Assembly: GCA_036556565.1 (NCBI GenBank)
Contig: DATBJE010000267.1
Coordinates: 166 to 64,165 of the forward strand
Source: Gaiellaceae bacterium
Lineage (GTDB): Bacteria > Actinomycetota > Thermoleophilia > Gaiellales > Gaiellaceae
DNA length: 64,000 bases
Direction: 5' to 3'
Shown: one piece after another, positions 1-64,000 of the stretch
Layout: each line of letters begins with the position of its first letter
Numbering within the stretch: position 1 is the stretch's first letter
Notes under the pieces: model-generated
What the model was told of the DNA's origin: nothing
The model's input: the letters and a program-made list of their open reading frames with translations, nothing else
Databases searched by the model: none
Program-made: the position numbers and the translations under genes

Positions 1-1
1 T

Positions 2-1099
2 GTGGTACCGCCTGCCGTTCGCGGAGTTGGCCAGGGTCAGGTTGAACTGGAACCGCCCCTCGACCAGCGGAAGACGCTCCACGTCGAAGCGGATCTCGGC
101 GCCTCCCTGTCCGTCCCACCCGAGCTCTCCCAGATCGCGCGCAGAGTGGCCGAGCAACGCGCCCGAGCTGTCGCGAAGCTCGACCGCGAGCACCGGCGGC
201 GGTGTCTCCTCGAGTCTCTCGACGCGAATGCGCAGGGAGAGCGGGTCCTCGGTCGCGAAGTACTCGCGCGGCTCGCCGTCCGCCCCGACCAGGCGCGCCT
301 CGGTGACACGCACCTCACCGGTGCCCCACTCCCGGAGACCCGCTGAGCGCTCCGCGGGGTTCTCCTCTCCGGCCAGGAGCACCTGGTACTGGCGGATCGC
401 CTCCGCGGTGTCGCCGTCGTACTCGACCCGACCCTGCCGAAGGAGCAGGGCGCGATCGCACATCCGCTCGAGCGCGGCGGCCGAGTGGGAGACGAATGCG
501 ATCGTCTTGCCCTGCTCGCGGAAGCCGAGAATCCGATCGATGCACTTCCGCTGGAACGCCTCGTCCCCCACGGCGAAGACCTCGTCGAGCAGCAGGATGT
601 CCGCGTCGACGTTGACGGCGATGGCAAAGCCCAGCCGCATGTGCATGCCCGCGGAGTACGTCCGGAGGGGAAGGTCGATGAAGCGGTCGAGCTCGCTGAA
701 CTCGACGATCTCCTCGAAGCGCCGGTCCACCTCCTGCTTGCGCAGGCCGTAGATCGACGCGCTGAGGTAGATGTTGTCCCGTCCGGTGAAGTCCTGGTGG
801 AAGCCCGCCCCGAGCTCGAGCAGCGAGCCGATGCGACCGTCCACCGAGAGGCTGCCGTTCGTCGGCCGGAAGACACCCGCGAGGAGCCGGAGCAGGGTCG
901 TCTTGCCGGACCCGTTCCGCCCCATGAACCCGACCGACTCTCCCGGCTCGATCGTGAACGAGACATCGCGCACCGCCCAGACCTCGACCGGCCGCAGGTG
1001 GCGCCGGCGGACGATCGCCTCCTTCAACGTCACGTGGCGCTGCGGGTAGACCCTGAACCGTCGGCTGATGTTCTCAGCGCGGATTGTTCCCGGAGTCAT
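2..1099 (-). CDS. wzt: ABC transporter ATP-binding protein, Wzt/TagH type, with C-terminal glycan-binding-like extension (3' end leaves the window)
   Basis: Absent from the ORF track (no in-window stop). Own minus-strand translation from ATG 1099..1097 gives MTPGTIRAENISRRF. Walker A GRNGSGKTT, signature YSAGMHMRLGFA, Walker B ILLLDEVFAVGD and H-loop FVSHS are present. A >110-aa beta-rich tail follows (EWGTGEVRVTEARL...GRFQFNLTL), resembling the Wzt C-terminal carbohydrate-binding domain. Confidence 0.85.
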   Translation of the reverse strand, partial: MTPGTIRAENISRRFRVYPQRHVTLKEAIVRRRHLRPVEVWAVRDVSFTIEPGESVGFMGRNGSGKTTLLRLLAGVFRPTNGSLSVDGRIGSLLELGAGFHQDFTGRDNIYLSASIYGLRKQEVDRRFEEIVEFSELDRFIDLPLRTYSAGMHMRLGFAIAVNVDADILLLDEVFAVGDEAFQRKCIDRILGFREQGKTIAFVSHSAAALERMCDRALLLRQGRVEYDGDTAEAIRQYQVLLAGEENPAERSAGLREWGTGEVRVTEARLVGADGEPREYFATEDPLSLRIRVERLEETPPPVLAVELRDSSGALLGHSARDLGELGWDGQGGAEIRFDVERLPLVEGRFQFNLTLANSANGRRYH

Positions 1100-1109
1100 C
1101 GCCCTTGGG

Positions 1110-1904
1110 TTACAGCGTCGCGGAGACCTGGTCGTCCATGCGGCTCGCGACGAAGACGCCGAGAACGAGCGAGACGGCACCCGCCACGACGCAGTAGATG
1201 ACGTCTCCGAGGGCGGGAAGCTCGCCGAAGAAGATCGGGTCGCGGATCGCCTGGACGAACGGCGTCACGAAGTTGACGTAGTAGATGACGTCGGCGACCC
1301 ACTCGTTGCCTTCGAGCCCTGGAAGTCGGTCGAGCGTGTAGAAGACCGGCGTGATGAAGAACCACGGCAGAAAGATCGTGATCATCAGGTGCTCGATGTC
1401 CCGATAGACCACCGTGAGGTACGCGAACGCGACGGCAAGGCCGCTCGCGAGCGCCACGAGCGGGATGACCAGCGGCAGCGCCGCCCAGAAGGTCGTCCTC
1501 GTCTCGGGAATGATCACGAGGTTCAAGACGATCGCGATCGCGAGCATCGCCCCCAGGGTCACGATGTTCGTCGCGACAACGGCGAGAGGCAGCATGTGTC
1601 GCGGGAAGCGCACCTGCTTGACCAGCATCGGCTGGGCGAACAGGCTGGAGCACGCCATCTGGACGGCCGAGTTGAAGAACACCCACGTCACGAGGCCGGA
1701 GACGACGAAGAGCGGATAGTGCGGGATGTCGAACGCCTTCAAGAGGACCGAGAAGACGAGGGTGTAGACGGCGATGAGCGCCAGCGGGTTCACCAGCGTC
1801 CACGCCAGTCCCAGGACCGACCCGCGGTATTTCCCGTGCAGCTCGCGTCGGAAGATGTTCAGGAAGAGGTCCGGGTACCGGACGACATCGGCATAGAGGC
1901 TCAA
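1110..1904 (-). CDS. wzm: ABC-2 type polysaccharide exporter permease (Wzm)
   Basis: 264 aa with about 6 hydrophobic helices. N-terminal FRRELHGKYRGSVLGLAWTLVNP motif is typical of Wzm/TagG. TTG start; ends 10 nt upstream of wzt. Confidence 0.85.
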   Translation of the reverse strand: MSLYADVVRYPDLFLNIFRRELHGKYRGSVLGLAWTLVNPLALIAVYTLVFSVLLKAFDIPHYPLFVVSGLVTWVFFNSAVQMACSSLFAQPMLVKQVRFPRHMLPLAVVATNIVTLGAMLAIAIVLNLVIIPETRTTFWAALPLVIPLVALASGLAVAFAYLTVVYRDIEHLMITIFLPWFFITPVFYTLDRLPGLEGNEWVADVIYYVNFVTPFVQAIRDPIFFGELPALGDVIYCVVAGAVSLVLGVFVASRMDDQVSATL

Positions 1905-1913
1905 GACGCGACA

Positions 1914-1919
1914 AGTGTA
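1914..1919 (-). promoter_or_regulatory. -10-like TACACT box 9 nt upstream of the wzm TTG start
   Basis: Minus strand reads TACACT-TGTCGCGTC-TTG. TANNNT is rare in this GC background. Confidence 0.4.
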
Positions 1920-1930
1920 GGCGCGCCATC

Positions 1931-3100
1931 ATGAGGTGGCGGAGAACGCCCGAGCGCGGCGGGCGCCTTCCCAGCCTCGGTCAGGACTTCACAGAGGGCC
2001 ACCGCTCCTACGTCCGGCACATCGGCCCGGCCGCCGAGCTCTGGCTGCGCACGAAGCCGTTCAGCGCGCCGGCGGGGCGGGAGCTCGTCGAGTGCCTCAG
2101 GACCTTCGCCCATATCGTCGACCGCCTCGGGCTCGGGCTGCGGGACCAGGTGCTCGACGTCGGCTGCGGGCCAGGCTGGCTGAGCGAGTTCCTCGCGCGG
2201 TGCGGCTACGCGGTAACCGGCGTGGACGTCTCGGAGGACATGGTGGCGATCGCACGGCGCCGCCTGGACGGGATCACGGAGCCGGTCGGCGTCGGGATCG
2301 AGGCGGTGGGGGAGTTCCATGCCATGCCCGTGCTGGAGCTGCCCTGGAAGGCGCGGTTCGACGCCGCGATCCTCTACGACGCCATGCACCACTTCGACGA
2401 CGAGGCGGCGACGCTCGAGGTGATCCGCCGCACGCTCGTCCCCGGCGGCCGGATCTTCATCCACGAGGGGGTTCGTCCGGAGCCCGGCTCGGAAGGCGAG
2501 CAGTTCCTGATCGACGAGATGAGGGAGTACGGGACCCTCGAGTCGCCGTTCGACGCCGAGTACCTCGTCGCCGTCGTCCGCAAGGCCGGATTCACGGACG
2601 TGGCCCGGTTCGCGGCGCTCGACGAGCTGCTCGACGTCTCGGCCTCGGAGGAGGAGCTGCGCCGCGTCCAAGCGCGGGTGCAGTACCCGCCGATGAACAC
2701 CGTTGTGGCTGTGAACCCGACGCCTGTGGAGCAGGCGTTCGCCGCCCGAATCGAGCTGGGCGCCTGGCGTGAGGCGGCGGACGGGGACCTGACCCTCGGG
2801 GTCACTGTCACGAACGCCGGGCGCTGCTACTGGCCGAACGAGCTGGGCTCCACCGTCCAGCACGGCGTCGTGACGCTCGGGCCCTACGTCGGGGACGGCG
2901 GGGAGCGCGTCGAGCTTCCGCGGTCGCCGTTGCCACGCGGTCTCTCGTCGGGGGAATCGGTCGAGACCGAGCTCCGGGTTGCACGAGCCGAGCTCGAGGG
3001 GCGAAAGGAGCTCCGCGTCGACCTCGTGCGCGAGGGAATCGCCTGGTTCGCCGAGTGCGGGTCGGAGCCGGTGGTCATCCCGCTGCCGGCGGACGGGTAG
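1931..3100 (+). CDS. Class I SAM-dependent methyltransferase with ~130-aa C-terminal beta-rich (Ig-like) domain; candidate chain-terminating O-methyltransferase
   Basis: Motif I VLDVGCGPGWLSEFLA and LVPGGRIFIHE. Tail LTLGVTVTNAGRCYWP...ELRVDLVREGIAWF. Divergent from wzm/wzt. Confidence 0.8.
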   Translation: MRWRRTPERGGRLPSLGQDFTEGHRSYVRHIGPAAELWLRTKPFSAPAGRELVECLRTFAHIVDRLGLGLRDQVLDVGCGPGWLSEFLARCGYAVTGVDVSEDMVAIARRRLDGITEPVGVGIEAVGEFHAMPVLELPWKARFDAAILYDAMHHFDDEAATLEVIRRTLVPGGRIFIHEGVRPEPGSEGEQFLIDEMREYGTLESPFDAEYLVAVVRKAGFTDVARFAALDELLDVSASEEELRRVQARVQYPPMNTVVAVNPTPVEQAFAARIELGAWREAADGDLTLGVTVTNAGRCYWPNELGSTVQHGVVTLGPYVGDGGERVELPRSPLPRGLSSGESVETELRVARAELEGRKELRVDLVREGIAWFAECGSEPVVIPLPADG

Positions 3101-3103
3101 CCC

Positions 3104-4186
3104 GTGCGGATCGTCGTCGACGTCACGCCGCTCGCGCTCCCGCGCACAGGCATCGGGAACTACGTCCTCGGGATGCTCCGCGGCCTCACCGAAGCCGGGA
3201 GCGAGCACGAGGTCGTGGCCTTCTCGGCACTGGCACCGCCAGGCAAGCGGAGGGTCGCGCAGGCGCTCGACGGGCTGCGCCTCGAGCACCGGCTCATCAC
3301 GGTGCCGCCGAGGTCTCACTACTGGAGGACCGCATGGAGTCGTTTCGGGCACGGGCCCGTCGAATGGCTCGCGGGACCGCTCGATGTCTTCCACTTCTCC
3401 GACTGGATGTACCCACCGCAGCGCGGCGGCCTGCGCGCGACCACGATCCACGACCTCGTCCCGCTCCGTCATCCGGACTGGGTCCACCCCCAGACCCACC
3501 GAATGCACTCCCGCAAGTACGAGCACGCGGCGCACACCTGCGACCTGATCGTCGTGAACTCGGAGTTCACGGCGGGCGAGGTGGTCGAGCTGCTCGCGGT
3601 CCCACGGGAGCGCATCCGCGTGGCGTATCCGGGGTTGGATCCGGCTTTCGGACCGGACGGGCCGGCGCACGACCTGGGACGACCGTACCTCCTCACCGTC
3701 GCCACCTTGGAGCGGCGCAAGAACCTCGAGACGCTGCTCGAGGCGATGCCGATCGTCCGCCGAGCCCGGCCGGAGCTACGCCTGGCAGTCGTCGGCGCTC
3801 CCGGCTGGCAGGCGCCGACGTTGGAGGCGGCGGACGTCGTTCAGCTCGGCTACGTGGACGACTCCGAGCTCGCGTCGCTCTATCGCGGCGCGGAGGCGTT
3901 CGTCTACCCGTCGCGGTTCGAGGGCTTCGGGATCCCGATCGTGGAGGCCATGGCCTGCGGGACGCCGGTCGTCGCATCGGCGCATCCCTCGATGGACGAG
4001 GCGAGCGGCGAGGCCGCTGTGCGCGCGGACCCGGACAGCGCGGAGGCGATCGCGGCAGGGATCGAGCGGTCACTGGGCGATCGCGAGACGCGGGCGGAGC
4101 GCGGCCTCGTGCACGCGCGTCGTTTCACCGCCCGAGCGCAGGGCGAGGCGATCCTTCGGGCCTACGGCCAGGCTCGTCCGGCTTGA
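3104..4186 (+). CDS. Glycosyltransferase, GT4 (GT-B) family
   Basis: GTG start. EGFGIPIVEAMACGTPVVAS EX7E region; RKNLETLLEA linker typical of group 1 GTs. Confidence 0.85.
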   Translation: MRIVVDVTPLALPRTGIGNYVLGMLRGLTEAGSEHEVVAFSALAPPGKRRVAQALDGLRLEHRLITVPPRSHYWRTAWSRFGHGPVEWLAGPLDVFHFSDWMYPPQRGGLRATTIHDLVPLRHPDWVHPQTHRMHSRKYEHAAHTCDLIVVNSEFTAGEVVELLAVPRERIRVAYPGLDPAFGPDGPAHDLGRPYLLTVATLERRKNLETLLEAMPIVRRARPELRLAVVGAPGWQAPTLEAADVVQLGYVDDSELASLYRGAEAFVYPSRFEGFGIPIVEAMACGTPVVASAHPSMDEASGEAAVRADPDSAEAIAAGIERSLGDRETRAERGLVHARRFTARAQGEAILRAYGQARPA

Positions 4187-4196
4187 TACTCCCGGC

Positions 4197-4898
4197 GTGG
4201 CCGACGCGAGTCAGGGCGAAGGTGGGGTCGACCGCCTGGTGCGCAGGCGCTTCTTTCCGAACGTCATTAGCGGCGTTTTCGTCGACGTCGGCGCGGCCGG
4301 GCCCGACTTCCTCTCCATGAGCGCGCTGTACCGGGATCTCGGCTGGCGGGTGATCGCGGTCGAGCCCAACCCCGACTTCGTCGAGGCGCACCGTTCCGCC
4401 GGGCATGAGGTCTACGCCTACGCCTGCTCCGACCGTGACGCAGACGACGTCGACTTCGAGATCGTCGACTCACACGGCAGCGCCTACAAGGGCGGGGCCG
4501 TCTCGTGGGAGTCGTTCTCCTCGCTGGAGATCAAGCCGGCCTATCGGGCCCTGAAGGACGATCTGGACGTCCGGCGGATCAAGGTGAATGTTCGGCGGCT
4601 GGACACGATCCTGGGCGAGCACGCACCGGAGGTCGACCGGATCGACATCGTTTCCGTCGACGTCGAGGGCTGGGAGCTCGAGGTCCTGAGTGGGCTCACC
4701 TTCGAGCGTTACCGGCCCAAGGTGGTGATCGTCGAGAACCTCTTCTCCGAGGCGAGTTACCGCCGCGCCCTGCGCGACCTGGGCTACACGCTCTGGCGGC
4801 GGCGAGGGCCGAACGACGTCTATGTCTCAGCGGCCGACCTCTCAGCTCGCGAGCGCGCCGCCGCCTGGGTGACCCGACGGCTTTCTCGATCCATCTGA
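4197..4898 (+). CDS. FkbM-family methyltransferase
   Basis: VFVDVGAAGPDF SAM loop and IDIVSVDVEGWELEVLSGL motif characteristic of FkbM-type sugar O-methyltransferases. Confidence 0.8.
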   Translation: MADASQGEGGVDRLVRRRFFPNVISGVFVDVGAAGPDFLSMSALYRDLGWRVIAVEPNPDFVEAHRSAGHEVYAYACSDRDADDVDFEIVDSHGSAYKGGAVSWESFSSLEIKPAYRALKDDLDVRRIKVNVRRLDTILGEHAPEVDRIDIVSVDVEGWELEVLSGLTFERYRPKVVIVENLFSEASYRRALRDLGYTLWRRRGPNDVYVSAADLSARERAAAWVTRRLSRSI

Positions 4899-4925
4899 TC
4901 GGGAAAGAGCGCGTACCATCGAGGC

Positions 4926-5234
4926 GTGCCGTCGACGGACAGCCCGCCCAGCGGCGACGACAGGACAGACTTGACGCGGCGCCTCGAGGACGCAGAGGCT
5001 GAGCTCGACGCGCTGCGGACCGCGCACGAGGCGCAGGCTCGTTTCCTCGTCCAGGAGCGCCTAGCCCTCGCCGACGAGATCGAGCGGGAGATGCAGATCC
5101 TCCAGGAAGAGATCGACTGGCGGACCGGGGTGATGGAGCACCAGCAGGAAGTCATCGAGATCTTCCAGAACTCACGCTCGCTCCGGTACACGGAGCCGTT
5201 TCGCAAGGTCGCCCGCGCCTTCCGTCGCAGTTGA
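4926..5234 (+). CDS. Small coiled-coil protein, unknown function
   Basis: 102 aa with heptad-rich LEDAEAELDALRTAHEAQARFL...EIEREMQILQEEI. Ends in SRSLRYTEPFRKV, resembling the S-x-S-W-R-x-T-x-P-L-R tail seen after coiled coils in O-antigen enzymes. 4-nt overlap with the next gene. Confidence 0.55.
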   Translation: MPSTDSPPSGDDRTDLTRRLEDAEAELDALRTAHEAQARFLVQERLALADEIEREMQILQEEIDWRTGVMEHQQEVIEIFQNSRSLRYTEPFRKVARAFRRS

Positions 5235-7168
5235 CCGACACGCTCGCCGTCAGCACTGTCGACACGCCGCTCGTCTCGGTCGTGATGGTCACGCACGGCG
5301 CCGGCGAGACGGCAGTCAAGGCGGTCAAGGCCCTGATCGAGAACACCGACGAGCCGTTCGAACTCGTCATCGTCGACAACCCCTCGGGCGACCGAACGGC
5401 GGCGGCGCTGAAAGAGAACATCCAGGGCGCGACGATCGTCGAGAACGAGGACAACGTCGGATTCGCGCGAGCCTCCAACCAGGGCGCGGACCTGTGCTCA
5501 GGGCACTTTCTGTGCTTCCTCAATCCCGACTCGTTCGTCCAGCCCGGATGGCTTCGCCCGCTGCTGCAGGCGTTCGAGCGCAACGAATCAGTCGGCGTGG
5601 CCGTGCCGCTCTTCCTCCACGAGGACGGCCGCGTCCAGGAGGCCGGGTCGGCTCTCGACTCGCGAGGCGTGGCGTTCTCGGTCGGCGACGGAGAAGACGC
5701 AAGTTCGTTCTCCGTACGCTTTCCCCGCCCCATCGACTTCGGTTCGGCCGCCTGCCTGGTCGTGCGAGCCGACCTCTTCGACGAGGTCGACGGCTTCGAT
5801 CCCGTCTACACGCCGGCGTACTACGAGGACGCCGATCTCTGCTTCCGGCTGAATGCGCGTGGCTACATCACGGTCTACGAGCCCGACTCGCGAGTCGTTC
5901 ATCTCCGCGGCGGCAGCACGCCACGTGCACGAAGGCTCACGTGGATGAACCGAAGGATCTTCCTCGAGCGGTGGCGGGATCGCCTGGAGCTCAGGAAACC
6001 ACTCCGCGCCGACCAGGACAACCCACGCATGCATCCGGCCCATCGCGACGCGGAGCAGCTCGAACGCATCCTCGTCATCGACGACCGCGTGCCACACCAT
6101 GACCGGGGGTCAGGCGACCCTCGGATGGCGAAGCTCGTCGCCGAGGTCGCCGACCTATGGCCGGACGCGCGCGTGACGTTCCTTGGGGCGGTTCCGTCGA
6201 ACGCCGAGCGCTATGCCGCGCCGTTGCTCGCGCAAGGCATCGAGGTGGCGGTCGCCGACGATCAGGTGCGCCAGTGGTTCGAGCAACGCCGTTACCACTA
6301 CTCCGTCGTCCTCGTCAGCCGGGCCTCGAACATCGACCGCTTCGAACAGGAGCTCAGGCGGACTCAAGCCCAGGCCAGGCGGATCTATGACATCGAGGCG
6401 CTCGCCTTCCGGCGAGAAGACGACGAGCAGACGGCGAAGCTGGAGGAGCTCGAGGGCGCCGGAATCGGCGGCGCCGACGTCGTGCTGTGCGCATCGGAGG
6501 ACGAGGCATCGTATGCCCGCGACCGGACCGACGCGCCAGTGTTCGTCCTACCGACCTACGTGGACCCCCTGGAGCATCCGCCCGGCTACGAGGATCGGGC
6601 CGGTGTCGCCTTCTTCGGGGGCTTCCTGGCCGGGCCCGGCGGGCCGAACGAGGACGCCGCAGCGCACCTCGTCAGGGACGTGATGCCGCTGCTCTGGGAG
6701 CGGCTGCCGGCGCTCGAGGTCGAGATCCTGGGCGCCAATCCGACCCCCGTCGTCCGCGAGCTCCAGGGCCCGCGCGTGAATGTCGTCGGTTTCGTCCCGG
6801 ACCCGATCGACCGGCTCTCTCGCCTTCGCGTCCACGTCCATCCGTTGCGCATCGGCGCCGGCATCAAGCTCAAGCTCATCGACACGATGGCCGCGGGCCT
6901 CCCCTTCGTCACGACACCGACTGGAGCTGAAGGGCTCGGGCTCGCGGATCTCGAGGACGTGCTCGTCGCAGAGTCGCCGTCCGACCTCACACGGCTCGCG
7001 CTCGAGCTCTACGAGAACGCCGGGCTCTGGGCCGACGTCCAAGGGCGTCTGCTCGACCTGGTGAGTAGACGCTTCGGCCGGGAGTCGTTTCGCCGCACCC
7101 TGATCGAGGCGTTCGCGAATATCGGCGTGGCGCCGCCCGCTGGACGGGTGCTCAGCTCCGCGGAGTGA
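5231..7168 (+). CDS. Bifunctional glycosyltransferase: N-terminal GT2 plus C-terminal GT-B (GT4-like) domain
   Basis: N-terminal VSVVMVTHGAGE...ELVIVDNPSGDRT, DSFV and YEDADLCFRL (GT2). C-terminal half has the Rossmann/GT-B pattern (VGFVPD...IKLKLIDTMAAGLPFVTT). Confidence 0.75.
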   Translation: MTDTLAVSTVDTPLVSVVMVTHGAGETAVKAVKALIENTDEPFELVIVDNPSGDRTAAALKENIQGATIVENEDNVGFARASNQGADLCSGHFLCFLNPDSFVQPGWLRPLLQAFERNESVGVAVPLFLHEDGRVQEAGSALDSRGVAFSVGDGEDASSFSVRFPRPIDFGSAACLVVRADLFDEVDGFDPVYTPAYYEDADLCFRLNARGYITVYEPDSRVVHLRGGSTPRARRLTWMNRRIFLERWRDRLELRKPLRADQDNPRMHPAHRDAEQLERILVIDDRVPHHDRGSGDPRMAKLVAEVADLWPDARVTFLGAVPSNAERYAAPLLAQGIEVAVADDQVRQWFEQRRYHYSVVLVSRASNIDRFEQELRRTQAQARRIYDIEALAFRREDDEQTAKLEELEGAGIGGADVVLCASEDEASYARDRTDAPVFVLPTYVDPLEHPPGYEDRAGVAFFGGFLAGPGGPNEDAAAHLVRDVMPLLWERLPALEVEILGANPTPVVRELQGPRVNVVGFVPDPIDRLSRLRVHVHPLRIGAGIKLKLIDTMAAGLPFVTTPTGAEGLGLADLEDVLVAESPSDLTRLALELYENAGLWADVQGRLLDLVSRRFGRESFRRTLIEAFANIGVAPPAGRVLSSAE

Positions 7169-8066
7169 GGACGAAGAACGCGAAGTCGCTCGGCAGCACG
7201 CGCTCGGTCACGAGCACTTCCTCGAAGAGCGACATCAGGTCGAGCAGCGCAACGTCTTTCGGATCGTCCTCGTGGAAGTTCGCTGCGATATCCGCGAGGA
7301 GGAACTGGAGCAGCGTCCCACCGAAGTCCGCCCGGTAGAGCACCTCGAACCGGGACTCAAGGGTCGCGACGATCTCGTCCGACCGAATCGACTCCGACGG
7401 GTCGACGCGGGCAATCTCCTCGGCCGGCGTGCGCTCGAAGTGCTCCTTCACGAAGTCGTTCACGGGGTTCACACGCATGTCCGCGGGCAGGGTCTCGAGG
7501 ATGCGGTTCATCAGGTCCTGTGTCTTGTCGAGCCACTGGAAGCGCGCCGGGCCGATGTACTCGTTGACCACGAAGATTCCCCCGGGCCTCAGTGACCGCG
7601 CGACCTCGTCCAGGAGGTGCTCCAGGGCTTCGACGTGGTGCAACACCATCGCCGCGATCACCACGTCGTACGAGCCCGGTTCGAGCTCGATCGTGTTGAG
7701 GTCCGCCTGCCCGTACTCGATCACGTCCCTGAGACCCTCCTCGGCCGCGAGCCCGCGGGCCACACCGAGGGCTTCGTCGGAGAGGTCGACCGCGTCGAAG
7801 CCTCGAGCGAGACCGAGCCGGATCGCCTCGCGCTCGGTCCAGCCGTGGCCACAGCCAAGACTCAGCCCCCGCTCGGCTCCCCCGGGAAGGAAGCGGCGCT
7901 TGGTGAAGGACAGCCACCCCTCATCCTGTTCGCCGGTGATCCGGCGGTTGATGTGGCGGACCGTGACGGGGTGCGCTTGCCAGTACCGGTACCTCCAGGC
8001 GTCGCCCTCGGCCTTCTCCCGCGCCTTCTGCCCCCAGAGCTCGGAAGTGATCTCCTCGCGCGTCAT
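7152..8066 (-). CDS. Class I SAM-dependent methyltransferase
   Basis: Start moved to ATG 8066 (MTREEITSELW), forming an ATGA overlap with the upstream GT-C stop. GLSLGCGHGW motif I, VVIAAMVLHHV and LRPGGIFVVNE. Confidence 0.8.
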   Translation of the reverse strand: MTREEITSELWGQKAREKAEGDAWRYRYWQAHPVTVRHINRRITGEQDEGWLSFTKRRFLPGGAERGLSLGCGHGWTEREAIRLGLARGFDAVDLSDEALGVARGLAAEEGLRDVIEYGQADLNTIELEPGSYDVVIAAMVLHHVEALEHLLDEVARSLRPGGIFVVNEYIGPARFQWLDKTQDLMNRILETLPADMRVNPVNDFVKEHFERTPAEEIARVDPSESIRSDEIVATLESRFEVLYRADFGGTLLQFLLADIAANFHEDDPKDVALLDLMSLFEEVLVTERVLPSDFAFFVLTPRS

Positions 8067-10249
8067 CCGCCTGAGCCCGACGGAGCTTCGAAGGCGATCT
8101 GCGCGCCGAGCTGCCGCGCATCGGCCTGGCCGAACTGGGAAGGCGCGAATGTCGGCGAGACCTTGACCTCGATCCGGAACGGCGCCGAGGGGACGGGCAG
8201 GTCGAACGTCCTTGTCAGGCCCGAGTGCACGACCCATTCCCTCGTCGCAGTGGTGCTTGCGAGGGTGGGACCGGCATCGGTCATCCTCATCGGGCCCGCG
8301 ACGATCGAGACCCGGCTGGGCACGTCCTGGCCGGTCCAGCCTGCGCGGGAGACACGGACACGCATCGTGCGCGCATCGCCTGGAAGCGAGAACTGGGTCA
8401 GCGCCGCCGCCGGCCCCGACCACCCGTCCGGGTACAGGCCGCTGACCGACCTCCCCACACGAAGCGGAGGATCCACGCGGATCAGCGCCATCGGGCCGGG
8501 CTGCGCAACGACCTCTCCGACGATTCCGAGTCCCGGATCGGCCAGAACGTACGGCTCGGTCACCGGCGCACCCCCTGTCGCCGGGACGAGGTGTCCTTCC
8601 GAATCGACCTTGAGGTCGTCGAGCGAGAACGACGACCCGCCGGCCGTGTCGAGCGGGTACACGCCGTCGATGCTCCGGTTCCAGAACTCCGTCTGCCAGA
8701 GAAGGTGCGGATTCACGCCGACGGTCGGGCCGTAGATGAAGCCCACCCGCCCCTCCTTCCCGACGACGTCGTCGATCCAGTCCTCGTCGGCCACACCCGT
8801 GGAGGCGTGCGCTGCTGTCGACTGGTCCTCGACCGCCCCGTACACGGTGTATGCGGAGAGCAGGAAGAAGAGCGCCAATCCGGCGGGGAAGAGCATTCGT
8901 GCCCAGCGCATGCTGAGGAAGAGGAACGAGATAACCGCCACGACCAGGCCACCGACGAGCACGATCCTGACGTCGTCGACCCCTCCGACAACGCTCGTGA
9001 AGCGCATCAGCGGGATCAGCCCGAAGGTGTCAGCGAAGAGAGAGATGTTGAAGAGCCGTTCGAACGGGATCGTCATCACCAGCAGCGCCGGCACGACCGC
9101 CGCCGCGTAGACGGCGAGCCCCGTCCTGGGAAGAGCCCGTCCCAGCCAGACGGCGAGGGCCACGAGAAGCAACGGCGCGGCGTAGACCATGTAGCGCTCC
9201 TCGATCCGGACGGAGAAGCGCGACGCGAACGCCGCCGCCTGAAGGACAAACCAGAAGGTCCCTGCGGTGGCGACGGCGACGAAGGCGCGGTCTGCCGCCG
9301 GCGAGAGGCCACCGCGTGAAAGGGCCGCCGCAAGCAGCACGCCGAAGGCGATCGCCGGAACCACGCCGACGGAGAAGGCGAGCTCGCCGGCATGCCAGAC
9401 CGACCACCGCGCCACATCCACGACGGAGTAGTCCACCTCGGCGACGCTGTTGTACGCACCCAGACCACCCGCCAGGGACCCGCCCGCCACGAGTTTGTAC
9501 GCGACGTAGGCGACCGCGCCAACCACGAGGATCGCAATGCTCGCCGCGAAGCGGCGAAGCGAGGCCACGACCCCCCGCGCGCCGGCGCGCCGCGCGAACA
9601 ACGCCTCGAGCAGGATCGCGGTCGGATAGACGAGCGCTAGGGTCACGACCTGGACGCGGATCAGCGCCGCGAAGGCGATCAGCCCGAGAACCGCGAGCTG
9701 CCAAGCGAGGCTCGGGCGCTCGAGCGCCCTGGCGATCGCGTAGGCGGCGAGGAGGAAGGCCGGGATCGCGGCGTTCTCGGTCATCAGCATGCCGGTGTAG
9801 GCGAACGTCGGCATCAGCAGGACGAGGCCGCCGGCGATCACTGCGTAGACCGTCGAAGCGAGGCGGCGCGTCCAGAAGAAGACGACGACCGCCGAGCAGC
9901 TCATCAGCACGACGTTGATCGCCTTGGCGAGCTCATACGTCGTCTCCATGTCGCCCGCGGCCCAGGCCGGCGAGATCAGGATCGGATAGGCCGTCGCGAA
10001 CGACGAGGGCGCCTCCCGGAAGTGGAGGTGGCCCTGGTCGAAAAAGTCCTTCGCCATCTCCGCGTACCGGAGCTCGTCGCCCATCAGCCACGGCGCCGTG
10101 AGCTTGGTCGCGAGTAGGTAGTGGAGAACGACGCTGAGGAGGACGACTCCTGCGCCGATCAGCGCAGGCTCGAGGGCGTGCCAGCGCCCGCGAGCACCGA
10201 CCGCAGGTTCGGCGCTTGGCCGCTGGTCGACCGATTGGTCAAGTGCCAC
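8063..10249 (-). CDS. GT-C fold membrane glycosyltransferase (ArnT/PMT_2-like) with ~250-aa C-terminal extracytoplasmic domain, paralogue 1
   Basis: 728 aa. First-loop motif WLMGDELRYAEMAKDF (DE-x-x-Y as in ArnT/PMT), more than 10 hydrophobic helices. Soluble tail with WQTEFWNRS, LYPDGWSG and PTFAPSQFGQADARQLGA, all shared with 26946..29045. Confidence 0.75.
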   Translation of the reverse strand: MALDQSVDQRPSAEPAVGARGRWHALEPALIGAGVVLLSVVLHYLLATKLTAPWLMGDELRYAEMAKDFFDQGHLHFREAPSSFATAYPILISPAWAAGDMETTYELAKAINVVLMSCSAVVVFFWTRRLASTVYAVIAGGLVLLMPTFAYTGMLMTENAAIPAFLLAAYAIARALERPSLAWQLAVLGLIAFAALIRVQVVTLALVYPTAILLEALFARRAGARGVVASLRRFAASIAILVVGAVAYVAYKLVAGGSLAGGLGAYNSVAEVDYSVVDVARWSVWHAGELAFSVGVVPAIAFGVLLAAALSRGGLSPAADRAFVAVATAGTFWFVLQAAAFASRFSVRIEERYMVYAAPLLLVALAVWLGRALPRTGLAVYAAAVVPALLVMTIPFERLFNISLFADTFGLIPLMRFTSVVGGVDDVRIVLVGGLVVAVISFLFLSMRWARMLFPAGLALFFLLSAYTVYGAVEDQSTAAHASTGVADEDWIDDVVGKEGRVGFIYGPTVGVNPHLLWQTEFWNRSIDGVYPLDTAGGSSFSLDDLKVDSEGHLVPATGGAPVTEPYVLADPGLGIVGEVVAQPGPMALIRVDPPLRVGRSVSGLYPDGWSGPAAALTQFSLPGDARTMRVRVSRAGWTGQDVPSRVSIVAGPMRMTDAGPTLASTTATREWVVHSGLTRTFDLPVPSAPFRIEVKVSPTFAPSQFGQADARQLGAQIAFEAPSGSGG

Positions 10250-10256
10250 GCCGCGC

Positions 10257-10267
10257 CATTCTAGGGA
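10257..10267 (-). promoter_or_regulatory. TCCCTAGAATG motif (contains -10-like TAGAAT) ending 7 nt upstream of the GT-C1 GTG start (8 nt after TAGAAT)
   Basis: Plus strand reads CATTCTAGGGA. An identical 11-mer sits at 32832..32842 in the same position relative to the PpgS-like gene start. Confidence 0.5.
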
Positions 10268-10289
10268 CGGTCTTCCCCAGGGCCCCGGC

Positions 10290-10295
10290 TAGAGT
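10290..10295 (+). promoter_or_regulatory. -10-like TAGAGT box 7 nt upstream of GTG 10303
   Basis: TAGAGT-cagcgcc-GTG. Supports the shorter start for the GT2 gene. Confidence 0.4.
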
Positions 10296-10302
10296 CAGCG
10301 CC

Positions 10303-11334
10303 GTGGAGCGCCCTCGCGTCGCCGTCGCGATCGTGAACGCGAACTCGGGCGCTCACCTCGGCCGCGCACTCGACGCGCTGAGCCGGCAGACGCGGGAGCC
10401 CGACCGGACGATCGTCGTCGACAACGCCAGCACGGACGGCTCTCTGGAAGGCATCGAGGAACGATTTCCGAGCCTCGAGGTTCTCCGGCTCGGCGAGAAC
10501 GTCGGGTTTGCGGCGGCCAACAACCTCGCAGCGAAGCGGGCCGAGGACTGTGACTGGCTGGCGCTCCTCAACCCCGATGCGTTTCCCGAGCCGGCGTGGC
10601 TCGAGGAGTTGCTCGCGGCCGCCGAGTCGAACGCCGCGTACTCGTTCTTCGCGAGCCGCATCGTGAAGGCGTCCGAGGCCGGGACGCTCGACTCGACCGG
10701 AGACGTCGTGCACGTGAGCGGCGTCGCCTGGCAGCGAGACCACGGCGAGCCGACGTCCTTCGAGCGACCCGCGGGCGAGGTCTTCTCGGCCAGCGCGGCA
10801 GCGGCGCTCTACCGCCGGGAGGCCTTCGTCCAGATCGGCGGCTTCGACGAGCGGTTCTTCTGTTACTACGAGGACACCGACCTCGCGATCCGCCTGCGGC
10901 TGGCCGGTCACCGCTGCTGGTACGTCCCGACCGCGGTCGTGCGCCATGTCGGCGCGGCAACCGCCGGCCGCGAGAGCGACTTCATGCTCTACCACACGCA
11001 CCGCAACATCGTCTGGACATACGCGAAGAACATGCCGTCGCCGTTCGTCTGGCTCTACCTCCCCGAGCATGTTCTGATCAACGTCCTCACGCTGGGCGCG
11101 TTCTTGCTTCGGGGCCGCTTTCGCGTCGGCCTGCGCGCGAAGCGCGACGCGCTTCGCGGGCTCCGCGGAGTCCTTCAGGACCGCAGTGCCGTCCAGCGCA
11201 CCCGGCGGATCTCCGCGCGACATGCCCGCGCCGCGATGGCAAAGGGGGCTGCGGTGGTCCCGACCCTCCTTCGTCGATCGCGCGAGCTCGGGGCTACAGA
11301 ATCTTCCGCACGAGGCCCCAGTACGCCTTCATGA
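10303..11334 (+). CDS. Glycosyltransferase family 2 (rhamnosyltransferase-like)
   Basis: Track ORF starts at 10216 but that overlaps the divergent GT-C start. GTG 10303 gives VERPRVAVAIVNANSG...TIVVDNASTDGS, NVGFAAANN, DAFP and YYEDTDLAIRL. Confidence 0.8.
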   Translation: MERPRVAVAIVNANSGAHLGRALDALSRQTREPDRTIVVDNASTDGSLEGIEERFPSLEVLRLGENVGFAAANNLAAKRAEDCDWLALLNPDAFPEPAWLEELLAAAESNAAYSFFASRIVKASEAGTLDSTGDVVHVSGVAWQRDHGEPTSFERPAGEVFSASAAAALYRREAFVQIGGFDERFFCYYEDTDLAIRLRLAGHRCWYVPTAVVRHVGAATAGRESDFMLYHTHRNIVWTYAKNMPSPFVWLYLPEHVLINVLTLGAFLLRGRFRVGLRAKRDALRGLRGVLQDRSAVQRTRRISARHARAAMAKGAAVVPTLLRRSRELGATESSARGPSTPS

Positions 11335-12304
11335 TCGGATTCGCGAGGCGAAGAGGCCGCGGCAGGTCGATCATCCCGGGGTCGACGACCGGCGTCAGGT
11401 AGCCGGCCAGCTGTCTGTCCCGCACCTTGCGCAGAGCTTGGGTCTCCTTGCGATGCGCGCGGATCCAGCCACGCCGTCGCAGGGACCACCGCCAGCCGGC
11501 GACCTTGTCGCGGAACCACCCTTCGCGCGCGGCGAGCGCGGCCATGCCGACCTCGGTCGCGAAAAGGACCGGGAGCAGCGCGAGGATCGTCCGAAGCTGA
11601 AACGCCGTCAGGACCAGGATCAAGCGGTTGCGCTCCATGTAGTAGAGCTTCGTCGGGTTTCGTGCGTACTCGTAGTCGTGGAAGACGTCGGCGGCGGGGT
11701 CGAGGACGACGCGAAAGCCGGCCAAGCGGGCCCGCCAGCTCAGCTCCGCGTCCTCGAGGTAGATGAAGAGCTCGTCCGTAAAGCGCCCGAGGTGCTCGAA
11801 CAGCTCCCGTCGGATCGCGAGCGCCGAGCCGTTCGCGTAGGGAATCTCCCGTACGCCGTCGACCGAGTCGGCGGGCTCCCCGTGCCCGCTCGACCAGCCG
11901 AGGCCCGAGATGTGAAGCGCTGCCCCGCGTGAGTTCAGGAGGTCTGGGTGGTCGAGCAGCCGGAGACGCGCCATCGCCACCCCGACGGAGCGGTCGTCGA
12001 GCCTCGCAGCGAGCGCCGACAGCGCACCGGGAGCCACGACGGTGTCTGGGTTGAGGAAGACGAGAACGTCGCCCTCGGTCGCATCCACGCCAAGATTGCA
12101 GCCGGCGGCAAAGCCGATGTTGCCTCCCGCCTCCAGCACATCCACGCCGTCGCGGGCCTCCGCCCACTCGATCTCCTCGCCCCTTGCGCCGTTGTTGACC
12201 ACGACGATCTCGGTTCCGGACGGCGCATCGTCGGTGAGTGCCTCCAGGCACCGGACGAGCCGGGAACCGGCGTCGTAGGCAACGATGACGACAGCGATCC
12301 CCAC
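11294..12304 (-). CDS. Glycosyltransferase family 2 with conserved C-terminal membrane-proximal extension (paralogue of 55612..56598)
   Basis: MGIAVVIVAYDAG...EIVVVNNG, NIGFAAGCN, NPDTVV, YLEDAELSWR. Tail ERNRLILVLTAF...GWFRDKVAGWRW...KAYWGLVRKIL is collinear with the 55612 gene. Confidence 0.8.
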   Translation of the reverse strand: MGIAVVIVAYDAGSRLVRCLEALTDDAPSGTEIVVVNNGARGEEIEWAEARDGVDVLEAGGNIGFAAGCNLGVDATEGDVLVFLNPDTVVAPGALSALAARLDDRSVGVAMARLRLLDHPDLLNSRGAALHISGLGWSSGHGEPADSVDGVREIPYANGSALAIRRELFEHLGRFTDELFIYLEDAELSWRARLAGFRVVLDPAADVFHDYEYARNPTKLYYMERNRLILVLTAFQLRTILALLPVLFATEVGMAALAAREGWFRDKVAGWRWSLRRRGWIRAHRKETQALRKVRDRQLAGYLTPVVDPGMIDLPRPLRLANPIMKAYWGLVRKIL

Positions 12305-12316
12305 GGGCGCCGCGCG

Positions 12317-12350
12317 AGTTTACGGGCGGATTACAGGGCTTTGTTACAGT
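12317..12350. promoter_or_regulatory. Back-to-back -10-like boxes in the divergent 57-nt spacer (TAAACT for the minus gene, TACAGT for the plus operon)
   Basis: AT-richer stretch TTTACGGGCGGATTACAGGGCTTTGTTACAGT. Minus TAAACT (12317..12322) lies 12 nt before GTG 12304; plus TACAGT (12345..12350) lies 11 nt before GTG 12362. Confidence 0.35.
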
Positions 12351-12361
12351 CGCCCGCGCCC

Positions 12362-13570
12362 GTGGGAGCCGCCTCTGACAGCGTCGTCGGCATCTCTGTC
12401 GTGATTCCCTGCCTCAACGAGGAGGAGGGAGTCGGCGATGTCGTTCGCGCGGCCTGGACAGGGATCGAGCGGCTCGGGCTCACCGGTGAGGTGATCGTCG
12501 CCGACAACGGCTCGACCGACAACTCCGTCGCGATCGCCGAACGCGAAGGGGCAACGGTCATCCACGAGGAACAAAAGGGATACGGCAACGCGTACCTCGC
12601 TGGGCTCGCAGCCGCACGCGGCGAGCTGGTCGTGATCGGTGACGCCGACGGAACGTACGACTTCAGCAAGCTGGAGGACTTCAAGGCCGAGATCGACAAG
12701 GGCGCTGACATGGTGCTCGGGTCGAGGCTGCGAGGGCACATCGAGCGCGGAGCAATGCCGTGGCTACACCAGCACATCGGTAACCCGATACTCACGCGCC
12801 TGATCAACCGCTTCTTCGGGCTCAAGGTGTCGGACGCGTACTGCGGGATGCGGATGTTCCGACGGTCCGTTCTTCCGAGGCTCGAGCTTCAGGCGACCGG
12901 GATGGAGTTCGCGCTCGAGATGATCCTGAAGAGCGCCAAGCGGGGCCTCGTCTTCGCCGAGGTGCCGATCGACTATCACGCGCGGGCCGGCGAGTCGAAG
13001 CTGAACACTGTCCGGGACGGCTGGCGAAGCCTCCGATTCCTGCTCGTTCACAGCGCGACGTACCTGTTCCTGCTCCCGGGTGCGGTGCTGCTCGGGCTCG
13101 GGCTCCTGATCGTGATCCCGCTTGCCACGGGACCTGTCGACGTCTTTGGAAAGACTTTCTACATCCATCCGATGATCGTCGGCATCGCGGCGACGCTTGT
13201 CGGAGCGCAGATCGTCCAGCTTGGCCTGTTCGCAAGGACGTACGCCGTTCTGTACCTAGGCGACCAGGACCCGCCGCTCGAACGGGGCTGGTCCAAGGTT
13301 CGCCTCGAGCACGGCCTGCTGCTGGGCATCGTCCTCCTCCTCGTCGGCGCGGTCCTGCTGACGGCGATCTTCATCGAGTGGGCGAACGGCGGCTTCGGCG
13401 CGCTCGCCCGCGAGCATCAAGCACTGCTCGGCGTGCTACTCGTGTCGCTGGGCGTCCAAATCGTCTTCAGCTCGTTCTTCCTGAGCGTGCTCGGCCTCAG
13501 CAGCAACCTGCGCGAGGAGCGGGCCGCCGTTCGAGAGCCGGCCCGCGTGCGCGAGACCGTTCGCAGCTAG
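12362..13570 (+). CDS. Polyprenyl-phosphate glycosyltransferase-like GT2 (GtrB/ArnC/DPM1 type) with C-terminal transmembrane helices
   Basis: Start moved to GTG 12362 (the upstream part of the track ORF is antisense to 11294..12304). ISVVIPCLNEEEGV, VADNGSTDNS, GDADGTYD and KVSDAYCGMRMF, then about 4 TM helices. Confidence 0.8.
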   Translation: MGAASDSVVGISVVIPCLNEEEGVGDVVRAAWTGIERLGLTGEVIVADNGSTDNSVAIAEREGATVIHEEQKGYGNAYLAGLAAARGELVVIGDADGTYDFSKLEDFKAEIDKGADMVLGSRLRGHIERGAMPWLHQHIGNPILTRLINRFFGLKVSDAYCGMRMFRRSVLPRLELQATGMEFALEMILKSAKRGLVFAEVPIDYHARAGESKLNTVRDGWRSLRFLLVHSATYLFLLPGAVLLGLGLLIVIPLATGPVDVFGKTFYIHPMIVGIAATLVGAQIVQLGLFARTYAVLYLGDQDPPLERGWSKVRLEHGLLLGIVLLLVGAVLLTAIFIEWANGGFGALAREHQALLGVLLVSLGVQIVFSSFFLSVLGLSSNLREERAAVREPARVRETVRS

Positions 13571-13587
13571 CGCTTGCCCCGCCAGCG

Positions 13588-14409
13588 ATGACCCTCCTGT
13601 CCCGCTTCCGCCGGACGCCGGCGGAGCCGTGGCCCGCCGACCGGCCCGTCCGGTTCATCACCTCGTTCAACGGCCTCTTCTACGAAGCCAGCGGCAGGCG
13701 GTGCGCGAAGACGTTCCGGGAGCACAACCCGTCGTACGAGCTGTGGGCGTACGTGGAGTCGATCGACGACCAGGCCGAAACCGAGCTCGAGGGTCTCGGT
13801 GTCAGGGTCGTCCACCTCGAGGAGCTGCCGCTCCTGGGGGAGTTCCTCGAGCTCGCGCGAGATGTCATCCCGCAGGAGTTCGGCGGCGACGCGCCGCCCG
13901 AGATGTTCCCGGGTGAGGGCCCGCAGACCGGGGACATCTGGTTCCGGAAGAACATGTACCGCTGGTTCCGGAAGATCGTCGCGCTCGACCACACGGCCGG
14001 CGACTACGACGACGTGCTCTTCTGGTTGGACTGCGACTGCTTCGCCAAGCAGCCCCTGCCGCAGTCCGTGATCGAGGGGGCATTCGACGGTGCCGGCGTG
14101 ATCCGGATGAAGGCGAACCGCAAGCACACCGAGACCGGGCTCGTGGGGTACGACCTCGGTCGCCCCGGCGTCCGTGAGCTGATCGCAGCGATGCGGGACC
14201 ACTACATGTCTCGCGAGTTCGAGCGCTACAAGCGCTGGGACGACTGCATCACGCTCGATCTCTGCCTGAAGCGGCCGGATGCCCCCTCCGCGAGGGACAT
14301 CGCGAAGCGGGCGGTCGCGAATGCCGAGGTTCTGCCGACGACGCCGTTCGCCCCGTATCTCGAGCACGAGAAGGGGCTTCACAGCCGGCGCCTGGGACTG
14401 GTTCTCTGA
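13588..14409 (+). CDS. Uncharacterised protein, possible GT-A-like nucleotide-sugar transferase
   Basis: 273 aa from ATG 13588 (MTLLSRFRR). Rossmann-like FITSFNGLFYEASG; LFWLDCDCF could be a DxD-type motif. No family I can name. Sits immediately upstream of kdsB. Confidence 0.5.
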   Translation: MTLLSRFRRTPAEPWPADRPVRFITSFNGLFYEASGRRCAKTFREHNPSYELWAYVESIDDQAETELEGLGVRVVHLEELPLLGEFLELARDVIPQEFGGDAPPEMFPGEGPQTGDIWFRKNMYRWFRKIVALDHTAGDYDDVLFWLDCDCFAKQPLPQSVIEGAFDGAGVIRMKANRKHTETGLVGYDLGRPGVRELIAAMRDHYMSREFERYKRWDDCITLDLCLKRPDAPSARDIAKRAVANAEVLPTTPFAPYLEHEKGLHSRRLGLVL

Positions 14410-14434
14410 GCGAGGTGCCAGAATCGGCAGCCCT

Positions 14435-15163
14435 GTGAAGATCCTCGCCGTCGTCCCCGCCCGGTACGGCGCTACGCGCTTTCCCGGGAAGCCGCTGGCA
14501 GATCTCGGCGGCCGCCCGATCGTTCAGTGGGTCTACGAGGCGGCGGCGAGCTGCGACGACTTCGACGAGGTCGTCGTCGCAACAGAAAGCGAGGAGATCG
14601 CGAGCCGCGTGCGCGAGTTCGGCGGGGTCGTCGAGCTCACTCGCGACGACCACCGCACCGGCTCGGACCGGGTCGCGGAGGTCGCGGAGCGCCACGACGA
14701 CGCGGACGTCGTCGTCAACGTGCAGGGCGACCAGCCGTTCGCGACAGCGGAGATGCTGAGCGCACTCGTCGAGCCGTACGTCACAGGGGAGATGCCGGCG
14801 ATGACCACGCTCGCCTGCCCGCTGACGAACCGCGCGGACTGGGACGACCCGAACGTCGTCAAGGTCGTTTGTGACCGCCGCGGGTACGCCCTCTACTTCT
14901 CGCGCAGCCCGATCCCGCACCTGGGCGAGGGCGAGCCCGTCGAGGGACGCCATCACCTCGGCCTCTACGCCTTCACCCGCGACACCGTCTTGCGGTTTCC
15001 CTCTCTCGAGGAGACGCCGCTCGAGCGGCGGGAGCGGCTCGAGCAGCTTCGAGCGCTCGAGCATGGGATCCCGATCCGGGTCTGCGACACCGACCGCGCC
15101 GTGCTCGAGGTGAACACCCCAGAGGATCTGGAGCAAGCGCAGGAGCTCGTGGCCTCGCGATGA
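14435..15163 (+). CDS. kdsB: 3-deoxy-manno-octulosonate cytidylyltransferase (CMP-Kdo synthetase)
   Basis: GTG 14435 gives [58 protein letters not shown]. Confidence 0.9.
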
Positions 15164-16002
15164 CCGAGGTTCGGATCTCCGACGAGATCGCTGTCGGCGA
15201 GGGCCGGCCGCTGCTCGTGCTCGCCGGCCCGTGCGTCGTCGAGGAACGGGCCTTCATGGTCCGGATCGCACGGACGCTGAGGGAGATCACGGATCGACAC
15301 GGCGCGAAGCTCGTGTTCAAGGCGTCCTTCGACAAGGCCAACCGCTCGTCCGGAGCAACGGCTCGCGGGCCCGGCATGGACGACGGTCTCGCCATCTTGG
15401 CCTCGGTGAAGGAAGACGTGGGGGTCCCGGTCGTCACCGACATCCACGAGAGCTGGCAGGCGAAGCCGAGCGCCGAAGTCGTGGACGTCCTGCAGATTCC
15501 GGCCTTCCTCTCCAGGCAGACCGACCTTCTGAGCGCCGCCGGTGCGACGGGACTCCCGGTCAACGTCAAGAAGGGCCAGTTCCTCTCGCCGCCCGAGATG
15601 GGCAACGCGGTCAAGAAGCTCGAGGCGGCGGGCTGCGACCGCATCCTCCTGACGGAGCGAGGGACGACCTTCGGCTACAACGATCTCGTCGTCGACTTCC
15701 GCGGGCTCCCCCAGCTTCGCGAGCTCGGCTACCCGGTCGTCTTCGACGCGACGCACAGCGTCCAGCAGCCCGGCGGGCTCGGATCGGCGTCCGGCGGCCA
15801 GCGCGAGTACGTCCCGCACCTCGCCCGGGCGGCAGCCGCTGTGGGCATCGACGGGCTGTTCGTCGAGGTGCACGAGGATCCTGACTCGGCGCCGAGCGAC
15901 GGCCCGAACATGATCACGCCGGAGCAGTTCGACCGGCTGCTCGCGGATGTGGTCACCGTCCGCAACGCGCTCGCCGGGTCAGCTACCGTCCCCCGCGCAT
16001 GA
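15160..16002 (+). CDS. kdsA: 3-deoxy-8-phosphooctulonate synthase (Kdo8P synthase)
   Basis: [68 protein letters not shown] overlap with kdsB. Confidence 0.95.
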
Positions 16003-17468
16003 TCGAGCTTCGCGAGTGGATCGCATCGAAGCCCTTCGACGAGAAGCCCTGGCTGCTGCTCGGGAAGGGCCCCACCTTCGCCCGCCGCGGGGAGTTTCCG
16101 CTCGACGAGTACAACCTGATGGGGCTGAACGACGTCCCGACCGAGCAGAAGGTCGACGTCGCGCACGTCATCGACATCGACGTCGTCGAGAAGAACGCCG
16201 AGGCGCTGCGCGACAATGCCCGCTTCCTGGTCATCGCGCGCCGGCCGCACGTCGACTTCAAGCCTCGGGAGAAGCGCCTCGAGGACTACTTCGACCAGAT
16301 TCCCGTGCTGCGCGAGCTCGACGAGCAAGGGCGGCTGGTCTGGTACAACGCGCGCGGCTCGGCCCCGATCGACGACTCGCCGGAGATCGGCGTCCGCTTC
16401 TTCAGCTCGGAGGCCGCGATGAACATCCTCGGTGAGATGGGCGTCAGGAAAGTGCGCACGCTCGGGATCGACGGCGGCACCGACTACAGCACCGAGTTCT
16501 CCGCCCTGACCGCGCTGGAGAACGAACGACCGACCTTCGACGCGCAGTTCCGCGAGCTCGAGGACATCGTCGCCAAGTACGGCATCGATTACGACCCGAT
16601 CATCGAGCCGATGCGGGTCTTCTGCGGCTGCGACGAGTCGCAGCTTGTCGCGGCACGCGTGCTCGAGTACTCGATCCGGAAGCACGCGAGCCGACCGGTT
16701 CGCTTCTACCCGATGCTGAACCTGCCGACCCCGGTGCCGAAGGACCAGAAGAACCGGGGCCGCACCGGGTTCTCCTTCAGCCGCTTCCACATTCCGAAGC
16801 TGGCCGGCTACAAGGGTCGCGGCCTCTACGTCGACGCGGACATGCAGGTGTTCGGCGACATCGCCGAGCTCTGGGAGATCCCGTTCGAAGGCGCCAAGGT
16901 CATGTGCACGCGGCAGGACGAGCCGCCCGAGCAGTGGAAGGGCTCGAGCTGGTTCCATCCCGGCCGCCAGCTCAGCGTGATGATGCTCGACTGCGAGCGG
17001 CTCGACTGGGACATCGACGAGATCGTCGGCGGCCTGGACGAAGGCCGATACGACTACCAGCAGCTGATGTTCGAGCTCTGCATTGTCGACGAGGGCGAGA
17101 TCAACGACAACATCCCGCCGGTCTGGAACCACTTGGAGCACTACGTCGACGGCGAGACCAAGCTCCTCCATTACACGGTCGTTCCGACGCAGCCGTGGAA
17201 GAACGACAAGAGCCCCTTGAAGGCGCTGTGGGAGCCGGAGTTCCAGGAGGCTCGTGCGGCCGGCGTGGTGCACCCCCAGGAGGCCCTGCGCCTCGCGCGT
17301 CGCGGGCACATCAAACCGTCGCTGGCGCTGCCGAAGGAAAAGAAGGTCGCGACGGCGATGTCGCTCGCCGCGGCCCAGCTGCGGCGCGCCATGGGAATGG
17401 CAGAGCAGCGGATCGGCTTCTTCCGAAATCCGCGGGTGATGAAGCTCCGGGCTCGAGTCGGGCTCTGA
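15999..17468 (+). CDS. Two-domain glycosyltransferase: N-terminal GxGP(S/T)-type (CstII/Maf-DUF115-like) domain fused to a GT8 domain
   Basis: N-terminal [12 protein letters not shown]...YNLMGLND...[26 protein letters not shown] parallels the CstII pattern IIAGNGPSL...FRCNQ...LGYKEIYLSGIDF. C-terminal [32 protein letters not shown] and [17 protein letters not shown] indicate GT8 with a DxD motif. ATGA overlap with kdsA. Confidence 0.7.
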
Positions 17469-17481
17469 CCGCTCCCGTCGG

Positions 17482-18957
17482 GTGACGGGCTCCGACGACT
17501 CGACGGGCGCCGAGCGAAGCGTCCTCGACGCTCCCGACGCCGGTCAGAAGGTCATCCGCGGAGCCGCCGTGCGGTCACTCGGCTTCGCGGGCGGGAGGAT
17601 CCTCACGCTCCTGTCCGCGCCGTTCCTTCTCCGTCATCTCGGCGTGGTCGGGTTCGGCGGGTTCGCAGCGGTCCAGTCCATGATCGGAGTCGCCGCACTG
17701 GCGTCCGAGGGCGGCCTCACCGCAGTCGGAGTTCGCGAGTACTCCGTGCGCGACGACCGCGGACGCGCCTCGCTCATGCGCGCGATCCTGACGTTGCGGC
17801 TCGGCCTGTCCCTGCTGGGGGCCCTAGCCGCCGTCGCGCTCGCGCTGGCCGCCGGGTACTCGACGGCGCTCGTCGCGGGGGCGGCGTTGGCCGGGGTCGG
17901 GCTGGTGCTGCAGCTCCTTCAGCAGGGCCTCACGGTTCCCCTTGCGGCGCAGCTGCGATTCGGTGCGATCGCCGCGCTGGACTTCATCCGGCAGGCCTTG
18001 ACCGCGTCGGGAGTCGTGATCCTCGTCGCACTCGGCGCCTCGGTGACCGCGTTTCTCGCCATCTCGATCCCGGTCGGGATCATCGTCGGCATGGTGACGC
18101 TGATTGCCCTGCGCGGCCACCTCGTGCTGAGCGCCGGGACCGGGCGCTCCGAGCTCTCGGCCGTGGCTCGCGACGCGTTCGCAGTCGTCGGAGCGACCAT
18201 CCTCGGGTCGCTCTTCTACCGGCTTTCGGTCGTGCTGACTTCCCTGCTCTCCACGGAGGCGGAGACCGGCTACTTCGCCGCCTCCCAACGCGTGATCGAG
18301 ATGCTCCTGCCCTTCATCTCCCTGGTCAACTCGGCGACCTTCCCCGTGCTCTCCCGAGCGGCACACACCTCCTTCGACCGACTCGCGTACGGGCTCCAGC
18401 AGGTCTTCGACGTGAACCTCGTCATCGGCGGCTGGACGGGGCTGGTGCTGCTGCTCGGCGCGGAGCCGATCATCCGCTTCCTCGGCGGCTCCGAGTTCGA
18501 CGGGGCGATACCGGCGCTCCAGCTCCTGGCGGTCGGGATCGCCGCATCCTTCGTCAGTGCCGGCTGGGGAACGGCGCTGATCGCGATGCGCGAGCAGCGA
18601 GCGCTCTTCTTGGCGACGGCCTTCGGCGCGGCCGTCGGCGTAGCGCTTCTGGCGGTCTTGACCCCCAACGAGGGCGCGCAGGGGGCCGCCCTGGCCGTGG
18701 CGATCGGAGAAGTCGTGCGAGCGCTCGCGACAGGCCTGGCGCTCGTACGGGTGCGGCCCGAGCTTCGGCCGCGCCTTACCCTGGTACCCAAGCTCGTCGT
18801 CGCGCTCGGGCTCGCCGGCCTGGTCGCCTTGACGGGGATCAACGCCGTCGTTGTGTGTGTGCTCGCAAGCGGGATCTACTTCGGCCTCCTCGCCGTGACC
18901 GGCGGCCTCCCGCCCGAGGTGTGGGGCGCCTTCCGGGCCCTCGGGCGAGGCCGCTAG
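17482..18957 (+). CDS. Wzx-like polysaccharide flippase (MOP superfamily), copy 1
   Basis: 491 aa with about 12-14 TM helices. N-terminal VIRGAAVRSLGFAGGRILTLLSAPFLLRHLG is typical of Polysacc_synt proteins. Confidence 0.8.
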   Translation: MTGSDDSTGAERSVLDAPDAGQKVIRGAAVRSLGFAGGRILTLLSAPFLLRHLGVVGFGGFAAVQSMIGVAALASEGGLTAVGVREYSVRDDRGRASLMRAILTLRLGLSLLGALAAVALALAAGYSTALVAGAALAGVGLVLQLLQQGLTVPLAAQLRFGAIAALDFIRQALTASGVVILVALGASVTAFLAISIPVGIIVGMVTLIALRGHLVLSAGTGRSELSAVARDAFAVVGATILGSLFYRLSVVLTSLLSTEAETGYFAASQRVIEMLLPFISLVNSATFPVLSRAAHTSFDRLAYGLQQVFDVNLVIGGWTGLVLLLGAEPIIRFLGGSEFDGAIPALQLLAVGIAASFVSAGWGTALIAMREQRALFLATAFGAAVGVALLAVLTPNEGAQGAALAVAIGEVVRALATGLALVRVRPELRPRLTLVPKLVVALGLAGLVALTGINAVVVCVLASGIYFGLLAVTGGLPPEVWGAFRALGRGR

Positions 18958-18986
18958 CGCCCGGGCGGGGCTACACTCGCCCGCGC

Positions 18987-20276
18987 ATGGCCTCCAGAAC
19001 ACCACCACGGACGAGCCTGACGACCCGAACGACGTGCCGGGTCTGCAACTCGCCTGAGCTCGCGCCGGTCCTCTCACTCGGCGAGCAGTGCATCGCGGGC
19101 GCGTTCGCCGATCCGAACGGCAGCAAGCCGGTCGAGCGGCCGATCCCGCTCGAGCTCGTCCGCTGCGACATGACTGCCGACCAGGACGCATGCGGCCTCC
19201 TGCAGACGCGCCACACGGTCCCTGCAGCGATCCTCTATTCGAACTACTGGTACCGCAGCGGCGTGAACCGGACGATGACCGAGAACCTCCACGAGATCGC
19301 CCAGGAGGCGGAGAGCCTCGTCCAGCTGCGGCCGGGAGATCTGGTCGTGGACATCGGCTGCAACGACGGCACCCTCTTTGACGGCTATCAGACAGAAGGT
19401 CTCCGCTATCTCGGCTTCGACCCCTCGGACGTCACGCGCTACGCGGTGGAGAAGGGCTACGACGTCGTCCGCGACTTCTACTCGTTCGAGCGGCTCCAGC
19501 AGCACGCCCCGGACCGCAAGGCGCGCGTGATCACGAGCGTCGCGATGTTCTACGACCTCGAGGACCCGAGCGCGTTCGTGGAGGACGTGGTGAGTGCGTT
19601 GTCGGAAGACGGCGTGTGGGCCATGGAGCTCCACTACATGCCGACGATGCTCGAGCGGAACGCGTTCGACGTGATCGTGCACGAGCATCTCGAGTACTAC
19701 TCATTGGCCGTCATCGAGCGCCTGATCACGCAGGCAGGGCTCGAGACCATCAAGGCGAGCCTCAACGACGTCAACGGCGGATCGATCCGCCTGTTCTTCG
19801 CGCGAGCAGGCCGGATCCCGATCGACGAGGACGACCAGCGGGCGCTCCAGCAGATCCGGATCCGCGAGTTCGAGCTCGCGCTCGAGACACCTGAGCCGTA
19901 CGAGCGGTTCAAAGAGGGCGCCGAGCGGATCAAGACGGAGCTCCACGACATCTGCACCAAGCTGCATGCCGAAGGCAAGACGATTCACATCTACGGCGCC
20001 TCGACCAAGGGGAACACGATTCTCCAGTACGCAGACCTGGACGTCTCGGTGATCCCCTACGCCGCCGACCGCAATCCCGACAAGTGGGGGTCGAGGACGA
20101 TCCGGACGAACATCCCGATCATCGGCGAGGAGGAGTCGCGGCAGATGAAGCCCGACTACTACCTCGTCCTTCCCTGGCACTTCCTGGACGAGTTCCTCGA
20201 GCGCGAGAAGGACTATCTCGACGGCGGCGGCCGCTTCATCGTTCCTCTCCCCGAGGTCCGCATCCTGCCGGAGTGA
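18987..20276 (+). CDS. NDP-hexose C-methyltransferase (TylC3/TcaB9-like)
   Basis: ATG 18987. N-terminal Cys cluster CRVCNS...VRCDMTADQDACGLLQ, YSNYWYRSG, VVDIGCNDGTL SAM loop. C-terminal IHIYGASTKGNTILQY...YYLVLPWHF matches the C-methyltransferase C-terminal domain. Confidence 0.8.
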   Translation: MASRTPPRTSLTTRTTCRVCNSPELAPVLSLGEQCIAGAFADPNGSKPVERPIPLELVRCDMTADQDACGLLQTRHTVPAAILYSNYWYRSGVNRTMTENLHEIAQEAESLVQLRPGDLVVDIGCNDGTLFDGYQTEGLRYLGFDPSDVTRYAVEKGYDVVRDFYSFERLQQHAPDRKARVITSVAMFYDLEDPSAFVEDVVSALSEDGVWAMELHYMPTMLERNAFDVIVHEHLEYYSLAVIERLITQAGLETIKASLNDVNGGSIRLFFARAGRIPIDEDDQRALQQIRIREFELALETPEPYERFKEGAERIKTELHDICTKLHAEGKTIHIYGASTKGNTILQYADLDVSVIPYAADRNPDKWGSRTIRTNIPIIGEEESRQMKPDYYLVLPWHFLDEFLEREKDYLDGGGRFIVPLPEVRILPE

Positions 20277-20280
20277 GGCG

Positions 20281-21273
20281 ATGCTGAAGGTCGGCCTCCT
20301 CTCGAGCTGGAACACCATCTGCGGCATCTCGGAGTACTCCCGCTCGCTCGTCCAGGCGATGCGGCGCCGGGGTGACCTCCACGTGCAGGTCTTCGGCTCC
20401 CGCAACTTCGGTGAGCGCGACGTCCGCGCCTACGAGCAGGACGAGGTGCCGGTCATGGACATCCAGGCCTGGCACCCCGAGAAGAAGACCGAGCTCGACG
20501 TGGAGACGATCCTCGCCGCCGACCTGGAGGTCCTCCACATCCAGTACTCGAGCCTCTTCTACAACCGGCGCCGCCTGGTCGACCTGATGCGCAGGTTCGA
20601 CGGCGTGCTCGCCGTCACCTACCACGACAAGGTGCTCGGTCGAGGCTTCCCGTGGCAGCTCGCCGATCTGCTCTTCGCCCACCGGGAAGACGTCGGGCTC
20701 GGGCCCAGGAAGCTGATCCCCCAGGGCATCGACGTCCGGCCGCCCGTCGTGAAGACCTTCGGCCTGGGCGGCAAGTCGCGTGATGTCGACATGATCGCGG
20801 ACATCTGCGCACGGAACGGATGGCAGCTCGAGACGACCTTCGGCCGCCAGAGCTGGATGGAAACGGAAGACCTGCGGGAATGGCTCCGTGACTCGGACGC
20901 GATCGTCCTCTGGTACCCCGAGGTGAAGACGTCCGGTGGGAGCGCGAGCGCCCCGCTCGCGATCGGGACGCGGCGCCTGGTGTTCGTGAACGACACGCTG
21001 TCGTTCAGCGACCTGCCCGAGCGCACGGCGAACCTCCGCAAGGTCTCGTCGCCCGAGGAGCTCGAGCTGGCGATGCGAGAGGAGCTCGTAAACGAGTACG
21101 CCGAGGCCCGCAGCTGGGACCGCGTCGCGGCCTTCACCGTGGACTCCTATCGCAAGGCACTCGCGGGGCGCAACGGTGCCCGCGCACGGCGCGCACCGCT
21201 GAGCGCTCGGGTCTACACCGCGCTCGACTACAAGCCGCTGTCCCGCGTCAAGCATCGCCTGAGCCTGCGTTGA
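20281..21273 (+). CDS. Divergent GT-B (GT4-like) glycosyltransferase
   Basis: MLKVGLLSSWNTICGISEYSRSLV N-terminus is typical of GT4 enzymes. The C-terminal Rossmann half lacks a clean EX7E. Confidence 0.55.
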   Translation: MLKVGLLSSWNTICGISEYSRSLVQAMRRRGDLHVQVFGSRNFGERDVRAYEQDEVPVMDIQAWHPEKKTELDVETILAADLEVLHIQYSSLFYNRRRLVDLMRRFDGVLAVTYHDKVLGRGFPWQLADLLFAHREDVGLGPRKLIPQGIDVRPPVVKTFGLGGKSRDVDMIADICARNGWQLETTFGRQSWMETEDLREWLRDSDAIVLWYPEVKTSGGSASAPLAIGTRRLVFVNDTLSFSDLPERTANLRKVSSPEELELAMREELVNEYAEARSWDRVAAFTVDSYRKALAGRNGARARRAPLSARVYTALDYKPLSRVKHRLSLR

Positions 21274-22025
21274 GCAACCTCGACTTCGCGGTGCTGTCGA
21301 GCCGGCAGCAGGTCGACGACGCCTGGGAGAAGTTGCGCCGCGATGCGGTCGTGGACGAGCTGCCGCCGGGTCTCGTTGCGCGCGCGAAGCGGCTCCTTCG
21401 GCGTCCGAATGCCGCTACAGCGCTGGTTCCGGACCCGAGGAAGAGCTGGGACGTGCTGCGGGCGCTCGAGGCGATTCAGGAGCGGTGCGATCGCGGGGAC
21501 GCCGTACTGGACATGGGCAGCGTGGGGTGCGCCATCGCTCCCGCGCTGCACCGACTCGGCTATCGCGACCTCCACGGGATCGATCTTGACCCACAGGTCG
21601 AGCTGATGGCGCACGCCGACGCGGTCGACTACCGCGTCGGCGACATGACCGCCACGCCGTACGACGACGCGTCGTTCTGCGCGATCACGGCAATCAGCGT
21701 GATCGAGCACGGCTTCCAGCCCGAGCCGCTGCTGCGCGAGGTCGCACGCCTCCTCAGGCCGGGCGGTTTCTTCTTCTTCTCGACCGACTACTGGCCGGAC
21801 AAGATCGACACAAGCCACATCCGTCTCTTCGACATGACCTGGGACATCTTCAGCGCCGACGAGATCGAGCGCTTCGTCGCGGCCGGGGAGAAGGTGGGGC
21901 TCCAACCCGCCTCGGCCTCCTTTGCGGCCGGCCTCCGCGAGGTTGGCGAGCCGACCATCTCGTACCAGGGCTTCGACTACACGTTCCTGGCCGGAGCCCT
22001 CGTCCGTGCGCGTGGGACGATGTGA
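21270..22025 (+). CDS. Class I SAM-dependent methyltransferase
   Basis: TTG start overlapping the previous stop. VLDMGSVGCAIAP, FCAITAISVIEH, LLRPGGFFFFSTD. Confidence 0.7.
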   Translation: MSNLDFAVLSSRQQVDDAWEKLRRDAVVDELPPGLVARAKRLLRRPNAATALVPDPRKSWDVLRALEAIQERCDRGDAVLDMGSVGCAIAPALHRLGYRDLHGIDLDPQVELMAHADAVDYRVGDMTATPYDDASFCAITAISVIEHGFQPEPLLREVARLLRPGGFFFFSTDYWPDKIDTSHIRLFDMTWDIFSADEIERFVAAGEKVGLQPASASFAAGLREVGEPTISYQGFDYTFLAGALVRARGTM

Positions 22026-22738
22026 TCGCCGTGGTCGAGGCCGTGACGTTCGACTTCTGGAACACGCTCATGTGGGAGGAGCCCGGCTCGCTGCGCGAGA
22101 AGCGGCTCGAAGCCTGGCGTGAGTCACTCGGGGCGGTGGACGAAGAGGCACTGCAGGAGGCGCACGACGCCGCGCACCAGGAGTACGTCGACTCGTGGGT
22201 CGCCGGACGGCAGTTCCGCGTGGAGGAGGCCGTCGCCCACATGCTCAGCGGCTCCAACGGCTCGCTCGGCAGAGACGCCGCGCCGGTGCTGGTCGAGGGC
22301 TTCAGCGAGGGCGGCCGGCGGGCGGCGGTGCATCCCAGCGACGGCGTCGGCGAGTGCCTGGCATCGCTGAAGGCGGGCGGCACCCGGATCGGGATCGTGT
22401 GCGACATCGGGCTGACGCCGTCTCCGGTCGTGCGCGAGCTGCTCGAGCGGGCGGGGCTCCTCGACTACTTCGACGGAATGTCGTTCTCGGACGAGGTCGG
22501 GCATTACAAGCCGCACCCGGCGATCTTCGAGCACGCCCTGGCGGGACTGGGCGGCGTCCCGGCCGAGCGCGCCGCCCACGTCGGCGACCGCGTCCGCACC
22601 GACGTCGACGGCGCGGCCGCGATGGGCATGAAGGCAGTCAGGTACAACGGCGTCTACGAGGACGAGCTGGCCGGGCAGCGCGAGGAGGTCGTCGTCCGCG
22701 ACCTTCGCGAGCTTCCACGGCTCCTCGGGGTCGAGTGA
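22022..22738 (+). CDS. HAD-superfamily hydrolase (subfamily IA-like); candidate Kdo8P phosphatase surrogate
   Basis: VTFDFWNTL motif I, GIVCDIG motif II, HVGDRVRTDVDGAAAMGM motif IV. GTGA overlap upstream and 1-nt overlap with kdsD. Confidence 0.7.
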   Translation: MIAVVEAVTFDFWNTLMWEEPGSLREKRLEAWRESLGAVDEEALQEAHDAAHQEYVDSWVAGRQFRVEEAVAHMLSGSNGSLGRDAAPVLVEGFSEGGRRAAVHPSDGVGECLASLKAGGTRIGIVCDIGLTPSPVVRELLERAGLLDYFDGMSFSDEVGHYKPHPAIFEHALAGLGGVPAERAAHVGDRVRTDVDGAAAMGMKAVRYNGVYEDELAGQREEVVVRDLRELPRLLGVE

Positions 22739-23700
22739 TGGCGGGCGCCGGGGACTTCCTCCGTCACGAAGCCGAGGCGATCGCGGCGGCGGCGGACCGG
22801 CTCGACGAGGCACGCTTCGCCCAGGCCGTCGACATCCTCGCGAGCTGCACGGGGCTCGTGGCCACGACCGGCGCGGGCACCTCCGGGATCGTGGCGCGCA
22901 AGATCGCGGCAACGCTCACGAGCACCGGCACGCCGGCGCACTACGTCCACCCCACCGACGCGCTGCACGGCGGGCTGGGCGTGATCGGCCGCCAGGAGGT
23001 CGTGATCGCCGTCAGCAACAGCGGGGAGACGGAGGAGATCTCCGTCCTGCTGCCCTACCTGCGGAGCCGTGAGGTCGAGGTGATCGCGATCGTCGGAAAC
23101 CTCGATTCGACGCTCGCGCGCGAGGCGGCCGTCGCGCTCGACTCGTTCGCCGAGCGCGAGGCCGGGCCGCATGGGCTCGTGCCGACTGCCAGCGTGGCGG
23201 TCGCGCTTGCGATCGCCGATGCCCTCGCGCTGACCGTGATGGAGACGAAGGGCATCACGCGTGACGCGTTCGCCGCGAACCACCCGTCGGGCCGACTCGG
23301 GCGGCGCCTGACCCTCCGGGTGTCCGACGTGATGCACGGGGAGGGCGTGCAGCCGACGATCGGCGCGGACGCGCCGCTCGTGGAGGTGGTCGGCAGGATC
23401 AGCGACGGCGGCCTCGGCGCGGTGAACGTCGTCGACGAGCAGTCCCGCCTCCTGGGGATCGTCACCGACGGCGACCTCAGACGGACGCTCCAACGCTGCA
23501 GTCCGGAGCAGCTCGCGGAGCTCCGTGCCGAGGAGATCATGACGCGCGACCCCGTCGTGATCGGCCCGGACGCCATGGCCTACGAGGCGCTGAGGCTGAT
23601 GGAGGATCGCCCGTCACAGATCGCCGTCCTGCCGGTGGTCGCCGACGGCCTGTGCGTCGGGCTCGTCCGGCTCCACGACCTCGTCCGAATCGGGCTCTAG
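22738..23700 (+). CDS. kdsD: Arabinose-5-phosphate isomerase (SIS + tandem CBS; KdsD/KpsF/GutQ family)
   Basis: ATG 22738. VATTGAGTSGIVARKIAATL, VIAVSNSGETEE, FAANHPSGRLGRRL, then two CBS repeats. Confidence 0.9.
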   Translation: MAGAGDFLRHEAEAIAAAADRLDEARFAQAVDILASCTGLVATTGAGTSGIVARKIAATLTSTGTPAHYVHPTDALHGGLGVIGRQEVVIAVSNSGETEEISVLLPYLRSREVEVIAIVGNLDSTLAREAAVALDSFAEREAGPHGLVPTASVAVALAIADALALTVMETKGITRDAFAANHPSGRLGRRLTLRVSDVMHGEGVQPTIGADAPLVEVVGRISDGGLGAVNVVDEQSRLLGIVTDGDLRRTLQRCSPEQLAELRAEEIMTRDPVVIGPDAMAYEALRLMEDRPSQIAVLPVVADGLCVGLVRLHDLVRIGL

Positions 23701-23704
23701 GCCG

Positions 23705-24511
23705 ATGCGAATCCCGGGCATCCGCCGCCTCGGTCGACCGTCGCTGCACGACCGTTACGACGAGGGCCAGACGGCGTCGGAGCTCATCGACCGCTTGTCG
23801 GACGACGACCTGGAGCGTCTGAACGCCCTGCTGCCGTGGCGCGCCTTCACGGTCGACTCGCGTGGCCGCCCCTTCGGCGGGACCGCCTGGCGCGGGAAGC
23901 GCGATCGTCCGTCGGAGCTGCCCGACCGGCGAATCCTCCTGTTTCAGGAGCGCTTCGACCTCTCGGACAAGCACGTGCTCGAGGTGGGCTGCTTCGAAGG
24001 CATCCACACGATCGCGCTGTGCCGGCTCGCCGAGCGCGTCACTGCCGTCGACGCCCGCGTGGAGAACGTCGCCAAGACGATCGTCCGCTGCGGGCTCTTC
24101 GACGTGCGGCCGCGGGTGGCGGTGTGCGACGTCGAGGCGGTCGAGGACGACGACCTGCTGCACGCCGACCTCTGCCACCACGTCGGTGTCCTCTATCACC
24201 TCGACGATCCGGCCACCCATCTGCGCCGTCTGGGCACCTGGATCTCGCGGGGCGTCATGCTCGACACGCACTACGCGCGCGACGAGGACGCGAGCGGGGA
24301 GTATGCGGTCGACGGCGAGCGCTTCCGTTATCGCCCCTACCGGGAGGGAGGGCGCCGGGATGTCTTCTCCGGGATCCGGCCGTCGTCCAAGTGGCTTCGT
24401 CTCGACGACATCGAGGCTCTCCTGCGGGGAGGCGGGTTTGCGACGGTCGAGATCGTCGAGAAGCGTGACGAGCGCAACGGTCCGCGCGTCCTGCTCTTCG
24501 CCGAGCGGTAG
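23705..24511 (+). CDS. Class I SAM-dependent methyltransferase
   Basis: VLEVGCFEGIHTIAL SAM loop and HVGVLYHLDDP, with a CmoB/DUF1698-like layout. Confidence 0.65.
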   Translation: MRIPGIRRLGRPSLHDRYDEGQTASELIDRLSDDDLERLNALLPWRAFTVDSRGRPFGGTAWRGKRDRPSELPDRRILLFQERFDLSDKHVLEVGCFEGIHTIALCRLAERVTAVDARVENVAKTIVRCGLFDVRPRVAVCDVEAVEDDDLLHADLCHHVGVLYHLDDPATHLRRLGTWISRGVMLDTHYARDEDASGEYAVDGERFRYRPYREGGRRDVFSGIRPSSKWLRLDDIEALLRGGGFATVEIVEKRDERNGPRVLLFAER

Positions 24512-24514
24512 AGC

Positions 24515-25420
24515 TTGGGACGCGTCGGCCTCGTCGGTTGCGGAGCGTGGGGCAGGTTCATCCTTCGCGACCTCGTGTCGCTTGGCTGCGAGGTGCCGGT
24601 CGTCGTCAGGTCGGAACGGAGCATCGAGAACGCGGAAGGTGGCGGTGCCGAACGCGTTGTCGGGACGATCGGCGAGCTCCCCGAGGTCGGCGGGGTCGTC
24701 GTCGCGACCAACACGCCGACGCACGCGGCGATCGTGGAAGAGGCGCTCGAGCTCGGCGTCCCGGTCTACGTCGAGAAGCCGCTCGCCGACGACGTGCGCG
24801 ACGCCGAGCGCCTCGCCGCGCTGGCGCCGGATCGCCTCTTCGTGATGGACAAGTGGCGGTACCACCACGGCGTCGAGCTCCTCGCGGAGATCGCACGGAG
24901 CCGAGAGCTCGGTCGCGTGATCGGCCTGCGCACGTCCAGGATCGGCTGGGGCAACCCGCACGACGTCGACGCCGTGTGGATCCTCGCGCCGCACGACCTT
25001 TCGATCGGGCTCGAGGTGCTCGGTCACCTCCCGGCGGCGAGGAGCGCGGTTGCCGACGCGGTCGACGGCACCGCCACAGGGCTCGTCGGCCTCCTCGGCG
25101 AGTCGCCGTGGCTCACGCTCGACGTGTCGGCCCGGGCGCCCACGAGGCGGCGGGAGGTCGTGCTCGTGTGCGAAGAGGGCGTGGCGGTGCTCGGGGACGG
25201 TTACGCCGACCGCGTCCAGGTCATTCGCGGAGCCGATCCCTCTGACGCCGCGTCCGAGCCGGAGGAGCGCGAGATCTCCACGGAGCTCCCGTTGCTTCGC
25301 GAGCTGCGGGCGTTCGTGGAGCATCTGGACGGCGGCCCGGCGCCGAAGAGCTCCGCCGCCGAGGGAGCGCAGATCGTCCGGACGATCGTCGAGCTGCGGA
25401 CGTTGGCGGGCCTGTCGTGA
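24515..25420 (+). CDS. Gfo/Idh/MocA-family NAD(P)-dependent sugar oxidoreductase
   Basis: TTG start. VGLVGCGAWGRF Rossmann motif, VYVEKPLA, DKWRYHHG. Confidence 0.75.
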   Translation: MGRVGLVGCGAWGRFILRDLVSLGCEVPVVVRSERSIENAEGGGAERVVGTIGELPEVGGVVVATNTPTHAAIVEEALELGVPVYVEKPLADDVRDAERLAALAPDRLFVMDKWRYHHGVELLAEIARSRELGRVIGLRTSRIGWGNPHDVDAVWILAPHDLSIGLEVLGHLPAARSAVADAVDGTATGLVGLLGESPWLTLDVSARAPTRRREVVLVCEEGVAVLGDGYADRVQVIRGADPSDAASEPEEREISTELPLLRELRAFVEHLDGGPAPKSSAAEGAQIVRTIVELRTLAGLS

Positions 25421-26547
25421 CGCTCGCGGCCACCGTTCTCGTCCCGACGCACGACCACGGCAAGACGCTCCTCCGCTCGGTGCCCAGCGCCCTCGCCCAG
25501 ACGATGACGGACATCGAGGTGTTCGTGATCGGAGACGGAGTACCGCCGGTCACCCGTGAGGTCATGGCAGAGCTGACGGCGTCGGACGAGCGCGTCCGCT
25601 TCTTCGACAATCCGAAGGGTCCGCGCCACGGGGAGATCCACCGGCACGAGGCGCTTGCAGAGGCCCGGGGCGAGATCGTGTGCTACCTGTCCGACGACGA
25701 CCTCTGGCTTCCCGGCCATCTCGCGCAGATGCGCGCGCTGCTCGCCGATGCGGACTTCGCCCACGCGCGCCCCATCTGGATCGATGTCGACGGCCGGCCG
25801 CACGGGTGGCGGGTGGACCTCGCTCGGCCGTTCTACCGGAAGCTGCTGCTCGGCGGCGAGAACCGCGTCCCGCACTGCGGCGCCGGGCACACGGCCGACC
25901 TGTACTCGCGCCTGCCGGCAGGCTGGCGGACCACCCCGGACGGCATTCCCACCGACCTGTACATGTGGCAGCAGATCCTGTCCGTGCCCGGCTGCCGTGC
26001 GGTGAGCGGGACGCGCCCCACCGTCCTGCACTTCCCGAGCCCGGACCGCAAGGGCTGGAGCAGCGAAGAGCGCCTGTCCGAGCTCGACCGCTGGGTCCCG
26101 CGGCTGTCGGACCCGGACCTCGAGCGGATACTTCTGGTCGGATTGCTGGAGACGGCGACGGTCGACGCGATCGAGCTCGAGGAGTCGCGCGCGGCACTCG
26201 AGGAGACGCTACGTGAGGTGAACGACCACCGCACTCAGCTCGACGGCCAACTGCGCGAGATCGACGCGGAGCGCGCCACGCTCTCGACCAGGCTCGAGCA
26301 GCTGGACGGTCAACTCCGGCTGGTCGATCAGGAGCTGGCCGCGCTCAGCGACCGGAGCTTGCGAGCACGCCTCGGACGCGTCCTCAGATCGGCTGCCAGG
26401 CCTCGAGCTGTTTCATCAACCCCTGCAACGGCGGCGCAGCCGCGTCCCGCTCCGACACTCGAGGAGTCTCGGTCGGCCACGGGATCTCCAGGTCCGGATC
26501 GTCCCAGCGACACCCGAGCTCGTCCGCCGGATTCCAGTACTCGCTGA
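25417..26547 (+). CDS. GT2-like glycosyltransferase with C-terminal coiled coil and low-complexity tail
   Basis: TVLVPTHDHGKTL, EVFVIGDG, YLSDDDLW (DxD). The coiled coil is LEESRAALEETLREVNDHRTQLDGQLREIDAERATL. The last 164 nt overlap the convergent cupin gene. Confidence 0.65.
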   Translation: MTLAATVLVPTHDHGKTLLRSVPSALAQTMTDIEVFVIGDGVPPVTREVMAELTASDERVRFFDNPKGPRHGEIHRHEALAEARGEIVCYLSDDDLWLPGHLAQMRALLADADFAHARPIWIDVDGRPHGWRVDLARPFYRKLLLGGENRVPHCGAGHTADLYSRLPAGWRTTPDGIPTDLYMWQQILSVPGCRAVSGTRPTVLHFPSPDRKGWSSEERLSELDRWVPRLSDPDLERILLVGLLETATVDAIELEESRAALEETLREVNDHRTQLDGQLREIDAERATLSTRLEQLDGQLRLVDQELAALSDRSLRARLGRVLRSAARPRAVSSTPATAAQPRPAPTLEESRSATGSPGPDRPSDTRARPPDSSTR

Positions 26548-26968
26548 CCGCGTAGACGTGGAGCGTGGGCTCGGGGAAGTAGAAGCCGTGGGCGACGCCG
26601 TGCGGGATCACCATCGCGGCCGGCTGATTTGAGCCCAGCTCGACGACTGCGCTCACCCCTTCCGTCTCGGAGCCCCTGCGAAGGTCGCGAAGACCGACGA
26701 TGGCTCGGCCGAACGGGACGGTGAGGTAGTCGTCGTGGCGGACGTGGACGTGGACGCCGCGCAGAACGTCCGCGTTCGACTGCACGGCATTCCACTGGAT
26801 CGGCGCGATCCCGGTGGGCCACTCCGCGCGGTACAGCTCCGTGAACGAGCCGCGCTCGTCGGCGTGGGGCCTGAGCGGATGGACGAGCGTGCCGAGAGGC
26901 AGTACCGGGGGTGCCGCAACCTGCAACGGCGCACTTATATCGCGGTCACGGGACCGGCGTGACGGCAA
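26384..26968 (-). CDS. RmlC-like cupin (NDP-4-keto-6-deoxyhexose 3,5-epimerase family), copy 1
   Basis: HADERGSFTELY, LRGVHVH, VIPHGVAHGF, YAVSEYWNPADE. Start may be TTG 26926 rather than 26968. Confidence 0.8.
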   Translation of the reverse strand: MPSRRSRDRDISAPLQVAAPPVLPLGTLVHPLRPHADERGSFTELYRAEWPTGIAPIQWNAVQSNADVLRGVHVHVRHDDYLTVPFGRAIVGLRDLRRGSETEGVSAVVELGSNQPAAMVIPHGVAHGFYFPEPTLHVYAVSEYWNPADELGCRWDDPDLEIPWPTETPRVSERDAAAPPLQGLMKQLEAWQPI

Positions 26969-29045
26969 CCTCCGCGCCCAGCTCTCGCGTGTCGGCTTCG
27001 CCGTAGTCCGCAGGCGAGAAGGTCGGCGTCGCCTGGATCAACAGCTGGTACGGCGCCTTCGGCGTCCTCAGCGTGAAGCTTCGGCTCCGGCCCGTCCCGA
27101 CCATCCAGGTTGCCGAGTCGGTTGCGACGCTGGCGTCGCCGAGAGGGACTGCTCGAATCGTGACCTGCGCCGCCGGGCTGGGCCTCCGCCAGCTCCGACG
27201 AGAGATTCGAACCCGGACCCGGCCGGGCGTATAGCGCGTGTAGGAGCCCTCCGCGCCCATCCAGCCGTCCCGGTACACGCCGTCCAGCCTGCCGGCGAGA
27301 CGGAGTGGCGGTGCAACGCGGTAGAGCGCCAGCGGGGGACGCAGCGCGAGCAGCCTCCCGTCGAGATCGAGGGTGCTGGGCACGACGGCATACGACACGG
27401 GCACCGGACTGGCGATCCGACCGGTCCCCGGGTCGAGCGCAACGGGCGTCTCCGTGAGCGGCGCCGGCTCGGGCGGCCCCACCGTGAGGACTTCGTCGAG
27501 ACTGCGGTTCCAGAACTCGGTCTGCCACATGATCTGGGCCTCGCCGACCAGGTCCGAGGTGGTTCCGTAGATGTACGCCGCGCGAGCGTCGGTCCCGATC
27601 TCCTCGTCGATCCAGCTCGGCGCCGATGGCGTAGTCAGCGCCAGGGTGGCTCTGGCGTGATCGCGGACGGCGCCGTAGATCGCGTACGACGAGAGCACGA
27701 GGAAGAGCGCGACTCCGGCCGGGAGCGCAACCGCAGCGACCCGGCGTGGAAGGAAGACGAACGCAAGAGCAGCCCCCAGGCCGCCGACCCAGAGCAGCAC
27801 CTCCACGGTGTCGATTCCGCCCCGGATGAGGTCCGAGAGCCGCAGGAGCGGGATCAGCCCGAAGGTGTCCGAGAGGATCCCGATGTTCAGCAGGCTCTTG
27901 AGATCCAGCGTGAGGAGAAGCGCAGCCGGAACCACGGCGGCGACGAGCGCCAGTACGCGTGGCCGGGGCAGTCCACGGAAGAGCCAGAGGCTGAAGGCGA
28001 GGAACAGCAGCGGCGAGACGGAGAACATGTTCCGCTCCTCGATCCGCAGCGCGAAGCGCGAGGCGAAGACACCGACCTCGAGGACCACCAGGACGAAGGC
28101 CGATGTGGCGACTGCCAGGAAGGCCCGCTCCGCCGTGGTGGTCGCGGAGCCTCGGAGCGCGAGGACCAGCAGCACGACGAGCGCGCTCACCGGAATCACC
28201 GCGACGGAGAGCGTCAGCTCGGCGAAGTGGTCGATCACCCAGGACCAGGCATTCGAGAGGTCGTACTCCACCTTCAGGACACCGCCGTAGGAGCCGAGCC
28301 CGGATTCGAGCCCGACTCCCTGGCGGGCCTTGATCGCGGCATAGCCGACCGCGGCAAGAAGAACGGCGGCTGCGGACGGCAGATAGCGGCGGAGCTCGCG
28401 CACGACCTCCCGCAACGATTTCGGCCCGTCCGGTGCGCGGAGGTCCAAGACGAGCTTGAGCCCCAGCGCCACGATGTAGACGGGCAGAAGCACGATCCCC
28501 TGCACGCGGACGAAGTACGTGATCCCGATCGCGGCGAGAACAAGTGCCTGGCGGATCAGGGTCGGCCGCTCGAGGGCCAGCGCCATCAGGAACATCGTGA
28601 GAACGGCCGCGAGGAGATAGCCGTTCTCCGTCATCAGCATGCCGCTGTAGATCTGCGCAGGCATCAGCAGCACAAGGGCGACGGGCAGAAGCGCCTGGAC
28701 CGGCGACATCAGGCGCTTCGCCCAGAAGTAGACCGGGATCGCGGCGGCGACCATCAGCACGCCGTTGATCGCCTGGGCCAGCCGATACGCCGTCGACACG
28801 GGATCGGCCAGCCACGCCGGCGCGATCACGGCCGGATAGAGCTTGTTGAAGAGGAACGACGGCTGGTCGCGGAGGAGAAACTCACCTTCCTCGGCGAAGC
28901 TCTTCGCCTGCCCGGAGTAGAGCAGCTCGTCGATCATGATCCAGGGAGTCGCGATCCCCAGCGCGAGAGCCAGGCGCACGAGGAACGCGAGCAACAGCGC
29001 GCCCGACAGGAGCAGCGGAACCGTCAGCGCGTGTTCTCGGACCAC
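26946..29045 (-). CDS. GT-C fold membrane glycosyltransferase (ArnT/PMT_2-like) with C-terminal extracytoplasmic domain, paralogue 2
   Basis: The track ORF extends to 29591 across the upstream GT4. I place the start at in-frame GTG 29045 (VVREHALTVPLLL). WIMIDELLYSGQAKSF loop motif, many TM helices; tail shares WQTEFWNRS, VYRDGWMG and PTFSPADYGEADTRELGA with 8063..10249. Confidence 0.75.
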   Translation of the reverse strand: MVREHALTVPLLLSGALLLAFLVRLALALGIATPWIMIDELLYSGQAKSFAEEGEFLLRDQPSFLFNKLYPAVIAPAWLADPVSTAYRLAQAINGVLMVAAAIPVYFWAKRLMSPVQALLPVALVLLMPAQIYSGMLMTENGYLLAAVLTMFLMALALERPTLIRQALVLAAIGITYFVRVQGIVLLPVYIVALGLKLVLDLRAPDGPKSLREVVRELRRYLPSAAAVLLAAVGYAAIKARQGVGLESGLGSYGGVLKVEYDLSNAWSWVIDHFAELTLSVAVIPVSALVVLLVLALRGSATTTAERAFLAVATSAFVLVVLEVGVFASRFALRIEERNMFSVSPLLFLAFSLWLFRGLPRPRVLALVAAVVPAALLLTLDLKSLLNIGILSDTFGLIPLLRLSDLIRGGIDTVEVLLWVGGLGAALAFVFLPRRVAAVALPAGVALFLVLSSYAIYGAVRDHARATLALTTPSAPSWIDEEIGTDARAAYIYGTTSDLVGEAQIMWQTEFWNRSLDEVLTVGPPEPAPLTETPVALDPGTGRIASPVPVSYAVVPSTLDLDGRLLALRPPLALYRVAPPLRLAGRLDGVYRDGWMGAEGSYTRYTPGRVRVRISRRSWRRPSPAAQVTIRAVPLGDASVATDSATWMVGTGRSRSFTLRTPKAPYQLLIQATPTFSPADYGEADTRELGAEVAVTPVP

Positions 29046-29091
29046 GCGCTCGAAGCGCGATGCGCCGAACTCGCCCTTTCCGACCTGCGAC

Positions 29092-30321
29092 TCAGTTGCC
29101 AAGGCCGACCTCGCGGGCGCGGGCGGCAACTTCGGAGAGCTCGGGATCGTTCTCGTCGATGCCCACCTCGTGCGCTGCCTCGGCGACGTCTCTGACCACC
29201 GCGTCGCGCACGTTCGAGCCGCCTCCGATCTCCTCGAGCGCCTGCACGTAGAGGTCGGCGACGTGGCCGAGATCGTGCTCGGTCCGCGCCGCGTCGGCGG
29301 CGGCCTCACCCATCCTCCGGCGGAGCCCGTCGTCGCCTGAGATCCGCTCGAGCACGCCGGCGAGCGCCTCGATCTCCCGGTCGTCCACGGGGACCTTCGC
29401 GGCCACGGCGTCCGGCAGCTCCGAGAACCAGCCGATGTCGCTGACCACGAGCGGCTTGCCGAGCGAGAGCGTCCTGACGACCATCCCCGAGGTCTCGCCC
29501 ATCGTCGGCGACCGAAGGCTCGCGACGATGTCGCACGCGGCCAGGCTCCGCCACAGCGCTTGCTCGTCGAGATGCTCGAGCCTGAGCACACCCCGCTCCT
29601 GCCCGACCGTGTCGAGCTTCACGTCCGGCGCGGTCGAGCCGCCCAGGACGAGCAGCGCCTCGGGGAACCGGCTGCGGAGGCGCTCGAAAGCCGCAAGGAG
29701 CTGCGGGACGCGTTTCGCGCCGTTGAGGTACCCGAAGCAGCCGATGACCGGGAACCTCCCCTCGTGCTCCGGCACCTCGCCGAGCTCCGGCGAGGGCCAC
29801 GCGGGCATCGGCACGACGCGGATCGGACCGTCGTAGCCGTAGCCGATCAGCTTGGCCTCGACGTACCTCGAGTGGCAGATGACGCCGTCGGCGCGGTCGA
29901 GCACCACGGATGTGAGCGGGAAGTCCTCGGCGCGCTCCTCCCAGATCGGCGGAAGCAGCTGGTCGACGACACCGTGCGCGAGGAGCCGCCCGACGACACC
30001 GGCGTCACGCTGCATCGCGTCGAGATAGCCCTCGGCGTCACCTCTCCCCAGCGTCATGCCCGCGACGAGGTGGTGGAGGACGAAGTCATGGAGCACGACG
30101 AGCCCCGGCCGGCGCCGCAGCGCGTCGACGATCCACGCGTGGGCGTCCGGGTTGTTGCCGACGTGGTAGAGCGCGACGTCAGTGCCGCGCGGCGGCTTCG
30201 TCTTCCCCCGCTTCGCAACACGTACGTCGATCCGCTCGCCGAGCGCCGGGAGCAGGAGGGCGCTGTAGTCCGAGATGCCGGAGCGCTCTGGCGGCAGCGG
30301 CGAGAAGTACGCGACCTTCAC
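29092..30321 (-). CDS. Glycosyltransferase, GT4 family
   Basis: GTG 30321 (VKVAYFSPLPPERSGISDYS) forms a GTGA overlap with the upstream gene. GETSGMVVRTLSLGKPLVVS region. Confidence 0.8.
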   Translation of the reverse strand: MKVAYFSPLPPERSGISDYSALLLPALGERIDVRVAKRGKTKPPRGTDVALYHVGNNPDAHAWIVDALRRRPGLVVLHDFVLHHLVAGMTLGRGDAEGYLDAMQRDAGVVGRLLAHGVVDQLLPPIWEERAEDFPLTSVVLDRADGVICHSRYVEAKLIGYGYDGPIRVVPMPAWPSPELGEVPEHEGRFPVIGCFGYLNGAKRVPQLLAAFERLRSRFPEALLVLGGSTAPDVKLDTVGQERGVLRLEHLDEQALWRSLAACDIVASLRSPTMGETSGMVVRTLSLGKPLVVSDIGWFSELPDAVAAKVPVDDREIEALAGVLERISGDDGLRRRMGEAAADAARTEHDLGHVADLYVQALEEIGGGSNVRDAVVRDVAEAAHEVGIDENDPELSEVAARAREVGLGN

Positions 30322-31346
30322 GCGGCCAGCAGCCGGTCGACGACGGCGTCCCAGGTGATCCGCTCGGCCACCTGCTTGCCGGACCGACCCCAGGCTCGAG
30401 CCTCTTCTTGGTGCGCCGCGAGCCACGCGCACGCCTCCGCCACCCCGGCGGCCGCAGGCTCGCAGACGAGCCCGTTCTGACGATCGACGACGACCTCCAG
30501 TGGCCCACCCGCATCACGCGTGGTGACCACGGGCTTCTCGGCGAGGAACGCCTCGTAGGGGACGAGTCCGAAGTCCTCGTCGAACGGCGCGTAGAAGACG
30601 GCGATGCACTTCGCGTAGAGATCGGCCAGCTCGTCGTCGGTGACGCGCCCTGGGAACGTGACGCGGCCGTCGAGCCCGTGTTCGCGGCTCAGGCGCTCGA
30701 GGCGCTCGCGATCCGGTCCCTCACCGGCGACGACGAGCTCGAGCCCGTCGTCGAGCGCGGCGGCCTCGAGGAGGAGATCGACCCGCTTGGCCCGGTCGAG
30801 CCGGCCGACCGAGAGGATGTACTCGCCGTCCTGGGGCGGCCGGTACGCAAGCTGCTGTGGCGGAGGCGGGAGGACCTCGGCGTGGAGCCCCGTGGAGCTC
30901 TTCAACCGGTCGGCGACGTTCTTCGAGATCGCGAACAGCCGGCGGGCCTCGGCGAGGGTCTTCCGGTCGACGCGGTGCACAGCGCGAACGGTCGCCCGGT
31001 CGAACGGGTCCTCGCCGAACTGCCCGTACTCGGCGCGGTCGAGCTCGTAGGCCTGGCGGAACTGGTGCACAAGCCAGACGACCTTGTTCGGATGCCGAAT
31101 CGCGTAGGACGGGAACTTCGTCGCGATCACCAGGTCGACTGGATCGGAATGCGTCTGGTCGAGATCGAGCAAACGCCACTGCAGCGCCTCACGGAGCACC
31201 GCGGCGCCGGGGTACCACTTGAACGGGAGCCGGATCTCCTCGACCTCGTGGCCGCGCTGCCGCAGCTGCACCGACAGGCTCTCGGCCAGGATCTCGGTGC
31301 CGCCGCGCTCGAAGAGGACCTGCGGCGCACAGACCGCGATCCTCAT
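30318..31346 (-). CDS. Glycosyltransferase, GT4 family
   Basis: MRIAVCAPQVLFERGGTEILAESL; DEDFGLVPYEAFLAEKPVVTT EX7E region. Confidence 0.85.
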   Translation of the reverse strand: MRIAVCAPQVLFERGGTEILAESLSVQLRQRGHEVEEIRLPFKWYPGAAVLREALQWRLLDLDQTHSDPVDLVIATKFPSYAIRHPNKVVWLVHQFRQAYELDRAEYGQFGEDPFDRATVRAVHRVDRKTLAEARRLFAISKNVADRLKSSTGLHAEVLPPPPQQLAYRPPQDGEYILSVGRLDRAKRVDLLLEAAALDDGLELVVAGEGPDRERLERLSREHGLDGRVTFPGRVTDDELADLYAKCIAVFYAPFDEDFGLVPYEAFLAEKPVVTTRDAGGPLEVVVDRQNGLVCEPAAAGVAEACAWLAAHQEEARAWGRSGKQVAERITWDAVVDRLLAA

Positions 31347-31693
31347 CTCCGCTGGTTGTCCAGCCTCGCCTCGAGCGACTCGACCTGCTGCTCGAGCCGC
31401 CGGACCTCGTCAGCGAGCTCGTCCACGAGCGTGAGGAGAGCGAGGTTGAAGGAGCGTTGCTGCGCGGCGACGGGCTCGACGTACCAGCGCATCAGCTTCC
31501 GGAGCAGGCGCTTGACCGGAACGACGAGGTACGCCTGGACCCCACCGTGTCGCGTGGGCGACCCCTCGAACGGCCGCTCGGCGGTGACCGCCCAGGCGCG
31601 CTCCGCCCGCGCACGCGAAGCGTCCGGATTCGCGCGAATCTCGTCGCGGAGCCGGGTGACGATCCCCGCGATGTCGCCTTCGACGTCGGCCAT
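31343..31693 (-). CDS. Small coiled-coil protein, unknown function
   Basis: 116 aa. LLRKLMRWYVEPVAAQQRSFNLALLTLVDELADEVRRLEQQVESLEARL resembles the N-terminal coiled-coil module often fused to O-antigen methyltransferases or GTs. 4-nt overlap downstream. Confidence 0.55.
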   Translation of the reverse strand: MADVEGDIAGIVTRLRDEIRANPDASRARAERAWAVTAERPFEGSPTRHGGVQAYLVVPVKRLLRKLMRWYVEPVAAQQRSFNLALLTLVDELADEVRRLEQQVESLEARLDNQRR

Positions 31694-31702
31694 TCGGCCA
31701 GT

Positions 31703-32083
31703 CTAGGCGCCCTCCGCGCGTGCCCCCTGCTCACGCCGCTCGTGCAGCCGCAGCCGCTCCTCGACCAGCGCGAGGTCCTGCGCGAGACGGACGTTCTTCT
31801 CCGCGAGCTCGGAGATCACCGTCGAGTAGTGGAGCAGCACGACGAGGATGAACAGGAAGCCGATCACGAAGAGCGCAGAGGGCGGATAGGCGATCCCGAT
31901 CTGCTCCGCCACGAGCCGCAGCGCGTCGCGCCAGGCCGAGAGGATGAGGATCACGCCACCGGTGATGAGCCACAGGAGTGCGTAGCGCTCCTGGAGGCGG
32001 CGGCTCCGGATCAGCTCGAAGATGACGAGCAGGAAGATCAGGGCTGCGATCGAGGCGACGATCGCGATGCGATACGGGATCAT
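31703..32083 (-). CDS. DUF2304-like small membrane protein (module 1)
   Basis: 126 aa, 3-4 TM helices plus a coiled-coil tail. ELIRSRRLQERYALLWL and IGIAYPPSALF match 54417..54830. 4-nt overlap with the upstream GT2. Confidence 0.75.
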   Translation of the reverse strand: MIPYRIAIVASIAALIFLLVIFELIRSRRLQERYALLWLITGGVILILSAWRDALRLVAEQIGIAYPPSALFVIGFLFILVVLLHYSTVISELAEKNVRLAQDLALVEERLRLHERREQGARAEGA

Positions 32084-32823
32084 GGTTCCTCCTCCAGACG
32101 GACGGCGGGCCTGCGGAACAGGCTCACGAACACGGCCAGGAGCACCTTCGCCGTGTAGAAGAGCGAGAGCGGCACGGTCAGCGACGAGCGCCCGAGCTCG
32201 CGCTCGCGCATGACGACCGGGACCTCCTTCATCCGCAGTCGGTACTTCCCGGCGAGGACGGTGGCCTCGACGGTCTCCAGGAAGCCGTGCGGGTAGTCGG
32301 CGGCAAAGAGGGAGAGGCTTCGGCGGTTGAGCGCCCGGAAGGACGAGCTCGTGTCGGTCAGCGGCTCACGGACGACGAGCGAGACCACTCGCGCGAAGAT
32401 CCGCTGACCGAGCCGGCGCACGCCTCGCGCGCGGTAGGTGCCGAGACCGGCGTAGCGAGAGCCGATGACGATGTCGGCCTCTCCCGCGAGGATCGGCTCG
32501 AGGATCAGCGGCAGCTGGCTCGGATCGTGCTGGCCGTCGGCGTCGACCTGGACCGCGACGTCGAAGCCGTTGGCGAGCGCGTAGCGGTACCCGGTCTGCA
32601 CGGCGCCGCCGATCCCGAGGTTGAAGGGCAGTCGGAGGAGCGTGCCGCCGGCGGCCTCGGCGACCGTGCCGGTGGCGTCGTCGGACCCGTCGTCGACCAC
32701 GACGACGGTGAAGTCCGGGTCGACGTCGCGGATCTCCTGGATCACTCGTCCGACCGTCGCGGCCTCGTTGAGTGCCGGGACGATCGCGATGCACCGCTTC
32801 CGCGGCGGCGGCGGCTGGTTCAC
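32080..32823 (-). CDS. Polyprenyl-phosphate sugar synthase-like GT2 (PpgS/ArnC/DPM1 type), module 1
   Basis: CIAIVPALNEAATVGRV, VVVVDDGSDDAT, NLGIGGAVQTGY, VQVDADGQHDP, DTSSSFRALNRR. Confidence 0.8.
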   Translation of the reverse strand: MNQPPPPRKRCIAIVPALNEAATVGRVIQEIRDVDPDFTVVVVDDGSDDATGTVAEAAGGTLLRLPFNLGIGGAVQTGYRYALANGFDVAVQVDADGQHDPSQLPLILEPILAGEADIVIGSRYAGLGTYRARGVRRLGQRIFARVVSLVVREPLTDTSSSFRALNRRSLSLFAADYPHGFLETVEATVLAGKYRLRMKEVPVVMRERELGRSSLTVPLSLFYTAKVLLAVFVSLFRRPAVRLEEEP

Positions 32824-32831
32824 GGCGCGAG

Positions 32832-32842
32832 CATTCTAGGGA
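32832..32842 (-). promoter_or_regulatory. TCCCTAGAATG motif (contains -10-like TAGAAT) ending 8 nt upstream of the PpgS-like GTG start (9 nt after TAGAAT)
   Basis: Identical 11-mer to 10257..10267, in the same orientation and near-identical distance from a GTG start. Confidence 0.5.
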
Positions 32843-32872
32843 GGTAGTCTGCCGTCCCGGCCGAGCGAGCCC

Positions 32873-34018
32873 TTGCGTATCTGCCTCGTCTACGACTGTC
32901 TCTACCCGTACACGGTCGGCGGTGCCGAGCGGTGGTACCGGAACCTCGGTGAACGCCTGGCGGGCGCGGGGCACGAGGTGACGTACCTGACGCTCCGGCA
33001 GTGGGACGACGACGACGCCCCCGTGATTCCGGGCGTGAACGTGGTGGTGGTCGGCCCACGGTTCCAGCTCTACACCGAGAGCGGCCGGCGGCGGATCTGG
33101 CCGCCGCTGCGGTTCGGCGTCGGCGTCTTCCGCTACCTGCTCCGGCATCGCCGGCGATTCGATGTCGTCCACACGGCGGCGACGCCCTTCTTCGGCCTGA
33201 TCGCGATCGGCCTGCTCCGCCGATCCGGGCGCTATCGACTGGTCGTCGACTGGCACGAGGTGTGGACGCGCGCGTACTGGCAGGAGTACCTCGGCAGGGT
33301 AGGAGGCTGGGTCGGCTGGCGAGTCCAGCGGTGGTGCGCCCGCATCCCGCATCGGGCGTTCTGCTTCTCGCGCCTCCATGCACGGCGTCTCCGCGAGGAG
33401 GGGTACAGCGCCGAACCAACCGTGCTCGAGGGCGAGTACGCGGGCCCGGTCGATCTCGCGCAGCGCGATCCCACCGACCCGGTCGTGGTCTACGCGGGAC
33501 GGCACATCCCGGAGAAGCGCGTGCCCGAGCTCGTGCGCGCGTTCCGCGTGGTTCGCGACCGGACTGCCGAGCTGCGCTGCGTGATCTTCGGCGACGGGCC
33601 CGATCGGCCCGAGGTTCTGCGGCTGATCGACGAGCTCGACCTGAGCCAGGCGGTCGAGGCGCCCGGCTTCGTCGACGGCGACGAGGTCGACCAGGCGCTG
33701 CGCAAGGCCACCTGCCTGGCGCTCCCCTCCCGCCGGGAGGGCTACGGCCTCGTCGTCGTGGAGGCGTCGGCCCGCGGGACTCCCAGCGTGGTCGTGGTCG
33801 ACGAGGACAACGCCGCCGTCGAGCTGGTGGAGGACGGCGTCAACGGCGTGATCGCGCCCTCGGCCGGTCCCGACGACCTGGCGGCGGCGATCCTGCGCGT
33901 GCACGACGCCGGCGCCGAGATGCGCGCGTCGACGGCCGAGTGGTTCGCCCGGAACGAGCGACGGCTCTCGCTCGAGAGCTCCCTCGAGACGGTCGTCGAG
34001 ACCTACGGTCGCGGCTAG
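32873..34018 (+). CDS. Glycosyltransferase, GT4 family
   Basis: TTG start. MRICLVYDCLYPYTVGGAERWY; REGYGLVVVEASARGTPSVVV EX7E region. Confidence 0.85.
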   Translation: MRICLVYDCLYPYTVGGAERWYRNLGERLAGAGHEVTYLTLRQWDDDDAPVIPGVNVVVVGPRFQLYTESGRRRIWPPLRFGVGVFRYLLRHRRRFDVVHTAATPFFGLIAIGLLRRSGRYRLVVDWHEVWTRAYWQEYLGRVGGWVGWRVQRWCARIPHRAFCFSRLHARRLREEGYSAEPTVLEGEYAGPVDLAQRDPTDPVVVYAGRHIPEKRVPELVRAFRVVRDRTAELRCVIFGDGPDRPEVLRLIDELDLSQAVEAPGFVDGDEVDQALRKATCLALPSRREGYGLVVVEASARGTPSVVVVDEDNAAVELVEDGVNGVIAPSAGPDDLAAAILRVHDAGAEMRASTAEWFARNERRLSLESSLETVVETYGRG

Positions 34019-35119
34019 ATGCACGTCGCCTACAACCTGCTCCATCTCGTGCCTGGTGAGACGGGCGGCGCCGAGATGTACGCCCGCCGGCTCCTGCCCG
34101 CCCTTCGCGAGGCGGATCCCGCGCTCGAGATGACTCTCTTTCTCGGCGGCGCGGCAGCCGACGAGGACTGGGGCGACGGCGTCCACGTCGTCCGGCTCCG
34201 CTTCGATCCCCGAAGCCGCGTCCGCAGGGTGCTCGCCGAGCAGACGCTGCTGCCGCGGGCCGTACGCGAGGCCTCGCCCGACCTGCTGCACAACCTCTTC
34301 AACACGGCGCCGCTGCTGCCCCAGGTGCCGCAGGTCACCACGATCCACGACCTCGTCTTCAAGCGCTTCCCGGAGAGCGGGCTGCTGGCCAAGGGCGTCG
34401 AGGTGGTCGTCCCGCTGGCCGCCCGCCGTTCGACCCGGATCGTCACGGACTCGGACTCGTCGAAGAGCGACCTCATCCGCTTCCTCGAGATCCCCGGCGA
34501 GACGATCGACGTCGCGACGCTGGGACCGGGACTGCCGGAGGATGCCGCGGGCCCGCCTGCCCCGGAGCTCCGCCGCAGCCTGGAGCTCGGAGATGCGCCG
34601 ATCGTCCTCAGCGTCCTGGCGAGGCGCCCGCACAAGAACGCCGAGCGCCTCCTCGAGGCCTTCGTGGGCGTGCCGGACGGGATCCTGGTCATGCCTGGCT
34701 ACGAGACCGGCCACGAGGAGGCGCTCGAACGACGGGTCGAAGCGGCGGGGCTGAGCGGCCGCGTCCGGCTCCTCGGCTGGGTCGACGACGCGACGCTCGA
34801 CGGCCTCTACCACGCGGCTGACTGCTTCGTGTTCCCGTCGCTCGCGGAGGGGTTCGGCCTGCCGGTCCTCGAGGCGATGCTGCGCGGCACGCCGGTCGCG
34901 TGCTCGAACGCGACAGCCCTGCCGGAGGTGGCGGGTGAGGCGGCGCTGCTGTTCGACCCGCTCGACGTCGAGGCGATCACCGTATCGATGCGGCGGATCC
35001 TCGAAGAGCCCGAGCTGGCGGAACGACTCCGTGCCGCCGGCCTCGAGCGGGCCAAGCGCTTCACCTGGGACGAGACGGCCCGCAGGACGCTCGACTGCTA
35101 TCGCAAGACGCTCGAGTGA
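34019..35119 (+). CDS. Glycosyltransferase, GT4 family
   Basis: LLHLVPGETGGAEMYARRL; AEGFGLPVLEAMLRGTPVACS. Confidence 0.85.
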   Translation: MHVAYNLLHLVPGETGGAEMYARRLLPALREADPALEMTLFLGGAAADEDWGDGVHVVRLRFDPRSRVRRVLAEQTLLPRAVREASPDLLHNLFNTAPLLPQVPQVTTIHDLVFKRFPESGLLAKGVEVVVPLAARRSTRIVTDSDSSKSDLIRFLEIPGETIDVATLGPGLPEDAAGPPAPELRRSLELGDAPIVLSVLARRPHKNAERLLEAFVGVPDGILVMPGYETGHEEALERRVEAAGLSGRVRLLGWVDDATLDGLYHAADCFVFPSLAEGFGLPVLEAMLRGTPVACSNATALPEVAGEAALLFDPLDVEAITVSMRRILEEPELAERLRAAGLERAKRFTWDETARRTLDCYRKTLE

Positions 35120-35844
35120 CGGCGACGGTCTACTGCGTCTACCGCCGACGGAACACGGGCATCGTCGAGCAGCTGCTCGAGCCCGTGCTCGCAGCGGGCT
35201 GGCAGGTCGGTCTCTGGGCGCTGGACGAGCCGGATCCGTCGCTCGAGGCCCACACCGCCGGCCATGGGGCCGGGACGAAGTTCGAGCTCGTCAACCGCCT
35301 GCTGGCAGAGCGGCCGCCGCCGCCTGGCTACGTAGTCGTCGCGGACGACGACGCAATCTTCGCGCGCGGCGACCTGCGTGTGTTCGTCGAGACAGCGGAA
35401 GCCGGGAGGCTCGACCTTGCCCAGCCCGCACACGTCTACCGCAGCAACATCAGCCACCGGCTGACCTGGCGACGACCGCTCTCGCGGGTGCGACTCACGA
35501 CGTTCGTCGAGATCGGCCCGATCTTCGCTGTTTCGGAGCTGTGGCGCGACCGTGTGATGCCGTTCCCGGACGGGATCGGCATGGGCTGGGGCCTCGAGCT
35601 GGACTGGATCGATCTCCAGGAGGACGGCTGCCGTCTGGGGATCGTCGACTCGACGCCGATTCGTCACCTCTCCCCCTTTGCGGCCGCGTACCCAGCGGAC
35701 GACGAGATCGCCAGGCTGACGCGCTTGCTCGAGGAGCGTGGCGCGCCGGGCTGGCGTGGGCTGCGTCGGACGCTCGCGACGTGGCGGCCGTGGCGCCGGC
35801 GACCGCCATGGGCGAATCAGGAGGGCGCCAGCAGCCGGTCGTAG
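35116..35844 (+). CDS. Uncharacterised protein, possible GT-A-like enzyme
   Basis: 242 aa with YVVVADDDAIF (DxD-like) and IGPIFAVSE. No family I can name. ATGA-type overlap upstream; R/W-rich tail overlaps the convergent GT4. Confidence 0.45.
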   Translation: MTATVYCVYRRRNTGIVEQLLEPVLAAGWQVGLWALDEPDPSLEAHTAGHGAGTKFELVNRLLAERPPPPGYVVVADDDAIFARGDLRVFVETAEAGRLDLAQPAHVYRSNISHRLTWRRPLSRVRLTTFVEIGPIFAVSELWRDRVMPFPDGIGMGWGLELDWIDLQEDGCRLGIVDSTPIRHLSPFAAAYPADDEIARLTRLLEERGAPGWRGLRRTLATWRPWRRRPPWANQEGASSRS

Positions 35845-36995
35845 GCGGACGCGAGGCGCTCCGCCACCGCCTCCATCGAGTAGCGTCTAACGAGGTCGGA
35901 GGGAGGGTCCGAACGCGTCCCGGGCGGGCTCGAGAGGGGCCCTTCCGCCAGGCGCTCCGCCAGGCCGAGCCAGTCCCCCGGCAGGAAGTAGGCCGCGGCG
36001 TCGCCACAGACTTCCGGGATCGCCCCCGACCGCGAGGCGACGATCGGAAGGCGGGCGGCCATGGCCTCCGCGAGCACCATTCCGAACTGCTCCTCCCAGA
36101 AGAACCGTGGGATGTCGCCGAGGACATAGCCACCGGATGCGGTGGCCAGGCTCGCGAGGACCATGCACGACGCCTCGGCGAAGACACCGGGCATCTCCTT
36201 GTACGGGACGGCCCTGAACTCGACGGCGTCGGCGATGCCGAGCTCACGGGCGTAGGCCTCCAGACGCTCACGCTCCGGCCCGCTGCCGACGACGAGGAGC
36301 CTGGCGCGTCGAGGCTCGCCGCCGTTCGATCCTCGTCGGAGCACGGCGAGCGCACGCATGACGTCCTGATGGCCCTTCTCCCAGACGAGGCGGCCCGGTG
36401 AGACGACGACGTGCTCCGTCGGCAGCGGATCCGGACGAGGCGCGGAGGCGAATCGCTCCACGTCCACTCCCGGGTAGACGACCTCGATCCGCTCACGCTG
36501 GACGCCCTCGAGCACGAGCGCCGCGGCCGCCCGCTCAGTCGCCGGCAGGAAGAGGTCGGTTGCAGCCAGCGTCTCTTCGCGGTAGGTGCGCGCGTATCGG
36601 TTTCGGTAGACGCCGAGAAACGGGATCGTCTCCCAGACCGTGAGCGCGAGCTTGTACCGGTTCTGCGCCTTGCGCCGGGCCGAGTCGGCGGCGAACCAGT
36701 ACGAGAGCTCGGCCGCATGGACGACGTCCGCCCAGGCAAACGCCTCGTCCGCTCCGACGTAGCGGTCGCCCGTGACGCCCGTCGCCACCATGCCGAGACG
36801 GCCCTTCGGCAGATAGCCGCTGACAGCCTTGACCGGAAACCGGCGGAGGCGGACGCCGCTGTCGTCGAACCAGTTGCGCGCCAGGCGCAGGTACGCCACC
36901 TCGAAGCGGTCGGATGGAAGGAGCTCCCAGGGCCGAAGCTCCCAGGGCGTCGCCTGGTAGCCGCGGGCGATGAGGATTCGCGCAGGTCGATCCAC
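35817..36995 (-). CDS. Glycosyltransferase, GT4 family
   Basis: GRLVWEKGHQDVMRAL; EEQFGMVLAEAMAARLPIVAS. Confidence 0.8.
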   Translation of the reverse strand: MDRPARILIARGYQATPWELRPWELLPSDRFEVAYLRLARNWFDDSGVRLRRFPVKAVSGYLPKGRLGMVATGVTGDRYVGADEAFAWADVVHAAELSYWFAADSARRKAQNRYKLALTVWETIPFLGVYRNRYARTYREETLAATDLFLPATERAAAALVLEGVQRERIEVVYPGVDVERFASAPRPDPLPTEHVVVSPGRLVWEKGHQDVMRALAVLRRGSNGGEPRRARLLVVGSGPERERLEAYARELGIADAVEFRAVPYKEMPGVFAEASCMVLASLATASGGYVLGDIPRFFWEEQFGMVLAEAMAARLPIVASRSGAIPEVCGDAAAYFLPGDWLGLAERLAEGPLSSPPGTRSDPPSDLVRRYSMEAVAERLASAYDRLLAPS

Positions 36996-37007
36996 GGTGG
37001 CGCGAGG

Positions 37008-38111
37008 TTACTCGCCGACCGCTCTGCGATAGCTCGCGAGGGTTTCCTCGGCCGTGCGCCGCCAACTGAAGGCCAGAGCACGCTCCCGTCCTCGCTTGGC
37101 GAGCGAGGTCCGAAGCTCAGCGTCCGTGATCAAACGGCGGACGGCGTCGGTGACCGCCGCCTGGTCTGTCGGATCGAAGAGCAGCGCCGCGTCGCCGGCG
37201 ACCTCAGGCAACGCCGGACGGTCGGAGCAGGCGACCGGGATCCCGCGCGCCATCGCCTCCAGGACGGGCAACCCGAAGCCTTCGATCAGCGACGGCAGCA
37301 CGAAGCAGGTCGCCGATGCGTAGAGGGACTCCAGGTGCTCGTCGGAGACCCATCCTTCGAAGCGGACACGATCGGTGACGCCGAGCGACTCGACCAACCC
37401 GCGCAGCTCGCGCTCGTGCTCCGTCGGGCTGCCCGGCAGCACCAGGATCAGACGCTCGTCGGCGAGCTCGGCCGTCGCGCGGATCAGAGTTGCCAGGTTC
37501 TTGTACGGACGCTTCTGCGCAACGCACAGGACGATCGGCTGCTCCACCGCCCGGGTGGGCTCGTCGGCGCCATCCGGGACTCGGACTCCCAAGGGCGTGA
37601 CATCGATCGTGTCCGGAGCGAGCCCGAAGTGCTCAACGAGGTCCTCGCGCGCAGCCTCGGAGATCGTGATCACGCGGTGTGCGGTTCTCGCAGAGATCCG
37701 GGTGAGGACGGCCATCGTCCTCACGGCGCCCGGCGTCCCCCAGTTCTCGCGCTGGTGGAGCCAGATCAGGTCGAGCAGTGTCACGACACGACGCACGCCG
37801 GGCGTGAGCGGCGGCCCGCCGTTGGCCAGGCTGTGGACGACGTCGAGTCGCTTCCACGCGGCCGATCCGGGAATACCGACGGCCTGGCCGAGAAGATGCG
37901 TCCGGTTCGAGAACCGGGTGGGGAACGCCACCCAGTCCACCTCTCCGGCCCACGCCGCCTGCGTGACGCTCGCAGGCGCATCGCGGTTCACGAACACGGT
38001 GAGCGCGAGCTCCGGCTCGGCCTCCAGCAGCGCCGGAACCAGCTCCACGGCATAGCGACCCGCCCCTCCAGCCGCGTCCACGAGAAACATGAGGTTGAGG
38101 CCGACCTTCAC
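37008..38111 (-). CDS. Glycosyltransferase, GT4 family
   Basis: GTG start with a GTGA overlap to the flippase stop. LNLMFLVDAAGGAGRYA; IEGFGLPVLEAMARGIPVACS. Confidence 0.85.
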   Translation of the reverse strand: MKVGLNLMFLVDAAGGAGRYAVELVPALLEAEPELALTVFVNRDAPASVTQAAWAGEVDWVAFPTRFSNRTHLLGQAVGIPGSAAWKRLDVVHSLANGGPPLTPGVRRVVTLLDLIWLHQRENWGTPGAVRTMAVLTRISARTAHRVITISEAAREDLVEHFGLAPDTIDVTPLGVRVPDGADEPTRAVEQPIVLCVAQKRPYKNLATLIRATAELADERLILVLPGSPTEHERELRGLVESLGVTDRVRFEGWVSDEHLESLYASATCFVLPSLIEGFGLPVLEAMARGIPVACSDRPALPEVAGDAALLFDPTDQAAVTDAVRRLITDAELRTSLAKRGRERALAFSWRRTAEETLASYRRAVGE

Positions 38112-39619
38112 CGGGTGGTGCGCGGCGGACGCCAGAGCATCGCATCGATGACCTCGGGCGGCACACCGCGGAGCGCGAACAGCGCTCCCCAGTAGACGAC
38201 CGTTCCCACAACGACCAGAAGGATGCCTTCGAGAGGGGCGAAGAGGAGCGCCGCGCTCAAGATCGTCGCGCCGGCGATGCGCGGGACGAGCCCGAAGTCG
38301 TAGCGGACGACGCGGCTGCCGAAGAGGACGGCGCCGTAGATCACCGCGATCAGAGACTCAGCCGCCAGCGTGGCCACGGCCCCGCCCTCTGCACCCATCG
38401 CGGGCACGAGGATCGCGGTCGCCACGATGCTGACCGCCAGCCCCGCGAGGTTGCCGACGAGCAGCGCGACGTGCCGGTGGAGGGAGACGAGCGCAAACGC
38501 GCCGGTCACCGCCAGGAAGCCGGCGATGAGCGCCAGGCCCTGGATCTGGAGCACCGGGATCGCGGGCTCGAACTCGGCGCCGGCCACGAGGCGGATGGCG
38601 ACGCTGGCTCCCATCACCGTCGACAGGCCCATCCACACACCGACGATCAACGCGATGTCCACGAGGCGCTGGATTGCGTACTGCAGGCGCTCCCGGTCGG
38701 TCACCGCCGCTCGCGCAAGAACGGGAAACGCGGTCGAGATGAGAAGGAGTGGGATCCCCGCCAGGATCGTGAAGATGCGGAAGGCCGCTCCGAGGTAGCC
38801 GCTCTCCTCGGCTGTCCCGACGATCGAGGTCGTGACGATCACCGCGGAGACGTAGATCGTGCCCACCGCGGCAGCAGCCGCGTAGACCCCGACGAGCCGG
38901 AGGATCCGCAGCCATTCCGACCAGTCCACGCGCGGAAGGAGCGGGGCGTTGCCGCGGACGAGCGGCATCGCGGCAAACAGGACGACGAGGCCGGCCGGAA
39001 TCGTGGCGGCGAAGAACGCCAGGAGGCCGGCGTCCGCGAGCACCAGGATGACGACGACTCCGACGAAGGCCACCTGCCGCAGAAAGTCGATGGTGCTCAG
39101 CCAGCCGAACCGAAGAGCCACGCCGATCGGGATCGAGTACGTCTGTTGGACGGTTGCGATCACGAGGCCGACCCCGGCCAGCAGCGTGCCGCCGACCATC
39201 ACCTGCTCGTAGCCGGCCACCACCGCGAACACGGCCGCGGCCGCGACTCCCACGACGGCGACACACAATCGGATGCCGATGACGTTCGCGAGCAGGCGGT
39301 CGCGCTCGCCCCGCTCGCGGGTTGCGAACTCCCGCGCCGCGATGTTCGAGACGCCGGCGTCGGTCAGCCCGGCGACGATCGCGATGAGCGAGGTCACGAT
39401 CACGTACTTCCCGAAGTCCTCCACGCCGAGGTACCGCGTCATCAGCGCCGCGGAGACGATCCCGACGGTCACTCCCGCCACATAGGTCCCGATCCTGAGG
39501 GCGCCGCCGCGGATCACCCGCCCGCCCGCGCTGGGCGAGTCGAGGACATTCAGAGGGTCGTCGGGCGGGAACTCCGGGAGACCGTCGAGCTTGTCGACCG
39601 GCCGATCTGGTCCGCTCAC
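38108..39619 (-). CDS. Wzx-like polysaccharide flippase (MOP superfamily), copy 2
   Basis: Start moved to GTG 39619 (VSGPDRPVDKL), a GTGA overlap with the upstream GT2 stop. VIRGGALRIGTYVAGVTVGIVSAALMTRYLG plus about 12 TM helices. Confidence 0.8.
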   Translation of the reverse strand: MSGPDRPVDKLDGLPEFPPDDPLNVLDSPSAGGRVIRGGALRIGTYVAGVTVGIVSAALMTRYLGVEDFGKYVIVTSLIAIVAGLTDAGVSNIAAREFATRERGERDRLLANVIGIRLCVAVVGVAAAAVFAVVAGYEQVMVGGTLLAGVGLVIATVQQTYSIPIGVALRFGWLSTIDFLRQVAFVGVVVILVLADAGLLAFFAATIPAGLVVLFAAMPLVRGNAPLLPRVDWSEWLRILRLVGVYAAAAAVGTIYVSAVIVTTSIVGTAEESGYLGAAFRIFTILAGIPLLLISTAFPVLARAAVTDRERLQYAIQRLVDIALIVGVWMGLSTVMGASVAIRLVAGAEFEPAIPVLQIQGLALIAGFLAVTGAFALVSLHRHVALLVGNLAGLAVSIVATAILVPAMGAEGGAVATLAAESLIAVIYGAVLFGSRVVRYDFGLVPRIAGATILSAALLFAPLEGILLVVVGTVVYWGALFALRGVPPEVIDAMLWRPPRTTR

Positions 39620-40509
39620 GCCCCGAGCACATCCTCGATCCTGGCAGGACGCTTCCCGAGACGCTGGTAGAGCCTCCAGGCCGAGCGGCTCACCGGCTTC
39701 CGCTCGGAGCGGCCGCGCAACGCGGCCCTGTAACCGGCGAGGAGACCTCTTGCGAAGAGCCGCGTGCGGCGAACGCCCCGTCCCAACCAGAGCATGTGGA
39801 GAGTCGTTTTCGCAAGCAGAGGCACGAGATCCGGCATGGGCACGTTGTGCCAGGCGAAGAGGACATCGTTTCGGCACTCGTAGAACCAGATCCGGTCGAG
39901 GTTCCTGGCCGGCGACGCGAGATGGCGGACAGGATCCGCGCGGCCCAGGCGCACGAAGTGGCCGGCGTCGAGGAGCCGAAGGCACAGATCGGGCTCTTCC
40001 GCCTGCTGGAAGAGATCGCCCCGGTAGCCGCCGAGGGAGAGGAAGAGATCGCGCCGAAGCGCATGCGCGGTGCCGCGGAAGCGATGGGTGAGGTAGACGC
40101 CTTCCTCTCGAGGCGCACGTTGGAGGACGCCGTCTCCCTGAGGCACGTCGACGTAGGGCATGGCAACCGCTGCCACACGGGGCTGATCGAACTCGGTCAC
40201 GGTCGCCGACACCACCCGTTCGCTCGTGAAGACGGCGTCGTCGTCGATGGAGACGATGATCGGAGCGGACGCGAGCTCCGCCGCCTCGTTTCGGCGGACG
40301 ATCAGCCCGGCGCTGCGCTCGTGGCGCACGACGCGGGCCTCGGGGAAGACGGAGCGCACCGCGTCGGCCGTCCCGTCGACCGACCCGTCGTCGAGAACGA
40401 GCACCTCCACAGAAGGACGTTGCGCGAGCGCGGATTGCACCGCGCGAAGCGCCTCTTCCCGCCGGTCCTTCGTGACGATCACGACAGTGGCAGCCGGCGC
40501 GGCGGTCAT
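39616..40509 (-). CDS. Glycosyltransferase family 2
   Basis: Start moved to ATG 40509 (MTAAPAATVVIVTKDRRE), an ATGA overlap upstream. VLVLDDGSVDGT, SIDDDAVF, EEPDLCLRL. Confidence 0.8.
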   Translation of the reverse strand: MTAAPAATVVIVTKDRREEALRAVQSALAQRPSVEVLVLDDGSVDGTADAVRSVFPEARVVRHERSAGLIVRRNEAAELASAPIIVSIDDDAVFTSERVVSATVTEFDQPRVAAVAMPYVDVPQGDGVLQRAPREEGVYLTHRFRGTAHALRRDLFLSLGGYRGDLFQQAEEPDLCLRLLDAGHFVRLGRADPVRHLASPARNLDRIWFYECRNDVLFAWHNVPMPDLVPLLAKTTLHMLWLGRGVRRTRLFARGLLAGYRAALRGRSERKPVSRSAWRLYQRLGKRPARIEDVLGA

Positions 40510-41396
40510 CCCTGCCCGCGCCACGCCCAGAACATGCCCTGGTCCGGACTGAACTCGAACACGAGCTTCGTCTCGTATCCGGCACCCTCGACGATCTCGA
40601 GCGCCAGGCGCCGCGGATCCGAGCCGGGCGCCTGGTCGGGGTGGTACTCGAGCACGAGAGCCGGCACCTGCAGCTGCAGGAAGCGAGGATCGGTGAGAAC
40701 GGCCCACTCGGCACCCTCGACGTCGACCTTCGCGAGGTCGATGCCCTCCAGGTAGGGGAAGACGTCGACTGCATCCACGTGCATTCCGCTCCCCTCCGGC
40801 TCGATTCGGGAGCGTGAGAACTCGCCGGCCCGGAAGCCAATCCGGCCGTCGCGGTTTCCGGCCGCCGCCTCGATCAGGCGCCAGTGGCGGCCTGCGGCGT
40901 TCGCATCGATACAGAGCCGGGCGACCTCGGCGTTCGTGGGATCCGGCTCGAAGGCCGTGATCTCGGCGCCGGGAAAGCGATCGAGCGCCCACACGCCGAA
41001 GAGGCCGATGTTCGCTCCGAGGTCGAGGATGCGCGGCGGCCTTCCCAGGCCGTCGAGGACGCGGGCGACCTCTTCCGGAAGCTCGTAGTGGCCGGTGTAG
41101 AAGATCTCGTCGAGGACCAGCGGATCCGCGGTGTTGTGACGGACGAAGATCGGCCGGCCCGTCCGGCGGAGCGCGTACCGCGAAAGCGATCCGCTGGCGG
41201 ACAGCTCGCGGTACACGAACCGCAGCGAGCCCCTCACCGTCGAGGCCTGGATCAGCACCGAGATGACCCGCGCGACCCGCGGGCGCCGGAGGATGCTCTG
41301 CGCGCGATGGGTTCGGGCCACGCGTTGGACGGACCTCCGCATCGCTCTCTTCGCCCGCGCCAGCGCTGGAGGCTTCTGGGCGGCAGGGTCGCTCAT
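40506..41396 (-). CDS. FkbM-family methyltransferase (paralogue of 42567..43451)
   Basis: ILDLGANIGLFGVWAL, AFEPDPTNA, DLAKVDVEGAEWAVL. The start could instead be the internal ATG at 41342. Confidence 0.8.
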   Translation of the reverse strand: MSDPAAQKPPALARAKRAMRRSVQRVARTHRAQSILRRPRVARVISVLIQASTVRGSLRFVYRELSASGSLSRYALRRTGRPIFVRHNTADPLVLDEIFYTGHYELPEEVARVLDGLGRPPRILDLGANIGLFGVWALDRFPGAEITAFEPDPTNAEVARLCIDANAAGRHWRLIEAAAGNRDGRIGFRAGEFSRSRIEPEGSGMHVDAVDVFPYLEGIDLAKVDVEGAEWAVLTDPRFLQLQVPALVLEYHPDQAPGSDPRRLALEIVEGAGYETKLVFEFSPDQGMFWAWRGQG

Positions 41397-41410
41397 GGAA
41401 ACCGCGCAAC

Positions 41411-41416
41411 TACTAT
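41411..41416 (+). promoter_or_regulatory. -10-like TACTAT box 8 nt upstream of GTG 41425
   Basis: TACTAT-caggcgcc-GTG in the divergent spacer. Confidence 0.4.
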
Positions 41417-41424
41417 CAGGCGCC

Positions 41425-42570
41425 GTGCCGGACGGCCGCCCGATCCTTCAGCACCTCGGTGTGAACGCGCTGTTCCTGGAGCCGAGGATGGGCGGGATCG
41501 AGACGTATGTCCGCAGCCTCTACCCGGCGATGCTCGAGACACGGCCCGACCTCCGGATCTCGATGTTCGTGAACGGCCAGGGCAAGGAACTGATCGCCTC
41601 CGAGCCATGGGCCGGTTCGGTGGAGCTCGTGACGCATCCGGTCGTCGGAGCCCGAGGGTCGCGCGCTCTCGGCGAGGCGTTGCTCGTCGGTCGCCTTGCG
41701 CGCGGACACGGTTGCGACCTGCTGCACAGTGTCGCGATGACGGCGCCTCTTCGACCGAGCATCCCGTCGGTGGTCACGATCGCGGACGTCACCTGGCTGC
41801 GGCAGCCCGGCGCCGTTCCGCGCAAGACCCGGTTCCTCTGGAAGACACTCGTGATCCCGGCCGCCCGGAGCGCGCGACGGCTGATCGCCATCTCGGAGAC
41901 CGCTCGCCGCGAGGTCGCCGAGGACCTCGGCGTGCCGGCCGACCGGATCGACGTCATTCCGCTCGGGCCCGGTGCCCTGGGGCCGGCTGCGACGCCGGAG
42001 AGCGAGACCCGCCGAAAGCTCGGTGTCGGAGCAGGCCCGATCGTGCTCGCGGTGTCCGCGTTCCTCGCGCACAAGAACGTGGAGCGCCTGGTCGAGGCCC
42101 TGCCGGCGATCCGCGCCGTGGTCCCTGATGCGGAGCTCGTCCTCGCCGGGAACTGGACACCACTCCGCGACGAGATCGAGGCACGGGCTGAGGCGCTTGG
42201 GGTGGGCGGCGCCGTCCACTTTCCGGGCTGGGTTGCGAGCGCGGACCTCGAGGGGCTGTACGCGGCGGCGAGCTGCGCCGTGGTCCCGTCGCTCCGCGAG
42301 GGCTTCGGGTTGCCGGTGCTCGAGGCCATGCGACGAGGTGTGCCGGTCGCCTGCTCACGGACATCCGCCCTTCCCGAGGTTGCCGGCGATGCCGCCCTCT
42401 TCTTCGACCCGGAGAGCCCGGCATCGATCGCGGAGGCCGTCGCCGCAATCCTCCCCGACCCCGAACTGGCCGCACGCCTGTCGGCGCGGGGCATGGAGCG
42501 GGCGGCCCTGTTCACCTGGGAGCGTGCGGCTGAGGAGACCCTCGCGACGTTCGAGCAGGCCCTCGCATGA
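41425..42570 (+). CDS. Glycosyltransferase, GT4 family
   Basis: GTG 41425 (VPDGRPILQHLGVNALFLEPRMGGIETY) is preferred because of the TACTAT box. ATG 41395 is the alternative but would overlap the divergent ATG (CATG). REGFGLPVLEAMRRGVPVACS. Confidence 0.8.
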   Translation: MPDGRPILQHLGVNALFLEPRMGGIETYVRSLYPAMLETRPDLRISMFVNGQGKELIASEPWAGSVELVTHPVVGARGSRALGEALLVGRLARGHGCDLLHSVAMTAPLRPSIPSVVTIADVTWLRQPGAVPRKTRFLWKTLVIPAARSARRLIAISETARREVAEDLGVPADRIDVIPLGPGALGPAATPESETRRKLGVGAGPIVLAVSAFLAHKNVERLVEALPAIRAVVPDAELVLAGNWTPLRDEIEARAEALGVGGAVHFPGWVASADLEGLYAAASCAVVPSLREGFGLPVLEAMRRGVPVACSRTSALPEVAGDAALFFDPESPASIAEAVAAILPDPELAARLSARGMERAALFTWERAAEETLATFEQALA

Positions 42571-43451
42571 CCGATCTCCCCATGCGGCTCGTGCGGATGC
42601 TCGCGACCGCGCCGGGCTTCAGGCGGCTGACGAGGGTCAGGGCGCTTCTCCGCGTCAGCTACGCGCTCAGGGCTGCTCTCGTGCAGGAACGCCGCCGGTT
42701 CGCGCTCAACGAGCTGCGCCGGCGCGAGTCGACCGGCGTCTACCGGCTGCGCGAATCGGGAGTCGCGTTCGCCGCGCGGCACCACACGGGCGACATCCTG
42801 GTGCTGGACGAGATCTTCTCCCAGCGGGAGTACGAGCCGCCCCTGGAAGCGGAGGCGGCGCTGGCCGGGCTGCCGGCCGCGCTGCAGGTGATCGACCTCG
42901 GAGCCAACATCGGGCTGTTCGGCGCATGGGTGCTCGGACGCTTCCCCGGCGCCCGGATCGTCGCGGTCGAAGCCGATCCCGCCAACGCCGAGGTCCATCG
43001 CCGGACGATCGAGGCGAACGGTCTCGGCGCGCGCTGGGAGCTCGTGGAGGCGTTCGCGTCGACCGCAACGGGAGAGGTGCGCTTCGCAGGCGGCCAGCAT
43101 GCGACGTCGCACGAGGCGGAGGACGGGACGCCGGTGCCGGCGGTCGACGCCTTCCCGCTCCTGGCCGACGGAGACCTTCTCAAGATCGACATCGAGGGTG
43201 GAGAGTGGGCGATCCTCGGTGACGCGCGATTTGCCGGCCTGCGGCCGAGTGTGGTCGTGCTCGAGTACCACCAAGACGGCTGCCCGGAGTCCGACGCGGC
43301 GTCGGCGGCCTCGGACGCCCTTCGCGCCGCAGGCCTGGATGTGGTCGAGGGCTCGAGCAAGCCCGAGTTCGGCGCGGGGATCGTCTGGGGCCTAGCGAGG
43401 CCGGACGCCACGCCCGCCGACGATTCGCAGGGCGTCGCGGAGCACCAGTGA
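42567..43451 (+). CDS. FkbM-family methyltransferase (paralogue of 40506..41396)
   Basis: VIDLGANIGLFGAWVL, AVEADPANA, DLLKIDIEGGEWAIL. The N-terminal region is also collinear with the paralogue (LVLDEIF...YE.P). Confidence 0.8.
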   Translation: MTDLPMRLVRMLATAPGFRRLTRVRALLRVSYALRAALVQERRRFALNELRRRESTGVYRLRESGVAFAARHHTGDILVLDEIFSQREYEPPLEAEAALAGLPAALQVIDLGANIGLFGAWVLGRFPGARIVAVEADPANAEVHRRTIEANGLGARWELVEAFASTATGEVRFAGGQHATSHEAEDGTPVPAVDAFPLLADGDLLKIDIEGGEWAILGDARFAGLRPSVVVLEYHQDGCPESDAASAASDALRAAGLDVVEGSSKPEFGAGIVWGLARPDATPADDSQGVAEHQ

Positions 43452-44273
43452 ATAGGCGCTGCGGGACTCCGCATCTCGCGCGCTGACCATGCGGGCGGCA
43501 GCGGCCAGCGCAAACGCCGGCGCCGTGATCGCCCTTCCCCCGAGCCCAAGGTGGCGCTGCGCGTAGAGCAGCGCGCCGCGATAGCTCCGGGCGACGACCT
43601 CCGCACGGCTGAGCCGCCCCGCGCTCGCGCCGCCGACATGCGGGAAGGCTGCGCCGGCGACGAACAGGATCTCGCCCTGCGCGCCGAGCCGCCGGGCGAG
43701 GTCGAGGTCCTCGAACCAGAACTCGAACTCCTCGTCCCACCCACCGGCTGACTCGAAAGCCGTTCGCCGAACGAGCAGGCAGGCGCCGGGCGGCTGGTCG
43801 ACGGCGACCACGCCCTCTCCGGGCACGTCCAGCGGCCGCCGTGGCCGCCCGAACAACGTCCCGGCGAGCGTCAGCGCCCCCGGGAACGGACGGGGGAGGT
43901 ACTGGTCCTGCGTCGCGCCGTCGGTCGGATCGACGAGGCGACCCGCCGCCGCGACCGCGCCGGGCCGTTCCTCGAGCGCCTGCGCGAGCACCGCGACTGC
44001 TTCGTCGGTCGCGAAGACGTCGTCGTTCAGGAACAGGACGAGCTCGGCCGTCCCCGCCTCCGCCCCGCGGTTGTAGGCGTAGGAGAGCCCTTCGGGCCGC
44101 CCGACCACGACGACATCGACCTCCGGCCGGGATTCCCGGACCGCGTCGGGCGTCCCGTCCGTGGAGCCGTTGTCGACGACGACCACCCGGTCGAGGAGCG
44201 GCGAGCGCAACCGCTCGATGCACTCGAGGATCAGCTCGCGCGAGTCCCGCGTCGCCACGACGGCGTCGATCAC
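43392..44273 (-). CDS. Glycosyltransferase family 2
   Basis: GTG start. VVVVDNGSTDGT, LNDDVF, WFEDLDLARRL. Confidence 0.8.
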   Translation of the reverse strand: MIDAVVATRDSRELILECIERLRSPLLDRVVVVDNGSTDGTPDAVRESRPEVDVVVVGRPEGLSYAYNRGAEAGTAELVLFLNDDVFATDEAVAVLAQALEERPGAVAAAGRLVDPTDGATQDQYLPRPFPGALTLAGTLFGRPRRPLDVPGEGVVAVDQPPGACLLVRRTAFESAGGWDEEFEFWFEDLDLARRLGAQGEILFVAGAAFPHVGGASAGRLSRAEVVARSYRGALLYAQRHLGLGGRAITAPAFALAAAARMVSARDAESRSAYSLVLRDALRIVGGRGVRPR

Positions 44274-44285
44274 CAGTCGCTCTCA

Positions 44286-44291
44286 TACCAT
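44286..44291 (+). promoter_or_regulatory. -10-like TACCAT box 8 nt upstream of GTG 44300
   Basis: TACCAT-cagcggcc-GTG in the divergent spacer. Confidence 0.35.
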
Positions 44292-44299
44292 CAGCGGCC

Positions 44300-45028
44300 G
44301 TGAGCGGTGCACTCGACGCCCACCTGCGATCTGGCCCCCAGATGCTCCAGTACCAGACGCTGGCGCGGCGACTTGCCGAGCGCAACCCGGGGCGCACGCT
44401 CGACTGGGGCTGCGGCTACGGCCAGGTGACCGCGCTCCTGCGCGCCGAAGGCGTCGACGCGACGGCCTTTGACTATCGGGCCGAGCTGGACACGCCGGCG
44501 ATCGAGCCCCTCGAGCGCTTCCCGAGCATCGACGCGCACCTGAGCCCGGATCCCGTCGCGCTTCCGTTCGAGGACGACAGCTTCGACACCGTGCTCTCCT
44601 GCGGCGTGCTCGAGCACGTCGAGGACCCGGACGGGAGCCTGGAGGAGATCGGCCGGGTCCTCAGGCCTTTCGGCACGTTCTTCATCACGAACCTGCCCAA
44701 CCGATGGTCCTACACGGAGAAGATCGCGCGCCTGCTCGGACGCTACTACCACGGCCAACTCCCGAACGATCGTGTCTACACCAAGCGAACCGTCCGCGAG
44801 CTGCTTGATCGACACGGCTTCGCGATCGAGGAGCTCAGGACGGTGCACATGCTGCCGCTCACGCTCGGCGGCCCCGCCGGCCCCGTCTGGAGGCTGAGCA
44901 GGGCGCTCGAGCGCATTCCCGGCCTCAACCTCGTGGCGACGAGCCTGGAACTGGCTGCGACGAACGCAGGCGGTACAGATGGTCGTGCACCGACAGCTGC
45001 TCCACGTGCTCGTAACGGCCCGCGATGA
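44300..45028 (+). CDS. Class I SAM-dependent methyltransferase
   Basis: GTG 44300 (or ATG 44342, MLQYQTLARRL). TLDWGCGYGQVTALL, VLSCGVLEHV, LRPFGTFFITN. The upstream part of the track ORF is antisense to the GT2. Confidence 0.75.
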   Translation: MSGALDAHLRSGPQMLQYQTLARRLAERNPGRTLDWGCGYGQVTALLRAEGVDATAFDYRAELDTPAIEPLERFPSIDAHLSPDPVALPFEDDSFDTVLSCGVLEHVEDPDGSLEEIGRVLRPFGTFFITNLPNRWSYTEKIARLLGRYYHGQLPNDRVYTKRTVRELLDRHGFAIEELRTVHMLPLTLGGPAGPVWRLSRALERIPGLNLVATSLELAATNAGGTDGRAPTAAPRARNGPR

Positions 45029-45641
45029 GCGCCTCGATCCGGTGCCGGGCCCGACCCGGATCCAGCATCTCGACGAGCAGGTAGCGCGGCGTGTGGCGCT
45101 CGAGGTCGAGCCCGGCGAGCGCCTCGGGTTCGTAGCCCTCGACGTCGAGGACGAGCAGGTCGATCTCGTCGAACCCGGCCTCGTCGAGCAGCGCGCTCAG
45201 CGTCGCGCCGCGCACTTCGAGCTCGTAGTTCGGCTCCCGCCCGCCGCGGGTCCCGGTCTCCGCGTGCTCGCGGTCGGCCTCAGGCGATCCTTGCGCGCCG
45301 TGGACGAGGGTCATCAGGTTCGCCACCGTCAGCTGCACCGGCCGCCCCTCCAGCTCCGGCGGAACGAGCGCCGCCTGGACGACGCGTGAGCGTGTCCGCT
45401 CCCGCCGCGCCGCCTCCGCCAGCTCCGGCACGGGCTCCACGAGGAGCCCGGTCCAGCCCTTGAGCCGCTCGAAGTAGTACGTGTTGCTCTGAAGGAAGCC
45501 GTCGAACGCACCGGCTTCCACGAACACGCCGTTCCGCTCCGGGAGGTAGGCCTCGAGCTTGCGGTCGAGGCCGTGAAGCGCAGGCTGGGAGTAGCGGGCG
45601 GAGCCGAACCGCTCGAACAACCGCCGCCGGACGCGCGCCAC
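44925..45641 (-). CDS. FkbM-family methyltransferase
   Basis: GTG start. VFVEAGAFDGFLQSNT, DLLVLDVEGYEPEAL. Confidence 0.75.
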   Translation of the reverse strand: MARVRRRLFERFGSARYSQPALHGLDRKLEAYLPERNGVFVEAGAFDGFLQSNTYYFERLKGWTGLLVEPVPELAEAARRERTRSRVVQAALVPPELEGRPVQLTVANLMTLVHGAQGSPEADREHAETGTRGGREPNYELEVRGATLSALLDEAGFDEIDLLVLDVEGYEPEALAGLDLERHTPRYLLVEMLDPGRARHRIEALIAGRYEHVEQLSVHDHLYRLRSSQPVPGSSPRG

Positions 45642-45716
45642 GCGGCGCGCATGCGGCTCGACGGCCGGGTGCTCGAGGAGGCGGCGGAGTCCCGCCGGGA
45701 GGGCGACGGTGCGCTC

Positions 45717-47755
<2,039 letters not shown>

Positions 47756-47777
<22 letters not shown>

Positions 47778-48736
47778 TCCCGCAGCCGCTCGAGGTCGGC
47801 CTCGACCATCAGCCGGACGAGCTCGGGGAACTCGACGTCGCGTTCCCAGCCCAGCTGCTCCCGCGCCTTCGTCGGATCGCCGACGAGCGACTTCGACTCG
47901 CTGCGGCCGCGCGCGAACTCCTGGTCGTAGCGGACGTGCTCCCGCCAGTCGAGGCCCACCTCGCCGAAGGCGGCGGCGACGAAGTCCTCGACGCTCCGCG
48001 CCTCGCCGGTGGCGATGACGAAGTCGTCCGGCTCCTCCCGGGCCGCCATGAGGCGCATCGCGCGGACGTAGTCGCCCGCGAACCCCCAGTCGCGCTGCGG
48101 CGACAGGCTCCCGAGGTGGAGCTCCTGCTCGAGGCCGAGGCTGATCGCCGCCGCGCCGTGCGTCACCTTCCTCGACAGGAAGTGGATCGGCCGGCGCGGG
48201 GACTCGTGGTTGAAGAGAATCGCCGAGGACGCGTGCAGCCCGTACTCGCGCCGGAAGGCGCCGGTGACGAAGTGCCCGAAGGCCTTGCCCGCACCGTAGG
48301 GCGTCAGCGGCGTGATCGGCGTCATCTCAGTCTGCGGGCTCTCCCGCGGGGAGCCGAAGATCTCGGCCGATGCTGCGCTCACGAACCGCGCCTCGGGCCG
48401 CTCCAGGCGGATCCCGTCCAGCAGGCCGGTGACCGCGGCGACTGCGGCGATCGACGTTCCGACCGGGTCCTCCCACGAGGCGGGGACGAACGAGGCCGAC
48501 GCCAGGTGGTAGACCTCGTCCGGCTCGAGCTCGCGGAGCGCCCTGCGGATGTCCGCCGGATCGTCGAGCTCGATCGCCGGGAACCCGATCCGGTCCCTCA
48601 TCGGCGCGAGGGTCTCGTACTGTTCAGGATTCCCGAGCACGGTGCCGAACACCTCATAGCCATGCGCGAGGAGCTGTTCCGCGAGGTAGGACCCGTCCTG
48701 CCCGCCGATTCCGGTCACGAGCGCGCGACGAGCCAT
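47756..48736 (-). CDS. Gmd-family SDR paralogue; candidate GDP-4-keto-6-deoxymannose reductase (Rmd-like) or second dehydratase
   Basis: [66 protein letters not shown]. Collinear with gmd but diverged. Confidence 0.75.
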
Positions 48737-48743
48737 CGCGCGG

Positions 48744-48749
48744 ACTGTA
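48744..48749 (-). promoter_or_regulatory. -10-like TACAGT box 7 nt upstream of ATG 48736
   Basis: Minus strand reads TACAGT-CCGCGCG-ATG. The box abuts the divergent ATG at 48751. Confidence 0.4.
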
Positions 48750-48750
48750 G

Positions 48751-49818
48751 ATGAGAAGGATCCTTGTCACAGGCGCCGGGGGATCGCCCGCCGCCAACTT
48801 CGTCCACTCGCTCCGGCTCGCGCCCGAGCCGTTCCACGTCGTCGGCACCGACACGAGCGCCTTCCACCTCGAGCTCGCGCCCGTCGACGCGCGCTACCTG
48901 CTCCCCCGCGTGGACGATCCCTCCTACCTCGACGAGCTGAACGCGGTCGTGGAGCAGGAGGAGGCCGTGCTCGTCCACCCGCAGCCCGAGCAGGAGGTGC
49001 TGTTCCTGTCCCGCCGGCACGAGCGCGTGCAGGCGGCGACCTTGCTCCCGCGCGCCGAGACCGTCGAGATCTGCCAGGACAAGGCGACCTTCGCCGCCCG
49101 GATGACGGAGGCGGGGCTCCCCTCGCCGCGGTTCGCACGGCCGGAGGACGAGGAGTCCCTGCGCGCGGCGACCGCGCGGATCCTGGAGAGCCGGGACCAG
49201 GCTTGGGTACGGGCGGTGCGCGGCGCCGGCGCGCGGGCGAGCCTGCCCGTCTCGTCACCGGATCAGGCCGTCGCGTGGGTGCGCTACTGGCTGGAGCTTC
49301 GCGGGCTCGGCTACGGCGACTTCATGGTCAGCGAGTTCCTGCCCGGCCGCGAGTTCGCGTTCCAGAGCATCTGGCAGGACGGCCGGCTCGTCACGTCGGC
49401 GGCCCGGGAACGCCTCGAGTACGTGTTCGGGCACCTGATGCCGAGCGGCCAGAGCTCGAGCCCCTCGGTCGCGCGCACCGTCCACCGGGAGGACGTCAAC
49501 GAGCTGGCCTCACAGGCCGTCCTCGCGGTCGATGCCCAGGCGACCGGGGTCTTCTGCGTCGACCTCAAGGAGGACGAGGACGGCCGGCCGCTGGTCACCG
49601 AGATCAACGCCGGCCGGTTCTTCACGACGAGCAACTTCCTCGCGGAGGCGGGCGCGAACATGCCCTACTCGTACGTCCGCCTTGCGCTCGGCGAGGCCGT
49701 CAACGGCCTGCCGCGCTTCGACGCGGTCGAGCCGGATCTCTACTGGGTCCGCATGATCGACATGGGGTACAAGCTCGTCCGGGAAGGCGAATGGCGAAGC
49801 AAGCGACTCGACCGCTAG
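48751..49818 (+). CDS. ATP-grasp domain enzyme
   Basis: ILVTGAGGSPAANFV, CQDKATFAARMTEAGLPSP, FMVSEFLPGREFAFQS, TEINAGRFFTTSNF. Confidence 0.7.
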   Translation: MRRILVTGAGGSPAANFVHSLRLAPEPFHVVGTDTSAFHLELAPVDARYLLPRVDDPSYLDELNAVVEQEEAVLVHPQPEQEVLFLSRRHERVQAATLLPRAETVEICQDKATFAARMTEAGLPSPRFARPEDEESLRAATARILESRDQAWVRAVRGAGARASLPVSSPDQAVAWVRYWLELRGLGYGDFMVSEFLPGREFAFQSIWQDGRLVTSAARERLEYVFGHLMPSGQSSSPSVARTVHREDVNELASQAVLAVDAQATGVFCVDLKEDEDGRPLVTEINAGRFFTTSNFLAEAGANMPYSYVRLALGEAVNGLPRFDAVEPDLYWVRMIDMGYKLVREGEWRSKRLDR

Positions 49819-51041
49819 CGCTTTTCGACTTCGACGGCACCCTCTGCCGCCTCGACACGGACTACGACGCCCTGCGGGCCGGGCTCGAGGAGCTCGGCGG
49901 GCACGGCGATGGCCTCCTGGAGCTGATCCTCTCGCTCGACGACGAGCCCCGCGCCCGCGAGCTCGTGAACCAGGCAGAGCTCGCCGGGCTCGCAGGCGGC
50001 GAGGATGTCGACGCCGGGATCCAGCTCTACAGGGCGTTTGCGTCGGACGGCGCGCAGCTCGGCATCGTCAGCCACAACGGCCACGCCGTGATCGAGGCCT
50101 TCCTGGAGGCGCGCGGGCTTCCACGGCCCGACACGATCCTCGACCGCCGCGCCCTGGGCGGCCCGAAGGACGAGAGCGAGACGGCGGCGGCCTATGCCGG
50201 CGGGTCGGATCCGGTGTACGTGGTCGGGGACGCCGACTCCGACCGCCGGCTCGCCGAGCGGCTCGGCGGGACGTACCTCGACGTCGGCGACGAGCTGCGC
50301 TCGTACTACGAGGCGCGAGCGCACGAGATCGACGAGCTCGCGCTGACCTACGAGAGCCCGTCGCCCTACAAGCGGTTCTTCTACCGCAGCCGGTTCCGTG
50401 CGGTTCTCGGTGCGCTGGACCCGCAGGCCGGCGAGGAGATCCTCGAGATCGGCTGCGGCAGCGGCTCGTACACCCGGTCGCTGGCCGTGGCCGGCGTGCG
50501 GATCACGGCGACCGACTATGCGCCCTCCCAGCTCGCGCAGGCGCGGCGAAACGCCGGCGAGCTCGGAGCGCAGGTCGTCTTCCGGCTCGAGAACGCACAA
50601 CACCTGTCCTTTCCGGACGAGAGCTTCGACAAGGTGCTGCTCAGCGAGGTGATCGAGCACGTGCCCGAGCCGGAGCGCGCCGTCGAGGAGGCGGCCCGCG
50701 TCCTGCGGCCCGGCGGCCTGCTCGTCGTGTCGACGCCGTCGCGGTTCTCGCCCCTGAACCTCGCGTACGGCGTCAAGCGCCGCGTCCGCCGCTACGGCTT
50801 CAACGAGCATCTCCACGAGCTGACGCCCGGGTCCTTCCGGCGGCTCGTCGGGCGCCACCTCGACGTCGAGAGCCTGGAGTTCGCCAACTTCGTCCTGCCC
50901 TACCCCGTGGACGAGCTCTACCTGCGGGCCGGCAGCCCGGGGCTCGGCCTGCTCCGGGCGGTCGAGCGCGGGCTGGCGGCGCTACCAGGCGTGAAGCGCC
51001 TCGGCTGGACGATGGTCCTGCGGGCCCGGAAGCCGGCGTGA
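49791..51041 (+). CDS. HAD-like hydrolase fused to a class I SAM-dependent methyltransferase
   Basis: ATG 49791 by residue count (416 aa). LALFDFDGTL motif I, VVGDADSD motif IV; then ILEIGCGSGSYTRSL, VLLSEVIEHV, LRPGGLLVVSTP. Confidence 0.7.
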   Translation: MAKQATRPLALFDFDGTLCRLDTDYDALRAGLEELGGHGDGLLELILSLDDEPRARELVNQAELAGLAGGEDVDAGIQLYRAFASDGAQLGIVSHNGHAVIEAFLEARGLPRPDTILDRRALGGPKDESETAAAYAGGSDPVYVVGDADSDRRLAERLGGTYLDVGDELRSYYEARAHEIDELALTYESPSPYKRFFYRSRFRAVLGALDPQAGEEILEIGCGSGSYTRSLAVAGVRITATDYAPSQLAQARRNAGELGAQVVFRLENAQHLSFPDESFDKVLLSEVIEHVPEPERAVEEAARVLRPGGLLVVSTPSRFSPLNLAYGVKRRVRRYGFNEHLHELTPGSFRRLVGRHLDVESLEFANFVLPYPVDELYLRAGSPGLGLLRAVERGLAALPGVKRLGWTMVLRARKPA

Positions 51042-51886
51042 AGGTCACCGCCGTCGTCCTCTCCTGGAACGGCCGGGAGGACACGCTCGCCTGTCTCCGG
51101 TCGCTCGAGGGCGAGCCCGTCGACGTGATCGTCGTGGACAACGCCTCGACGGACGGGACCGCCGAGGCCGTGACCGGCGCGGAGGTGATCCGCAACGAGC
51201 GCAACCTCGGTTACGCGGGCGGCATGAACGTCGGCATCCGGCGGGCGCTCGAGCAGGGCGCCGACGCCGTCCTCGTGCTCAACAACGACGTCGAGGTCGA
51301 GCCGGGCGCGGTGGCGGCGCTGGTCGAGCCCGCGGGCGGTGCGGGCGCCGTCTGCCCGCTGATCGTCTTCGCGGACGACCCGGAGCGGGTCTGGTACGCC
51401 GGCGCGGGCTACGACCCCCGCAAGGGCTACAACGGGCGGCAGCGGACCGACCGGCCCGCCGAGGCCCGGGAGACGGATCGCGCCTGTGGGGCCGCGATGC
51501 TCGTCCGCCGAGAGGTCCTGGAGGCGGTCGGCCTCTTCGACGAGGAGCTCTTCGCGTACGTCGAGGACACGGACTGGTCGCTGCGCGCCCGGAAGCTGGG
51601 CCTGCCACTCCTCGTCGAGCCCGCGAGCCGCGTGCGGCACAAGGTCTCGGCGTCCACCGGCGGCGAGGGCTCGGACGGCGCCCTCTACTACTCGACGCGG
51701 AACACACTCACGGTCGCGGAGCGACACGCGCCGCTGGGGCGGCTCGGCACCTGGCGGCGACGCGCGGTGGTCGTCCTCGCCCACGGCGCGCAAGCGCTCC
51801 TCGCCCGCCGCCCGGCCAGGATCCGCGCCGTCCTCCAGGGCTGGCGCGACTTCCGACGTGGCCGCCTTGGCCCTCGCCCCGAGTAG
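51038..51886 (+). CDS. Glycosyltransferase family 2 (rhamnosyltransferase-like)
   Basis: VTAVVLSWNGREDT, VIVVDNASTDGT, NLGYAGGMN, NNDVEV, YVEDTDWSLR. Confidence 0.85.
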   Translation: MKVTAVVLSWNGREDTLACLRSLEGEPVDVIVVDNASTDGTAEAVTGAEVIRNERNLGYAGGMNVGIRRALEQGADAVLVLNNDVEVEPGAVAALVEPAGGAGAVCPLIVFADDPERVWYAGAGYDPRKGYNGRQRTDRPAEARETDRACGAAMLVRREVLEAVGLFDEELFAYVEDTDWSLRARKLGLPLLVEPASRVRHKVSASTGGEGSDGALYYSTRNTLTVAERHAPLGRLGTWRRRAVVVLAHGAQALLARRPARIRAVLQGWRDFRRGRLGPRPE

Positions 51887-51896
51887 CATCCCGCCG

Positions 51897-52358
51897 GTGA
51901 TCGACCGGATCGAGGTCATCCCCCTGCGCAAGTTCGAGGACGAGCGCGGCTGGTTCCTGGAGCTCCACCGCCGCTCGCGGGTGCCCGAGCAGATGGTGCA
52001 GACGAACCTGTCGTTCTCCCGGAAGGGCGTGATCCGCGGCCTGCACTACCACGAGCGCGGGCAGTCCGACCTCTTCGCCTGCCTCCAGGGCACCGCGCGC
52101 GTCGTGGCGCTCGACCGCGAGAGCGGCGAGATCTTCACGCTCGACATCGGCGACGACAACCCCGTCGCCGTCTTCGTTCCCGGGCGGCTGGCGCACGGCT
52201 TCGAGGCGTTGACGGACGTCCTCTTCTGCTACCACGTCACGCAGGAGTACGACGCGGCCGACCCGGACGAGCACGAGATCCCCTGGAACGACCCGCGCGT
52301 GATCGACGTCTGGGAGACGCAGGCGCCGATCCTGTCGGATCGAGACGCCGCCGCTTAG
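51897..52358 (+). CDS. RmlC-like cupin (NDP-4-keto-6-deoxyhexose 3,5-epimerase family), copy 2
   Basis: GTG 51897. FEDERGWFLE, IRGLHYH, FVPGRLAHGF, CYHVTQEYDAADPDE. Confidence 0.8.
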   Translation: MIDRIEVIPLRKFEDERGWFLELHRRSRVPEQMVQTNLSFSRKGVIRGLHYHERGQSDLFACLQGTARVVALDRESGEIFTLDIGDDNPVAVFVPGRLAHGFEALTDVLFCYHVTQEYDAADPDEHEIPWNDPRVIDVWETQAPILSDRDAAA

Positions 52359-53452
52359 CCGTCTGCCGCGACCGACCGGCGGATCGCGCTCACGACGGCC
52401 TCCTGGGTCCGCCCCCAGTTGTAGCGCTCCTCCGACGCGCGCCTGCCGTTCCGGCCCAGCTCCCGGGCGAGCTCGCGGTCCCGGAGCAGCGTCACGAGCT
52501 TCTCGGCCATGTCCTCCACCTCGGCGCGGCAGACGAGGCCCACGCGCTCGCGCTCGACGAAGCGCGCCATCTCGGGACAGTCCGTGGCGACGACGGGCCG
52601 CCCGGCGGCCATGTAGTCGAAGAGCTTGATCGGCAGCGAGAGGTCGAGGTACGCGCTGCGCCGGTGCGGGATCGCGCAGACGCTCGCGCCCGCGAGGAAC
52701 GCGGGCAGCGTGCGGAAGTCCACGGTCTCGAACGTGATCCAGGGTTCGCCCTCGGCCTGTTCCCGCAGCTCCGCGAGGTTGCCGCGGCCGCCGAGGTCGT
52801 TCATGGCGAGACGGAGCCGGAGGTCCGGAACCTCCTGTCGCGCGAGCATCGCCGCCTCGATCAGCAGGTCTGCGCCGCGGCCGCGGCTCGCCCCGCCCAC
52901 GAGCGCAACGGTGGGCTCCTCCGGCGGGTCGGTGACCGGGAAGTGCGCGGGATCGCTCGAGTTCGAGGCGATCACCCGCCGCGACTTCTCGACCGGGTAG
53001 TGGTCGGCGAAGTCCTCGGTGGCGAACCCGACCAGCCGGTAGTCCGCCATCGCGCCCTCGAGGCGCCGCGCGATCTCCTCGAGGTCCTCGCGCGAGTTGG
53101 GTGCGATCCCCAGGTCGCGGAACTGCCAGCGAGGGTCGTCCTGGACGTCGAAGTAGAGGAGCACGCAGCGCCGGGCCAGCAGGCGCCGCAGGCGCGGGCT
53201 CGGCGGCGTCGCGTGCGAGATGACGTACGGCCGGCGGAACGGGTTGGCGAGCACGAGCCCGAGCTTGGTGACGAAGAGCGCGGCCAGGAAGAGCGGCAGC
53301 CGGGTCGACACGGACGGGTGGAGGAACGTCTTCGGGCCGTCGAGGCCCTCGAGCGCGTCGTTCAGGTACTTCAGCCGCAGCCGGCCGCCCTCGAGGAACG
53401 CCGACGGGCTGACCCGCCCGAAGATCAGGAAGTGCGGTCGCCGGCGGCCCAT
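52355..53452 (-). CDS. GT-B (GT4-like) glycosyltransferase
   Basis: ATG 53452 by residue count (365 aa). The C-terminal Rossmann half reads VALVGGASRGRGADLLIEA...LPIKLFDYMAAGRPVVAT. Confidence 0.65.
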   Translation of the reverse strand: MGRRRPHFLIFGRVSPSAFLEGGRLRLKYLNDALEGLDGPKTFLHPSVSTRLPLFLAALFVTKLGLVLANPFRRPYVISHATPPSPRLRRLLARRCVLLYFDVQDDPRWQFRDLGIAPNSREDLEEIARRLEGAMADYRLVGFATEDFADHYPVEKSRRVIASNSSDPAHFPVTDPPEEPTVALVGGASRGRGADLLIEAAMLARQEVPDLRLRLAMNDLGGRGNLAELREQAEGEPWITFETVDFRTLPAFLAGASVCAIPHRRSAYLDLSLPIKLFDYMAAGRPVVATDCPEMARFVERERVGLVCRAEVEDMAEKLVTLLRDRELARELGRNGRRASEERYNWGRTQEAVVSAIRRSVAADG

Positions 53453-53478
53453 GGCCGGAATCCTGGCGACGGCGTCAG

Positions 53479-54420
53479 CTAGTGCGCGACGAGACGCCGG
53501 ACGGCGGGCTCGAGACGGTCGTCCGTCGCCTCGAGGTCGTGCGCGCCGACGATGCGCAGGAGCGAGGCGCGGGCGTCCTGCTCGACCTGCTCGTGACGGG
53601 CCGCGAGGGGCTCGGCGATCCGGTCCCCGCGGCGCGCCGGAACCGAGCGGATCACGCGCTCCGGGTAGAGGTCGGCGGCGACGTCGTGCATCTCGCGAGG
53701 CTTGCCGGGGTCGAACCCGTAGCGCGCCGGCGGCAGCACCGCCGTCCACACGACGAGGCTCACGGCCTCGGCGAGCGAGATGAAGTAGCGGCGGCACGGG
53801 GTCACGGGGATCGGCTCGCCGGGGTCCATCTGTCCCCAGAGCTCGAAGACGTTCCCGCTCGACTCGACGACGTTGTAGAAGCGCGCGACGGAGCCGCCGG
53901 CGTTCAGCGTCACGCGCTCGGCGACGAGCTTGCTGGCGCCGTACGCCGTCTCCGGCTCACACGCCTTGCAGGTGGACGCGGTCACGACGTGACAGCCCTC
54001 AGGAGCGTGCGCGAGGACGTTCCGCGTGCCGAGCACGTTCACCTCGAGCGCGCTCATCGGGTCGCGCTCGCCGTCCGGCGCGGACTTCGCGGCGGCCAGG
54101 TGGAAGATGACCTCGGGGCGGGTCTCGCGCAGCACGGCCGCGACGTCGCTCTCGACGCGGACGTCGAGCGCGGGGTCGCCGGCGTGCTTGTCGGTCGCGG
54201 TCAGCTCGGTGGAGCGGCCGAGGATCTCGGCGACCGCCGACCCGATGCTGCCCTCGGCGCCCGTGATCAGGACGCGCTTCCCGGCCAGCCGGTCGAGCGG
54301 CTCGTCGAGCGGGAGCGGCCGCTCGGGCCGTCCCAGGATCCGCTCGAGCCGGTTCAGCTCGGCGACAGGCCGCAGTGCTTCGCTCCCCACGGACGACGTA
54401 TCGGCCGACCAGAGGCTCAT
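53479..54420 (-). CDS. Short CapD/PseB/PglF-like SDR (Polysacc_synt_2 family) with variant STCKA motif
   Basis: ATG 54420 (ATGA overlap upstream). VLITGAEGSIGSAV, HLAAAKS, TASTCKACEPETAYGASKLVAE. Confidence 0.7.
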   Translation of the reverse strand: MSLWSADTSSVGSEALRPVAELNRLERILGRPERPLPLDEPLDRLAGKRVLITGAEGSIGSAVAEILGRSTELTATDKHAGDPALDVRVESDVAAVLRETRPEVIFHLAAAKSAPDGERDPMSALEVNVLGTRNVLAHAPEGCHVVTASTCKACEPETAYGASKLVAERVTLNAGGSVARFYNVVESSGNVFELWGQMDPGEPIPVTPCRRYFISLAEAVSLVVWTAVLPPARYGFDPGKPREMHDVAADLYPERVIRSVPARRGDRIAEPLAARHEQVEQDARASLLRIVGAHDLEATDDRLEPAVRRLVAH

Positions 54421-54830
54421 CTGAAGAGCTCCTTCACCTCGGGCTCCGCGCCGCGGCTGACGTCGCGGAGACGCGGCTCCGGCTCCGGCCGGCCCTCGAG
54501 CTCGCGGAGTCGCTCCTCCATGAGCGCGAGCCGCTGCGTGAGCAGCGTGCTGCGGTCGGAGAGCTTCGAGATCACTGTCGAGAAGTGCAGGAGCAGGACG
54601 ATCACGAAGAGCATCGCCAGCGCGAAGAGCGCGTTCGGCGGGTACGCGATGCCGAGCCCCTTCGAGAGCTCGTGGAGGCCCGAGCGCCAGAGCGCGAAGA
54701 CGAGGATCGCGCCGGCGGTGCCGAGCCACAGCAGCGCGTAGCGCTCGCGGAGCTTCCGGGTGCGGATGAGCTCGATGACGACGCCGAGGAGGACGACGGC
54801 GGCGAGGGCGGCGAAGAGCTGGACGGGCAT
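54417..54830 (-). CDS. DUF2304-like small membrane protein (module 2)
   Basis: 137 aa. ELIRTRKLRERYALLWL, LGIAYPPNALF and a coiled-coil tail; paralogue of 31703..32083. Confidence 0.75.
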   Translation of the reverse strand: MPVQLFAALAAVVLLGVVIELIRTRKLRERYALLWLGTAGAILVFALWRSGLHELSKGLGIAYPPNALFALAMLFVIVLLLHFSTVISKLSDRSTLLTQRLALMEERLRELEGRPEPEPRLRDVSRGAEPEVKELFR

Positions 54831-54834
54831 GGCC

Positions 54835-55593
54835 TTACTCGTCCGCCACGAGCGGCTGGCGTGGGAAGAGGCCCACGAACAGGGCCAGCAGCACCTTGAC
54901 GACGTAGTAGAACGAGCGAAGCGCCGTGATCGACGAGCGCCCGGTCAGGCGCGGCCGCATGAAGACGGGGACCTCGCAGACGCGGAGATTGCCGCGCGCT
55001 GCGGTCACGACGGCCTCGACCTCGGGGTAGTCGTGCGGGTAGTCGACGGCGAACAGGCGGATCCCGCGGCGGTTCACGGCGCGGAAGCCGGACGTCGTGT
55101 CCGTCATCCGCTGCCGGACGCGCAGCGAGACGAGCGTGGCAAAGAGGTGGATGCCGATGCGGCGCGCAATGGGCGCGCGGTAGGCGCGCGGCTCCGAGAA
55201 CCGGGTGCCGATCGCGAGGTCGGCGTGGCCCGCGAGCACCGGCTCGAGCAGGGGGCCGAGCTCGCGCGCGTCGTGCTGGCCGTCGCCGTCGACCTGAACC
55301 GCGACGTCGAAGCCGCGCTCGAGCGCGTACATGTAGCCGGCCTGGACGGCGCCGCCGATCCCGAGGTTGAGCGGAAGGCTGAGGACCCGCGCGCCCGCGG
55401 ACCGGGCGCACTCGGCGGTCGCGTCCGTGGAGCCGTCGTCCACGACCAGGACGTCGAGCTCCGGGTCGAAGTCGCGCAGCTCGAGGACGACCCCGGCGAT
55501 CGAGGCCTCCTCGTTGAACGCGGGGACGATCGCGAGGCACCGGGGGCGATTCCGGCACGCGTCGACCGCAGTGAGCGCAACCGCAGAGGTCAC
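54835..55593 (-). CDS. Polyprenyl-phosphate sugar synthase-like GT2 (PpgS/ArnC/DPM1 type), module 2
   Basis: CLAIVPAFNEEASIAGV, VLVVDDGSTDAT, NLGIGGAVQAGY, VQVDGDGQHD, DTTSGFRAVNRR. Confidence 0.8.
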   Translation of the reverse strand: MTSAVALTAVDACRNRPRCLAIVPAFNEEASIAGVVLELRDFDPELDVLVVDDGSTDATAECARSAGARVLSLPLNLGIGGAVQAGYMYALERGFDVAVQVDGDGQHDARELGPLLEPVLAGHADLAIGTRFSEPRAYRAPIARRIGIHLFATLVSLRVRQRMTDTTSGFRAVNRRGIRLFAVDYPHDYPEVEAVVTAARGNLRVCEVPVFMRPRLTGRSSITALRSFYYVVKVLLALFVGLFPRQPLVADE

Positions 55594-55611
55594 GCCGTAG
55601 GTATCGGCCGG

Positions 55612-56598
55612 TTAGAGCAGTTTCTTGACCAGTTTCCAGTACCGGGCGACGAGCGGGTTGATCGCTCGAACGGGTGAAGGCACCGGAATCATCGCGGGAG
55701 CGAGCACGGGGCTCAGGAACCGGGCCAGCTCGCGGTCCCGCACGCGGCGGAGCCGCTGCGTCTCGCGGCGGTGCTTGTGGAGCCAGCGGGCATGCCGGAT
55801 CAGCCACCCCCAGCCGCGCACCTTCTCGCCCGCCCAGCCCTCCTTGAGGGCAAGCGCGAGCATCGCCAGCTCGGCCGAGGCGAGGACCGGCGAAAGCAGC
55901 ACGAGCAGTCGCGGGGAGAACGACGAGAGCACGAACACGAGCCGGTTCCGCTCCAGCCAGTACTGCTTGCCCGGGTTGCGGTCGAAGTCGTAGTCGTGGA
56001 GGACGTCGGCCTGCGGGCTGACGACGACGCGCAGGCCCCTCAGCCGCACGCGCCAGCCGAGGATCAGGTCCTCCTGGTAGAGGAAGAGCTCCTCGGTGAA
56101 GCCGCCGAGCTCCTCGAAGAGGTCGCGGCGGATCGCCATCGCCGCGCCGCTCGGGAAGGGGACGTCCTCGAGCTCCGAGACGCTCTCCGCGGGCTCGCCG
56201 TAGCCGCCGGCCCACGCGATCCCGGTCACGTGGACGCGGTTCCCGGCCGAGTTGAGCGTCTCCGGGTCGTCCATGAGCCGCAGCCGGGCGGTGACGATGC
56301 CCACGGACGGGTCCTCGAGCGGCGCCACGAGCGCCGCCAGCGCGCCGGGCAGGACGACCGTGTCGGGGTTCAGGAAAACGAGCGCCTCGCCGGTCGCCTG
56401 CCTCGCCGCGAGGTTGTTCCCGGCGCCGTAGCCCAGGTTCTCGCCGGGCGAGAGCAGCGTCACGCCGTCGCGTGCCGTGACGTCGCCGCCGTTGTCCACG
56501 ACGATCACCTCGTGCGGCGACTCGGGGCCGAGCGAGTCGAGGAGCCGCCCCAGCGCGTCGCCGGCGCGGTAGGCGACCGTGATGACCGTCGGGGCTAG
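55612..56598 (-). CDS. Glycosyltransferase family 2, paralogue of 11294..12304 (start codon unresolved)
   Basis: VITVAYRAGDAL...VIVVDNGGD, NLGYGAGNN, NPDTVV, YQEDLILGWR. Tail ERNRLVFVLSSF...GWAGEKVRGWGW...ARYWKLVKKLL. No in-frame ATG/GTG/TTG near the N-terminus (see finding). Confidence 0.7.
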   Translation of the reverse strand, partial: LAPTVITVAYRAGDALGRLLDSLGPESPHEVIVVDNGGDVTARDGVTLLSPGENLGYGAGNNLAARQATGEALVFLNPDTVVLPGALAALVAPLEDPSVGIVTARLRLMDDPETLNSAGNRVHVTGIAWAGGYGEPAESVSELEDVPFPSGAAMAIRRDLFEELGGFTEELFLYQEDLILGWRVRLRGLRVVVSPQADVLHDYDFDRNPGKQYWLERNRLVFVLSSFSPRLLVLLSPVLASAELAMLALALKEGWAGEKVRGWGWLIRHARWLHKHRRETQRLRRVRDRELARFLSPVLAPAMIPVPSPVRAINPLVARYWKLVKKLL

Positions 56599-58082
56599 TA
56601 CGCGCCCTTCCCGGCCACGACCGCCGGGATCGTCCGGAGCAGGATCGAGATGTCGAGCCAGATCGACCAGTTCTCCAGGTAATAGAAGTCGAGCCGGACG
56701 AGATCGTCGAACTCGAGGTCGGAGCGGCCGGCGATCTGCCAGAGGCCGGTCATCCCGGGCAGCACCCGGTAGCGCTTGCGGTGCCAGGCCTCGAGCAGCC
56801 GGTAGTCGCGGATCGGCAGCGGCCGCGGCCCGACGAGGCTCATCTCGCCGCGCAGGACGTTCAGCACCTGCGGGACCTCGTCCAGGGACAGCCGCCGGAG
56901 CACGGCGCCGACCCGGGTCACGCGCGGGTCGTCCTTGAGCTTGAACAGTGCGCCCTTGGCCTCGTTCTCGGCCTCGAGCTGCGGCTGGAGCGCCGCCGCG
57001 TCGTGCTGCATCGTGCGGAACTTGAGCATCGCGAACTCCTGCTCGTTCAGCCCGACGCGCCGGTCCCGGTAGAGGACGGGGCCGCGCGACGTGAGCTTGA
57101 TCGCGATCGCGATGGCGAGCCAGATCGGGAACCCGATCACGACGATCAGCCCGCTGACGAGCAGGTCGAAGGCGCGCTTGACGAGCCAGTCCGTCCCGAC
57201 GAACGCGGGTGGCCGGAGCTCGAAGAGCGGGACGCCCTGGCCGGCGATGTAGTCCGCCCGCTGCGTCAGCAACTCGGTCGTCGTCGGCGCCAGCCGGACG
57301 CGGACGCCGCGCCGGTGCGCCAGGTCGACGAGCTCGAGCAGCTCGCGGTCGGTGTAGTCGGACTCGGCCACGATCAGCTCGTCGATGTCGTGCTCGGCCA
57401 CGACCTGCGGAAGGTCGGAGATCCGGCCGAGGAAGCGCATCGGCATGCCGTCGCCGGACGGGCCGACCGCGCCGAGGAACTCGTAGCGGATGCCGCTCCG
57501 CCCCTCGCCCAGGATCCGGCGCAGGTGCCCGACCCGCTCGTGGTCGCCGACGAGCACCGCGCGCCGCCTGACGCCCGCCGCACGCAGGAGGTCCTCCGTG
57601 ACGACCTCGTAGCTCGCCCGGAGCAGGCCGACGAAGATGCCGGTCAGCACGACCGCGGTCGGCGCGAGGCCGTACGTGCCGAAGTCGCGGTTCGTCCCCA
57701 CGCCGTACACCACCGCGACGAGGCCGACGAGGATCAGCGAGCCGATGATCTTGCCGCCGCCGCCCCGGCGCTCGCGCTCGGCGTAGAGGCCGGCGCGCCA
57801 GAAGACGAGCAGCAGCACGAGGACGAGGAAGGGCAGCCACTCCGACTCGGCGCGCCAGAGCGCGCCCCAGAGGATCTCGTCGCCGTAGTAGAGCGCCCGG
57901 AGCACGAAGGCCCCGTAGAGCCCGAGGACGAGCCCGATCACGTCGAGCGCGACCAGGGCGAAGATGCTGAGCCCGCGGCGGACGAACGCCGGGAGCGACG
58001 TCCCGAAGACGAGCGGGCGCGCCGACCGGATGTCGCCGACGGAGGGCGGCCCGGCGTCCCTCGGCGCTTCTTTGGTAGCCAC
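56595..58082 (-). CDS. Polyprenyl-phosphate glycosyl-1-phosphate transferase (WbaP/Bac_transf family), initiating enzyme
   Basis: N-terminal TM block and central Rossmann-like region. C-terminal KRAFDLLVSGL, RRVGLNEQEFAMLKFRTM, LDEVPQVLNVLRGEMSLVGPRP, PGMTGLWQ. Confidence 0.9.
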   Translation of the reverse strand: MATKEAPRDAGPPSVGDIRSARPLVFGTSLPAFVRRGLSIFALVALDVIGLVLGLYGAFVLRALYYGDEILWGALWRAESEWLPFLVLVLLLVFWRAGLYAERERRGGGGKIIGSLILVGLVAVVYGVGTNRDFGTYGLAPTAVVLTGIFVGLLRASYEVVTEDLLRAAGVRRRAVLVGDHERVGHLRRILGEGRSGIRYEFLGAVGPSGDGMPMRFLGRISDLPQVVAEHDIDELIVAESDYTDRELLELVDLAHRRGVRVRLAPTTTELLTQRADYIAGQGVPLFELRPPAFVGTDWLVKRAFDLLVSGLIVVIGFPIWLAIAIAIKLTSRGPVLYRDRRVGLNEQEFAMLKFRTMQHDAAALQPQLEAENEAKGALFKLKDDPRVTRVGAVLRRLSLDEVPQVLNVLRGEMSLVGPRPLPIRDYRLLEAWHRKRYRVLPGMTGLWQIAGRSDLEFDDLVRLDFYYLENWSIWLDISILLRTIPAVVAGKGAY

Positions 58083-58115
58083 GGAGCGACGAAGTCTACG
58101 TTCGCCGCTCCGTGG
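58079..58115 (-). promoter_or_regulatory. Intercistronic hairpin whose 3' arm contains the WbaP GTG start codon
   Basis: CCACGGAGCG (58079..58088) is the exact reverse complement of CGCTCCGTGG (58106..58115), and pairing extends by CGAA/TTCG. GTG 58082..58080 lies inside the stem. Confidence 0.5.
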
Positions 58116-58122
58116 CGAAAGC

Positions 58123-58140
58123 TCGGCCGCTAGCGGCCGA
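58123..58140. repeat. Perfect 18-bp palindrome TCGGCCGCTAGCGGCCGA centred on the hydrolase stop codon
   Basis: Read directly. The central CTAG contains the TAG stop (58130..58132, minus strand). Confidence 0.7.
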
Positions 58141-59293
58141 AGACCTGAAACGTGCGGAACGCCGGCTTGCGCGCTCCGCGCCGGGTGACGACACCCGACT
58201 GCCAGCCGCTCAGCCGCGGCTCGTCACGGATCAGGAACCAGACGAAGACGTCGATCCGGCGCGTCTTCTTCGCCATCGCGATCGCCTGGCGCATGTACTT
58301 CGCCTGGTTCGCGTACGAGACGCCGAAGAGCCGGTCCGGCGGGTTGGTCTGGTAGCCGTACTCGGTGACCCAGACCCGGGTCTTGCGGCCCCAGAGCTTG
58401 TTCACGTGCTTGATCAGCAGGCCGATGTTCCCCATCGTCACGGCCTTCTTCGAACGCGGCACCGTCGACGGCTTCTCGGTGCGGTGGCCGTAGTACGGAT
58501 GGTGCGCGTATGCGTCGATCCGGCGCACGCCGGCGCGCCGCATCCACGTCATGAAGACGAGCGGCGAGGTGGACGGGCGGGACGTGCCCGGCGCGTCGTT
58601 GCCGCGCGGGCCCGTGGCGCCGCAGGCGACCTTCTGGCCGGCGAGACGCGTGGCGTGGACCCCTGCCCAGATCGCGTTGCAGATCTTCGCGTAGTCGTAC
58701 GCGGCCTGGACGCGCCACTTGCGGGCGACCCGCTTCCACTGCGGCCGGAGGAAGACCGGGTTGTTCGGCTCGTTCCAGGCCAGCCACTGGCGGACGGCCG
58801 GAAGCGTCCGCTCCGGCTCGTTCTCGGACTCCTTGACCGTGTAGGTGCCGCTGTAGCGCAGTGCCGCGGCCGTCGCGAAGAGACGCAGGTCGATCGGACG
58901 GGTCGGGACGCGGTTCCGCGCGCGGCCGGCCCAGCGGGGCGTGCCGTAGATCGCGAGCAGCACGCGGATGCCCTTCTTGTCCGCCTCGTCGATCACACGG
59001 TCGACCGCCGTCCAGTTGTAGGCGGGATCGGCCGGGTCGGCGGGCTTCGCCGGGCGACGCTTGGCGATGGTGCCCCAGTCCAGCGTCGTGCGGACGAGCC
59101 CTGCGCGGAGGGAACGGAGCTGCGTGTACGCCCAGGAGGTGTTGCCGTAGACCTGTGCGTCGTCGTAGAAACCGAACTGCATGCGGGTCGCGCTCGAGCG
59201 CTTCTCCGCCGAGTCGGCCTCACGGGTCACCGAGCCGGCGACCGCCGCAGCCGAGAGAACTAAGACGAGTACCAGGACGACACGTCTAAACAC
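58130..59293 (-). CDS. Secreted clan GH-A (TIM-barrel) glycoside hydrolase
   Basis: Signal-peptide-like [30 protein letters not shown] (acid/base NEP) and VWVTEYGY (nucleophile TE) as in GH5/GH39-type enzymes. Confidence 0.7.
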
Positions 59294-60224
59294 GGATTTG
59301 CTCCCTTCCTAGACTTGGCAACATTCGGCGCAGACCCTCTTCGAGCTCGATCTCGGGGGCCCAGCCGAGGATCTCCTTTGCACGCGTGATGTCGGGTTGG
59401 CGGATCTGCGGGTCGTCGACCGGCAGGGCCTCGTGGACGATCTCGCTCCTCGACTCCGTTACCCGGATCACCGTTTCCGCAAGCTCGAAGATCGTAAACT
59501 CGCCCGGATTTCCCAAATTGACGGGCTTGTGCTCCTCGCTCGTGGCGAGCAGGTAGAGCCCCCGGATCAGGTCGTCGACGTAGCAGAAGCTCCTCGTCTG
59601 CGACCCGTCCCCGAAGACCGTCAGCGGCTTGTGCTCCAGCGCCTGGCGCATGAACGTCGGGATCGCGCGGCCGTCGTGTGGCCGCATCCGCGGCCCGTAC
59701 GTGTTGAAGATCCGGACGATCGCCGTGTCTACGCCCTGCTGGCGGTGGTACGCCATCGTCATCGCCTCGGCGTACCGCTTCGCCTCGTCGTAGACCCCGC
59801 GCGGCCCGGTCGGGTTGACGTTCCCCCAGTAGGTCTCGGGCTGCGGGTGGACCTGCGGGTCGCCGTAGATCTCGCTCGTCGAGGCGAGCAGGAAGCGCGC
59901 CCGCTTCCACTTCGCCAGACCCAGCGCATTGTGCGTGCCGTACGACCCCGTCTTCAGCGAGTGCAGCGGCTGACGGAGGTAGTCGATCGGGCTGGCCAGC
60001 GCCGCGAGGTGGAACACGAGGTCCACCGGCTCGTCGATGTCGATCCGCTCGATCACGTCGTGGTACAGGAACGTGAACCGGTCGTCGCGGATGTGCTCGA
60101 GGTTGCCGAGCGTGCTCGACTCGAGGTTGTCGATGCAGATCACCTTGTGGCCCTGCGCGAGCAGGTACTCACAGAGATGGGAACCGAGGAACCCGGCTCC
60201 GCCGGTGACGACCGCAGTGGCCAC
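59286..60224 (-). CDS. uxs: UDP-glucuronate decarboxylase (UDP-xylose synthase)
   Basis: GTG start. [68 protein letters not shown]. Confidence 0.9.
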
Positions 60225-60233
60225 TGCTGACCT

Positions 60234-60239
60234 AGGTTA
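60234..60239 (-). promoter_or_regulatory. -10-like TAACCT box 9 nt upstream of the uxs GTG start
   Basis: Minus strand reads TAACCT-AGGTCAGCA-GTG, downstream of the terminator. Confidence 0.35.
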
Positions 60240-60286
60240 TCGGCCGGTCCGGAAAGGCCTGCTCTCCTTTACGAAGGCTTTACCGC

Positions 60287-60314
60287 AAAAAACCGCTGCT
60301 AGCGCGGGTTTTTT
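60287..60314 (-). terminator. Intrinsic (bidirectional-looking) terminator: A6 - GC stem/loop - T6
   Basis: Plus strand reads AAAAAACCGCTGCTAGCGCGGGTTTTTT. Minus-strand RNA reads AAAAAACCCGCGCUAGCAGCGGUUUUUU. It is the most AT-rich element in the window. The stem is short (about 4 GC pairs plus a bulge plus A:U pairs). Confidence 0.55.
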
Positions 60315-60345
60315 ACCGAAGGTCCTTGTTCGACTCCATGTCGAA
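60313..60345 (-). pseudogene. Orphan remnant of a GT gene 3' end (FDMESNKDLR-stop)
   Basis: Minus strand reads TTC GAC ATG GAG TCG AAC AAG GAC CTT CGG TAA. The live gene end at 60430..60462 reads TTC GAC ATG GAG TCG AAC AAA GAT CTG AGG TAG. All 5 differences are synonymous. Confidence 0.65.
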
Positions 60346-60347
60346 CC

Positions 60348-60419
60348 GGCCGCAACGCGGCCTGTCCGCCGCAGGCGGACCGGTGGAAGGGGTCTGGGGA
60401 GACCGGGAGGTTTCCCCAG
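60348..60419 (-). other. Run of GC-rich hairpins in the 3' UTR of the GtrB-like gene
   Basis: GGCCGC-AAC-GCGGCC (60348..60362) and GTCCGCC-GCA-GGCGGAC (60364..60380). GGTCT-GGGG-AGACC (60391..60404) is mutually exclusive with CTGGGGA...TCCCCAG (60394..60419). Confidence 0.5.
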
Positions 60420-60429
60420 CTACCCGCCG

Positions 60430-61374
60430 CTACCTCAGATCTTTGTTCGACTCCATGTCGAACCACATCGCAAAGAGCGTGAACTGCGTGCCAGAGATGA
60501 GCAGCAGCGCGACGAGGGTCGCGGTGCCGGCGGTGATGTCCCCGGCGAGGAAGATCCGCTCGATCGCGACCCAGCCGCCGAGCGCGAGCCCCAGGGTCGT
60601 CATCACGATCCCCAGCGCGTAGAAGAAGACGAGCGGGTGGAAGTCGCGGATCACGTACTTCTCGCGCAGCCGCCAGAAGAAGCCCTTGAAGAGCAGCCAC
60701 GCGATCGCGGGAACCACCTTCCAGAGCCGGATCCCCGAGCGCTCGCCGACGTTGTAGATCGGCCGGGACGGGAAGTCGCGCACCCGCGCGTTCCACACGT
60801 TCAGGTGGACGAGCATGTCGTTGGGGAAGCCGTAGCGCGGGTAGATCCGGTCGAGGTCGAGCTGCTGCAGCATCGGCCTCGTGATCGCCGTGAACCCGGA
60901 CTGCGAGTCCGCGACGTGCCAGTAGCCCGAAGCGATCTTCGTCAGCATCGAGAGGACGGCGTTGCCGAGGTAGCGGTGCCGCGGCATCAGCTGCCACGCC
61001 TGGCCGGTGAAGAGCCGGTTCGCCTTCGCGTAGTCGACCTCCCCACGGGCGGCGGCGCCGACGATGGTCTCGAGATCCTGCGCGTCCATCTGCCCGTCGG
61101 CGGCCATGACGGCGGTGACGTCGACCTTCTCCTCGAGCGCGCGCTTGTAGCCCGTGACGATCGCGGCGCCGACGCCGCGGTTGCGGTCGTGGCCGAGCAC
61201 CTCGACCCTCGGGTCGCCGGACTCCGCGGCCCGCGCGGCCGTCGCGTCGCTCGAGTGGTCGTCCACGACGTAGATCCGGTCGACGAAGGCGGGGATCGTC
61301 GCGAGCGTCCGGCCGATCAGCTCCTCCTCGTCGTGGGCCGGGACGACGACCGCGACCCGCTTGCCGTCGACCAT
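60430..61374 (-). CDS. Polyprenyl-phosphate glycosyltransferase-like GT2 (GtrB/DPM1 type) with C-terminal TM helices
   Basis: VAVVVPAHDEEELIGRT, YVVDDHSSDAT, NRGVGAAIVTGY, AADGQMD, DSQSGFTAI, then 2-3 TM helices. Confidence 0.8.
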   Translation of the reverse strand: MVDGKRVAVVVPAHDEEELIGRTLATIPAFVDRIYVVDDHSSDATAARAAESGDPRVEVLGHDRNRGVGAAIVTGYKRALEEKVDVTAVMAADGQMDAQDLETIVGAAARGEVDYAKANRLFTGQAWQLMPRHRYLGNAVLSMLTKIASGYWHVADSQSGFTAITRPMLQQLDLDRIYPRYGFPNDMLVHLNVWNARVRDFPSRPIYNVGERSGIRLWKVVPAIAWLLFKGFFWRLREKYVIRDFHPLVFFYALGIVMTTLGLALGGWVAIERIFLAGDITAGTATLVALLLISGTQFTLFAMWFDMESNKDLR

Positions 61375-62294
61375 TAGTTGGTGCGGGGGCGGAAGCGGCG
61401 CTCGGCCGGCTCCCAGAGGATCGCCGCGAGCAGGCCGAGGATCAGGCCGATCAGCCCGCCGACGAGCAGCGAGCGGTCGACGCTCCGCGCGGTCGTCTTC
61501 CTGGACGCGGCCTGATTCACGACGCTCGGCGCCTCGACGTTCTCGGCCAGCGAGAGCGCCTGCCTGCCCTCGAGGAGATTCTGGGTGACGAGGCCGCGGC
61601 GCTCGACCAGCGACCCGATCGTGGCATTGAGCGTGGTCACGCCGATCAGGCGGTCGGTGGCACTCAGGCTGCGATCGTTCTGGAGGCGGGTCAGCTCCGC
61701 CTGGGCGGCGTCGAGACGCCGCTCGCTCTCGGCCAGCTCGCGCTCGTCGGCGGAGATCCCCTCCTGGAGCGCCGAGATCTTGTCGGCGACGTACGGGTTG
61801 ACGTCGTCGACCACCTCTGCGGCGAGCAGGTTGGCCGCCCTCGCCGTTACGCGGGCGTTCTGGCCGGTCACCGCGACCTCGATCAGCGGCGTCGTCCCGG
61901 CGACGACGCGGCGCCCCGCGGGGGGCGACACCTGACGGCTGGTCACGTTGCCGCGGAGCTTGCCGATGTCCATCCCGCTTCGTTCGGCGACGCGCTGAAG
62001 CACGTCCTCGCTGTGGACGATCTCGTTCACGGTGGACGGGTTCGTGGCGAGCCCGGGAACCGGCGCGCCGCCGTTCGGCGAGAACGGCTGGCCGAGATAC
62101 AGCGTCGCCTCGGCGCGGTAGACGTCACCGCCGCCGATCGCGAGCGCGTAGCCGGCCGCGATCCCGAGCAGGAGCCCGAGGACCGGCAGCCACCAGCGGC
62201 GCTTGACCGCCTCCCACCACCCGCGGACGTCGACCTCGCGCTCGGCGTCGAGGTCGAGCTCCTCCGGCGGAACCCGCTGCTGCGTCGTCGTCAT
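61374..62294 (-). CDS. Wzz-like polysaccharide co-polymerase (chain-length determinant)
   Basis: N-terminal TM (WWLPVLGLLLGIAAGYAL), Wzz-type YRAEATLYL motif, long coiled-coil region, C-terminal TM (LLVGGLIGLILGLLAAIL). Confidence 0.7.
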   Translation of the reverse strand: MTTTQQRVPPEELDLDAEREVDVRGWWEAVKRRWWLPVLGLLLGIAAGYALAIGGGDVYRAEATLYLGQPFSPNGGAPVPGLATNPSTVNEIVHSEDVLQRVAERSGMDIGKLRGNVTSRQVSPPAGRRVVAGTTPLIEVAVTGQNARVTARAANLLAAEVVDDVNPYVADKISALQEGISADERELAESERRLDAAQAELTRLQNDRSLSATDRLIGVTTLNATIGSLVERRGLVTQNLLEGRQALSLAENVEAPSVVNQAASRKTTARSVDRSLLVGGLIGLILGLLAAILWEPAERRFRPRTN

Positions 62295-63406
62295 CCCGGC
62301 GGGACCCTAGCTAGCAGCGCGGCGTACAGCTGCTCGTGCGCCTCCGCGATCGCGTCCCAGGAGAGGGCTCTGCGAGCGGCCTCCGTGGCGCGAAAGGCCT
62401 GCTCGAGCGCGGCCGGGTCGTCGAGGAGGCCGCGGATCGCGTCGGCCAGTGCGGCCGGGTCCTCCCGCGGGACGACGGCGCCCACGTCGTGCTCGGTGAC
62501 CAGCTCGCCGAGGACGTCGCTGACGACGGCGGGACGCCCGTGGCCGATCGCGGTCGCGAGCGCGCCGGACGCCGACTCGCCGCTCCGGTAGGGAAAGACG
62601 GCCAGCGTGGCGTCGCGCATCAGCCGCTCGACCTCGGCGGCGTCGAGGTAGCCGAGCCGCCAGTCGATCCGGTCGGCGACGCCCACCTCGCTCGCGAGCG
62701 CCTGCACGGGCTCGACCGGGTCGAGCGGATCCCCCGCGACGACGAGCCGCGCGTCGGGCACCTCGGCCAGCGCCCGTACGAGCACGTCCAGCCCCTTGTA
62801 GCCGCGGATCAACCCGAAGAAGAGCAGGTTGCGCCCGCGTGGCAGCTCGATCGCGGCTGCCGGCGGCGCGTCGAAGGTCCCGTGAGGGATCCGCACAGCT
62901 CGCTCCGGCGGCACGCCGAACCGCTCGAGCTCCTCGAGGCCGCGCTGCGTGTGGACGACGACGCGGTCGAAGGCGCCGTACAGCGCGCGGCGGCTCTCGA
63001 CGTCCACCTCCCCCGAGTGCGGCAGCACGTTGTGCGCGGTGAGGACACGCGGCCGCGGCAGGCGGCGGGCCCAGACGAGGTCCCGGCGGCCGAGCGGCAG
63101 CCACTGGACGTGGACGACGTCGGGGTTCGAGCGGCGGGCGCGCGCCAGGAGCCGGAGGACGCTCGGGCCGTACTCGACCGCCTTCAGCGGCCGCCGGAGC
63201 GGCGACCGCGGCGACCGTCGCAGAAGGCGGCCGCTGAGCGGGAGGAAGAGCTCGCTGCGGCGGTAGCCGTCCGGCGCCGGCGGCTTCCCGAAAGCGAAGG
63301 GCGAGGTCAGCAGCTCGACCTCGTGGCTCCGCGCGGCCAGGGCCGAGGCGAGGTGATGGTCGTACGCAGGCGAGTACGAGGGCGGATCGAGCAGCGCGAT
63401 TCGCAC
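62291..63406 (-). CDS. Glycosyltransferase, GT4 family
   Basis: GTG 63406 (VRIALLDPPSYSPAYDHHL) is preferred over ATG 63448 because of the TATGAT box and to avoid overlapping the divergent gene. SGESASGALATAIGHGRPAVVS. Confidence 0.8.
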   Translation of the reverse strand: MRIALLDPPSYSPAYDHHLASALAARSHEVELLTSPFAFGKPPAPDGYRRSELFLPLSGRLLRRSPRSPLRRPLKAVEYGPSVLRLLARARRSNPDVVHVQWLPLGRRDLVWARRLPRPRVLTAHNVLPHSGEVDVESRRALYGAFDRVVVHTQRGLEELERFGVPPERAVRIPHGTFDAPPAAAIELPRGRNLLFFGLIRGYKGLDVLVRALAEVPDARLVVAGDPLDPVEPVQALASEVGVADRIDWRLGYLDAAEVERLMRDATLAVFPYRSGESASGALATAIGHGRPAVVSDVLGELVTEHDVGAVVPREDPAALADAIRGLLDDPAALEQAFRATEAARRALSWDAIAEAHEQLYAALLARVPPG

Positions 63407-63415
63407 CGGGCCAGC

Positions 63416-63421
63416 ATCATA
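63416..63421 (-). promoter_or_regulatory. -10-like TATGAT box 9 nt upstream of GTG 63406
   Basis: Minus strand reads TATGAT-GCTGGCCCG-GTG. Confidence 0.4.
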
Positions 63422-63440
63422 GGTGCCGCTCCAACCGCTC

Positions 63441-64000
63441 TTGGACATCCTCTACTTCCACCAGTACTTCGCCACCCGGCGGCGCTCGACGGCCACGCGC
63501 TCGTACGAGCTCGCGCGGCGGCTCGTCGACCGCGGCCACCGCGTGACGATCGTCAGCCGCGACACGCGCAAGCTCGAGTCGGGGAGAGACGGCCGGCCGC
63601 GCGGCCGGCTCGTCGCACGGGAGCGCGTGGACGGCATCGACGTGCTGTTCCTGAACGTCCCGTACGCGAACCGCTACCCCACGCCGCTGCGCCTGGCCTC
63701 GTTCACCGCGTTCACGCTCGCCGCCGGCATCGCGGGCGCGCTCGAGCGCAAGCCGGACGTGGTGTTCGCCTCCTCGACGCCGCTGACGATCGGCCTCGCC
63801 GGGCTCTCGACGGCGCGGCTGAAGCGCGTGCCGTTCGTCTTCGAGATCCGCGACCTGTGGCCGGCGGTGCCGATCGAGCTCGGGGCGCTCACGAGCGGGC
63901 CTGCCGTCAAGAGCGCGGAGTGGCTCGAGCAGCGGCTCTACGACGGCGCCGAGAAGATCGTCGTGCTCAGCGAGGGCGCCCAGCAGGACCTGGTGCGGCG
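63441..64000 (+). CDS. Glycosyltransferase, GT4 family, WcaI/WbuB-like (3' end leaves the window)
   Basis: Not in the ORF track (no in-window stop). Own translation from TTG 63441 gives LDILYFHQYFATRRRSTATRSYELARRLVDRGHRVTIVS...VVFASSTPLTIGLAG...FVFEIRDLWP. GTG 63423 is an alternative start. Confidence 0.75.
   Translation, partial: MDILYFHQYFATRRRSTATRSYELARRLVDRGHRVTIVSRDTRKLESGRDGRPRGRLVARERVDGIDVLFLNVPYANRYPTPLRLASFTAFTLAAGIAGALERKPDVVFASSTPLTIGLAGLSTARLKRVPFVFEIRDLWPAVPIELGALTSGPAVKSAEWLEQRLYDGAEKIVVLSEGAQQDLVR

What the first reader, a model, noticed from the sequence alone, without database searches (positions are those of the whole stretch)
15999..17468. CstII/Maf-like GxGP(S/T) domain fused to GT8 directly after kdsA: candidate new Kdo (ulosonic acid) transferase
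Seen:
- A 489-aa protein whose start overlaps the kdsA stop (ATGA).
- Residues ~1-210 carry [16 protein letters not shown] and [13 protein letters not shown].
- Residues ~215-489 are a GT8-type domain ([10 protein letters not shown] DxD).

Known: the CMP-sialic-acid transferase CstII (GT42) and Maf/DUF115 proteins begin IIAGNGPSL...FRCNQ and have ...YLSGIDF. They use CMP-activated nonulosonic acids.

Inference: the N-terminal domain may use CMP-Kdo made by the adjacent genes, and the GT8 half may add the next hexose. That would be a bifunctional cap or linker synthase of a type I do not know to be described.
Basis: partly seen in the sequence, partly recalled or inferred. Interest (0 to 1): 0.7.

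Follow-up and report, generated by a model that had tools for sequence, protein, structure and literature searches.

The report
Putative new Kdo transferase fused to GT8
A two-domain sugar-adding enzyme sits directly after the genes that make activated Kdo; its unannotated front half folds like bacterial sialic-acid transferases, so it is probably an undescribed kind of Kdo transferase, found even in Gram-positive-type bacteria that are not expected to use this sugar.

Summary
ORF 15999-17468 (+) encodes 489 aa, and its ATG overlaps the kdsA stop (ATGA). All quoted motifs are present.

- **C-terminal half (aa ~205-440):** a genuine GT8 fold with invariant D279-x-D281 and H391. A 50-aa basic helical tail follows.
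- **N-terminal half (aa 1-212):** no Pfam, NCBIfam, PHROG or PDB sequence match. Its AlphaFold model (pLDDT 88) has CstII and CstI (GT42 sialyltransferases) as its two top PDB hits. It also matches viral proteins annotated DUF115/MptE-like.
- **Motifs:** the donor-site motifs line up with CstII (GKGP~GNGPS, N44~N31, S136~S132, GID~GID, Y163~Y162). The catalytic His188 has no counterpart.
- **Distribution:** about 665 clusters at 50% identity. The domain occurs alone or fused to GT8, GT2, GT4 or methyltransferase modules.
- **Context:** in 17 of 18 Actinomycetota/Armatimonadota loci the gene lies beside kdsA and/or kdsB, often with kdsD and a phosphatase. It is the only glycosyltransferase consistently linked to them.
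- **Elsewhere:** the Planctomycetota loci examined have no kdsA or kdsB within 10 kb. There the gene travels with a methyltransferase, in several loci beside Wzm/Wzt(Wzt_C).

Best reading (about 0.6): a CMP-Kdo-dependent Kdo transferase of GT42/Maf-like fold, fused to a retaining hexosyltransferase. Activity is unproven.

The parts
15999..17468 (+). Two-domain glycosyltransferase gene (489 aa). Its start overlaps the kdsA stop (ATGA).
   Evidence: 1608 homologues; the 34 aligned are near-full-length fusions down to 53% identity. AlphaFold model pLDDT 86.6, pTM 0.81.
15999..16634 (+). N-terminal domain (aa 1-212): unannotated, with a GT42/DUF115-like fold. Proposed CMP-Kdo-dependent Kdo transferase module.
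   Evidence: - No Pfam, NCBIfam, PHROG or PDB sequence hit.
- Model pLDDT 88.
- Foldseek top hits are CstII 2x61 (E 2.4e-4, TM 0.50) and CstI 2p56, plus DUF115/MptE-like viral proteins.
- Invariant residues: G22 K23 G24 P25 N44 H56 D59 R81 P83 H84 S136 E138 G156 D158 G159 G160 Q183.
- hhalign against GT42.
16611..17318 (+). GT8 domain (aa ~205-440): retaining GT-A hexosyltransferase module with invariant D279-A-D281 and H391.
   Evidence: PF01501 E 2e-7. Foldseek hits WbbM, LgtC, LARGE1, GlyE and glycogenin, all at probability 1.0. Invariant residues.
17319..17465 (+). C-terminal basic helical tail (aa 441-489): 11 K/R against 2 D/E, with no transmembrane segment. Inferred to hold the enzyme at the membrane surface.
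   Evidence: Helices 446-471 and 473-487 at low pLDDT. Charge and hydrophobicity. The sequence is poorly conserved but stays basic in homologues.
14279..15163 (+). kdsB (CMP-Kdo synthetase). The family match begins at aa 54 of this ORF, so the true start is probably later.
   Evidence: NF003952 E 7e-88, PF02348.
15160..16002 (+). kdsA (Kdo-8-phosphate synthase).
   Evidence: NF003543 E 2.5e-118, TIGR01362 above cut-off.
22022..22738 (+). HAD-IA phosphatase, a candidate Kdo-8-P phosphatase playing the KdsC role.
   Evidence: PF00702/PF13419. Conserved with the kds genes in 11 loci. L081 has an Inositol_P phosphatase in this position instead. The role is inferred.
22735..23700 (+). kdsD-like arabinose-5-phosphate isomerase (SIS + CBS domains).
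   Evidence: PF01380 E 1e-23, PF00571. Conserved beside the module.
23705..24511 (+). Class I SAM methyltransferase (motif LEVGCFEG). It is the most widely conserved partner of the fusion across phyla.
   Evidence: PF13489 and related families. Sequence. Homologue within 10 kb in 29 of 79 loci, often directly adjacent. Fused to the N-domain in other proteins.
17482..18957 (+). Wzx-like flippase candidate, 14 bases downstream of the fusion.
   Evidence: Weak NF041871 Wzx_EPS match, E 7e-5. Homologues in L001-L005. Polysacc_synt genes occupy the same position in L081 and L082.
2..1904 (-). Wzt (ABC ATPase with a Wzt_C carbohydrate-binding domain, cut by the window edge) and Wzm. This is an exporter of the kind that recognises capped glycans.
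   Evidence: PF00005 + PF14524 Wzt_C (E 6.5e-11) and PF01061. The same pair sits directly upstream of the fusion in Pirellulales L083/L010.

Best explanation
The gene encodes a soluble, membrane-associated enzyme with two glycosyltransferase modules.

- **N-terminal module (aa 1-212).** It has the single-domain fold of the GT42 sialyltransferases and Maf/DUF115 proteins. It most likely binds CMP-beta-Kdo and transfers Kdo to a lipid-linked glycan acceptor. The CMP-Kdo would come from the co-transcribed KdsD, KdsA, phosphatase and KdsB.
- **Proposed donor site.** It would be formed by the G22-K-G-P25 loop, N44, S136, G156-I-D158 and a mobile lid (aa ~160-185) carrying Y163. Because the CstII base His188 is absent, another conserved residue must act as base. 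Candidates are D181, E138, H56/D59 or H84.
- **C-terminal module.** The GT8 domain (D279-x-D281, H391) adds an alpha-linked hexose from a UDP-sugar.
- **Associated methyltransferase.** The conserved SAM methyltransferase probably methylates one of the two residues.

Shown here: the domain folds, the conserved motifs, the gene linkage and the family distribution. Inferred: the donor, the acceptor, the stereochemistry, the order of the two transfers, and whether the product is a chain cap, a linker or an in-chain disaccharide.
For: 1. **Fold.** CstII and CstI are the two best PDB matches to the N-domain model (E 2.4e-4 and 1.1e-3, TM 0.50-0.52). All later hits are much weaker. Twenty viral proteins match at E<=1e-3, including ones annotated MptE-like (PF01973) and DUF115.
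2. **Motif collinearity with GT42.** hhalign aligns 170 columns (score 23.1, P 0.013) against 12.9 +/- 2.2 for shuffled controls (maximum 18.7, n=30). S136 and D158 are 22 residues apart, the same spacing as CstII S132 and D154. The Maf residues shown by mutation to be essential are a Ser and an Asp 23 residues apart (bioRxiv 10.1101/2020.06.03.131540).
3. **Lid.** The low-confidence but conserved segment at aa 160-185 lies where CstII has its donor lid.
4. **Linkage to the Kdo pathway.** kdsA and/or kdsB lie within 10 kb in 17 of 18 Actinomycetota/Armatimonadota loci, usually immediately upstream. The cultured Nocardioides astragali carries MT-HAD-KdsD-KdsB-KdsA-fusion as one contiguous block.
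5. **No competing transferase.** No other glycosyltransferase is conserved with the kds genes. The compact cluster L082 holds only a Bac_transf, two GT2s and this fusion.
6. **Independent catalytic module.** The N-domain occurs alone and fused to GT8, GT2, GT4 and methyltransferase modules.
7. **Cap-recognising exporter.** Wzm/Wzt with a Wzt_C domain lies next to the fusion in Pirellulales and at the edge of this window. Wzt carbohydrate-binding modules are known to recognise terminal Kdo caps (PMC11231755).
8. **Precedent.** Maf enzymes of this fold can transfer Kdo from CMP-Kdo (bioRxiv 10.1101/2020.06.03.131540).
Against: - No biochemical data exist.
- HMMER detects no similarity to PF06002 (GT42) or PF01973 (DUF115).
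- HHalign's own probability for the match is only 3%.
- CstII His188 falls in a deletion, and Tyr156 is replaced by Gly.
- The fold superfamily includes the pyrophosphokinase MptE, and a thiamin pyrophosphokinase is a weak hit.
- In most Planctomycetota and Proteobacteria loci no kds gene is nearby. In the alphaproteobacterial loci the kds genes look housekeeping, because L052 keeps the same synteny without the N-domain.
- The universal partner is a methyltransferase. The MT-N-domain-GT2 architecture parallels the MT-kinase terminators WbdD and ORF6-O7 (PMC11231755).
- Two ORFs of unknown function in this window (13567-14409 and 20281-21273) cannot be excluded as alternative Kdo transferases, although they recur only in L002.
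Confidence: 0.6

Rival explanations
1. The N-domain is an ATP-dependent kinase or pyrophosphokinase of the MptE / thiamin-pyrophosphokinase type. Together with the conserved methyltransferase it would install a methyl-phosphate cap on an ABC-transporter-exported glycan, as WbdD and ORF6-O7 do with unrelated kinase folds.
For: - PF01973-annotated 'MptE-like' proteins and a thiamin pyrophosphokinase (3ihk, probability 0.90) are structural neighbours.
- A methyltransferase is the most widespread partner and is fused N-terminally to the N-domain in MT-Ndom-GT2 and MT-Ndom-GT2-GT4-GT4 proteins.
- Wzt with a Wzt_C domain lies adjacent in several loci.
- MT-kinase terminators are described in PMC11231755.
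Against: - It leaves the tight, translationally coupled link to a complete CMP-Kdo pathway in Actinomycetota without a Kdo transferase.
- The best and most specific solved-structure matches are the CMP-sugar transferases CstII and CstI, not kinases (TM 0.50-0.52 against 0.38).
- The GxGP, Asn, Ser, GxD and Tyr pattern matches the CstII donor site.
- The methyltransferase also accompanies GT8-only homologues that lack the N-domain.
Confidence: 0.12
2. The N-domain is a GT42/Maf-like transferase for a different activated sugar, such as another CMP-ulosonic acid. Kdo would then be added by some other, non-conserved enzyme.
For: The fold says only 'CMP-ulosonic-acid-type transferase'. Maf enzymes are promiscuous in their donor (bioRxiv 10.1101/2020.06.03.131540). 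Most Gram-negative loci have no kds genes nearby.
Against: The kds set is the only sugar-activation pathway conserved next to the gene across Actinomycetota. No NeuB-, Pse- or Leg-type genes turned up among the window genes scanned. Gram-negative hosts already make CMP-Kdo for lipopolysaccharide (established knowledge), so a missing local kds gene says little.
Confidence: 0.08
3. The N-domain has lost catalysis. It would serve as an acceptor-binding, oligomerisation or regulatory module for the GT8 enzyme.
For: The catalytic His188 and Tyr156 of CstII are not conserved. The GT8 subfamily also works without the N-domain in many genomes.
Against: About 20 residues are invariant down to 51% identity, and they cluster in the positions of the CstII donor-binding motifs. 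The domain occurs as a stand-alone protein and is fused to unrelated GT2 and GT4 modules.
Confidence: 0.08
4. The GT8 domain itself is the Kdo transferase, and the N-domain does something unrelated.
For: The GT8 domain is as tightly linked to the kds genes as the N-domain. In L038 the GT8 gene, not the N-domain gene, directly follows kdsA.
Against: The invariant DxD and His form a metal site typical of UDP-sugar-using GT8 enzymes. By established knowledge, known CMP-sugar transferases lack a DxD motif and need no metal. GT8-only homologues show no kds linkage apart from the apparently housekeeping synteny in L052 and a partial kdsA match in L060.
Confidence: 0.03

Closest known systems
CstII / CstI, Campylobacter jejuni sialyltransferases (CAZy GT42; PDB 1ro7, 2x61, 2p56)
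   Same: - Best structural matches to the N-domain.
- Same order of motifs: GxGP(S/T) loop, Asn after strand 2, Ser at a helix start, G-I-D 22 residues later, and a Tyr in the following lid.
- They use a CMP-activated 2-keto-3-deoxy acid sugar.
   Different: - No detectable HMMER similarity.
- Catalytic His188 and Tyr156 are absent.
- Lys replaces Asn in the glycine loop.
- The N-domain is shorter (about 210 against about 260 aa) and is fused to a second transferase.
- The predicted donor is the 8-carbon Kdo, not the 9-carbon sialic acid.
Maf / Maf_flag10 flagellin nonulosonic-acid transferases (Pfam PF01973, DUF115, 'MptE-like'; PDB 5mu5)
   Same: Same fold superfamily: viral proteins annotated PF01973/DUF115 match the model at probability 1.0. 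An essential Ser and Asp lie about 22-23 residues apart. Two Maf enzymes transfer Kdo from CMP-Kdo in E. coli (bioRxiv 10.1101/2020.06.03.131540).
   Different: No PF01973 HMM match. The flanking Maf domains are absent and there are no flagellar genes nearby. The context is polysaccharide assembly, so the acceptor is presumably a glycan and not a protein.
KrkA (GT140 Kdo transferase + ribosyltransferase, E. coli K13 capsule) and WbbB (GT99 beta-Kdo terminator + two polymerising transferases)
   Same: One polypeptide combines a Kdo-transferase module with one or more other transferase modules, to build or cap a glycan (PMC12887879, PMC11231755).
   Different: Their Kdo modules are modified GT-B-like folds that use an Asp nucleophile. 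Neither appears among the 50 best structural matches of the N-domain.
ORF7-O4 (GT137), the alpha-Kdo chain terminator of Klebsiella O4
   Same: A recently found, previously unannotated CMP-Kdo-dependent transferase in an ABC-transporter (Wzt carbohydrate-binding module) system (PMC11231755).
   Different: It is described as two beta/alpha/beta domains resembling methyltransferases, followed by a TPR-like bundle and a coiled coil. The N-domain is a single CstII-like domain. The two sequences were not compared here because the ORF7-O4 sequence was not at hand.
WbbM (DUF4422 + GT8, Klebsiella O2a galactan polymerase; PDB 6u4b)
   Same: Best structural hit of the full-length model and one of only two PDB sequence-profile hits. 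It is an N-terminal transferase module fused to a C-terminal GT8.
   Different: The N-terminal module is a different family (DUF4422, UDP-Galf-dependent). Only the GT8 half corresponds.

Membership tests
GT42 (CstII/CstI sialyltransferases, Pfam PF06002) | Sequence match to the family profile (PF06002) | tested here: not met
   No Pfam hit for aa 1-214 at E<=10, for the query or for 22 homologues. A profile of the family finds no GT42 chain in the PDB.
GT42 (CstII/CstI sialyltransferases, Pfam PF06002) | Single-domain alpha/beta/alpha fold of CstII | tested here: met
   Foldseek top two hits are 2x61_B (E 2.4e-4, probability 1.0, TM 0.50) and 2p56 (E 1.1e-3, TM 0.52). Later hits have TM 0.2-0.3, except 3ihk at 0.38.
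GT42 (CstII/CstI sialyltransferases, Pfam PF06002) | Donor-binding motifs: GNGPS loop, Asn31, Ser132, Gly152-Ile-Asp154, Tyr162 | tested here: met
   hhalign pairs G22-K-G-P-T with G8-N-G-P-S, N44 with N31, GID with GID, and Y163 with Y162. S136 and D158 keep the 22-residue spacing of S132 and D154. All are invariant or at least 90% conserved. The mapping comes from alignment, not from 3-D superposition.
GT42 (CstII/CstI sialyltransferases, Pfam PF06002) | Catalytic base His188 and phosphate-contacting Tyr156 | tested here: not met
   His188 falls in a 12-residue deletion of the N-domain. Tyr156 aligns with the invariant G159/G160.
GT42 (CstII/CstI sialyltransferases, Pfam PF06002) | Uses a CMP-activated ulosonic acid donor | not testable with these tools
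   Only indirect evidence: the conserved linkage to kdsD, kdsA, kdsB and a phosphatase.
Maf / DUF115 / MptE-like (Pfam PF01973) | Sequence match to PF01973 | tested here: not met
   No hit at E<=10.
Maf / DUF115 / MptE-like (Pfam PF01973) | Fold shared with PF01973 proteins | tested here: met
   BFVD hits annotated 'MptE-like' (A0A6J5PVH5, E 1.2e-6) and 'DUF115' (A0A5B8IGA8, E 3.2e-4), all at probability 1.0.
Maf / DUF115 / MptE-like (Pfam PF01973) | Flanking Maf N- and C-terminal domains, and a flagellar gene context | tested here: not met
   The domain starts at residue 1 and is followed directly by GT8. The neighbours are polysaccharide genes.
GT8 (LgtC, glycogenin, WbbM C-terminal domain; Pfam PF01501) | Profile match above the curated cut-off | tested here: met
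   31.3 bits against a 24.3 cut-off, but only aa 258-304 are aligned.
GT8 (LgtC, glycogenin, WbbM C-terminal domain; Pfam PF01501) | GT-A fold of GT8 enzymes | tested here: met
   133 PDB matches at E<=0.001. Nearly all of the top 50 are GT8-type or closely related GT-A enzymes (WbbM, LgtC, LARGE1, GlyE, UGGT, glycogenin), with target-normalised TM up to 0.60.
GT8 (LgtC, glycogenin, WbbM C-terminal domain; Pfam PF01501) | DxD metal/UDP motif and a downstream metal-binding His | tested here: met
   D279, D281 and H391 (within [11 protein letters not shown]) are invariant in 34 sequences. Assigning H391 as the metal ligand rests on motif position and my knowledge of GT8, not on superposition.
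Known Kdo transferases GT30 (WaaA) | Match to WaaA-type profiles | tested here: not met
   No Pfam or NCBIfam hit of that kind for any part of the protein.
Known Kdo transferases GT99 / GT107 / GT140 (WbbB, KpsC/KpsS, KrkA) | Modified GT-B-like two-lobe fold | tested here: not met
   The N-domain is a single alpha/beta domain. None of these solved structures appears among its 50 best Foldseek hits or in the PDB sequence searches.
GT137 (ORF7-O4 alpha-Kdo terminator) | Two methyltransferase-like beta/alpha/beta domains, a TPR-like bundle and a coiled coil | not tested
   No sequence or structure was available here. The published description (PMC11231755) does not fit the single CstII-like domain.

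The most novel reading that the evidence does not exclude
The N-domain founds a new glycosyltransferase family of dedicated CMP-Kdo transferases. It would be built on the GT42/Maf fold but use a different catalytic base. It would make methylated Kdo-hexose caps or repeat units, and so reveal Kdo-containing surface polysaccharides in monoderm Actinomycetota (Gaiellales, Thermoleophilia, Acidimicrobiia, Nocardioides). Kdo is otherwise regarded as a hallmark of Gram-negative envelopes.
Probability: 0.5. Interest if true: 0.75.

Novelty: new variant of a known kind. Interest (0 to 1): 0.62.

Why it matters
Kdo transferases have turned out to be surprisingly diverse. GT99, GT107, GT137 and GT140 were each recognised only in the last decade, and each was reported as a new family (PMC11231755, PMC12887879).

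This domain is invisible to Pfam, NCBIfam and PHROGs, yet it forms about 665 clusters at 50% identity across at least five phyla. If it transfers Kdo, four things follow:

- A further, structurally distinct Kdo-transferase family would exist, built on the sialyltransferase/Maf fold.
- Hundreds of 'hypothetical' domains in polysaccharide loci would gain an annotation.
- Actinomycetota that carry a complete, dedicated CMP-Kdo pathway would be shown to make Kdo glycans.
- A new enzyme would be available for making Kdo glycoconjugates.

The cultured Nocardioides astragali CGMCC 4.7327 carries the whole seven-function block, so the prediction is directly testable.

Tried and rejected
- **Family and PDB sequence searches of the N-domain.** Pfam, NCBIfam and PHROGs scans gave nothing, alone, at E<=10, or across 23 homologues. 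The only recurring 'hit', NHase_alpha at E 0.0026, is noise. PDB profile searches found only GT8 entries for the C-terminal half and a chance Cmr3 match for the N-terminal half.
- **Phage lead.** Stand-alone N-domain P0222 lies in a phage- or mobile-element-like contig (L080). tblastn against 50,697 phage records and a pattern scan of IMG/VR found no relatives, so I could not tell whether this is recurrent.
- **Names for stand-alone N-domains.** All ten looked up are unnamed or 'hypothetical'.
- **Rhizobium LpcB.** I recalled this outer-core Kdo transferase as a possible relative. The paper library has almost nothing on it and no sequence was retrievable, so the lead is untested.
- **Other window ORFs as Kdo transferases.** ORFs 13567-14409 and 20281-21273 gave no informative Pfam or PDB match and recur only in L002. 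They are unlikely but not excluded.
- **GT137-like reading of the methyltransferase 23705-24511.** Rejected. The protein has ordinary SAM-methyltransferase profile hits and a LEVGCFEG...VDAR motif.
- **Literature on Kdo glycans or kds genes in Actinomycetota.** Nothing relevant was found.
- **Residue-level 3-D superposition on CstII.** Not possible, because model coordinates are not exposed.
Full report
**1. The observation**

ORF 15999-17468 on the + strand encodes 489 aa. Its GC3 of 0.93 is a clear coding signal in this 70% GC window. Bases 15999-16002 read ATGA, so the start codon overlaps the stop of the upstream ORF 15160-16002. That ORF is KdsA (NF003543, E 2.5e-118), and KdsB precedes it (NF003952, E 7e-88). 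All quoted peptide motifs are present at the stated positions.

**2. The C-terminal half**

- Pfam finds only GT8 (PF01501), above its cut-off but over aa 258-304 alone.
- The AlphaFold model built on 34 homologues is confident (pLDDT 86.6, pTM 0.81).
- In Foldseek against the PDB its best matches are GT8-type GT-A enzymes: WbbM, LgtC, LARGE1, GlyE, UGGT and glycogenin, all at probability 1.0.
- D279, D281 and H391 are invariant.
- Residues 441-489 form a poorly conserved helical tail with 11 K/R against 2 D/E and no transmembrane segment. I take this to be a membrane-surface anchor, which is an inference.

**3. The N-terminal half: sequence searches**

Residues 1-212 match nothing in Pfam, NCBIfam or PHROGs, even at E<=10 and across 23 family members. 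A family profile also finds nothing in the PDB by sequence. The domain is nevertheless very conserved. About 20 residues are invariant down to 51% identity: G22 K23 G24 P25, N44, H56, D59, R81, P83, H84, W115 Y116, S136, E138, G156, D158, G159, G160 and Q183.

**4. The N-terminal half: structure**

- A model of the domain alone is confident (pLDDT 88, pTM 0.87).
- Its two best PDB matches are the GT42 sialyltransferases CstII (2x61, E 2.4e-4, TM 0.50) and CstI (2p56, E 1.1e-3, TM 0.52).
- Most later hits have TM 0.2-0.3. The exception is a thiamin pyrophosphokinase (3ihk, TM 0.38, probability 0.90).
- Against predicted viral structures it matches 20 proteins at E<=1e-3. These include entries annotated 'MptE-like' (PF01973) and 'DUF115', and small uncharacterised proteins at TM up to 0.72.

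**5. Profile-profile test**

I aligned 142 diverse N-domains and 94 GT42 proteins and compared them with hhalign. The result was a collinear 170-column alignment with score 23.1 and P 0.013. Thirty column-shuffled controls gave 12.9 +/- 2.2 (maximum 18.7), and the reversed alignment gave 14.4. HHalign's own probability is only 3%, so the sequence signal is weak. The alignment still pairs the functional motifs:

| N-domain | CstII |
|---|---|
| G22-K-G-P-T | G8-N-G-P-S |
| N44 | N31 |
| G156-I-D158 | G152-I-D154 |
| Y163 | Y162 |

S136 and D158 keep the 22-residue spacing of S132 and D154. In Maf enzymes, a Ser and an Asp 23 residues apart are essential (bioRxiv 10.1101/2020.06.03.131540). The conserved but low-confidence segment at aa 160-185 lies where CstII has its donor lid. 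Two features fail: His188, the CstII base, falls in a deletion, and Tyr156 is replaced by Gly. The domain is thus a distinct family with a changed catalytic apparatus, not a GT42 member in the strict sense.

**6. Distribution and architectures**

An exhaustive profile search of 1.84 billion representative proteins finds 665 clusters at E<=1e-3. They include stand-alone proteins of about 200 aa and many fusions. The architectures seen are Ndom-GT8, Ndom-GT8-MT, MT-Ndom-GT8, Ndom-GT8-GT2, MT-Ndom-GT2 and MT-Ndom-GT2-GT4-GT4. The domain therefore behaves as an independent catalytic module in multi-module glycan-assembly proteins.

In species-representative genomes it occurs in Actinomycetota, Planctomycetota, Armatimonadota, Nitrospirota and Pseudomonadota. 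The closest genome relatives are Gaiellaceae MAGs at 80-82% identity, with extended synteny. The window probably comes from that family, which is an inference.

**7. Gene context**

The window holds a complete CMP-Kdo pathway:

- KdsB (14279-15163) and KdsA (15160-16002).
- A HAD phosphatase (22022-22738).
- A SIS+CBS arabinose-5-phosphate isomerase (22735-23700).

Across 18 Actinomycetota/Armatimonadota loci, KdsA is present in 17, the fusion in 16, KdsB in 13 and the HAD phosphatase in 11. Every other glycosyltransferase of the window recurs in 8 loci or fewer, and at paralogue-level identity.

- The cultured Nocardioides astragali CGMCC 4.7327 has MT-HAD-KdsD-KdsB-KdsA-fusion as one contiguous block.
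- In the compact locus L082, the only transferases beside the kds genes are a Bac_transf initiating enzyme, two GT2s and this fusion.
- In L081 an inositol-phosphatase-family gene replaces the HAD.

Because these lineages are not expected to make lipopolysaccharide (established knowledge, not tested here), a dedicated Kdo pathway needs a Kdo transferase. The CstII-like domain is the only conserved candidate.

**8. Context in Gram-negative phyla**

Kds genes are usually absent from the neighbourhood. That is uninformative, because such cells make CMP-Kdo anyway. Here the constant partner is a class I SAM methyltransferase homologous to window 23705-24511. This methyltransferase also accompanies GT8-only homologues that have no N-domain within 10 kb.

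In Pirellulales the order is MT-MT-Wzm-Wzt(Wzt_C)-fusion-GT2. Wzm/Wzt with a Wzt_C domain recurs in other loci, and it lies at the left edge of this window (2-1904, minus strand). Wzt carbohydrate-binding modules recognise terminal caps, including Kdo caps (PMC11231755). The actinobacterial loci carry Wzx-, Wzy- and Bac_transf-type genes instead, so an in-chain role is equally possible.

**9. Mechanism proposed**

The N-domain binds CMP-beta-Kdo through the glycine loop, N44, S136, D158 and a closing lid with Y163, and transfers Kdo to a lipid-linked glycan. A conserved acidic or His residue substitutes for His188. The GT8 domain adds an alpha-hexose from a UDP-sugar through its DxD/His metal site. 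The partner methyltransferase methylates one of the residues. The folds, motifs and linkage are shown. The donor, acceptor, stereochemistry and order of transfers are inferred. My confidence that the N-domain is a Kdo transferase is about 0.6.

**10. Rivals**

- **Kinase or pyrophosphokinase.** The fold superfamily contains MptE. The MT-Ndom-GT2 architecture, together with a Wzt_C exporter, recalls the methyltransferase-kinase terminators WbdD and ORF6-O7 (PMC11231755). This reading leaves the actinobacterial Kdo pathway without a transferase, and the solved-structure matches favour CMP-sugar transferases (0.12).
- **A different CMP-sugar donor** (0.08).
- **A non-catalytic domain** (0.08).
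- **GT8 as the Kdo transferase** (0.03).

The last three are each less consistent with the conservation pattern and with the known chemistry.

**11. Comparison with known systems**

| Known Kdo transferase | Fold or type | Relation to the N-domain |
|---|---|---|
| GT30 (WaaA) | WaaA-type | No profile match |
| GT99, GT107, GT140 | Modified GT-B-like, Asp nucleophile | Not among the top structural hits |
| GT137 (ORF7-O4) | Two methyltransferase-like domains | Description does not fit; not compared directly |
| Plant GT29 candidate | Sialyltransferase-like | Not tested |

(Sources: PMC11231755, PMC12887879, PMC11288761.) Maf enzymes of the DUF115 fold transfer Kdo promiscuously onto flagellin (bioRxiv 10.1101/2020.06.03.131540), so the chemistry on this fold has a precedent. 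A dedicated, glycan-directed family fused to GT8 does not, as far as the libraries searched here show. I rate it a new variant of a known kind.

**12. Limits**

- No coordinates were accessible, so residue mapping rests on alignment rather than superposition.
- CAZy could not be queried.
- The claim that the host lineages lack lipopolysaccharide was not checked genome-wide.

Noticed in passing
L080 7396-9337 (Logan contig SRR30892882_10307, 27.5 kb): A stand-alone N-domain (P0222, 206 aa) sits between a Methyltransf_24 gene and a separate GT8 gene. The contig also carries a D5_N/PriCT primase-helicase and many small ORFs, so it looks like a phage or mobile element. The MT/N-domain/GT8 trio can therefore travel as three separate genes on mobile DNA.
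   Followed up: partly
BFVD hits to window 15999-16634: The best structural relatives of the N-domain are small uncharacterised viral proteins. They include one from Pyramimonas orientalis virus (TM 0.67/0.72) and several from uncultured Caudovirales, plus a Mimiviridae DUF115 protein. From my own knowledge, Pyramimonas is a prasinophyte whose scales are rich in Kdo and 5-O-methyl-Kdo. The match could be a coincidence or a lead.
   Followed up: no
window 23705-24511 (+), with homologues in 29 of 79 loci: A class I SAM methyltransferase (LEVGCFEG motif) is the most widely conserved neighbour of the fusion across phyla. It also accompanies GT8-only homologues. The MT-GT8 pair may be the older module, to which the N-domain was added.
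   Followed up: partly
window 2-1904 (-): Wzt (ABC ATPase with a Wzt_C carbohydrate-binding domain, cut by the window edge) and Wzm. This cap-recognising O-polysaccharide-type exporter lies in what is probably a Gaiellaceae (Actinomycetota) genome, about 14 kb from the Kdo module.
   Followed up: partly
window 1-64000: Nearly the whole 64 kb window is one or more surface-glycan loci. It holds at least 9 GT2 and 9 GT4 genes or modules, about 11 methyltransferases (four of them FkbM-type), two Wzx-like genes (17482-18957 and 38108-39985 on the minus strand), a Wzz-like gene (61374-62294, minus), a Bac_transf initiating enzyme (56595-58082, minus), three GDP-mannose-dehydratase-like genes and an ATP-grasp gene (48751-49818).
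   Followed up: partly
window 8063-10249 (-), 26946-29591 (-), 11948-13570 (+): Two large PMT_2-like (GT-C type) membrane proteins and a GT2 resembling polyprenyl-phosphate hexose synthases (AglJ / dolichyl-phosphate hexose transferase). Together they suggest an additional extracytoplasmic glycosylation step that uses lipid-phosphate sugar donors.
   Followed up: no
window 18855-20276 (+) and 26384-26968 (-): A three-domain sugar C-methyltransferase (Methyltransf_13/_23/_14) and an RmlC-like 3,5-epimerase. They hint at a branched-chain or C-methylated deoxysugar in the same glycan.
   Followed up: no
window 13567-14409 (+), 20281-21273 (+), 58130-59293 (-): ORFs with no confident family or PDB match. 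The first two lie inside the Kdo block and recur only in Gaiellaceae locus L002. ORF 20281-21273 has a faint GT4 N-terminal-like signal.
   Followed up: partly
L038 5734-6669 (-) and 10037-10726 (+); L046 9884-10708 and 10889-12226: Natural variants of the architecture. In Acidimicrobiia L038 the N-domain and GT8 are separate genes on opposite strands flanking HAD-kdsD-kdsB-kdsA. In Capsulimonadaceae L046 a stand-alone N-domain precedes a second N-domain fused to GT8.
   Followed up: no
L081 3573-4412: In one actinobacterial locus an inositol-monophosphatase-family gene occupies the position of the HAD phosphatase beside kdsD. This suggests a non-orthologous replacement of the Kdo-8-phosphate phosphatase.
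   Followed up: no

Follow-up and report, generated by a model that had tools for sequence, protein, structure and literature searches.

The 64-kb stretch of Gaiellaceae DNA analyzed here, called the window in what follows, consists of glycan-synthesis genes. On its minus strand a live gene coding for a 314-amino acid GT2-family glycosyltransferase (GT; 60430..61374) is followed by a gene for an NAD-dependent sugar-nucleotide epimerase/dehydratase that is similar to UDP-xylose synthase (UXS-like; 59286..60224, Pfam PF16363 and PF01370). The GT gene product includes a GT-A domain (Pfam PF00535, E 5.7e-20) and a C-terminal membrane segment, and ends with the amino acid sequence FDMESNKDLR. Its best solved relative is the dolichol-phosphate mannose synthase 5mlz, a distant match (E 2.9e-9) limited to the GT-A domain, and its scores against the AglJ and PpgS equivalog models were far below the cut-offs; the GtrB-like (DPM1-like) label given in the preliminary description is thus tentative. 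The UXS-like gene, which is the same gene in the inserted and un-inserted alleles described below, is preceded by a conserved intergenic box, GGTAAAGCCTTCGTAAAGGA (60265..60284, minus strand). The pattern of this box, GTAAA(A/G)C(G/C)TTCGTAAGGA, was found in L010, L011, L012, L021, L092, L166, L167, L171, and L173 among the related loci, and serves as an anchor for the orthology of the DNA beyond the repeats. The G+C content is lower (0.60-0.69) over nucleotides 59150 to 60950. A search for a compositional break around the locus had been suggested as a check, but this segment corresponds to the conserved 3' half of the GT gene and the UXS-like gene, which share the drop in all relatives alike, and it was therefore rejected as evidence of import.

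The last 35 nucleotides of the GT open reading frame, copy 1 (GGTTCGACATGGAGTCGAACAAAGATCTGAGGTAG, 60464..60430, minus strand), which are translated, are found again as a direct repeat, copy 2 (GGTTCGACATGGAGTCGAACAAGGACCTTCGGTAA, 60347..60313, minus strand), at an offset of 117 nt from start to start. Thirty of the 35 bases are identical and the five differences (AAA/AAG, GAT/GAC, CTG/CTT, AGG/CGG, and TAG/TAA) are all synonymous, an outcome with a probability of about 5e-5 for five random substitutions in 33 coding bases. The coordinates and sequences of two near-identical gene ends 117 bp apart, as given in the preliminary description, were thus reproduced with all five synonymous differences, while the spacer, reported there as 84 nt, measures 82 nt. 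A degenerate 35-mer search allowing up to 3 mismatches returned exactly two sites in the 64 kb and none in 100 shuffles. Across the window and approximately 1.07 Mb of related loci no off-target copies were found, all matches being ends of the GT gene or fossils of such ends, and its behavior in this DNA is not that of a dispersed repeat. Five contigs (L001-L005), each from another sample or assembly, match the 206-nt intergenic region base for base, so that the repeat pair is present in six assemblies, and diverged versions of the structure occur in three more MAG or metagenome contigs. An assembly artefact is thus ruled out as the source of the duplication, a point for which the preliminary description had proposed a check.

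The displaced gene end and its hairpin

In un-inserted syntenic alleles (L167-169, L173, L174, and L184-187) the GT gene is followed immediately by the same AAACCC(T/G)CGCTAGCAGCGGTTTT hairpin and then by the UXS-like gene. Their live ends differ from copy 2 at 1-2 of the 35 positions (33-34/35 match) and from copy 1 at 5, and copy 2 is colinear with their terminator. At the level of sequence, these alignments show copy 2 to be the lineage's own former gene end, which has kept its connection to the original terminator-like hairpin and to the region ahead of the UXS-like gene. Alleles of this kind are those that the preliminary description had proposed to look for, and they bear out its view of copy 2 and the terminator as a relic gene end. 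The relic does not come from a diverged homologue, as had been thought. When the UXS-like protein was used to look for a haplotype of this population that lacks the insert, only the contig already known was returned.

The sequence directly after copy 2, AAAAAACCCGCGCTAGCAGCGGTTTTTT, folds as a hairpin with ViennaRNA (60287..60314, minus strand) and consists of A6, a 4-bp G+C stem, a 7-nt loop, and T6. It is conserved in L167, L173, and L174. A simple consensus terminator scan missed it because the G+C stem has only 4 pairs, and for this reason we name it terminator-like only. Inside this hairpin lies copy 3 (AAAAACCCGCGCTAG, 60299..60313, minus strand), an older 15-nt fossil, corresponding to the final five codons with their stop, that now forms part of the A-tract and the stem. 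It had been overlooked in the preliminary description. Of the 15 bases of copy 3, 14 agree with AAAAACCTGCGCTAG, the live end in L171 and L010. A tandem duplication of 14-15 nt of the gene end (alignment A4) is polymorphic between L184 and L188, which encode the same protein.

The hairpin module and its recurrence

The insert is a discrete 117-nt unit, composed of five codons and a stop (AAA GAT CTG AGG TAG) followed by an 82-nt non-coding module with three hairpins (60348..60429, minus strand). The first hairpin, hp1 (60419..60394), reads CTGGGGAAACC-TCCC-GGTCTCCCCAG and continues into a C-rich tail; hp2 (60380..60364) and hp3 (60362..60348) lie on the same strand. The folding z score of the module is -3.2. 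Alignment with the homologous modules of L006, L092, and L074 revealed compensatory pairs in hp1 and hp3 and variation mostly in unpaired columns, a pattern that suggests selection for the hairpins as predicted from these same four sequences. The module could act as a 3' UTR stabilizer, a processing site, or a terminator-like element, which is a guess. It is a candidate structured RNA that has no Rfam family: the Rfam 15 covariance models gave no match at gathering score in the window and only chance-level hits (E at least 0.8) between 59000 and 62000, searched at E up to 10.

The window includes one copy of the module, and searches of approximately 1.1 Mb with nhmmer and a covariance model detected none away from the end of the GT gene, except for hp1-like hairpins at another intergenic position in two loci (L051 and L079). 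A covariance model of hp1 returned its training sequences only over 1.07 Mb, as did a relaxed regular expression. Exact-pattern scans of a viral collection for the repeat 20-mer and the hp1 core gave no hits, and blastn with the 171-nt region found no match in plasmids. Several known elements were considered and rejected. The start of the module, GGCGGGTAG, resembles JUMPstart/ops, a reading that was dropped because this sequence is not conserved in L006 or L074. A CRISPR-like repeat duplication was discarded as the "spacer" is homologous between lineages. GTTCGAC/GTCGAAC resembles the core and inverse core of an integron attC site, but the flanks lack L'/L'' pairing and each site has 1 mismatch to the consensus. 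A diversity-generating retroelement was rejected as well, the differences (A/G, T/C, G/T, A/C, and G/A) not being confined to adenines and no reverse transcriptase being found among the tested open reading frames. A tRNA/tmRNA scan found no tRNA-like att site.

The same unit is found with the same junction (..GGCC|GGTTCGAC) in L006, L074, and L092, which represent three other Gaiellaceae lineages. The modules of the window, L006, and L092 are 91-93% identical, as compared to 77-90% nucleotide identity of the GT genes. At third positions of the GT gene the window and L006 are 79% identical; the equivalent ungapped comparison with L092 and L074 is invalid owing to a codon indel, and whole-gene identities were used for those pairs. 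The tail of copy 1, AAAGATCTGAGGTAG, is of the type that accompanies the module, and its rare states AAA, GAT, AGR, and TAG are common to copy 1 of L006 and L092. In L092, copy 1 is of the module type. Its copy 2 (GAG AGC AAC AAA GAT CTC CGC TAA), together with the sequence that follows, agrees at 34 of 35 positions with the live end found in the closest relatives of L092, namely L021 and L100. This shows that the unit entered different resident alleles independently. Copy 2 of the window and that of L092 have 7 differences, including TCG/AGC, all of them synonymous, which fits ends that were coding until recently. The two gene ends within L092 differ at about 8 positions, again including TCG/AGC and again all synonymous; with 8 random substitutions simulated 200,000 times, an entirely synonymous outcome never arose. 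The two end copies are identical in L074 and differ by 2 bases in L006. In the latter the DNA after copy 2 opens with a 16/21 match to the start of the module (p ~0.02), a weak hint of a donor-type arrangement.

The preliminary description had taken the hairpin stretch as the 3' UTR of an incoming gene. Among 159 unique alleles, the module was never seen without copy 2 behind it, and its presence at an identical junction in three further lineages also speaks against that view. As no donor allele, that is, a GT gene and the 82-nt module with no copy 2, was found among these alleles, an origin by tandem duplication was not observed directly. Orphan gene ends of 27 nt are present in other loci behind inserts of 2-3 kb. 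The orphan ends of L047 and L055 retain a mini-ORF from ATG to stop, that of L055 has two amino-acid changes, and that of L023 has lost the stop. No integrase, transposase, reverse transcriptase, or recombinase was detected in the 36 tested open reading frames of the window (which cover all but about 10 kb of it) or in the larger inserts of L006, L023, L047, L055, and L170.

Junctions within the invariant block

The junctions of the insert fall within ATGTGGTTCGACATGGAGTCGAAC (60445..60468, minus strand), the putative crossover island. This block holds a 7-5-7 palindrome, GTTCGAC-ATGGA-GTCGAAC (60463..60445). Over the 159 unique alleles, no other 24-mer of the GT gene is as conserved (mean column conservation 0.98), and the longest stretch of columns reaching 95% or more lies within it; its Ser codon is TCG in 153 of 169 alleles. 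The position in the conserved last codons that had been proposed for the recombination junction is supported. We read the junctions as the mark of homologous recombination through an island of identity. For RecA exchange, a minimal efficient processing segment (MEPS) of 25-35 bp has been given (PMC6382021).

Directly upstream of copy 1 is a mosaic tract (60469..60532, minus strand) with 11 synonymous differences from L002 and L003, which are otherwise approximately 99.8% identical to the window. The L002/L003 version is nearest to that of the carrier L006 (5/75 differences) and the window version to those of the non-carriers L007 and L009 (6/75 differences). The tract stops exactly at the invariant block and is at most ~65 nt long. 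What was demonstrably imported is 117 nt, which this tract adjoins, and nothing indicates a swap of the whole present gene as initially proposed.

A real exchange of downstream DNA at the same position is visible in L174 and L175, the GT genes of which share every base up to and including nt 938, differ over the three final codons, and continue into unrelated sequence, so that identity gives way to unrelated DNA within the final 7 nt of the gene. Together with the junction in the last codons, this pair supports the recombination proposed in the preliminary description, but the gene content on both sides of the window's site is unchanged and hence there is no scar of cassette or serotype exchange there. 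In L047 and L023, the breaks at which the orphan ends begin lie no more than 1 nt apart, in the palindrome loop, a position more naturally explained by a structure-directed or site-specific process than by the explanation that we prefer. In L092 the right crossover is necessarily confined to roughly the first 14 nt of copy 2, a length below the usual minimum for RecA and another point against the preferred explanation.

Origin of the arrangement

Taken as a whole, we consider it probable that the locus includes a fossil gene end in front of which a 117-nt unit was imported by homologous recombination. The unit would have been placed before copy 2, bringing the last five codons and stop from another allele and then the 82-nt module, and the source allele would already have had the order end-module-end. 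The right crossover would lie inside the second copy of ATGTGGTTCGACATGGAGTCGAAC and the left one in the first copy or slightly upstream, this being the sole stretch of the GT gene that is identical between diverged alleles over roughly the length required by RecA. We infer RecA-type recombination as the vehicle from the sequences compared. The end-module-end order probably arose once, by a single tandem duplication of the gene end with its 3' UTR. One-sided illegitimate joining would be an alternative origin; given the identical junction in four lineages, such an illegitimate step, if any, happened once. Copy 3 would be the result of a similar event on a smaller scale. The conserved C-terminus would be under selection, so that rearrangements survive only with a complete end and a fossil end is therefore left each time. 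The event in the window is of an ordinary type, recombination, but this insert has also reached several distant lineages.

A different possibility is that the 117-nt unit belongs to the site-specific elements, as a miniature and non-autonomous one in which the palindrome serves as an att-like core for a tyrosine-type recombinase encoded elsewhere and the unit carries a replacement gene end. A junction that is the same in four lineages whose resident ends differ would be expected from such an element, as would a crossover limited to the ~14 nt that hold the dyad, the complete replacement end supplied by the unit, the almost invariant synonymous sites of the dyad, and the orphan ends of L047 and L023 that start in the dyad loop. 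The last two junctions, however, lack a left arm and are therefore not conservative site-specific products. Moreover, neither the tested open reading frames nor the segments inserted at other loci yielded a recombinase, so small a unit could not form a circle of duplex DNA, the mosaic tract by copy 1 resembles ordinary gene conversion, and no copies occur at other sites in ~1.1 Mb. We regard this explanation as unlikely. It is doubtful, too, that the unit represents a novel type of small mobile module, the structured 82 nt of which would home into the end of a single glycosyltransferase gene where the sequence is palindromic and invariant at the nucleotide level, moved by an unlinked recombinase or via the identity island, with hp1 (GGGGRAACC-UCCC-GGUUYCCCC and a C-rich tail) as a novel cis-regulatory RNA motif in the glycan operons of Thermoleophilia. 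If this were true, the host gene would never be damaged, its last codons being supplied by the unit itself.

The repeats could also derive from a 117-nt tandem duplication in the window's own lineage, after which selection allowed copy 1 only synonymous changes and copy 2 was frozen. Such duplications of the GT gene end do happen, as the 15-nt case indicates, and the identical or nearly identical copies of L074 and L006 are in agreement with one. For the window this origin is very improbable: the rare codons in the tail of its copy 1 are those of copy 1 in L006 and L092, the tail of its copy 2 and the terminator match un-inserted relatives, and the DNA after copy 2 includes no second module.

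Copy 2 is presumably untranslated. A functional copy 2 could be a mini-ORF or leader peptide (MESNKDLR) before the terminator, the second hairpin of an RNA element formed with both copies, or the target of readthrough or ribosome bypass. Coding capacity is kept in four of four lineages and in the mini-ORFs of the L047 and L055 orphan ends, copy 2 of the window is in frame with the GT gene, and RNAalifold pairs both tails with one compensatory change. Nevertheless, the offsets between the copies in the four lineages (117, 118, 110, and 116 nt) conserve no frame, which excludes programmed readthrough and does not fit ribosome bypass; the product would be unchanged anyway. No Shine-Dalgarno sequence precedes the ATG of copy 2 in the window, the copy 2 hairpin is broken in L092 and weakened in L006, the orphan ends of L023 and L055 have decayed as described, and a recent origin from live ends fully explains the coding pattern. 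We consider a function of copy 2 highly unlikely. An assembly artefact or a dispersed multi-copy repeat is refuted within the DNA searched by the contigs and 35-mer searches given above, and has practically no chance of being correct.

The preferred explanation, import by homologous recombination, can be compared with known systems. Capsule, O-antigen, and exopolysaccharide loci are recombination mosaics at conserved genes that border variable parts. The window is similar to them in its location among glycan genes, in crossovers within a conserved gene beside variable DNA, and in remnants at the junctions, and L174 and L175 carry alternative downstream DNA joined within the last codons. Unlike those loci, the gene content of the window is unchanged, and it was a 117-nt unit of gene end and hairpins that moved and that recurs in distant lineages. 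Integrative elements that insert at the 3' ends of genes, typically those for tRNA or tmRNA, generate attL/attR duplications and carry a replacement end. Likewise, the insert of the window is flanked by direct repeats of tens of bases with a dyad-symmetric core, and the gene-side copy, which came with the insert, keeps the GT gene intact while the displaced original end is found downstream. The insert is, however, a non-coding 82 nt with no integrase in it or near it, and the mosaic tract points to homologous recombination. In homology-facilitated illegitimate recombination (PMC6382021, citing de Vries and Wackernagel 2002) a conserved anchor, here the GT gene and its 24-nt block, lets diverged or foreign DNA join; the mechanism in the window is deduced for an uncultured organism from sequence alone. 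As in RecA/MEPS exchange, an identity island of about 25 nt would govern where exchange between diverged alleles is resolved. The module resembles REP/BIME and MITE-like elements in being small, G+C-rich, hairpin-dense, intergenic, and located at the 3' end of a gene, but it is not multi-copy in 1.1 Mb and is always tied to the end of the GT gene. It has no terminal inverted repeats (its ends are CGGCGGG... and ...GCGGCC) and no short target duplication, the flanking repeat being 35 nt long with copies that differ. The Bacillus eps-associated RNA is a structured RNA inside a polysaccharide operon. Both it and the module are conserved multi-hairpin elements between polysaccharide operon genes, upstream of a terminator, but they are unrelated in sequence and architecture, and the module has no Rfam match at E up to 10.

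These results do not overturn current understanding. Annotation pipelines and pangenome tools will present fossils of this kind as spurious mini-ORFs or assembly errors. The locus is an unusually clean record, dated by its sequence, of the remodeling of a glycan-cluster boundary in uncultured soil Actinomycetota: three nested fossil copies of one gene end, 15 nt and 35 nt long here and 27 nt long behind the 2-3 kb inserts of other loci, all pivot on one 24-nt identity island, and selection for an intact C-terminus would force each surviving rearrangement to carry its own gene end.

Two ends of one glycosyltransferase gene

The minus strand of the window includes a GT2-family glycosyltransferase (GT) gene of 314 amino acids (61374..60430, defined by its ORF and a domain match) that ends in GGTTCGACATGGAGTCGAACAAAGATCTGAGGTAG (copy 1, 60464..60430). 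A second gene end, GGTTCGACATGGAGTCGAACAAGGACCTTCGGTAA (copy 2, 60347..60313, minus strand), starts 117 nt after the start of the first, leaving an 82-nt spacer between them. The preliminary description had reported that only synonymous changes separate the two, and this is confirmed: 30 of the 35 bases are identical and all five differences, TAG/TAA among them, are synonymous, an outcome that five random substitutions gave in about 1 of 20,000 simulated trials. A degenerate search allowing up to three mismatches located the 35-mer at these two sites only in the 64-kb window, and not once in shuffled sequences. The exact GT protein was also found on five other contigs (L001-L005), from five samples or assemblies, and the 206-nt intergenic region is identical across these and the window, which rules out an assembly artefact. 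By protein matches the source belongs to Gaiellaceae (Thermoleophilia), represented by metagenome bins from soil. Directly 3' of copy 2 lies AAAAAACCCGCGCTAGCAGCGGTTTTTT, predicted to fold as a hairpin with a four-pair G+C stem that was missed by a consensus terminator scan.

About 190 related loci were retrieved for comparison. In the syntenic relatives L167-169, L173, L174 and L184-187, whose GT proteins are 87-90% identical to that of the window, the GT gene ends in AAAGACCT(C/T)CGGTAA and is followed without a gap by AAACCCTCGCTAGCAGCGGTTTT, the box GTAAA(A/G)CGTTCGTAAGGA, and the same downstream sugar-nucleotide epimerase/dehydratase (UXS-like) gene. These live ends differ from copy 2 at 1-2 of the 35 positions, and at more from copy 1. 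Since the un-inserted relatives share both the end and the downstream order, copy 2 with its hairpin is the ancestral gene end of the window lineage, and the 117 nt ahead of it an insertion. Such empty-site alleles, in which the GT gene runs straight into the terminator, show that the earlier reading of copy 2 as a fossil end with its original terminator is correct.

An alignment also showed the last five codons duplicated in tandem, over 14-15 nt, in the window, L167, L173 and L184 but not in L188, L171, L010 and L166; this duplication is polymorphic, as L184 (with) and L188 (without) encode the same protein. In the window, an older fossil end, AAAAACCCGCGCTAG (copy 3, 60313..60299, minus strand), has 14 of 15 bases in common with the live end of L171 and L010; the former TAG stop of this copy is now inside the terminator stem. 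About 34 of 169 related loci (e.g. L015, L022, L026, L028) have no stop after KDLR and read on as KDLGGRGRRRTDR-stop, which gives the same glycosyltransferase an alternative, arginine-rich extension at its C terminus.

The whole window is a contiguous and unusually large glycan-synthesis region, in which every ORF with a Pfam match (1-64000) is assigned to glycan synthesis or export. It includes Wzt/Wzm ABC transporter genes (1-1928, Pfam), at least 15 GT1/GT2/GT4 genes, four methyltransferase genes, and genes for a cytidylyltransferase, a GDP-mannose dehydratase, a dTDP-sugar epimerase and other sugar-nucleotide enzymes. A 105-nt direct repeat with 74% identity (45751-45855 and 47784-47888, 2033 nt apart) is shared, one copy each, by the interior of a 795-aa GT4 ORF and the 3' end of the GDP-mannose dehydratase gene. 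From the UXS-like gene through the intergenic region into the 3' half of the GT gene (59150-60950), the G+C content falls to 0.60-0.69, versus 0.70-0.78 on either side.

A recurring unit and its hairpin module

A second FDMESNKDLR-stop downstream of the GT gene was found in three further loci, L006, L092 and L074, whose GTs are 92%, 77% and 74% identical to that of the window and whose copies are offset by 118, 116 and 110 nt, respectively; these unequal offsets between lineages exclude readthrough or any other frame-dependent mechanism. The spacers of all four, hereafter the module, are homologous and have a common right junction between ..GGCC and GGTTCGAC. Spacer identity is 91-93% among the window, L006 and L092, and about 70% for L074; the GT genes of the first three are 77-90% identical (79% at third positions, window versus L006). 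Among 159 unique alleles none had the module without copy 2 behind it.

L021 and L100, the nearest relatives of L092, have a live end that agrees with its copy 2 (GAG AGC AAC AAA GAT CTC CGC TAA) at 34 of 35 bases, and their downstream DNA agrees with the sequence behind that copy. The copy 1 of L092 (GAA TCG AAC AAA GAT TTG AGA TAG) is similar to those of the window and L006, the three tails having in common AAA, GAT, AGR and TAG, states rare among 169 live ends. As copy 2 matches the relatives of L092 and copy 1 the carriers of the module, the unit consisting of the copy 1 tail and the module has been transferred between lineages, into different resident alleles. Between the window and L092, copy 2 shows seven base differences, all synonymous, including a three-base Ser switch (TCG/AGC). 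Prolonged neutral drift of a relic that no longer codes is incompatible with this pattern, which is expected if each copy 2 was a live end until recently.

Three hairpins (hp1-hp3) are predicted in all four module versions, with folding z of -3.2, -5.8, -3.7 and -1.9, and of -4.4 for the 211-nt region. RNAalifold indicated that hp1 and hp3 are retained, 5 of the 44 pairs having compensatory changes. Variable columns make up 11 of 38 unpaired and 2 of 46 paired positions (Fisher p = 0.002), a comparison that is partly circular because the same four sequences served for the structure prediction. No Rfam family matches the module, and a covariance model of hp1 found no other copies in 1.07 Mb. 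Hairpins resembling hp1, with the same apex ACCUCCCGGU and each with a C-rich tail, occur as tandem pairs upstream of a wzz-like gene in L051 (2134-2245) and L079 (3028-3140). There a third hairpin follows, with a GAGG ribosome-binding site in the loop and the start codon in the 3' arm, and this array, possibly related to hp1, may act in translational control. Because the complementary strand of the module folds equally well, action in RNA and in DNA are indistinguishable by sequence; our best guess is a putative 3' UTR stabiliser, processing site or terminator-like element.

Junctions at a conserved block

Conservation was measured on a codon alignment of the 159 unique alleles. The most conserved 24-mer of the GT gene, ATGTGGTTCGACATGGAGTCGAAC (60468..60445, minus strand), has a mean column conservation of 0.98 versus a gene-wide third-position mean of 0.76, includes the longest run of near-invariant columns in the gene, and contains the 7-5-7 palindrome GTTCGAC-ATGGA-GTCGAAC; 153 of 169 alleles have TCG as the Ser codon. 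RecA exchange between diverged sequences is put at a minimal efficient processing segment of 25-35 bp (PMC6382021), which makes this block the natural candidate for the crossover island, and three observations fit. L092 changes from module-type to resident-type sequence within the first ~14 nt of copy 2. Over 6-8 kb, the sequences of L002 and L003 agree with the window at about 99.8% of positions, and their 11 synonymous differences are clustered at 60469..60532, stopping at the block; in this tract their version is nearest to the carrier L006 and that of the window to the non-carriers L007 and L009. The genes of L174 and L175-183, which encode one and the same protein, are identical through nt 938 and differ at 939, 942 and 945; past this point the sequences are unrelated. 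This is a true exchange of downstream DNA, and the junction lies within the last codons. An exchange as proposed in the preliminary description is seen here, at a locus other than that of the window; for the window site the term cassette exchange is overstated, as the gene content is unchanged and what was inserted is a 117-nt non-coding unit bringing a replacement end.

The L175-L183 sequences are nine contigs from nine samples, which continue into the unrelated DNA (e.g. L177 1957-2100) and all break 58-144 nt past the stop, the longest ending in a perfect 12-bp inverted repeat, TCGTCGCAAGTC-GTGA-GACTTGCGACGA. The shared break point suggests that a repeated or mobile element begins there.

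Orphan GT gene ends were also left by a 2-kb insert with a PD40 beta-propeller gene (L047) and by 3.4-kb inserts with an ECF sigma factor gene (L023) or a GT2 gene (L055). That of L055 is decayed, with two amino-acid changes; those of L047 and L023 start at (C)ATGGAG, within 1 nt of each other (L047 6921, L023 8363) at the loop of the palindrome, a coincidence behind unrelated inserts that simple homologous recombination does not explain. Two close relatives of the window have extra genes between the GT and UXS-like genes: an alpha/beta hydrolase gene in L170 (5946-6953), with no fossil end, and a reverse-strand gene for a 292-aa membrane protein behind copy 2 in L006 (5064-5970).

Origin and spread of the unit

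The identical junction in four lineages indicates that the end-module-end order arose once. The simplest proposal is a tandem duplication of the gene end and 3' UTR, which would parallel the 15-nt duplication and fit the L006 DNA behind copy 2, whose first bases match the start of the module at 16 of 21 positions (p about 0.02); the alternative proposal is one-sided illegitimate joining, of the type that PMC6382021 reviews. Ordinary homologous recombination through the identity island, acting on a structure made once by duplication, is the most likely explanation and one we hold with reasonable confidence. A miniature site-specific element is improbable. No integrase, transposase or reverse transcriptase was found among 36 ORFs tested in the window or among the segments inserted at other loci, the window has no tRNA genes, and searches of viral and plasmid collections gave no matches. 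The case neatly illustrates a known process, to which the conserved hairpin module adds one new component.
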